The notes beneath the pieces are model-generated. The model worked only from the letters and a program-made list of their open reading frames with translations, was not told the DNA's origin and searched no databases. From positions 1-30,638 of the forward strand of contig JBBQXJ010000059.1 in assembly GCA_038209745.1 (NCBI GenBank): a DNA stretch of 30,638 bases, given 5' to 3'. Below, one piece after another: positions 1-30,638 of this stretch; position 1 is the stretch's first letter; each line of letters begins with the position of its first letter. A program made the position numbers and the translations under genes. Origin of the DNA: Verrucomicrobiota bacterium. Its GTDB lineage: Bacteria > Verrucomicrobiota > Verrucomicrobiia > Limisphaerales > CANJSG01.

Positions 1-164
1 CTCCCTTCCATCGGGCCACCCCGGGTCTTCCCCTTTGCTTTCCCATTTCCATTTTCAACGCCCCGCTTCCAAAAAGGTCGGTTTTTGGAAGTCCCCTTAA
101 GAGAAACGTTGCGATTTGCTTTCCACGCCTTGCCTGCCCAGCCGCTTACTTTAGCCTAGGCATC

Positions 165-257
165 ATGACTTTGCTGGACCCGATGACCGATCTCGCGCGC
201 CGCGCCAAGGTGGCGTCGCGCGCTTTGGCCAAGCTGACCTTGAATGTGCGGGCTTGA
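165..257 (+). pseudogene. Duplicated 5' fragment of proA (30 codons, MTLLDPMTDLARRAKVASRALAKLTLNVRA*)
   Basis: 165-239 matches 632-706 at 71/75 nt, then diverges and stops at TGA 255-257. Confidence 0.85.
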
Positions 258-291
258 TCGCACGAAGCCCCGGAGGCTGCTGGGCCGTTCC

Positions 292-515
292 AACCCGGAG
301 GGTTGGCAGCCATTAGCCGGGGGTTGAGCGCAGCGACACCCCCGGAACAGCATCCTCGCATCGAACCGCACCCTGAAGGGGTGCCATCGCCGTCCACACG
401 GACGCGGCGTTGCTGGCATCGCTGCGCGATGCGGTTCCTCGGGGCGGTTTTCCGGGGGTGTCGTCGCGCCGCGCGCTCCTCGACCCCCGGCTAATGGATG
501 GCAACCTTTCAGGTT
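292..515. repeat. REP-like nested inverted-repeat element, family A
   Basis: Outer arms aacccggagggttggcagccattagccgggggttgag (from 292) and ctcgacccccggctaatggatggcaacctttcaggtt (to 515) are imperfect reverse complements. There is an inner IR at about 365-436. A homologous arm recurs at 26197-26253. Confidence 0.8.
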
Positions 516-596
516 ACTTTGTCCAACCGTTTTCAAAGGCCAAGCAGACTGCAAAAGCATACACCGCCCGCAGGCGAAGCTATCGTGATAGCCGCC

Positions 597-624
597 TTGC
601 CATTGTCCTCTCTCCTCTTAGCTT
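597..624 (+). promoter_or_regulatory. Putative sigma70 promoter of proA (TTGCCA-N16-TAGCTT), 7 nt before ATG, likely leaderless
   Basis: The same geometry precedes the duplicated fragment (TTGCCT 130-135, N16, TAGCCT 152-157, 7 nt, ATG 165). Confidence 0.5.
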
Positions 625-631
625 CCCCGCC

Positions 632-1918
632 ATGACTTTGCTGGACCAGATGACCGATCTCGCGCGCCGCGCCAAGGTGGCGTCGCGCGCCCTGGCCAAG
701 TTGACCACGGACGAGAAGAACCGCGTGCTCCTCGCCATGGCCGACGCCATCGAGAAGGCCAAACCCGCCATCCAGCAGGCCAACGCCTTCGACATGGACG
801 CCGGCGCCAAGGCCGGTCTCAGCAAGGCCATGCTCGACCGTCTCAAGCTCGACTACAAACGCATCGCCGGCATGGCCAACGGTCTGCGCGAAGTCGCCGC
901 CTTGCCCGATCCGGTCGGTCGCCTGCTCGATGAACGCATCCGCCCGAACGGCTTGAAGCTCCAAAAGGTGTCGGTTCCCATCGGAGTCATCGTCATCATC
1001 TACGAGTCGCGCCCGAACGTAACGGCCGACGCCGCCAGCCTCTGTTTCAAGACCGGCAACGCCACCATTCTGCGCGGCGGCAAGGAAGCGCTGAACTCCA
1101 ACACCGCCATTGCCAACGTCATGATCGCTGCGGCCACCAAGGCCTTGCCCGGCTTTCCGGCCGACGCCATCCAGGTGGTGCCGACGACCGACCGGGAGGC
1201 CATTCCCGCGCTGCTGTCGCTCACCCAATACGTGGATCTCTGCATGCCCCGCGGCGGCGAGAGCCTCATCCGCGCCGTGACGGATTGCAGCAAGGTGCCG
1301 GTGATCAAACACTACAAGGGCGTCTGCCACGTCTTCGTGGATCGCGAAGCCGATTTGAAGATGGCCGAAGCCATCGCCGTGAACGCCAAGTGCCAGCGCC
1401 CCGCCGTCTGCAACGCGATGGAGACGTTGCTGGTGGACGCGTCCGTGGCCGCCCAGTTCCTGCCCTCCGTGGCCGCGAAGATGGTGGAGAGCGACGTCGA
1501 ATTCCGCTGCGATCCGCGTGCGTTCGCCGTGTTGACGGACCACTTCAGCGGCAACGTCTCCAAGCTGAAGGAGGCGCACGACACGGACTTCTTCACCGAA
1601 TACAACGACTACGTGCTGAACGTCCGCGTGGTGGACGGCGTGGATGCGGCCATCGACCACATCGCCAACTACGGTTCCGCTCATTCGGACAGCATCGTCA
1701 CCGCGAACGAAACGACAGCGCGGAAGTTCATGGCCGAGGTCGATTCCGCCGCGGTGTATTGGAACGCCTCCACTCGCTTCACCGATGGCGGCGAATTCGG
1801 CATGGGCGCGGAGATCGGCATCAGCACCGACAAGATCGGCGCGCGCGGTCCGATGGGCCTGGACGAGTTGACCACCTACAAGTGGCTGGGCTTCGGGACG
1901 GGGCAGATCCGCGCCTAG
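632..1918 (+). CDS. proA: Gamma-glutamyl phosphate reductase (glutamate-5-semialdehyde dehydrogenase)
   Basis: Motifs IIYESRPNVT, LRGGKEA, PRGG, VCNAMETLL (catalytic Cys) and NASTRFTDGGEFGMGAEIGIST. Start moved from 410 to ATG 632 because the upstream extension runs through the REP element. Confidence 0.95.
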   Translation: MTLLDQMTDLARRAKVASRALAKLTTDEKNRVLLAMADAIEKAKPAIQQANAFDMDAGAKAGLSKAMLDRLKLDYKRIAGMANGLREVAALPDPVGRLLDERIRPNGLKLQKVSVPIGVIVIIYESRPNVTADAASLCFKTGNATILRGGKEALNSNTAIANVMIAAATKALPGFPADAIQVVPTTDREAIPALLSLTQYVDLCMPRGGESLIRAVTDCSKVPVIKHYKGVCHVFVDREADLKMAEAIAVNAKCQRPAVCNAMETLLVDASVAAQFLPSVAAKMVESDVEFRCDPRAFAVLTDHFSGNVSKLKEAHDTDFFTEYNDYVLNVRVVDGVDAAIDHIANYGSAHSDSIVTANETTARKFMAEVDSAAVYWNASTRFTDGGEFGMGAEIGISTDKIGARGPMGLDELTTYKWLGFGTGQIRA

Positions 1919-1988
1919 AGATTTCTCCAGCGCATTTGCCGATGCACGTCGCTGGGTTAGAACTGGGCTCGTGAATCGCGCCGAAGCC

Positions 1989-3335
1989 ATGTGTCCCTCA
2001 TCCCCATTCGATCCGTCCGACCGAGCGGCCGCGATCCGAGAAGCCCTGCCCCCCGGCGGGCTGTTCGCCGACCAGCATTGGCGGATTTCCCCGGAGCCCT
2101 TCGCTCTGGACCCCAAGCTGGCCAAGGAGATCGAGTCGCTCGGTCGCGTGCTTCTCCAGTTCTACCGGGCGGTGAACCTGCTCTATCGCCGCAGCGTCGA
2201 GGGCAAACAGCCGGCGTGGGTCGCCGCGTTGCTCGACCAAGGAAAACCCGCGTGGCTCATCGACCTTCAGCGCCAAGCCGCCTTCAAGAACGAAGTGCCG
2301 CGCGTCATCCGGCCCGACATCCTGCTGACGGAGGACGGGTTCCACATCACGGAACTGGACAGCGTGCCCGGCGGCATCGGCCTGACAGCGTGGCTGAACA
2401 AAACTTACTCGAGTCTCGGCGACGCGGCTCCGGTGATCGGCGGTGAGCGCGGCATGTTCGATGGTTTCGCAGGCATTTTCGGCGACGCGGAGCGGGTGCA
2501 CCTCGTGGTGTCCGAGGAAGCGGCTGGCTACCGCCCGGAGATGGAGTGGATGGCGACGGAATTGAACGGGGCCGCGAATTCAAAATTCAAAATTCAAAAT
2601 TCGGAGTTCGCCGGATTCGCCGATAACGACGCGGTCTATCGGTTCTTCGAGCTGTTCGACACGGCCAACGTGGCGAATGCCCGGACGATCTTCTCGCTCG
2701 CCGCGGAGAAGCGACTGCGCCTGACGCCGCCGCCCAAGCCGATCTTCGAGGAGAAGCTGCTCTTCGCGCTCCTATGGAATCGGAATCTGCGCGACCACTG
2801 GCGGCAGGAACTGGGCGAGAGCTTTCTGAGCCGGCTTCAACGGCACGTTCCCTACACCTGGGTCGTGGACCCGACGCCGTTGCCGCCGCACGCCGCCTAT
2901 CCCGAGCTGGGCCTGACCGATTGGCAGCAGCTGAAAACGATGTCGCAACGGGAGCGCGAATTGATCCTCAAGGTCTCCGGCTACTCGGAGGAAGCGTGGG
3001 GATCCCGCGGCGTGTATCTCGGGAGCGACCTGTCGCAGGCCGAATGGTCGGCGGCGGTGGACAAGGCGCTGGAGGCGTTTCCTCGCTCGCCCTATGTGCT
3101 GCAGCGCTTCCACAAGACGCGAGTGGTGGACTCGGCCTGGTTCGACTTTGCCAACGGCGCGTTGGAGCCGATGCCGGCGCGGGCCCGGCTCTGTCCCTAC
3201 TACTTCGTCCACGGCGAGATCGAGGGCGCCCGGCCCCAACTGGGCGGTGTGCTGGCCACGCTCTGTCCAGCGGACAAGAAGATCATCCACGGGATGAAGG
3301 ACGCGGTGCTGGCGCCGTGCTCCGTGGCGGAGTGA
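1989..3335 (+). CDS. Circularly permuted ATP-grasp / glutathionylspermidine-synthase-like amide ligase, substrate unknown
   Basis: Motifs VIRPDILL, ITELDSVPGG, ILKVSGYSEEAWGSRGV and YVLQRF in the permuted GspS-like order. Start could be GTG 1971 or ATG 1989. Confidence 0.65.
   Translation: MCPSSPFDPSDRAAAIREALPPGGLFADQHWRISPEPFALDPKLAKEIESLGRVLLQFYRAVNLLYRRSVEGKQPAWVAALLDQGKPAWLIDLQRQAAFKNEVPRVIRPDILLTEDGFHITELDSVPGGIGLTAWLNKTYSSLGDAAPVIGGERGMFDGFAGIFGDAERVHLVVSEEAAGYRPEMEWMATELNGAANSKFKIQNSEFAGFADNDAVYRFFELFDTANVANARTIFSLAAEKRLRLTPPPKPIFEEKLLFALLWNRNLRDHWRQELGESFLSRLQRHVPYTWVVDPTPLPPHAAYPELGLTDWQQLKTMSQRERELILKVSGYSEEAWGSRGVYLGSDLSQAEWSAAVDKALEAFPRSPYVLQRFHKTRVVDSAWFDFANGALEPMPARARLCPYYFVHGEIEGARPQLGGVLATLCPADKKIIHGMKDAVLAPCSVAE
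2577..2602. repeat. Heptamer tandem repeat (AATTCAA)3 AATTC inside the ATP-grasp CDS
   Basis: Directly visible. It is an AT-rich patch in a GC-rich gene and encodes NSKFKIQNS. Confidence 0.85.
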
Positions 3336-3341
3336 ACGACA

Positions 3342-3439
3342 GGGGCGCGGACGGCCACGTCCGCGTGTTTGCGTCCTGCTTCCCTTCCCGCTCCACGTTT
3401 CCTTCAACGCGGGCTCGCGGACGCGACCGTCCGCGCTCC
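3342..3439. repeat. REP-like inverted doublet, family B
   Basis: ggggcgcggacggccacgtccgcg (3342-3365) pairs with cgcggacgcgaccgtccgcgctcc (3416-3439). Each arm is itself a hairpin. Confidence 0.75.
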
Positions 3440-3440
3440 T

Positions 3441-3480
3441 AAAAAAAAGAGCCGCCGTTCATCACGGCGGCTCCGTTTTT
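3441..3480. terminator. Bidirectional Rho-independent terminator between the convergent ATP-grasp and glnII genes
   Basis: A8-gagccgccgt-tcatc-acggcggctc-cg-T5. Confidence 0.85.
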
Positions 3481-3505
3481 GGAAGTGGCTTCCGGATTGG
3501 ACCGC

Positions 3506-4528
3506 CTACTTGAGCGGAACAGTCGCGATCGTCTGCAGGATACGGCCGGCGATCTGATACGGATCGCCCTGGGAGTTCGGACGGCGATCCTCGAGATAGC
3601 CCTTGTGGCCGCCGTTGACGAAGCTGTGCGGCACCCGGATGGAGGCGCCGCGGTTGGCCAGACCGTAGTTGAACTTGTCGATCGACTGGGTCTCGTGCAG
3701 ACCGGTCAGGCGGAGATGGTTGTCCGGGCCATACACGGCGATGTGCTCGTTCTTGTATTTGTCGAACGCCGCCATGAGAGATTCGAAGTAGTCCTTCCCG
3801 CCGACTTCGCGCATATGCTCGGTCGAGAAGTTGGCGTGCATGCCGGAGCCGTTCCAGTCGACGTCCTTGCCGAGCGGCTTGCAGTGCCAGTTGACGTCCA
3901 CGCCGTATTTTTCGGTGAGGCGGAGGAGGAGGTAGCGAGCCATCCACATCTCGTCGGCGGCTTTTTTGGAGCCCTTGCCGAAGATCTGGAATTCCCACTG
4001 GCCCTTGGCCACTTCGGCGTTGATGCCTTCGTGGTTGATGCCGGCGTCCAGACACTGGTCGAGGTGCTCTTCGACGATTTCGCGGGCGATGTCGCCGACG
4101 TTCTTGAAGCCGACACCCGTGTAGTATTCGCCCTGGGGAGAGGGGAATCCGTCTTCCGGAAAGCCCAGAGGCCTCCCGTCCTGATAGAAGAAATACTCCT
4201 GCTCGAAGCCGAACCAAGCACCCGGATCGTCCATGATGTTCGCCCTGGAATTGCTCGGGTGCGGGGTCTTGCAGTCGGGCATCATGACTTCGCACATGAC
4301 GAGAGCGCCGTTTTTGCGGGCGGGATCAGGATAGACCGCCACAGGCTTGAGCATGCAGTCGGAACTGCGGCCCTCGGCCTGCCGGGTCGAGCTGCCATCA
4401 AAACCCCACATCGGGAGTTCTTCGAGCTTGGGGAAGCCGCTGAACTCTTTGACCTGGGTTTTGCTGCGGAGGTTCGGGACGGGCTCGTAACCGTCGAGCC
4501 AGATGTATTCCAGTTTGTATTTCGCCAT
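3506..4528 (-). CDS. glnII: Glutamine synthetase type II
   Basis: 340 aa with [72 protein letters not shown] and YLEDRRP. Length and motifs are those of GSII, not GSI. Confidence 0.95.
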
Positions 4529-4580
4529 GGAAGTGGATAAAGGATTCTATTGTGGTGTTCCTAACGCAGAGAGACTTTTC

Positions 4581-4596
4581 AGCACTTAGGATGCCG
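4581..4596 (-). promoter_or_regulatory. Putative sigma54 (-24/-12) promoter of glnII
   Basis: Minus strand reads CGGCATCCTAAGTGCT: GG-N10-GC with exact sigma54 spacing, about 52 nt upstream of the glnII ATG. Confidence 0.6.
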
Positions 4597-4865
4597 TGAC
4601 GGAGCGAGACCATGCCGAGCCGGCCCAAGGAATCAAGACCGGGGACGGTTTCCGCGTTTAGGATGTGCCAATTGAGAATGCCAACCCCGTTTGCAAAACC
4701 CAGGATCTCGTCCTGGCAGAGCCTGCTTCAATTTGACCGGCTTGTTCCAAAACAAGCATCTTGATCAACAAGCGTTGTCCTCGACCTTGGATCAATCGCT
4801 CCGGAATCCTTCAACCAAATGAAACTTGGGGTTGCCACTTCCGGGGATCCCGTTAGCTCATCTCC

Positions 4866-5249
4866 ATGCTGAAAGTGAAGGACACGCTCCGGGCCACCGT
4901 CCACCTCAGCTTCGACGGCCGGGTCTTCAAGGTCTACCACGGCACCGATGCGCGGACCCGGTTCGACAAGGAGGTCAAGGTGTTGAAGTTTCTCGAAACC
5001 AAAAACTGCCCGTTCGTCCCCAGGCTGCTCGAAGCCGATCCGGTCAAGCTCCGCATCATCACCACCAATTGCGGCAAACGCGTGGAGCATCTCGACGACG
5101 ACCGGACCAAGGAAATCTTCGACGAGCTCCAACAGTATGGTGTCCGCCACGACGACGCCGAAGCGCGCAACATCACCTACCGGCAGGCCGACGGCCATTT
5201 TTGCGTGATCGATTTCGAATTCGCCACAATCCTATCGGACCCCGCTTAA
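4866..5249 (+). CDS. Minimal protein-kinase-like (PKL) fold protein, 127 aa
   Basis: Candidate beta3 Lys (VFK22), alphaC Glu (DKE36), catalytic loop H95-D-D97-x4-N102 and a DFG equivalent (ID116FE). The protein ends 11 aa after D116. Confidence 0.75.
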   Translation: MLKVKDTLRATVHLSFDGRVFKVYHGTDARTRFDKEVKVLKFLETKNCPFVPRLLEADPVKLRIITTNCGKRVEHLDDDRTKEIFDELQQYGVRHDDAEARNITYRQADGHFCVIDFEFATILSDPA

Positions 5250-5262
5250 CCGCCCGCCTTGC

Positions 5263-6105
5263 ATGGATCATCCTGCCCACCCGCCCGTCGCCACCGGATT
5301 GAAATGGTCCGGCTGCACAGACCGCGGCAAAATCCGCCCGAACAACGAAGACGCCTTTCTCGGCGTCCTGTTCGACGCCCGCGAGGTCCAGCGACTGGGC
5401 AAGATCGGTGAGGCTTCGACCGAACAGAACGACTTCGCCTTCGCCGTGAGCGACGGGATGGGCGGAGCGAAAGCGGGCGAGCTCGCCAGCCGTATCACCG
5501 TCGAAAAAATCACCACCTTGCTGCCCAAATCCTTCCAACAGCGCGCCGCAGGACTCGCCCCCGGGTTTTCCGACGTGTTGCCCGAGCTGTTCGCCCAGAT
5601 TCACCGCGCTTTGGTCGTCGTGGGGGACGCCTATGACGAATGTCGCGGGATGGAGGCGACGTTGAGCCTGTGCTGGTTCACCCCCGGCTGGATGTATTTC
5701 GGCCACGTCGGGGACAGTCGCATCTACTACCTCCCGGCCGGAGCGGACCAGCTCAAACAGCTGAGCGCGGACGACACCCATGTCGGGTGGCTGTTCCGAG
5801 CCGGCAAGATCAACGAGCGCGAAGCCCGGACCCATCCCCGCCGCAGCGTGTTGCAGAAATCGCTCGGTGGTGGAAACCAGTTCGTCGATCCCCAGCTTGG
5901 AGCCGTGGGCTACGAATCGGGCGATCTCTTTCTCATCTGCTCGGACGGGTTGGTGGACGGGCTCTATGACCGCAGTTTGGTGGAGTTGCTTCGGTCTCCC
6001 ACCGCGGCCCAATCCGCAGCCAGTCCCGCCCAGAGGCTGGTGACCGCCGCCGTGCAGGCCTCCGGCCGCGACAACACCACCGCCGTGGTCGTCGAGGTGC
6101 AGTGA
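5263..6105 (+). CDS. PP2C/PPM-family Ser/Thr protein phosphatase
   Basis: TDRGKIRPNNEDAF, VSDGMGG, HVGDSRIY, CSDGL and GRDNTT. It starts 13 nt after the kinase stop. Confidence 0.93.
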   Translation: MDHPAHPPVATGLKWSGCTDRGKIRPNNEDAFLGVLFDAREVQRLGKIGEASTEQNDFAFAVSDGMGGAKAGELASRITVEKITTLLPKSFQQRAAGLAPGFSDVLPELFAQIHRALVVVGDAYDECRGMEATLSLCWFTPGWMYFGHVGDSRIYYLPAGADQLKQLSADDTHVGWLFRAGKINEREARTHPRRSVLQKSLGGGNQFVDPQLGAVGYESGDLFLICSDGLVDGLYDRSLVELLRSPTAAQSAASPAQRLVTAAVQASGRDNTTAVVVEVQ

Positions 6106-6120
6106 GAAAAGGCACTCCCT

Positions 6121-6156
6121 AAAACGAAACGCCGGCCACAGCAGGTGTGGTCGGCG
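6121..6156 (-). terminator. Putative terminator for glnB, convergent with PP2C
   Basis: Stem cgccggccaca/tgtggtcggcg (6130-6156) followed on the minus strand by tttcgtttt. Confidence 0.6.
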
Positions 6157-6177
6157 CAATAAAGTCGGTCCGGATGA

Positions 6178-6570
<393 letters not shown>

Positions 6571-6617
6571 TCACGGGCCTCCGTCGGTCGTCGAAGCGGG
6601 ACGTTTTCAGGGCGTCA

Positions 6618-6645
6618 TTGACACCGAATAGCTCCCTGATAGCGT
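6618..6645 (+). promoter_or_regulatory. Putative sigma70 promoter of korAB (TTGACA-N16-TAGCGT)
   Basis: Perfect -35 box. Divergent from the glnB promoter. Confidence 0.55.
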
Positions 6646-6719
6646 CCCTTCCATCCAGCAAACGCCATCCTACCTTTTTCATGGGGGCGGCTGCAGGAGC
6701 CAATTCTGTCCAACCGAAC

Positions 6720-8549
6720 ATGAGCGACGCCTTACCGACCGCCGAGCCTTCCAATTCCAGCGGTTCCACCAAAATCACCCAAATCCAGGAAGCGGTCATC
6801 CGCATTGCCGGCAACTCCCAGGACGGCATCCAGGCCATCGGCGGATTCCTCGCACGCCTCGCCGGCCGGAGCGAACAGGAGGTCATGACCTTCATGACCA
6901 TCCCCGCCACCATCTCGGGCGGCCCATCCATCTTCCAGGTCCGCATCGGCTCGGGCGAAGTGCTCAGCCCCGGCGACGAGGCCGACATGCTCGTCGCCTT
7001 CTACCAGCACAGCTACGAGAACCATCTCAACTCGCTCAAGCTCGGCGGGATCGTCCTCTACGACTCCGACCACGTGACCGAGTTCAAGCCCGAGAACCAG
7101 GAGAAGTATCGCCACGTCGGTCTGCCCATCTCCAGCCTGACGGTCGAAGCCATCGGCGGCACCGGCCGCGACAAGGGCAAGAACGTCTACACCCTCGGCC
7201 TGCTCGCCCGCGTCTACGACTTGGACATCGAAAAGCTCAAGAAGCTGATCAACGAGCGGTTCACCGGCAAGGATCCCAAGATCGCCGAGACCGCCATCAC
7301 CTGCTTCATGTCGGGCTACAGCCACCAGCTGCAGGACCTGATCAAGACCTACCAGTTCCAGCACGCGGATCTGAAGGGCCACCAGCAGGTCGTGATGAAC
7401 GGCAACGAAGCCCTCACCTACGGACTCATCACCGCCGGCATCCGCTTCGGCGCCGGCTACCCGATCACGCCCTGGTCCGACATCATGGAACTTCTCCGCA
7501 AGGAGCTGCCCAAATACGGCGGCAGCTTCCTCCAGTGCGAGGACGAGATCGCCTCCGTCTCCATGGCCATCGGGGCCGGTTGGGGCGGCCGCGTCGCGGT
7601 CACCGGTTCCTCCGGTCCCGGCATCTCCCTCAAGACCGAGGCCATCGGCTGGGCGGTCATGGCGGAAATCCCCCTGATCGTCGTGGATGTGCAGCGCGGC
7701 GGACCGTCCACCGGATTGCCGACCAATGTTGAACAGTCGGACCTGAACATCGCCTGCTTCGGCGGCCACGGCGACAGCCCGCGTGTCGTGCTCGCTCCGG
7801 CCAGCGTCGAGGACTGCTTCTACACCGCGATCGAGGCCGTGAACATCGCCCGCAAGTTCAGCACCCCGGTCTTCATCCTCAGCGACCAGGGCATCGCCAC
7901 CCGCATCGAGGCGTTCGCCGAGCCGAACCTCAAGGAGCTCTTCCAGGACATCTCCCCGGATCTCACCCCGGTGGCCGACCACAAACCCTATGACCTTTCC
8001 GCCCCCGACGGTGTCACTCGCCATCTGGCGCCCGGCACCCGCGTGGCCAGCGGCAAATACCCTGTCGTCACCGGTCTGGAGCATGACGAGCTCGGCCATC
8101 CCACCGGCTCGCCCAAGCTCCACGTCGCCATGACGGCCAAGCGGCGCAACAAGATCAAGAAGCTCGCCTCCGAGATCCCGACCCCGAAGACCTACGGCCC
8201 GAACGAAGGCCAGATCCTCATCGTCGGGTGGGGCAGCACCCGAGGCCCGATCTGCGAAGCCGTGGACAAGTTCCGCTCCCTTGGCGACGCCGTTTCCGCG
8301 CTGCACATCAAGCACATCAATCCGCTGCCCAACGGGCTCGACGAGATCTTCAAGGGCTTCCACCACGTCCTCGTGGTGGAGATGAACGACGAAGGGCTCT
8401 ACGGACAGGGCCAGTTCGCCGCGCTGCTCCGGGCCCGCTTCGCCGATCCCAGGATCAAGGGCATCACCAAGGTCGACGGCCTCAACTGGAAGGTGAAGGA
8501 AATCATCGACCGCGTCCGGACCGCCGCCACCGCCGGACAACCCGCCTAA
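6720..8549 (+). CDS. korA: 2-oxoacid:ferredoxin oxidoreductase alpha subunit (gamma-alpha fusion), probably 2-oxoglutarate-specific
   Basis: AGYPITP, EDEIAS, SSGPG and VQRGGPSTGLPT. Start set at ATG 6720 because the ORF-track TTG 6618 coincides with the -35 box. Substrate specificity is inferred. Confidence 0.88.
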   Translation: MSDALPTAEPSNSSGSTKITQIQEAVIRIAGNSQDGIQAIGGFLARLAGRSEQEVMTFMTIPATISGGPSIFQVRIGSGEVLSPGDEADMLVAFYQHSYENHLNSLKLGGIVLYDSDHVTEFKPENQEKYRHVGLPISSLTVEAIGGTGRDKGKNVYTLGLLARVYDLDIEKLKKLINERFTGKDPKIAETAITCFMSGYSHQLQDLIKTYQFQHADLKGHQQVVMNGNEALTYGLITAGIRFGAGYPITPWSDIMELLRKELPKYGGSFLQCEDEIASVSMAIGAGWGGRVAVTGSSGPGISLKTEAIGWAVMAEIPLIVVDVQRGGPSTGLPTNVEQSDLNIACFGGHGDSPRVVLAPASVEDCFYTAIEAVNIARKFSTPVFILSDQGIATRIEAFAEPNLKELFQDISPDLTPVADHKPYDLSAPDGVTRHLAPGTRVASGKYPVVTGLEHDELGHPTGSPKLHVAMTAKRRNKIKKLASEIPTPKTYGPNEGQILIVGWGSTRGPICEAVDKFRSLGDAVSALHIKHINPLPNGLDEIFKGFHHVLVVEMNDEGLYGQGQFAALLRARFADPRIKGITKVDGLNWKVKEIIDRVRTAATAGQPA

Positions 8550-8584
8550 ACCGAACCCGAGAAGCCAACACTCCCCCAAGTCCC

Positions 8585-9541
8585 ATGAGCGAAACCAGTC
8601 TCCCCTTCGCGGTTCTTCCCCGCACGACCCGGACCGATCTGCCCGCCCCGGCACCGATCGCCGACATCGACCGCAAACCGCTGACCAAGAAAGAAACCTC
8701 CGCCGACCATCCCACTTGGTGCCCCGGCTGCGGCGACTTCTCGGTCCTCGCGCTCTACTTCAAGCTCATTGAACGGAAGAAGATCTGGCACGAGAAGATC
8801 ACCACTGTCGCCGGCATCGGTTGCTCCAGCCGCTTCCCCTACTTCGTCCAGGCCCATGGTGCGCACTTCATCCATGGCCGCGCCTTGCCGTTCGCCAGCG
8901 GCGTTTCCCTGAGCCGGCCCGACCTGCATGTGTTCGTCTTCGGAGGCGACGGCGACGCCTTCTCCATCGGCGGGAACCACTTCACCCACACCGCCCGCAA
9001 GAACATCAAGCTGACCTACGTGGTCATGGACAACCAGGTCTACGGCCTGACCAAGAACCAGACCTCGCCCACGTCCCCCGTCGGCTACAAGTCCAAGACC
9101 GATGTCTGGGGCAGCGGCGACCGTCCAATCATCCCGGTCAAACAAGCCATCGCCGCCGGCGCCTCCTTCGTCGCCCGCACCACCGCCACCAATCCCAACC
9201 ACGTCCTTGCGATGATGGAAGCGGCCATGGAGCACGACGGCTTCAGCTTCATCCAGTGCCTGAGCGAGTGCATTGAATTCTTCCCCGGCGCCTTCGACTC
9301 GGCCACGCCGCGCAAGGGTGGCACCTTCACCGAAGTGCCGAAGGAACACGACGTGACCGACGAATACGCCGCCTACAAGCTCTCCGACACGCCGATGCCC
9401 GGCCATTTCGGCATCTTCTACAACAACCCCCGTCGCACCAAGAACGCCCACGAAGCCAAGATCGTCGCCGACGCGCAGGCCAAGGTCACCGGCCTGGAAG
9501 ACTGGCAGAAGCTCCAGAAAGTGTTCGATCGGCTGAAATAA
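8585..9541 (+). CDS. korB: 2-oxoacid:ferredoxin oxidoreductase beta subunit
   Basis: WCPGCGD, GIGCSSR, HGRALP, the TPP-binding motif GGDGD...DN, and YGLTKNQTSPTS. Start ATG 8585. Confidence 0.9.
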   Translation: MSETSLPFAVLPRTTRTDLPAPAPIADIDRKPLTKKETSADHPTWCPGCGDFSVLALYFKLIERKKIWHEKITTVAGIGCSSRFPYFVQAHGAHFIHGRALPFASGVSLSRPDLHVFVFGGDGDAFSIGGNHFTHTARKNIKLTYVVMDNQVYGLTKNQTSPTSPVGYKSKTDVWGSGDRPIIPVKQAIAAGASFVARTTATNPNHVLAMMEAAMEHDGFSFIQCLSECIEFFPGAFDSATPRKGGTFTEVPKEHDVTDEYAAYKLSDTPMPGHFGIFYNNPRRTKNAHEAKIVADAQAKVTGLEDWQKLQKVFDRLK

Positions 9542-9560
9542 TTTTTCGTTGTCCGTCGCT

Positions 9561-9590
9561 AAAGCCCCGGGAAACCGGGGCTTTTTTGTT
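9561..9590 (+). terminator. Rho-independent terminator after korB
   Basis: aaagccccgg-gaaa-ccggggcttttttgtt. Confidence 0.85.
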
Positions 9591-9592
9591 CC

Positions 9593-10120
9593 ATGACCTC
9601 CACTTCTACCGCCTCGGATCTTTGCCTCGCTTGCGGCCTCTGTTGCGACGGCACGTTGTTCTCCAAGGTGCGGCTGAGCGCGAGCGACGCGGTTAAAACG
9701 CTGCGGACAGCGGGACTGGCCGTGAGTCCCGGAGCGACAGCGGAATTCGCCCAACCCTGCCCCGCGCTCCAGTCGGACTGTCGTTGCCGGGTCTATGCGG
9801 ATCGCCCGGGCCAATGCCGGAAGTTCGAGTGCCGTCTGCTCCAAGCCGTCGCTGCGGAAAAACGTTCCCGGACAGATGCCCTGGCCTTGATCCAAGCCAC
9901 CCGCGCGCAAGCCCACCTCGTCCGCCGCCAACTCCATCGCCTGGGCCAGAATCAAGAGGACCAAGCCCTCAGTCTGCGCTATCAGGAAACCGAAAAGCGG
10001 TTCCGCGCGGGCGAGACAGGTCTGGGCGAGGATCGCGACGAAACGGCCGCCGCCTTTGCCGAACTGACCCTCGCCGTCTACCGCCTCCAGGCGATGCTCC
10101 GACAGGACTTCTACGCGTAA
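9593..10120 (+). CDS. YkgJ-family (CxxCxxCC) cysteine-cluster protein
   Basis: CLACGLCC, CPAL and CRVYADRPGQCRKFEC. Confidence 0.85.
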   Translation: MTSTSTASDLCLACGLCCDGTLFSKVRLSASDAVKTLRTAGLAVSPGATAEFAQPCPALQSDCRCRVYADRPGQCRKFECRLLQAVAAEKRSRTDALALIQATRAQAHLVRRQLHRLGQNQEDQALSLRYQETEKRFRAGETGLGEDRDETAAAFAELTLAVYRLQAMLRQDFYA

Positions 10121-10130
10121 CAGACCGCCG

Positions 10131-10305
10131 AACCGCTAATCTTCGCCAATGGAGGCTAATCTGAAGAGCTTGGCGTGGAAGAAACGGTGACCGTTTTTAT
10201 GCGGGCGGCGCGACGGCAAGCCTTTGTTATCAGCGTCGATCCGCGTCGATCCGCGGTTCAAAATCGGTTTTCGGAATTAGCACCGATCAGCGCAGATTAG
10301 CGGTT
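10131..10305. repeat. Three arrays of 3x10-bp periodic repeats; the outer two are inverted
   Basis: aaccgctaat-cttcgccaat-ggaggctaat (10131-10160) versus the reverse complement of 10276-10305 (aaccgctaat-ctgcgctgat-cggtgctaat). Middle array atcagcgtcg-atccgcgtcg-atccgcggtt at 10229-10258. Confidence 0.7.
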
Positions 10306-10312
10306 TCACATT

Positions 10313-11089
10313 TCAGATCCCCAGCCGCTTGGCCACTTCCTCGGCCAGCACTTCGTAGGCGGCGGCCCCGGTGCTGTATTTGTCGTAGTGGATGATCGGC
10401 TTGCCGAAGCTGGGCGCTTCCGCCAATCGCGTGGTGCGGGGAATCACGGTATCGAAAACTTTGTCGCCGAAATGTTGGCGCACTTCGCCGACCACCTGGT
10501 GGGAGAGATTGGTCCGACCATCGAACATGGTCATGACGACTCCAAGGATGTCCAAGTGCGGATTGATCTCGGACTCCCGGAGCTGGTTCCACAACCGCGT
10601 GATCATCGAAATGCCCTCAAGCGCGTAGTATTCGCACTGCAACGGCACCAGGAGGAAATGGGCGGCGGCAAATGCGTTCAGCGTGAGGATGCCGAGCGAC
10701 GGAGGGCAATCGATCAGGATCACGTCGTAGCGGTCGCTTTCGGCGATGGGCCGGAGCCCTTCCTTGAGCCGCAAGAGATAGTTTTCCTGGCGAGCCAGTT
10801 CGATGTCGGCGCCGCAGAGATCGAGTTCGCTCGGGATCAGGTCCAAGTGCTCGAAGGAGGTCTGCTGGATCTTGTCGACCAACGAACCCTCGCCCAAAAG
10901 CACGCGATAACAGGAGGCGCCCTCGGTCTTCTCAAAGCCGAGTCCGCTGGTGCCGTTGGCCTGCGGATCGAGATCGAGCAGAAGAACCCGTTTGCCCATG
11001 GCGGCGAGACACGCGGCGAGATTGACGGACGTGGTGGTCTTGCCCACGCCACCCTTCTGATTGGAAACGGCTACGATGCTGGATGACAC
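10313..11089 (-). CDS. parA: ParA/Soj-family ATPase
   Basis: Deviant Walker A NQKGGVGKTT, plus DLDPQAN, IDCPPSLG, QCEYYALEG and LAEAPSFG. Probable GTG start at 11089. Confidence 0.88.
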   Translation of the reverse strand: MSSSIVAVSNQKGGVGKTTTSVNLAACLAAMGKRVLLLDLDPQANGTSGLGFEKTEGASCYRVLLGEGSLVDKIQQTSFEHLDLIPSELDLCGADIELARQENYLLRLKEGLRPIAESDRYDVILIDCPPSLGILTLNAFAAAHFLLVPLQCEYYALEGISMITRLWNQLRESEINPHLDILGVVMTMFDGRTNLSHQVVGEVRQHFGDKVFDTVIPRTTRLAEAPSFGKPIIHYDKYSTGAAAYEVLAEEVAKRLGI

Positions 11090-11189
11090 GGAGCAGATTA
11101 AATGAGGCGCGCCGCGACGGAGCAAGGGCGCAGCGTCGGGAAAACCAAATCCTATCCGAGTCGTAACGAGACCAGAGGATCAATCCACG

Positions 11190-11215
11190 AAAAAGGCAGC
11201 CTCATGGGCTGCCTT
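11190..11215 (-). terminator. Terminator ending the ACIII/cco operon
   Basis: aaggcagcc-tcatg-ggctgcctt stem with a T-run on the minus strand, 28 nt past the last cytochrome c stop. Confidence 0.75.
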
Positions 11216-11243
11216 GAAAATCAGGACGTCTGCTCAAAGAAGT

Positions 11244-11852
11244 CTACTTGAGCGGAATGGCCAGCAAGTCCGCAGCCGTCCACTGCTCGCTCTTGCCGGC
11301 TTCTTTGGCCCGGATCGCCTTCACTTCTTCGGGCGTTACCAACGAGCCTTTGTTGCCCCACGTGTTGCGGACGTAGCTGAGCACATTGGCGATCTCGTCG
11401 TCCTTCAATGAGTCCTTCCACGGCACCATGTTGTTGTTGTAGTCCTTGCCGCTGACCTTGATCGGGCCCTGAAGCCCATTAAGAACGATACGGATGATCC
11501 GGGCATGTCCGTCGGCATTGACCCAGTCCGATCCGGCCAACGGTGGGAACAACGGTGCCAAACCCTGGCCGCTGGCCTGATGGCAGGCTGCGCAGTTCTT
11601 TCCGAACACCTGTTTCCCCTTGATAAGTTCAGGCGGAATGTTCGCGGGGGGATGGGCAATCTCCACCTTGGCAAAATCCTGATACGACCCGTAGACGTTC
11701 GGATCGAACGCACCGCCGGAATCGACCAGCCGGGAGATGCCGACGAAGGCGAAGAGACCGAGGAGCGTGACTGCCCAGAGCGGCGTCGGAATGTGGCCCA
11801 CCTTGGGCTCGCGCGACTGCTGGACTTCTGAATTTGTCTTGGAATCGCTCAT
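11244..11852 (-). CDS. Membrane-anchored monohaem cytochrome c
   Basis: N-terminal TM helix, CAACH, FPPLAGSDWV, axial Met region NNMVPW and VLSYVRNTWGN. Confidence 0.88.
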   Translation of the reverse strand: MSDSKTNSEVQQSREPKVGHIPTPLWAVTLLGLFAFVGISRLVDSGGAFDPNVYGSYQDFAKVEIAHPPANIPPELIKGKQVFGKNCAACHQASGQGLAPLFPPLAGSDWVNADGHARIIRIVLNGLQGPIKVSGKDYNNNMVPWKDSLKDDEIANVLSYVRNTWGNKGSLVTPEEVKAIRAKEAGKSEQWTAADLLAIPLK

Positions 11853-11858
11853 CTCCGG

Positions 11859-12587
11859 TTACTTCTTCGCCTCCGGAGAAGCCGCTTCGACCGTGTTGGT
11901 CACGCCGGCCACACCGTTGGTCTTGGGCGCATACATCGGGGCTTCGAACAGGTTCACGTTCTGTTTCAAGCTCAACAGGTAGGCGACCAACTCGGTTGCC
12001 TGCTTCTTGGGAACCACTTCCTCGTCGGGCGCGAGCCGGAGCGCCTTGCGTTGTTCTTCCGAGAAATCCAGCGCTTTGGAGGAGGGTCCGAACTTCACGT
12101 CGACCTTGCGACGCTCGAACAAGTCGCGATAGGGCGGCATGGAGGACTTCTCGACCAGCGCCTGCGGAGAATAGAGATGCATCATCTGCCACTTGGCGTC
12201 CGGGAGGCGGACGCCGACGTTCGACAGATCCGGCGCGAGCCTCTGGGTTCCGAACAGGGCCGGTTGGTCGAAGAGATAGTCGCGATGGACGCTGAAGCGG
12301 CCGTCCTGGGTCCAACGGAGGTCCGCTTGGGTCACGCCGACCTGTTGGCTGTGGCAGTAGTAGCAGCCTTCCTTGCGATAGATCTGGTGGCCTTGTTCGG
12401 CTTGGCCGACTCGGGCCAAGGGATAGATGTCGCCCGGGTCTCCCTCCACCGGAGGGCGTTCAGCGGGTTGCATCTGGCCGGTCGGAACTTGGCGACCCAA
12501 CTGGATCTGCGGAGCCACCACCATACCGGTCCAAGACCCGACAAAGGTCACGAACAGTCCGATGAAAATGAGCGTGACGTGGTTCAT
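11859..12587 (-). CDS. ccoO: cbb3-type oxidase subunit II-like monohaem cytochrome c
   Basis: IYRKEGCYYCHSQQV, FGTQRLAPDLSNVG, HLYSPQ, SSMPPY and LVAYLLSL. Confidence 0.85.
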   Translation of the reverse strand: MNHVTLIFIGLFVTFVGSWTGMVVAPQIQLGRQVPTGQMQPAERPPVEGDPGDIYPLARVGQAEQGHQIYRKEGCYYCHSQQVGVTQADLRWTQDGRFSVHRDYLFDQPALFGTQRLAPDLSNVGVRLPDAKWQMMHLYSPQALVEKSSMPPYRDLFERRKVDVKFGPSSKALDFSEEQRKALRLAPDEEVVPKKQATELVAYLLSLKQNVNLFEAPMYAPKTNGVAGVTNTVEAASPEAKK

Positions 12588-14023
12588 TACCGTTTAGACG
12601 CCGGAGCGGTTTTTGAGCCGAAGAACTCCATGCACGCGGTTTTGATCGAGCCGAGCAATTGGACCAGGATCAACACGGAGGCCACGAACAGTATGATGTA
12701 ACCCAGAGTCGCCGGTCCGATGAATCCGTTGAGGCCGCGGCTGACTTCCGCCGAAGATTTCGAGAGATCGGCCCAGAGCACCGCCTGCTTCATTCCACCC
12801 AAAATGAGCGGCAGAGTGGTGAAGGCGAGGCCAAGCAGAAGGAGAAAAAGGGTCGAGCCCTTGATCACGCCGCGTTCCTTGTTTCCGAGGAGTTCGGGCA
12901 GCATCAGGTTCAAGCCGGCGAACAGAGCCAAGGTGACGACGCCGGTGAAGAAGACGTTCATCAAACCCGGCTGGAAAAGAGTCAGTCCGAGAACGGCGTT
13001 TTTGGCGGGAGCGTAGAAGGCCAGACTGAGGAGCCCGTAGGCGGCCAGTGACTGGATGGAGAGACGGGAGAATCGGAGCGCGGCGGCTTCAGACTTGTCG
13101 GCGGCTTCGGGGGCGCTCGTCTTCCAAAGGGTGTGCACGATCAGGGCGATCGGCACGAGCAGGATGAGATTCGCCGTGCCGCTGACGCTGACAATCCAGC
13201 GGGGAAGCGGGGCCGACGCCATCAATCCACCCCAACCCGCAATGATCGCGAACAGCCAAAAGGCGAACACGGCCGAAGATCGGCTGTAGAGTTCCGTGCG
13301 GGAAACCCGCGCCACGACATAGAGCAGCGCGCCAATGGCGAGGAAACCCAGCCACAGCCAAGTAAAGGCATGGATGAACCACCCGTTGACGCTGAGCTGA
13401 ACGGCGCCCCGGACCGTTTGGAAGAGAAGCGTCCACGTGGCGGTGCCCAAAACCCAGGGGAGGGAGAACAAAGCTCCGACAATGAACCAAGCGGCGGGAT
13501 AGAGCTCCCGTTCTTCGCGGAAGGAAATCGTAATGAGTCCCGACAGGGTAAACACCACCGAAAGGAGTGTCAGGACGGCCAAAATTTGTCTCGGCATTTC
13601 CAACCAGGGAAAACCGGTGTTCGCGCCGCAGAGAATACCGATGATCCCAACGAACACCGCCAAGTTCCAGAGGACCGTGGCGAAGATCACGACCGGGGCC
13701 AAAGCGAGCTTCGAACGGGAAAGGCGGGTCAATATCCAGAGTCCGACCGCAAGGCCGATCTGGGTCAAGAATCCGTAGACCAGGGCGGTGGTGGCTGCGG
13801 GTTGGAGCCGGCCATAGGAGAACGCCGGAAAGTCCGCCAGGAAAAGCGGGCCGTGCATTTTGACGGAGGCCAATACCTGAAGCAGACCGGCGAGCACGAA
13901 CCAACCCAGTCCCTTGATCGTCAGCAACAGCAGGGCTATCCGACCGGCTGCGTCGCCACCGGAGCTTGGGGCGCTCTCGGCGGCGGGAATAGCCGACGTG
14001 GGATTTGAGGATAAAGCGGGCAT
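12587..14023 (-). CDS. CcoN-like (cbb3 subunit I fold) polytopic membrane protein lacking most metal ligands
   Basis: CcoN-like segments SYGRLQP, WLEMP, ELYPAAWF, GWFIH and LYSRSSAVFAFW. Only 3 His in 478 aa. TAATG overlap with ccoO. Start ATG 14023. Confidence 0.75.
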   Translation of the reverse strand: MPALSSNPTSAIPAAESAPSSGGDAAGRIALLLLTIKGLGWFVLAGLLQVLASVKMHGPLFLADFPAFSYGRLQPAATTALVYGFLTQIGLAVGLWILTRLSRSKLALAPVVIFATVLWNLAVFVGIIGILCGANTGFPWLEMPRQILAVLTLLSVVFTLSGLITISFREERELYPAAWFIVGALFSLPWVLGTATWTLLFQTVRGAVQLSVNGWFIHAFTWLWLGFLAIGALLYVVARVSRTELYSRSSAVFAFWLFAIIAGWGGLMASAPLPRWIVSVSGTANLILLVPIALIVHTLWKTSAPEAADKSEAAALRFSRLSIQSLAAYGLLSLAFYAPAKNAVLGLTLFQPGLMNVFFTGVVTLALFAGLNLMLPELLGNKERGVIKGSTLFLLLLGLAFTTLPLILGGMKQAVLWADLSKSSAEVSRGLNGFIGPATLGYIILFVASVLILVQLLGSIKTACMEFFGSKTAPASKR

Positions 14024-14034
14024 GGGCGCGCGGC

Positions 14035-14400
14035 TCACTCGAAGGGATTCGCTTTTTCGGGCAGCTTGGCGGTGGCCTTGTCGAGCCGCTCCAAGAGCGC
14101 CTTGCGTCCGGCGGCGGGGCTCTTCCATTCACGGAGGACGATCTCTTTGGCCGAGTCCACCGGGATCCGGTAGATCTGCCGGGTTCCGTCGATCAACGCG
14201 GCATTGGTCAGCGTGCCGCTCGACGCCGCGAAGATTTCACCGCGGAACTGTAGCCGTTCCTGACGCCGGGCCTCGGTGAGATCCGCCGGCTTCACGGCCG
14301 AGGACACTTTGGCGACGACGACCGCGACGACGGCCACGGCACCGAGGATGCCGATCGCATAGATGACCGCGGACGATTGCTTGCAGCAGGATGAATTCAT
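14035..14400 (-). CDS. Small single-TM ACIII accessory subunit, ActG-like
   Basis: One TM helix plus IYRIPVDSAKEIV, resembling the ActG RIPIxxAM motif. Positioned directly after actF. Confidence 0.55.
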   Translation of the reverse strand: MNSSCCKQSSAVIYAIGILGAVAVVAVVVAKVSSAVKPADLTEARRQERLQFRGEIFAASSGTLTNAALIDGTRQIYRIPVDSAKEIVLREWKSPAAGRKALLERLDKATAKLPEKANPFE

Positions 14401-14415
14401 GGTGCGGCGATGCGG

Positions 14416-15687
14416 TTATTTAAGGCCGAGATGGAGGGCGGCAACGGAGCCTTTGGCCGGCGGCACATAGACACCCATCATTTCCGCCATTCGAGGATCT
14501 TTTTGCGGATAAGCCGGATGGGCCTTGAACATTTTCAGCCAAATGGTGGAAAGGACGCCGGCGAACAAAGCCAAGAACCCGATGTCCGGCAAAGTCAGGA
14601 CAAAGCCCGAAGTATGGAGGGACGGCATGACGTTGAACTGCATGTCCATGTAGTGCATGAGCCACGCCCAGACGATGAGCGGAAACATGATGGCAATGTT
14701 GAGCTTGGCGTCGATGCGGAGCATGGCCAGGAACGGGAGGAAGAAATGCCCGAAGATCATGAGCATGCCCACAAGCCACCAGGAGCCGACTTCGCGGCGC
14801 ACGAACCAGAAGGTTTCCTCGGGCAGATTGGCGTTCCAAATCAGGAAATACTGGGAAAACGCGATGTAGGCGTAGAACACCGTGAAGGCGAAGAACATCG
14901 TGCCGATGGTGTGCATCGTCTTGGGAGTGACGATGGCAGCCAACGGACCGGTCCGCTTCAGGATCAGCGTGATCAAATAGACGGTCGCGTATGTCACCCA
15001 GACGCTTCCGGCGAAATAATAGACGCCGTACATCGTCGAGAAGAACTGGTACATCAGAGACTTCATCAGCATGATGCAGAGGAAGGTCAGTCCCACTCCG
15101 AAGATGTAGATGCCTCCGCCGGTCCAGACCCGGGAGCTCCGGGTCCACTTGGCCGCTCCGTCCTTGTCCTGGTTCAACGAGTTGGAACGCAGCTTCCATG
15201 CAACGAGACTGAGCAGGCTGAAGAAGAAGATGATCGTCGCAAACCAGCCGATCTTGGTGAACAGGGGGTACTTGGCGTGGACGGCGTGGTCCTGCTGGTT
15301 CCAGAGAAAGCTATACAGCCCGCTGTTTTCGTTCAGGGCGAAGAGGGCGATGGGAATCCAGAGGACAAACATCACCGGGATCAGCATCGCCATGTGCTCC
15401 ACGACACGGCGGATCGCGACCGACCAGTTGGCATCGAACAGATGGTGCAAAAGGACGAGGAACAACCCGCCCAGCGCCAAGCTGAGGAAGAACATGTAGG
15501 CGGTGAGGTAGGAGAAGGCGACCTGTTGGAGGCCCGGGACCTTGTGTTCTCCGTCCATGCTTCCGGCCAAGTAGCCGAGAATCACCAGCACGAGGCCGCC
15601 GATGATCATGAACATCGGAACCTTGCCCCAGATGGGACTCAGTTTCAGCGGCTCCTGTTTGTCGTTCGTTTTCGGGTGGGCGCCCAT
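14416..15687 (-). CDS. actF: Alternative complex III subunit F (NrfD-like membrane protein)
   Basis: Polytopic, with ANWSVAIRRVVE, FFSTMYGVYYFA and YIAFSQYFLIWNANLPEET. Operon position agrees. Confidence 0.85.
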   Translation of the reverse strand: MGAHPKTNDKQEPLKLSPIWGKVPMFMIIGGLVLVILGYLAGSMDGEHKVPGLQQVAFSYLTAYMFFLSLALGGLFLVLLHHLFDANWSVAIRRVVEHMAMLIPVMFVLWIPIALFALNENSGLYSFLWNQQDHAVHAKYPLFTKIGWFATIIFFFSLLSLVAWKLRSNSLNQDKDGAAKWTRSSRVWTGGGIYIFGVGLTFLCIMLMKSLMYQFFSTMYGVYYFAGSVWVTYATVYLITLILKRTGPLAAIVTPKTMHTIGTMFFAFTVFYAYIAFSQYFLIWNANLPEETFWFVRREVGSWWLVGMLMIFGHFFLPFLAMLRIDAKLNIAIMFPLIVWAWLMHYMDMQFNVMPSLHTSGFVLTLPDIGFLALFAGVLSTIWLKMFKAHPAYPQKDPRMAEMMGVYVPPAKGSVAALHLGLK

Positions 15688-15705
15688 GGTCTTGTTCTGA
15701 AAAGG

Positions 15706-16320
15706 TTATTTCTTGAGCGTCGCCATCACATCGGCGGGCACGTCGCTCGCCGCAGCCAGACGGCTGATCTGGAGCGCACGCACATAGGCGATGACAGCCC
15801 AGCGGTCCTGGGCGTCCAGCTTGTCGGCATACGCCATCATCGTGTTCTTGCCGTGTGTGATCGTGTGGAAGATCTCGCCGTCGGCCATCTTGACGATCCG
15901 GGGATCATGCAGGTTGGCGGTGGCGGCCATTCCATACTTGGAGGTGACACCTTTGCCGTCGCCCGCAGTGCTGTGGCAGGGGGAGCAGTAGATGTTGAAC
16001 CGTTGCTGGCCTCGCTCGACCAGTCCCGCCGAGACAACGATCGGAATCGCGTCGACGAAGTTGGTCGTTCCCGGTTTGAAGCCGGTGTTGACCTCGTTCG
16101 ACTCGAAGGCGGAACCGCGGGAAACGGTGCCTTCAACCGGCTTCCGGGAAGACAATCCGTCCGGGAAGAAGTTGTTCTTGTCCTCGGGCCTCAGCTTGGG
16201 TTGTCGATCCATGTCGGGAAAGACCTCGATGGGCGGCTTGCGCGACTTGTCGCCACGGAAGCCAGCGACAGCGACGACACCGACGACCAATATGACAAAT
16301 CCTAGAAGGAAATAGCGCAT
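15706..16320 (-). CDS. actE: Alternative complex III subunit E (monohaem cytochrome c)
   Basis: DMDRQPK, PVEGTVSRG, RGQQRFNIYCSPCH and DRWAVIAYVRALQ. Confidence 0.9.
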   Translation of the reverse strand: MRYFLLGFVILVVGVVAVAGFRGDKSRKPPIEVFPDMDRQPKLRPEDKNNFFPDGLSSRKPVEGTVSRGSAFESNEVNTGFKPGTTNFVDAIPIVVSAGLVERGQQRFNIYCSPCHSTAGDGKGVTSKYGMAATANLHDPRIVKMADGEIFHTITHGKNTMMAYADKLDAQDRWAVIAYVRALQISRLAAASDVPADVMATLKK

Positions 16321-16901
16321 TACTCCTCCACCAACTCGATGTGCTTGCTGCCGGTCGATTCCAGCAACTTGCGGGTTTCCGTCTCGGAATAGCGCGGATC
16401 GGCGGTCTCGATCGCGATGAAGAACTTGTCGTTGTTGGCGCCGAGTTCAAAACGGCGGTTCTTGAACAACGGGTTGTACCACTTCGGGAGGCGGTTCAGG
16501 AAGAAGATGCCGAAGACGGACCCGAATGCCGCCAGAAGGATCGTCAACTCATAGGACACCGGGAAGGCGAAGAGAGGACTGAAGAGCGGTTTGCCGCCAA
16601 CCACGATCGGATAATCCACGGCGCCCATCCACCAGATCATGGTCATGCCGATGGTGAAGCCGGCAACCCCACCGAGGAACGTGAAGTATCCCACCGGCGA
16701 GTTCTTGAGGCCCATGGCCTCGTCCATTCCGTGGACGGGAAAAGGGCTGTGGACGTCCCAAATTTTGTAGCCGGCGTCACGGACCTGTTCAGCGGCGTGC
16801 ATCGCGTCGGCCGGATTCTCATATTGCGCCAGAATGGCAAACGGACGGCCGACTGTGGGACTGATCGAGGTTTCCGGCTGCGATTGGGAAGCAGTGTTCA
16901 T
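16320..16901 (-). CDS. actD: Alternative complex III subunit D (DUF3341)
   Basis: DVHSPFPVHGMDEAMG, DYPIVVGGKP and FPVSYELTIL, with two TM helices. Confidence 0.9.
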   Translation of the reverse strand: MNTASQSQPETSISPTVGRPFAILAQYENPADAMHAAEQVRDAGYKIWDVHSPFPVHGMDEAMGLKNSPVGYFTFLGGVAGFTIGMTMIWWMGAVDYPIVVGGKPLFSPLFAFPVSYELTILLAAFGSVFGIFFLNRLPKWYNPLFKNRRFELGANNDKFFIAIETADPRYSETETRKLLESTGSKHIELVEE

Positions 16902-18373
16902 CAGTGTTGCCCTCCTTTAGCGCCACCCAGCGGATGGTGCGGATCGGCCTGCGGGGTCACACCCTTCACCTCCGAGATGGCGATGACGGGGAGGAACTTC
17001 ATGAACAGCAGAAACAGCGTCATGAACAAGGCGAAGGAACCGACGAAGGTCAATATGTCGACCCAGGTCGGGCTGAACATACCCCAGTTCGAGGGCATGA
17101 AATCACGGTGCAGCGAGGTGACGATGATGTTGAACCGCTCAAACCACATGCCGATGTTCACGAAGATCGAGATGATCCAGACGAAGATCATGCTGCTGCG
17201 CAGTTTCTTGAACCAAAACAAGTGCGGCGTGAAGACATTGCAGATCATCATGGTCCAGTAGGCCCACCAGTAAGGCGCCGGATCGACATGGAACAGCGGA
17301 CCGAAGATGAACGGGTCGGCCACGCGGTTGCGGATGAACAGATCCAGCTCGTAGGGATTGCCGCCATACCAGGCTATGAAGAACTCCATGATGTAGGCGT
17401 AGCCCACCATCGAGCCAGTACCGAGGATCACCTTGCACATCAGGTCGATGTGCCGCTTGGTGATGATGTCTTCCAGTTTACAGAGCGAACGGAGCGGGAT
17501 CAACAGGGTCAAGACCATGCCAAAACCGGAGAAGATCGCACCCGCCACGAAGTAAGGCGGGAAGATCGTGGTGTGCCAGCCAGGAAGCTGGGAGACGGCG
17601 AAGTCGAACGACACGATCGAGTGGACGGAGAGCACCAGCGGGGTGGCCAGTCCGGCCAGGATCAAATAGGCCTTTTCGTAGTTCGACCAATGCCGGTTGG
17701 CACCACTCCATCCGAAGGCGAAGAGACCGTAGAAGAACTTCTTCACCTTGGTTTTCGCCCGGTCACGCATCAGGCCCAAGTCGGGAATGAGCCCGACATA
17801 CCAGAAGAGGAGCGACACCGTCCCGTAGGTCGAGACCGCGAACACGTCCCACAGCAAAGGGGAGCGGAACTGCGGCCAAATGCCGTTTGAATTAGGAAAT
17901 GGGATCAAATAACCGGGATAGAGGGCAAACCAGACCCGGCCCGTGTGGACCACGGGAAAGATACCGGCGCAAACCACGGCGAAAAGAGTCATGGCCTCGG
18001 CGGAACGGTTGATCGAGGTTCGCCATTTCTGCCGAAGGAGGAAGAGCACGGCCGAGATCAGGGTTCCCGCGTGGCCAATACCGATCCAGAAGACGAAATT
18101 AGTGATGTCCCAAGCCCAAGCCACGGGTTGGTTCAAGCCCCAGACCCCGATACCGGTGGAAATGAGGTAGGCGATCATGGTGGCCATCATCAGAGTGCCA
18201 CCGGCACTGACGATGAAGGCGGGCCACCACCACTTGGCGGCCTTGCCTTCGGCGATACCGGCGATCTGGTCCGAAATCCATGAGAGCGGACGATTGTTGA
18301 GGACCAGGGGTTCCCGTTCGAGTTCAGCGGGCGGTCCCTGGACCTTCGGGGCGGTAGGAGCGACGGAGGCCAT
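16901..18373 (-). CDS. actC: Alternative complex III subunit C (NrfD/PsrC-type quinol-binding)
   Basis: [62 protein letters not shown] and [19 protein letters not shown]. Confidence 0.93.
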
Positions 18374-21300
18374 TAGTGCTGTTCTCCTTTCATTTCCGCA
18401 GCTGCGCCGTGGATCGGGGCTTCACCCGTTTCAGCGTGCTCCGTTCCGTGGCCATGCCCCTCGAACGGGCTGGCTTCATACTTCGTTTCATACTCCTTCG
18501 TAGTGAACGAGAGTTCGTAGGCGTCCGGCATCTTGGGGTTCGGATTACGGATGCGGGCCAAGTAGGTGACACGCGGCCGAGTTTCGAGGAATCCGAGCAC
18601 CTCGTAGTTGCGCTGGTGTTTGCGAAGCTTGGAGACCGCGCTCTCGGGGTCGATCAGGTTGCCGAAGACGATCGCTTCGGCCGGGCAGGCCTGGGCACAG
18701 GCCGTGGTGAAGGTGCCTTCCGGAACCTGCACATCGCCCGACGGTCCTGCTTTGACCTTCTGGTTGATCTTGGCCTCTTCGATGCGCTGGACGCACATGG
18801 TGCATTTTTCCATCACGCCGCGCATCCGGACGGTGACGTTCGGGTTCTTACCCAGCTTGATGATCTCCCACTCGGCCGACTTGTTCTTGTCGACGCCGAA
18901 GGGCCCTTTGTAGAGGGACGCATCGGTGCTGAACCAGCTCACGCTGCCCCGGGCGTCGGTCTTGGCCACCGCGTAGTCGTTCTCGCGCTTGTTGTAGTCG
19001 AAGAAATTGAATCGCCGGGCCTTATAGGGGCAGTTGTTCGAGCAATACCGCGTGCCGATGCAGCGGTTGTAGGCCATCACGTTCAGGCCTTCCTCGTCGT
19101 GGACGGTGGCGTTCACCGGACAGACGCTTTCGCACGGCGCGTTTTCGCAGTGCTGGCACATCATCGGCTGCGTCACCACCTGCGGATCTTCGATCCCGCC
19201 GGCGTAGTAGCGGTCGAGCCGGAGCCAGTGCATTTCCCGGCCCTTGATGACCTGGTCCTTGCCAACGATCGGGACGTTGTTTTCGCTCTGGCAAGCCACC
19301 ATGCAAGCGGAACAGCCAACGCAGGACGACAGGTCGACGACCATTCCCCACTGATGGATTTCACTCTTGAGGATTTGCCGACGGTCGGAGCGAGGGCCGG
19401 TCAGATTGCCCTTCTCCGAACTGAAATGTTCGTAGGGATGCTGATAGATGCCGGCGGGCCGCGCTTCAACCCCACCCGCCGTGCTGACAGGGGTCTTAGT
19501 GATGAAGGCACCATGGGACTCGATGTCCCAGTTCCGCGCGAAGTCTTCCTTCTTCTTCCAGTTGGCCAACGTGGCCTCGCGCACGATGGGACGGCCTTCC
19601 ATCGCACCATGTTCCTGCGTGGTCGCGATATGGGCGAACTTCCCGTCGAGAATCTTGAGCACCGCACCCGCCGCGAAGTAGGGAGCGGCCCAAGTGCGGG
19701 CGAGATAGGCGTTGAAGCCAGCGTGGCGACCAACGCGGCCGACAATCTGACGACCGTAGCCCAGAGCCACCGCGATGACGTTGTCCGCGAGACCGGGCTG
19801 CACCCAGGCGGGTCCGGTGAACTCCCGACCGCCGATCGTGACGGTGACGACATCGTTGCCCACGGTCGACTCGTTGCTTTTGAGCGTGTGGTCGACGTTC
19901 TCGGTTCCGCGCTGATTCTTGGGATCCGTGATTTTCAGCTTCAACGCCTTGGCGGTGGTGGCGCTGACGGCGATGACGTTTTCCCAAGTGTATTTGCCCA
20001 CCGGATCCGGCAATTCCTGGAGCCAGCCATTGTTGGCAAAGCGACCGTCGTCGACGCTGTTGTCGCGATGGAAGACGAGCTCGAAACGCCCTTCGGCCGG
20101 GGCGGCGGGAACGTTGTAGGCCAGGAGCGCGGCATTCGGAGCGACCAGCCGGACAGCCACCGGCTTGGCGGCGGAGTTGGCCATGAATCCGTCGTGCAGG
20201 AACCGCTTCCACTCCTCTTCCAGATTGAACTCGACCGTGATGCCGAAGAGCGAGCGGGCCTCACTGCGAAAGGTGTCACGGACCAAATCGTAGGAACGAA
20301 CCGTGTCGAGACCGGCGACACGGGCCAAGAGCTCCAGCTCGGTCATGCCGTCGAACAGAGGCGCGATGAGCGGCTGCACCGGAACGAGCGTGCCATCGGA
20401 GGTGCGACCATCGCCCCATGATTCAAGATAGTGCGCCTGGGTCAGGTGCCAGCCCGAAACTTTCGTGGTCTCGTCCTCGTAATAGCCGAGACGGACCACC
20501 TTGCCGGCCTTGGCGGCGGCGGCGGCGAAATCGAGATCGGCCGGTGCGTCGTAGGCGGGATTGCCTCCGGCGATGACCAGAGAGGCGACCTTGCCGGAAT
20601 TCAACTGCTGGGCGAGGTCCGCGATCGATCCGAACGCGGTATCGTCCGCCGGAAGGTATTCAACGGTCTGACCGACGGCCCCGAGGGCCACGTTGATCGC
20701 GTTGGCGAGCACATGGGCCACCAATGGCTGGCCCTGTCCCACCAGGACCAAAGCCGCACCCTTGTGCGCCACGAGATCGGCCGCGCACTCGGTCACCCAC
20801 TTCTCATTGGCGGCCGGGAACGAAGCCGACAATGCAGAACTGGCCGAGGCAAAGGCGCCAAACCCGGAAACCTGGCTGAAGACGACCGAGGCGAGTTTCG
20901 CCAGCGCGGGAACGATCTGGCTCGGGGCGGAGCGCAAACGGTGGTCGGCATTGATACCGGTCACGGTCATGATCCCCTCGACCACGTAGAGGCGGTTCAT
21001 TTCGTCGCTCGCCGACGAAGTCTTCCGACCCTTGGCGAAACGACGGATGCTGACCGCACTGTCCTCTTCACCCCCGAGGAAATCGCAGTCGAAAGCCGCA
21101 ATGGCCTTGGCCGAATCCAACTTGTAGTAGGGGCGGACCGACGTTCCAAAGGCCGCCGAGGCACCGATCGTGGCGACTTGCGGATCCACCGGTTCGTGAA
21201 CGAACAGACCGGCTTTGGGAAACTTCTTTTTTAGATCGGCCAGCACCCGGATCCGGGTGGGCGAGCTGCTCCGCTGCACCAAAATGGCCAATCCTTCGCC

Positions 21301-21858
21301 CTGGGTCTTGGCCGCATCGGCTGAAATTTCGGTCAGGACATCGGTCGCTGCCGAACGGGTGATCGTGCCGACGCTGTCTTTCGAGACCTTCCTGTAGCCC
21401 ATCGACCGATCCGGATCATACAGATCAAGGATCGAGGACTGGGAGTGGATATCGGTGCCGCCGTTGCTGTCAGGGTGCTGCTTGTTGCCTTCGACCTTGA
21501 TCGGCCGGCCGTCCATCGACTTGACCAGCAGCGGAACCGCGCCGGACTTGGTCGGCCGGGAAGAGGCATAAAAAACGGGCTTACCGTGGATGTAGCCCTC
21601 GGGCTGCTTGCCGAACGGAAGGATGTTCTCCTCCGGCCGACGGCATCCGGTCAAACCGAAGCCCGCCAAAAGAAAGGACGCCGACATCAGCTTCATGAAG
21701 CTGCGCCGACTCACCGGGTCGCTCAGCTCGCTGGCTCCGGCGGGAAACTCCTTCTCGACCCAGTTGCGGAACTCGGGAGTCTCGGCCACTTGGTCCAGGC
21801 TGCGCCAGTATTTCGGGCCGACTTCCGGCTCAGGACATTGAGGGGGAATCGTTTTCAT
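18373..21858 (-). CDS. actB: Alternative complex III subunit B (molybdopterin-oxidoreductase-like domain fused to Fe-S domain)
   Basis: YWRSL, twin-arginine SRRSFMKL, lipobox LTGC, and Fe-S motifs [38 protein letters not shown] and CTMC...CAQACP. True start is ATG 21858, in ATGA overlap with actA. Confidence 0.92.
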
Positions 21859-22505
21859 CGATGACAGGCCGAGCAGTTCTGGGAAGCGTTGACCTTCCAG
21901 TCGTGGGCGAACTTCTTGCCGTCCGACAACTGTTTCTCCGGGTTGATCTGGAGGTCGAGATTGAAGACATCCTTCGGGTCGCGCAGGGCCTTCTCGGGAT
22001 TCCGATGGCACTCCAGGCAGAACAACATGCTCAGCGGCTTGGCGTGGTACACCTCGTCCATGTGGTTGACCTGGCCGTGGCACTCCACGCAGCTCACTCC
22101 ACGGGTCACATGGACGGAGTGGTTGAAGTAGACGTAGTCCGGAGTCTTGTGGATCTGCACCCACTTCACCGGCTCGCCCGTCTCGTAGCTGTGCCGGATC
22201 GGCTCCAGCTTCGGCGATTCCTTGAGCACGATGCTGTGGCAGTTCATGCAGGTGTTCGCCGAAGGAATATTGGAGAACCAGGACTTCTCCACCCCGTTGT
22301 GGCAATACCGGCAGTCCAGCGCCAACTGGTTCGCATGGATGTCATGCGAAAAGGCCACGGGCTGGACCGGCTGATAGCCGACACGCGTGAACTTCGACGT
22401 GAAATAGTAGTTGATGCCGGCCGTGGCGGCGCCACCCAGCAATATCAACCCGACGCCGATTTTCCACGGCAACGAGTTGGTCCATTTTGGAAAGATGTCA
22501 GACAT
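21855..22505 (-). CDS. actA: Alternative complex III subunit A (pentahaem cytochrome c)
   Basis: TM anchor, QPVAFSHDIH and five CxxCH motifs (CRYCH, CMNCH, CVECH, CLECH, CSACH). Confidence 0.92.
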   Translation of the reverse strand: MSDIFPKWTNSLPWKIGVGLILLGGAATAGINYYFTSKFTRVGYQPVQPVAFSHDIHANQLALDCRYCHNGVEKSWFSNIPSANTCMNCHSIVLKESPKLEPIRHSYETGEPVKWVQIHKTPDYVYFNHSVHVTRGVSCVECHGQVNHMDEVYHAKPLSMLFCLECHRNPEKALRDPKDVFNLDLQINPEKQLSDGKKFAHDWKVNASQNCSACHR

Positions 22506-22684
22506 TCAAACGCTCCGGTCCAATGCAAGCGACCCGCTCCATAAGTCCAACTGCCAAGTGGGCGGGCACGGCCGATGACCAAGGTTGTTGCACATGTTCT
22601 GTAAAAAATACGGCCGCTTCAGACGAAACGGCCGCTGTCGACGGCCCCTGTTCTAATTTCCGCCCGCAGAACAGCAAGAAAAGT

Positions 22685-22702
22685 TTGTGAAATTTTTCAC
22701 GA
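22685..22702. promoter_or_regulatory. Rex- or CRP/FNR-family-like palindromic operator upstream of actA
   Basis: TTGTGAA-ATTT-TTCACGA matches the Rex consensus TTGTGAA-N4-TTCACAA at 13/14 positions. It also reads as TGTGA-N6-TCACG. Confidence 0.6.
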
Positions 22703-22821
22703 ATTCGATCTGCTTAATGATTCCGATAAGGATTCGGCGGACAGAAGAGCGGGCTTTTTCAGAAGTCGGCCAAGGAAAATTCCTTCGGTTTTCGTCCATG
22801 GGCGGCAGCTTCATCCATGAC

Positions 22822-23172
22822 ATGAGCGATCAACGGACCGACTTCGAACTGCTGGCCGCCTTCGGGCGTGAGGGAGAGGAAGCGGCCTTCCGTCGACTGG
22901 TTCGCCGGCACCTCGATCTGGTCTACGCCACGGCCTTGCGAAAGGGCACCGACCCGGGAGCCGCCGAGGAGATCGCGCAGAACGTCTTCCACGCCCTCGC
23001 CCGCAAAGCCACCCGCTTCGCCTCCGACACGTCCCTCCCGGCCTGGCTCCATCGAACCGCGCTGCTGGAATCCTGCCAATGGCTCCGGGGCAAACTCCGT
23101 CGCCGTCGCCGCGAGGAAACCGCCGCCCAACTCGGCACGACCATGACCGCTCCCGATGGAGCTCCCGCCTAG
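22822..23172 (+). pseudogene. Truncated ECF sigma-70 factor (region 2 only)
   Basis: DFELL...EAAFRRLVRRHLDLVYATALR...AEEIAQNVF...LPAWLHRTA...RRRRREE. It stops after 116 aa, and I saw no region-4 HTH downstream. Confidence 0.75.
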
Positions 23173-23230
23173 CTGTGATGTTCCAGAAGGTTGTTCTTGC
23201 GAGGCGGAGTTGGAACGAGGCAGTGGGGAT

Positions 23231-23373
23231 GGGGAGCGCGCCCGCCCCGGGCGCAGTGGACAGCGCCCTCGCGGTCCATCGGAGGCGCAGGCAACGATTC
23301 CCCCCTGGTTTAGCCGGACGCGTCAGGGTCCGACGCGGGGCGCGCCGGACGGCAGCCGGGGCGGCTGCGCTCC
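23231..23373. repeat. REP-like inverted element, family C
   Basis: ggggagcgcgcccgccccggg... at the left end pairs imperfectly with ...ccggggcggctgcgctcc at the right end. Both arms have internal hairpins. Confidence 0.6.
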
Positions 23374-23449
23374 TCCTTCATTTCCTCTGCCTCGTTTCGG
23401 CTCAGACACGGCCGCGCCGCAAATGAGCGCAACCGGGTGATCCGCCTCG

Positions 23450-24784
23450 TCACGCCGGCGGCAACTCCGCCTTCGCGCCGTGCGTCAAGGTCTGCGCGAG
23501 TTCGAAACAGCCGATCGTCTCCTTGGCCATGCGGGCGATGTGGAAGTGGTCGCAGACGGACTGACGCGCGGCGGCGCCCAAGGTCCGCGCCCACTCCGGA
23601 TGCTCGAGCAGGTCTTGGATGGCGTCGGCCAAGGCGGGGACATTGCCGGGCGGAGTCAGAACTCCGCCGTTCGCTTTTTCCACGATCTCCGGAAAGCCGC
23701 CATGGCGCGGCTGCACGACCGGCAGGCCGGCAGCCATGGCCTCGATGACATATAGGCCGAAGGCTTCGCCGTAGAGCGCGGGGGTACAGAAGATGTCGCA
23801 ACCGCCGAAAAAGCGGAGTTTGTCTTCGCGGTCCACGTTCGGGAACCAACGGACTTCGTCCATCAAGCCCGCCTCGGCGAGCCGCGACTTCTGCTGGAAA
23901 ACGAAGGCTTCGTCGCTCGGCCCGAAGCCGCCACCGACATGGAACAGCAGCTTCCGAGTGGCAGGACGGCTCTTCAGTTCGATGAACGCGCTGACCGCGT
24001 CATCAAGGCCCTTGTCGCGACACATCCGGGCGAAGAACCCGAGCACGGGCGGCTCATGGAACCTTTTTCTCGCCGAAGCCACGTCGCCGTAGCCGTCGAG
24101 GTTGATGCCGTTGTGGACGACCTTCACCCGTTCGGGTCGCAGGCCGAGCCGCTCGGTCATGCGGTCCGCGAAGTAGCGGCTCGGAGCGATGAACAGATCG
24201 CAGTCGCGGGCTCTATCGCGGAGCGCCGCCCAAGCCCGGTCGCGATGCGATTCCGGCATCGAATCGAGGAACGTGTCCTCCCCCTGGAGCACACAGACAA
24301 CGGGACAATTGAGCTCCTGCTTCAGCCGGCGGGCGAAGCCACAGAGCAAGGCGTTGGAGAGGCAGACGACGTCGGGTCGTTCGTGAACCTTGAGCCAGGC
24401 GGCCAGTTCCTCCAGTTCACGGGCTTGGTTGCCTTCCTCGCCGTGGATCATGGAGATGGCGATGTCGCCCACGTCGGCGGCGCGGGTCTTGCCGGCGTGT
24501 TTGCCCGCCATCTTCAGCAGCATCGGCGAGGCGAAAATGCGATGGACCCACTTCGGCGCCCGGCGGAACCAAGACCATTTCTGCTCGAAGTAGACGTTGA
24601 TGCCGCTGAAGAAGGTCGGGGTGCCGGCGGTCTGGTCGGCTTCGTCCAGGGTGAGCGGCAGATAGAGCGGCACCATCAGGGCGTGGTGTCCTTCCCGACG
24701 CAGCTCCGCGACGAGCGCGTTGTCGCGGAAGCAGCCGCCGCAAAACATTCCACCGGCTCCGGGCGTGATCTGGACGATGTTCAT
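23450..24784 (-). CDS. GT4-family (GT-B) glycosyltransferase with an N-terminal CxxC
   Basis: MNIVQITPGAGGMFCGGCFRDN, VVHNGI, DKG and EAFGLYVIEAMAAGLPVV (Ex7E). Start ATG 24784 overlaps the MTase stop (ATGA). Confidence 0.9.
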   Translation of the reverse strand: MNIVQITPGAGGMFCGGCFRDNALVAELRREGHHALMVPLYLPLTLDEADQTAGTPTFFSGINVYFEQKWSWFRRAPKWVHRIFASPMLLKMAGKHAGKTRAADVGDIAISMIHGEEGNQARELEELAAWLKVHERPDVVCLSNALLCGFARRLKQELNCPVVCVLQGEDTFLDSMPESHRDRAWAALRDRARDCDLFIAPSRYFADRMTERLGLRPERVKVVHNGINLDGYGDVASARKRFHEPPVLGFFARMCRDKGLDDAVSAFIELKSRPATRKLLFHVGGGFGPSDEAFVFQQKSRLAEAGLMDEVRWFPNVDREDKLRFFGGCDIFCTPALYGEAFGLYVIEAMAAGLPVVQPRHGGFPEIVEKANGGVLTPPGNVPALADAIQDLLEHPEWARTLGAAARQSVCDHFHIARMAKETIGCFELAQTLTHGAKAELPPA

Positions 24785-25965
24785 GTCTTCTGAAACACAA
24801 CGATTCGGTTGGTGTTGGTGCCTTTGCTGCCGTTGCTCACACCCCAACAGTTCGAGGTCTTGGTGAACCGCTGGGAATTGATCATCACTTGGACCGGCCG
24901 CAACCCAGCTTTCTCGCCTGCTTGGAGAACGTTCTCTTCCAATCGAACTCGTCCACCACGGACTTCGCCCACTTCGAATGCCATGTGTCCTCCGGGTTGA
25001 AGCACCCGCCGACATTCGGCCATCGCGGTGGTCATCACCTCGGTCCACTCGTCCAAGCAACGGAAAAGGGACAGTTGGCCATCCTCCAAGCGGACCCCGG
25101 CGAACCACGACCGGAGCCAGTTGTCGGCTGCGTAATCCACCGTATCGAGAAACGGCGGGGACGTGACGATCAATCGGATGGACCCCGTTTCGATGCCTGA
25201 CAGATCCGTCGCTGATCCGATGAAAAGACGAGCTTCTTCCCGGACACCGGCCAGCCGGGCCCTGTCATCCGGCGTCACGTCCGCCAAGAGGGCTTTCGAC
25301 TTCTTGAGCACCAGATTCGACACGCTCCGCCTCGGAGGTGTCTGCTTCAGCCGTTCGTTGATCTTCCGCTGGGACGCGACGGACACCGCTTGATTGGGCG
25401 GCAGAGTATAGACGGAAAAAAAGCCCGGCGAATGGCCCGTCAACCGGTTCAAGGCGACCATCCGGATCCAATCGTCCACCCCGTCCAATTCGCCCGACGC
25501 CTCGCGCTGCACCAGATAGTTTCGGAGGGCACCGATCTCCCGGAGCGTCTCCGGATGATAGAACACCAGAAGATCGGCCGGGCACTGCGACTGCGCCTCG
25601 AAATCGATGCCGGCCAGTCGTTCCGCGACAGCCGCCAATTCAGGCGGAGTCAACCGGGGTCGCGCCAGACACGCGCACAGCGGATTCGCGTCCACCCCCA
25701 CAGGAACTCGCCCCAACAAAGCGGCTTCGATCAGAGTCGTTCCACGCCCCATGAAAGGATCAAGGACTCGCTCGCCCGGTAACGAGAAGCGTTCGATGAA
25801 ATGCTTCGGGAGCTGGGGTTTGAAACACGCCCGGTAGGAGACTTCGTGCAGGCTATGCGCAGCCCGCTGCTTCGCGGTCCAAAACTCGTCGATCAAGACC
25901 GGAACGTCGGAACGCGGTTCGTTGGCCAGAGCGTTCTCCGGAGGTTCGACAGTCAGCACGCTCAT
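24781..25965 (-). CDS. Orphan amino (N4-C/N6-A) DNA methyltransferase-like protein
   Basis: SAM motif VLDPFMGRGTT is N-terminal and the catalytic IVTSPPF is C-terminal, with RVLQPGG after it. No restriction endonuclease is adjacent. Confidence 0.8.
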   Translation of the reverse strand: MSVLTVEPPENALANEPRSDVPVLIDEFWTAKQRAAHSLHEVSYRACFKPQLPKHFIERFSLPGERVLDPFMGRGTTLIEAALLGRVPVGVDANPLCACLARPRLTPPELAAVAERLAGIDFEAQSQCPADLLVFYHPETLREIGALRNYLVQREASGELDGVDDWIRMVALNRLTGHSPGFFSVYTLPPNQAVSVASQRKINERLKQTPPRRSVSNLVLKKSKALLADVTPDDRARLAGVREEARLFIGSATDLSGIETGSIRLIVTSPPFLDTVDYAADNWLRSWFAGVRLEDGQLSLFRCLDEWTEVMTTAMAECRRVLQPGGHMAFEVGEVRGGRVRLEENVLQAGEKAGLRPVQVMINSQRFTKTSNCWGVSNGSKGTNTNRIVVFQKT

Positions 25966-26196
25966 AGGAGGGCTTTCTCCGAATGAGGCCCATGATGGCT
26001 GCGGCTTTGCCGGTCGGCTCCGGGGGTGTTCTGGACGATGTTCATGGATCAGATTTCAACTCGGACTCTGCCAGTTGGATACAGCCTTCAGCCAGCCTGA
26101 TTACCCCACTGTGAGAGACTGTTTGAAAAACAGAAAGGCCGAGACAGACGACCCATTTATCCAGTTCAGCACCACGGTTGAATCGGGCCGGTATTT

Positions 26197-26253
26197 CAAT
26201 CCGGAGGATTGGCATCCATTGGCCGGGGGTTGAGCGGAGCGACACTCCCGGAA
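26197..26253. repeat. Single arm of REP-like family A
   Basis: caatccggaggattggcatccattggccgggggttgagcggagcgacactcccggaa closely matches 291-347. Confidence 0.8.
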
Positions 26254-26270
26254 GTCTTTTCGGACAGACC

Positions 26271-27533
26271 CTATGCTTCGACCTTCGACGGCATCGGCCG
26301 TCCATACGGCAGCGGCTCGGGGATCTCGGTGAATTCGGCGAAGCGGCTGAAGAGTTCGGTGAAGTCCTTGTTCACGTCGCCGGACAGGCAGTCGGTGATG
26401 TGGTCCTTCGCCTCGGGATATTTGTCGGTGACGGTGCGGAAGGTGATCGTGGGATCGTAGAAGGCGTAGACCAGCTTCCGCATGTTCTCGATGCCCTGGA
26501 TCATCGCTTCGCTGTAGTCGGAGAAGCGGGCGGCGGACACATCGTTCGCGGCCAAGGCGGCATCCACCGCATCGGCGGCCATCACGCCGCTCTTCAACGC
26601 CAGCATGACGCCGGAGGAGAAGACCGGATCAAGGAAGCCGAAGGCGTCTCCCAACAGCAGCAGGCCGTCGCGGCCGCCGAACTCGGAGCGGAAGGTGTAT
26701 TCGCTCGTGATCCAATACTCGTCGGTGCACTGGCCGTGGGAGAGGTATTCCTTGATCCAGAGGTTGTTCTCCACTTCGCGGTGGAACATCTCCTTGGGAT
26801 CCTTCACGCCGCCGCGCGCCAGAAACTTGCCGTCGGCCACGACACCCACGCTGACGCGGTCGTCATGGAGCGGGAGATACCAGAACCAGCCCTTCTCGGG
26901 AATGAAGGCCACGGTGGTGGCGCCTTCGTCACGGCCGGTGTCACGCTTGGCTCCCTTGTAGTAGGTCCAGACGGCGACCTTGTTCAGCTTTGGATCCTTG
27001 CGGCGCCAGTTGAACTTCACGGCCGCGAACGATTCCTTGCCCGTGCAATCGAGCGTCATGCGGGCGCGGAACTCCATCGCCTTGCCGTCCTTGTCGTGGC
27101 CCTTGGCGCCGACGATCTGATCGTCTTCCAGCAACAGATCTTCGACCGTGAATTCCTCCAGGACTTCCGCGCCCTTGCCCCGGGCGTGGTTGATGAGCAT
27201 TTCGTCGAACTCGGCGCGGTCGACCTGCCATGTCTGGGAGACGTCCTCGTCGTAGCGGTTGTTGAAGAAGAACGGCTGCGACTGGCGTCCGCTGGGGCCG
27301 ACAAACTGGACGGAATACTTTTTGATGAAATGGGACTTCCGCAGCGGCTCGATCAGGCCGAGACGCTTGAGCGGACCGTAGTTGAAGGGGAGGAGCGACT
27401 CGCCGATGTGGTAGCGGGGGAACTTCTCCCGTTCGAGCACCAGCACGCGGCGGCCCTGTTCGGCGAGGATGGCGGCCGCGCTGGATCCCGAGGGACCGGC
27501 TCCGATGATGAGGACGTCGTATTGCTTTTCCAT
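26271..27533 (-). CDS. FAD-dependent oxidoreductase, flavin-dependent halogenase-like
   Basis: GAGPSG, FPRYHIGESLLP, FIKKYS, VDRAEFD, GWFWYLP and GDAFGFLDPVFSSGV. Start ATG 27533. Confidence 0.8.
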   Translation of the reverse strand: MEKQYDVLIIGAGPSGSSAAAILAEQGRRVLVLEREKFPRYHIGESLLPFNYGPLKRLGLIEPLRKSHFIKKYSVQFVGPSGRQSQPFFFNNRYDEDVSQTWQVDRAEFDEMLINHARGKGAEVLEEFTVEDLLLEDDQIVGAKGHDKDGKAMEFRARMTLDCTGKESFAAVKFNWRRKDPKLNKVAVWTYYKGAKRDTGRDEGATTVAFIPEKGWFWYLPLHDDRVSVGVVADGKFLARGGVKDPKEMFHREVENNLWIKEYLSHGQCTDEYWITSEYTFRSEFGGRDGLLLLGDAFGFLDPVFSSGVMLALKSGVMAADAVDAALAANDVSAARFSDYSEAMIQGIENMRKLVYAFYDPTITFRTVTDKYPEAKDHITDCLSGDVNKDFTELFSRFAEFTEIPEPLPYGRPMPSKVEA

Positions 27534-27602
27534 AGGCTCGGCATCGGCCGGAAGGCCCGACGGCGACGGCATTGCCGCGACGGTCTCCGGATCAACCCCC
27601 CG

Positions 27603-27630
27603 AAAGTATGCACACGTATTAGTTTTGCAA
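27603..27630 (-). promoter_or_regulatory. Putative sigma70 promoter (TTGCAA-N16-TACTTT) for the FAD enzyme gene
   Basis: Minus-strand AT-rich patch about 70 nt upstream of the ATG. Confidence 0.5.
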
Positions 27631-27671
27631 GGGCGCCAGGCCGGAATACCTGCGGGAGCGGCTCTCGGCGA

Positions 27672-28583
27672 TCAGCGCTTCAACGCGATCGGCACCGCTT
27701 TGGGTTCCGGAGCCGGCGCGGGACCGACGGGCACCGGCTGCCGATGCTCCTGCCAACGGGTGAGGATCAAGGACGCGACGAAGAGAAGGAACCCGACCAG
27801 CACGATGATCGGTCCCGGCTGGATCCGACCGGAGGAATTGGACGCCACCAAGCCGGTGATCGCCGAGGTGATCGCCGAGGCGAGCGAAAGGACCACGATC
27901 TTCGCCATCGTCCGGCCCCAGAGCATGCCGATCACGCCGGGAATGATGAGCAGCGCCGTCACGATCAAGACACCCACCACGCGGGTGGAGAGCACGACCG
28001 TCGCGGCGACCAGAAGCATCAGTCCGTAGCGCAGGAAGAACGTCGGCACCCGGGTCACCCGCGCCAGATCCTCGTCAAAGGTCCAGGACCCCAGCCAGCG
28101 CCAGCAGCGCAGCACGAACAACGTGGTCAAAAGAGCGAGGCCGGCGAGCAACCAAACCTCCAGCGGATTCACGGCGAGGATGCTGCCGAAAAAGAAGTGC
28201 TCGAGATGGCCCGAAGCCCGGTTCTTCCATGACAGCAAGACGACGCCCAACGAAAAGGCCGCAAGGTAGCAGACGCCGACGGCCGTGTCCGATGAGATGC
28301 GCCGCTGTCCGCTGATGTAGGCCATGGCCGCCGCGACGACGCAGGTGAAGAGGAAGCTGATGATGTAGGCGGGCAGAGTGGGGTTCGGCCCCAGATTGAG
28401 CGCAAAGATCCCGAGCGCCAAGCCACCGAGACTGGCATGGGCCAAGCCGTCGGCCGAGAACGACAGACGACGCAGGACGACAAACGGAGAGAGCAGCCCG
28501 CAGGTCACCGCGAGGAACAGGCCCGCCAACAGGGCCCGGCGCATGAAATCGTATTCAGCGAAGGAAGTGATGCTCTCGAACAT
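27672..28583 (-). CDS. znuB: Zn/Mn ABC transporter permease (ZnuB-like)
   Basis: FMRRALLAG, VVLRRLSFSADGLAHASLGG, FFFGSIL, TFDEDLA and VVGVLIVTALLIIP. Confidence 0.88.
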   Translation of the reverse strand: MFESITSFAEYDFMRRALLAGLFLAVTCGLLSPFVVLRRLSFSADGLAHASLGGLALGIFALNLGPNPTLPAYIISFLFTCVVAAAMAYISGQRRISSDTAVGVCYLAAFSLGVVLLSWKNRASGHLEHFFFGSILAVNPLEVWLLAGLALLTTLFVLRCWRWLGSWTFDEDLARVTRVPTFFLRYGLMLLVAATVVLSTRVVGVLIVTALLIIPGVIGMLWGRTMAKIVVLSLASAITSAITGLVASNSSGRIQPGPIIVLVGFLLFVASLILTRWQEHRQPVPVGPAPAPEPKAVPIALKR

Positions 28584-28598
28584 GGCGGCGAAAAACAG

Positions 28599-29408
28599 TC
28601 AGTGATGGTTGTGGCCGTGGTCATGGTCGTGCCCGTGGGAATGGCCCGCGTCATGGACATGCGGCGGTTCGATTTCGCGGCGCGTCTGGTAGCGCTCCAA
28701 CTCGCAGCTGTAGGCGGCGTGGACGATCTTGTCGTCGAGATCGCAGGCCGCGCCGTGCCAGTGGACTCCGCCGCTGATGCAGGCGATGCGGTCGGCGTAT
28801 TTCGTGATCAGCGGGATGTCATGGCTGACCAGCACCACGGTGATTCCCTGTCGGGAAAGCTCGTGGACGATCTCGCAGAACTGTTCCTGGCCCCGCGTGT
28901 CCACCCCGGCGGTCGGTTCGTCGAGGAGGAGGATTTCCGGGTCGTTCATCAACGCACGGGCCAGCAACAGACGGCGCTGTTGCCCGCCGGAAAGATCCAC
29001 CACGCGGGTCTGCATCTGCTCGACCAGTCCAACCCGGGTGAGCAATTGCTCCGAACGTTGGAAGAGCCGTTTGCGCCGCGCGCCAAACACGGGCCAACCC
29101 CCTTCCCCGCCCTGCCGCACCACCTCGATGCTGCTCAGCGGATAATGCGCCTCGATCATCGTCTTCTGCGGCACGTAGCCGATGCGCGGCGTGGGCGAAG
29201 CGACGGACGTCCACTGGAGCTTGCCCGAGGTCGGCTGGAGCAGGCCGACCAACAGACGGAGAAAGGAGGTCTTCCCGCCACCGTTCGGCCCGATGATGCC
29301 GAGGAACTCGCCGCGACCGAGGTCGAGGGAGATGTTGCGCAAAATGGCGCGGCCGCCGAGGTCGAGCGACATCCCGGCGACCTGCAAAACGTTGTTGGCG
29401 GCGCTCAT
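28599..29408 (-). CDS. znuC: Zn/Mn ABC transporter ATP-binding protein (ZnuC-like) with a His-rich C-tail
   Basis: GPNGGGKT, IGYVPQ, LSGGQQRR, LLLDEPT, VSHD and the tail HVHDAGHSHGHDHDHGHNHH. Confidence 0.9.
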   Translation of the reverse strand: MSAANNVLQVAGMSLDLGGRAILRNISLDLGRGEFLGIIGPNGGGKTSFLRLLVGLLQPTSGKLQWTSVASPTPRIGYVPQKTMIEAHYPLSSIEVVRQGGEGGWPVFGARRKRLFQRSEQLLTRVGLVEQMQTRVVDLSGGQQRRLLLARALMNDPEILLLDEPTAGVDTRGQEQFCEIVHELSRQGITVVLVSHDIPLITKYADRIACISGGVHWHGAACDLDDKIVHAAYSCELERYQTRREIEPPHVHDAGHSHGHDHDHGHNHH

Positions 29409-30358
29409 GGTTTGGACCCGAGAACGCGCTGCAGCGTCGCGAGGTTGTCCCGTTGCCGCGCAACGTAGCCACGCTCCGGCGCCTCGGCGAGGATGCGTTC
29501 CATCGGGTCGAGCCGTTCGACGCTCCCGCCGATTTCCCGGGCGATGATCTGGGCGGCCCGGTCCTGGACGTCGGGCTCGGCAAAGATGGTCTTCACGCCG
29601 GTCTTGCGCGAAAGATCGACGAGCTTGCGCAGGTAGGCGGCGGACGGTTCGTCACCGGGAAAGAGCTGGATCACGGCCCGTTCATGCAGGCCGTAGCGGG
29701 CGAACAGATAGCTGAAGGCACTGTGGAAGGTGACCACGTCCTTGGTCTTGAAACCGGCGACTGCCGCCGCGAAGTCCTTGTCCAAGGTATCCAGTTCGCC
29801 CAGCAACGCGTCCGCCCGCTGCTGCACAAGCGTCTGGTGCTGCGGAGCCAACGCGATCAGCTCGCGGGCGATGTGTTTGACCAGTTCCTTCGCCGCCACC
29901 GGATCGAGCCAAACGTGGGGATCGATCTCCTCGGCTCCGTGGTCGTGGCCCGAATGCTCCGCAGCCTCCGCCCCGCCGAATTCCTCCAGCAGAACCGCAC
30001 TGGGCTTGTGGGTCTGGATTCCCTCGTTCAACGAGACGAGCCGGGTGTTCTTGTCGGACTTGGCGAGGCGCTCGACCCAGGTGTCGAAGCCCAGGCCGAG
30101 CGTCAGCACCAGATTCGCGTCGGCCACCAGCTTGGCGGCGGCCGGACTGGCCTCGATGCCGTGCGGGTCTTCGCCTTCGGGGACCAGGCACCGCACCTCG
30201 AACTCGGACCCGGCCAAGGTCCGCGCAAAATCGTAGAGCGGATAGAAGCTGGCGACGACGAGCGGCCGGGTGCGCGGCTCGGACTTGGGCTTGCAAGCCG
30301 GCACGGCGCCCAAAAGCAGGGCGCATAGCGCGGTCGCGATGAAGTGTCTTGGACGCAT
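29405..30358 (-). CDS. znuA: Zn/Mn ABC transporter substrate-binding lipoprotein (ZnuA/AdcA-like)
   Basis: Lipobox VPAC, VVASFYPL, DPH, His loop EHSGHDH, DPHVWLDP, TFHSAFSY and LDP. Start ATG 30358. Confidence 0.88.
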   Translation of the reverse strand: MRPRHFIATALCALLLGAVPACKPKSEPRTRPLVVASFYPLYDFARTLAGSEFEVRCLVPEGEDPHGIEASPAAAKLVADANLVLTLGLGFDTWVERLAKSDKNTRLVSLNEGIQTHKPSAVLLEEFGGAEAAEHSGHDHGAEEIDPHVWLDPVAAKELVKHIARELIALAPQHQTLVQQRADALLGELDTLDKDFAAAVAGFKTKDVVTFHSAFSYLFARYGLHERAVIQLFPGDEPSAAYLRKLVDLSRKTGVKTIFAEPDVQDRAAQIIAREIGGSVERLDPMERILAEAPERGYVARQRDNLATLQRVLGSKP

Positions 30359-30492
30359 GGAGCGATCTTGCCAGAACCTGTCAAGGGGCCCCGGCGTTTG
30401 GGAAACGTGGCAGCGTGGACAACCTTCCGGCAAGCCCGTGCAGGAAGAGGGACAGGGAGAGTGGAGCGGCGGAAGTCCGTTCGGCAGCGGCC

Positions 30493-30638
30493 TCAGCCCA
30501 CGGCCACGATCCGCGCCGGGGAACGGGCGGCGTGACGGTCGCGCAGCTCCATGATGGCGTCGCGGACTTTGGGGAGATTCATCTCGTGGACCTCCACTCC
30601 CCGGCCGATCGACTCCAGAAGGGTGATCGTCAGGTCGC
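30493..30638 (-). CDS. 3' end of a 3-dehydroquinate-synthase-like (EboD-type) protein, partial
   Basis: My translation of 30636-30493 is DLTITLLESIGRGVEVHEMNLPKVRDAIMELRDRHAARSPARIVAVG*. LTITLLxxIGxGxEVHEM resembles the C-terminus of EboD-type DHQ synthase paralogues. Not in the ORF track because it is cut by the window edge. Confidence 0.6.
   Translation of the reverse strand, partial: DLTITLLESIGRGVEVHEMNLPKVRDAIMELRDRHAARSPARIVAVG

Follow-up and report, generated by a model that had tools for sequence, protein, structure and literature searches.

A cbb3-type oxidase subunit I that has lost its cofactor ligands is kept under selection in an alternative complex III operon of Verrucomicrobiota

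In Flavobacterium johnsoniae, alternative complex III (ACIII) and an aa3 oxidase form a supercomplex with direct hand-over between c haems (Sun et al. 2018, as cited in an excerpt of PMC8498564), while the excerpt of a review describes how ACIII hands on its electrons as unresolved. Similarly, the bc1–cbb3 supercomplexes (6XKW, 8SMR) have a cbb3 oxidase docked to a quinol:cytochrome c oxidoreductase. Here we analyse a window of 30,638 nucleotides from a Verrucomicrobiota bacterium (assembly GCA_038209745.1, contig JBBQXJ010000059.1), in which ACIII is likewise encoded beside a haem-copper oxidase module; F. johnsoniae, on that excerpted account, has an active A-type oxidase, whereas the window has a C-family subunit I without cofactor ligands, which we call psN. 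The bc1–cbb3 complexes, whose chains are among the best fold matches of psN, differ in having bc1 rather than ACIII as partner and an active CcoN. With the cbb3 oxidase CcoNOP itself (P. stutzeri 3MK7; 9G6B) the locus shares the 12-helix subunit I fold, an adjacent CcoO-like monohaem partner and a third, membrane-anchored cytochrome c, but psN has lost the cross-link Tyr, all but one of the six His ligands and the polar columns that go with them, its third subunit carries a single haem motif instead of two, and the genes are joined to ACIII with no ccoNOQP operon with ccoGHIS. The nearest sequence relative of psN (25–31% identity) is a ligand-complete ACIII-linked module (for example at loci L037-L041, L045-L051, L132, L146 and L163) with the same slot, gene order and upstream small ORF; its proteins differ in keeping HHYHHHH and in scoring about 208–258 bits on the ccoN profile, and they look like working, divergent oxidases. 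We know of no structure of an assembly of ACIII with a psN module.

The window holds the full make-up of ACIII in one operon, with ActD flanked by a multihaem ActA, an FeS ActB, the NrfD-type ActC and ActF and a monohaem ActE (Table 1). Downstream, the first-pass annotation had described a full-length CcoN-like ORF with three His, translationally coupled to ccoO, and this is what we find: the psN stop overlaps the start of the CcoO-like gene in a TAATG at 12587, and 6 nt containing GGAG separate the latter from the cytochrome c gene. The psN frame is open to 14128; the chosen ATG is favoured by a 90%-identical 479-aa homologue that covers 100% of the query and by the upstream ORF, which ends at 14035, 11 nt before it. 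The terminator proposed after the last cytochrome, found by eye, then folded, and absent from our pattern-scan list, forms a hairpin (11215-11207 paired with 11201-11193) followed by a U run.

Table 1. Features of the ACIII–psN operon in the window
Feature	Position	Strand	Evidence
ActA, multihaem cytochrome c of alternative complex III	21855..22505	(-)	Pfam Cytochrome_C7/CIII; NCBIfam QrcA-like, 78 bits
ActB, TAT-exported molybdopterin-like and 4Fe-4S subunit	18373..21864 (exact start provisional)	(-)	Fer4 domains; TIGR04519 TAT-variant domain; QrcC/QrcB-like matches
ActC, NrfD-type quinol-binding membrane subunit	16901..18373	(-)	Pfam NrfD, 65.5 bits; 59-66% identity across the class
ActD	16320..16901	(-)	Pfam ActD, 218 bits; sole ActD match in the genome
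ActE, monohaem cytochrome c	15706..16320	(-)	Pfam Cytochrome_CBB3/Cytochrom_C
ActF, second NrfD-like membrane subunit	14416..15687	(-)	Without Pfam match; assigned from its position and its 30-37% identity to the equivalent protein of 18 other operons
orf121, small single-helix protein	14035..14400	(-)	No Pfam or NCBIfam match
psN, ligand-less CcoN homologue, 478 aa, 12 helices	12587..14023	(-)	Pfam COX1; alignment to CcoN; dN/dS; fold model
CcoO-like monohaem cytochrome c, N-terminal helix, CYYCH	11859..12587	(-)	Pfam FixO, 84 bits; start overlaps psN stop
Membrane-anchored monohaem cytochrome c (CAACH), weak CcoP-like match	11244..11852	(-)	Pfam Cytochrom_C, 60.8 bits; TIGR00782 ccoP, 39.6 bits, below cut-off
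Intrinsic terminator closing the operon	11188..11215	(-)	Read from sequence; fold -20.5 kcal/mol, z -2.18

Alignment of psN to P. stutzeri CcoN (3mk7_A; phmmer E 3.4e-9, residues 38-423) shows that the active-site ligands are largely gone. H60 is replaced by A77, Y251 by Ala, H345 by Leu and H347 by Asn, the H257/H258 columns fall in a gap, and among the six His ligands of haem b, haem b3 and CuB the H207 column alone keeps its residue (pattern AHA--LN); taking the genome's own canonical CcoN as reference gives the same ligand columns. These losses bear out an earlier by-eye alignment at H60, the Tyr, the CuB His and H345/H347. That alignment also had WYGH kept as WFIH, which holds for the window, where the H207 column is His218, but the retention appears incidental, because His218 is Asn in five of six congeneric genomes. 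We take Y251 (P. stutzeri numbering) to be the cross-linked active-site Tyr. The polar columns R57, E122, T215, S240, Y317, H337 and R437, presumably conserved together with the cofactors, are 93–100% conserved in ligand-complete forms and different in psN. Family profiles agree on homology at a distance: Pfam COX1 matches with 85.3 bits (cut-off 34.8; positions 5-411 of 436), and NCBIfam ccoN (TIGR00780) gives 52.2 bits against a cut-off of 583.15 and 683.4 for the canonical copy. We infer from the sequence that psN is probably a catalytically dead cbb3-type subunit I, holding no haem or copper.

Could psN instead bind haem or metal through unconventional ligands and stay a redox enzyme? Conservation of its His57 reaches 90% or more in a set of 32 closer homologues, and both haem b His remain in one of the ligand-less types, HNSQRYH. 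However, the His57 column is His in 12 of 27 ligand-less and 38 of 45 ligand-complete proteins, and it is inherited from the latter. With three His in psN, His218 so readily exchanged for Asn and the columns round the haem propionates lost, we regard continued redox chemistry as very unlikely.

Selection on psN argues for a protein in use. Across five congeneric genomes (10 pairs, dS 0.24-0.86), dN/dS is 0.046-0.098, next to 0.023-0.077 for the CcoO-like gene, 0.024-0.116 for orf121 and 0.081-0.116 for the cytochrome c; pairs with the window or with genome G302 are saturated (dS 0.9-1.9 in every gene), and their dN/dS of 0.12-0.51 is not relied on. Identity to the nearest congener is 73% for psN and 72–74% for the neighbouring genes. 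The matches listed, which come from 37 of 41 related genomes and, phylum-wide, from 72 of 301, are free of internal stops, and all 29 genus and order relatives fetched are ligand-less, none of them ligand-complete and none with a stop. That psN is a pseudo-enzyme and not a pseudogene, as first proposed, thus withstands a check for neutral decay; by homology, lost catalytic residues and purifying selection it is a pseudoenzyme. The idea of a relic on its way to loss, a dead gene still undisrupted, draws on the window's psN having the longest branch in the CcoN tree (2.27 against a median of 0.16) and the lowest ccoN score among the homologues listed. Ligand-less branches are long in general, which points to relaxed or shifted constraint after ligand loss. 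Against a relic stand the low dN/dS, the missing stops, and a ligand-less state that spans the whole order sampled and a group of 27 ligand-less proteins with a mean pairwise identity of 38%. We consider decay most improbable; purifying selection and the uninterrupted frames already contradict it.

The ligand-less state is a class-wide, recurrent form of an ACIII-linked cbb3-like module that, judged by its residues, is ligand-complete in many relatives. Among the 68 genomes of the verrucomicrobial class with the gene, all ligands are kept in 41 and not in 27. The CcoN tree gives three changes of ligand state and the ActC tree seven, at least five of them forced by supported branches, and a single origin of ligand loss is rejected (AU p 0.02); the mismatch between the trees may reflect repeated loss with long-branch attraction, or 3' cassette exchange between operons. 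A locus search with psN alone returned three distant metagenome loci and no match across the genome contigs. This breadth lay outside the sequence-only view of the first-pass annotation. The proteins named cbb3 subunit I in databases for two Methylacidiphilum species are ligand-less too; excerpts on verrucomicrobial methanotrophs (review, genome paper, preprint) treat the subunit as a high-affinity oxidase. The ligand loss was not described in any paper that our literature search turned up; Refojo et al. 2010 and work on haem-copper oxidase classifiers may bear on its novelty.

The pattern of substitutions also speaks to what psN might have become. R57, H60, E122, H207, T215, S240, Y251, H257, H258, Y317, H337, H345, H347 and R437 are among the columns on which ligand-complete and canonical proteins agree and which ligand-less proteins have lost, whereas W, G and P columns of the packing type persist. 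One alternative is that psN gained a non-redox activity of its 12-helix body; it might, for instance, conduct ions or protons in concert with ACIII, or bind a lipid or quinone where the haems used to sit. Purifying selection over the whole of psN would fit this, as would an Opitutaceae-type clade with conserved polar replacements at the ligand columns: 6 of the 27 ligand-less rows read QQGRHQQ or nearly so, as do L152 and L156, the latter from Cephaloticoccus capnophilus CV41. Yet T215, S240, Y317 and E122 are lost, S240 being Ala in 25 of 27, no newly conserved polar column appears among the 27 ligand-less proteins, and the residues that replace the ligands differ from clade to clade. We therefore regard a new non-redox activity as quite unlikely, and the ion-conducting subunit suggested at first is weakened by the same loss of polar columns and lack of new ones.

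The fold has outlasted the ligands. The AlphaFold2 model of psN (pLDDT 90.7, pTM 0.91) finds CcoN chains as its best PDB matches (TM 0.85-0.88, rmsd 2.2-2.4 A, 18% identity), and together with the COX1 profile this identifies psN as a 12-helix COX1-fold protein. We also ran the complex prediction with CcoO that had been suggested at the outset: psN and the CcoO-like protein score 0.87 (best of three controls 0.00), a pass that may reflect likeness only, because CcoN–CcoO complexes have already been solved. Of 157 solved complexes, 116 reach this docking mark, as do 2 of 215 mismatched pairs; our runs share at least 92% of contacts, the CcoO-like partner has a pLDDT of at least 77, and the predicted docking resembles the CcoN–CcoO arrangement of cbb3. 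The predicted interface is weakly more conserved than the rest in ligand-complete proteins (p 0.046) and shows no extra conservation in the ligand-less ones (entropy 1.98 vs 2.08 bits, p 0.37).

This plain interface is one reason to consider psN a subunit of ACIII proper, which would need it for assembly, stability or membrane organisation, with the cytochromes retained for reasons of their own. In the same direction point the gene order, which in 18 of 20 loci and in two more has ACIII directly upstream of the CcoN-like gene and the CcoO-like and cytochrome c genes after it; the space between ActF and the CcoN-like gene, which in most of the 20 loci, whether ligand-complete or ligand-less, is occupied by an orf121-like ORF bearing G-x-V-x-IP; and a strength of selection on psN equal to that on its neighbours. 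However, genome G132 has a whole nos cluster between ActF and the module, which argues that tight co-translation with ACIII is not required, and G060, G189 and G258 carry a ligand-complete relative of the module away from ACIII. On balance we think an ACIII subunit of this kind fairly unlikely.

The partner cytochromes, for their part, have kept their haem motifs. The CcoO-like protein has the features of cbb3 subunit II (CcoO/FixO), namely an N-terminal helix, one CxxCH and an axial Met, although it scores below the NCBIfam cut-offs; C75, C78 and H79 are invariant in its alignment, and the Met of SSMPPY is present in the window. Both cytochromes retain CxxCH in each of the 15 ligand-less operons examined. 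At the position of the axial Met, some CcoO-like proteins from ligand-less operons have His, Cys or another residue, so the c-haem wire is not uniform across lineages. Elsewhere in the genome we find a canonical fused CcoNO-CcoP, an A-type oxidase (COX1) and cytochrome bd, in line with an acceptor encoded outside the operon as originally proposed. With a single copy of ACIII and no bc1 cytochrome b found in this 92% complete genome, ACIII looks like the only quinol-to-cytochrome c link.

Taken together, we lean towards psN being a dead oxidase subunit retained as the scaffold of a c-haem route for electrons out of ACIII, a proposal built on the observed ligand loss, selection, fold, conserved operon and intact c-haem motifs. 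The ancestor would have worked as the oxidase within a cbb3-like module linked to ACIII (small ORF, CcoN, CcoO, cytochrome c), and many Verrucomicrobiae still have this module with its ligands complete. In the window's lineage the ligands of all three cofactors, haem b, haem b3 and CuB, have gone, and with them the cross-link Tyr and the polar columns, while selection keeps the 12-helix body, most likely as a membrane scaffold holding the CcoO-like and third cytochromes c beside ACIII. We infer that psN would bind both CcoO and ACIII, and that electrons would leave ACIII through the c haems for enzymes encoded elsewhere, which here would be the canonical cbb3 and the A-type oxidase and may include N2O reductase in one relative. 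The retained c-haem motifs, the retained fold and the predicted docking of psN to the CcoO-like protein fit such a role. The first-pass interpretation thus stands as to a full-length protein that lacks ligands, is selected and has acceptors elsewhere, loses ground on ion conduction, and survives as a proposal on the scaffold. Because selection as tight as that on a haem protein, over all twelve helices, exceeds the obvious need of a bare anchor, psN may have a further role. The core proteins of mitochondrial bc1, derived from peptidases, likewise keep an enzyme fold structurally after the loss of catalytic residues, though their fold is unrelated to that of psN and the parallel is one of analogy only.

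More tentatively, a cofactor-less subunit I family spread across the class may have arisen more than once, turning an ACIII–oxidase supercomplex into an ACIII–cytochrome c hub that feeds a canonical cbb3, an aa3 or, where a nos cluster lies inside the operon, N2O reductase; the “high-affinity cbb3” of Methylacidiphilum and many Verrucomicrobiae would then be no oxidase. Genome-based respiratory models of Verrucomicrobiota, as far as the excerpts go, count a psN-type gene among the high-affinity cbb3 oxidases. Should the subunit hold no cofactor, inferences about oxygen affinity would need revision in every ligand-less lineage, which in our sample means 27 of the 68 class genomes with the gene, all 29 order relatives fetched and the proteins of the two Methylacidiphilum species. 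With ligand-complete and ligand-less versions held by close relatives in the same operon slot, the psN family is a natural experiment on the non-catalytic roles of haem-copper oxidase subunit I, and it bears on how ACIII passes its electrons onward.

It is well supported that psN, the CcoN homologue near the 3' end of the alternative complex III (ACIII) operon, is maintained by selection and lacks the ligands for its cofactors. It contains three histidines in total, and alignment to two references, P. stutzeri CcoN and the canonical CcoN of the same genome, places the only one at a ligand position in the H207 column; H60 is replaced by Ala, Y251 by Ala, H345 by Leu and H347 by Asn, and H257 and H258 align to a gap, upholding the first-pass annotation, which had read the loss of the ligands by eye. 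The retained histidine is not meaningful, since five of the six congeneric genomes have Asn in this column. On the NCBIfam ccoN model, whose cut-off is 583 bits, psN reaches 52 bits, and its AlphaFold2 model (pLDDT 90.7, pTM 0.91) has twelve long helices and finds CcoN chains as its top solved-structure matches (TM 0.85-0.88, rmsd 2.2-2.4 A, 18% identity).

By ORF reading, ActA through cytochrome c form a single operon on the minus strand (see table). The start of the CcoO-like gene overlaps the psN stop in TAATG, 6 nt separate the CcoO-like and cytochrome c genes, and a nine-pair hairpin with a U run 3' of the last stop codon forms the operon terminator. The small protein orf121 consists of a single helix and a short domain with a G-x-V-x-IP-x-x-x-A-like motif, and is under purifying selection; its type, for which no family match was found, separates ActF from the CcoN-like gene in most operons of both ligand states (L036-L054).

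Genes of the ACIII operon and its downstream neighbour, with dN/dS among congeners
Feature	Position	Strand	dN/dS	Evidence
ActA	22505-21855	minus		Pfam/NCBIfam agree with name
ActB	about 21864-18373	minus		4Fe-4S domains and TAT-variant signal (Pfam, NCBIfam)
ActC	18373-16901	minus		NrfD match
ActD	16901-16320	minus		218 bits
ActE	16320-15706	minus		Pfam/NCBIfam agree with name
ActF	15687-14416	minus		
orf121	14400-14035	minus	0.024-0.116	single helix
psN (CcoN-like)	14023-12587	minus	0.046-0.098	COX1, 85.3 bits
CcoO-like	12587-11859	minus	0.023-0.077	FixO, 84 bits
Cytochrome c	11852-11244	minus	0.081-0.116	
ParA/Soj-type ATPase	10313-11125	minus		KGGVGKTT motif; directly downstream of the terminator

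Neutral decay, which the first-pass annotation had named as an outcome that would refute its reading, is contradicted: psN is under selection. Its Nei-Gojobori dN/dS lies close to those of its neighbours over the ten pairs that were not saturated (dS 0.24-0.86); for cytochrome c there were six such pairs. The gene carries no stop in six other genomes of the genus (53-73% identity), and its 73% identity to the nearest congener compares with 72%, 72% and 74% for neighbouring genes. Within the order of the window, 37 of 41 genomes have a psN match, and the ligands are missing in all 29 loci fetched (six in the genus, 23 in other families).

Searching 1.84 billion cluster representatives returned 846 relatives with E<=1e-3, 187 of them with E<=1e-30; by rough counts from a fast automatic alignment setting, 169 of 179 full-length proteins carry His in one or none of the six ligand columns. 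Matches occur in 72 of 301 genomes sampled across the phylum, 68 in the window's class (its own genome included) and four in another class. The gene taken from all 68 retains the full HHYHHHH pattern (P. stutzeri H60, H207, Y251, H257, H258, H345 and H347) in 41 and lacks it in 27; on the ccoN profile, ligand-complete proteins reach about 208-258 bits and ligand-less ones 52-160, the window's being lowest. In 18 of 20 loci (20-kb stretches) the gene is directly preceded by ACIII and followed by CcoO-like and cytochrome c genes, one of the 18 ending at a contig edge; the two exceptions are a contig that stops right after the gene and a locus from another class. Two more loci have the same order, and for the remaining genomes clade membership points to the ACIII link. 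A spare cbb3 oxidase does not explain the loss, because a separate canonical CcoN accompanies both states (19 of 27 ligand-less and 27 of 41 ligand-complete genomes).

Other active-site variants occur as well. A ligand-less type, HNSQRYH (L044, L148, L151, L159; genomes G048 and G300), keeps both haem b histidines without the haem b3 ligands, CuB ligands or Tyr, and may represent an intermediate that binds haem b alone. A third, ligand-complete CcoN type lies away from ACIII (L095, L096, L097 in G258, G189, G060), beside a CcoO-like ORF with a second CxxCH, in genomes with a ligand-less ACIII-linked copy. In proteins P0201 (HNSHHHH), P0204 (HNYHHHH) and P0207 (HNTHHHH) the first CuB His is Asn, with Tyr replaced by Ser or Thr in two; these altered sites might mark a different substrate.

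The losses reach beyond the ligands. Ligand-less proteins have dropped the following columns, which are at least 85% conserved in the ligand-complete group and carry the identical residue in canonical proteins: R57, H60, N62, E122, E125, H156, Y158, H207, N208, T215, S240, Y251, H257, H258, S276, Y317, H337, H345, H347, W385 and R437, several of which we take to bind haem propionates and calcium or to line the cbb3 proton path. W, G, P and aromatic residues make up most of the columns that the three groups share (W24, P42, G54, R55, R83, W102, G116, W162, W204, Y224, F244, W245, G255, P265, W267, P367, G390 and G402), and no newly conserved polar column appeared in the ligand-less proteins. 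His57, seemingly conserved among closer homologues, is inherited from ligand-complete forms, being His in 38 of 45 of these and only 12 of 27 ligand-less proteins. In each of the 15 ligand-less operons checked, CxxCH is intact in both cytochromes. The position of the axial Met in the CcoO-like protein (SxMPxY; alignment A3) is Met in the window and in six of six aligned ligand-complete operons and is altered in five other aligned ligand-less operons (L043, L152, L156, L172, L192), two with His, two with Cys and one with a different residue, which hints that the haem potential may have shifted after the oxidase died.

How often the ligands were lost was examined in two trees. In a CcoN-type tree of 78 proteins, 23 ligand-less rows form one clade and two further ligand-less lineages nest among ligand-complete rows; adding named records (114 rows) gives a large ligand-less clade of 51 rows (SH-aLRT 96). 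Constraining the ligand-less rows to a single clade, a grouping defined by the ligands but fixed after the tree was seen, costs 82.6 log-likelihood units (AU p 0.0206). The ActC tree (56 operons) needs seven state changes, at least five forced by supported branches, and the window's nearest ActC relatives, L132 and L133 (78% identity), are ligand-complete. The two trees together therefore imply either that loss recurred often, with long branches drawing ligand-less proteins together, or that the 3' cassette moves between operons. The organism labels of several public MAG records, for example Akkermansia muciniphila, Dormiibacterota, Blastocatellia and Acidimicrobiia, fit poorly with ActC placement in Verrucomicrobiota (L134-L136, L164, L173, L190, L197) and are not reliable for taxonomy.

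A review (PMC8498564) and a genome paper on verrucomicrobial methanotrophs call the genes beside ACIII a cbb3-type oxidase, which the genome paper ties to high oxygen affinity; a preprint makes it the high-affinity terminal oxidase of one strain, with transcripts no different in oxic and anoxic growth, and places a nos cluster inside the ACIII/cbb3 operon of one strain. Two proteins, one from Ca. Methylacidiphilum infernorum named cbb3 subunit I at source and one from M. kamchatkense Kam1 named cytochrome oxidase, each have six His in all and the pattern SESSHFV, confirmed by separate alignment to solved CcoN. In genome G132, whose CcoN-like protein is 80% identical to that of Ca. Methylacidiphilum infernorum, a nosZ cluster (cytochrome c, NosZ propeller, NosL, NosD, ABC ATPase, cytochrome c) sits between ActF and the small ORF-psN-CcoO module (L220, G132:C1:962000-975500, positions 1848-9046), and the ligand-less protein there shows no Pfam COX1 domain at E<=0.001. 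No report of the ligand loss was found in the literature searched, a scope outside which key subscription papers lie.

The first-pass annotation had proposed that electrons leave for an acceptor encoded elsewhere, and true oxidases were indeed located outside the operon in the assembly (4.58 Mb, 140 contigs, 92% complete). The canonical cbb3 (L004, G000:C73) is a 719-aa CcoNO fusion that retains all its ligands (683 bits), followed by CcoP and preceded by a P-type ATPase and a small CcoS-like ORF; an A-type COX1 (442 bits) and cytochrome bd are also present. With one ActD copy, and no bc1 cytochrome b found in this 92% complete genome, ACIII appears to be its only link from quinol to cytochrome c. 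The proposed complex of psN with the CcoO-like protein was predicted with a score of 0.87, a mark attained by 116 of the 157 solved complexes and by 2 of the 215 mismatched pairs (best of three controls 0.00; at least 92% of contacts agreeing between runs; partner pLDDT at least 77). This pass may reflect likeness only, because CcoN-CcoO complexes are already solved, and the predicted CcoO interface shows no special conservation in the ligand-less group. The fixed operon, intact c haems, retained fold and predicted docking, together with the missing bc1 and the nos cluster inserted in one relative's operon, all fit an inferred role as a scaffold for electron exit from ACIII, which is the most economical explanation and the one towards which we lean, if only slightly.
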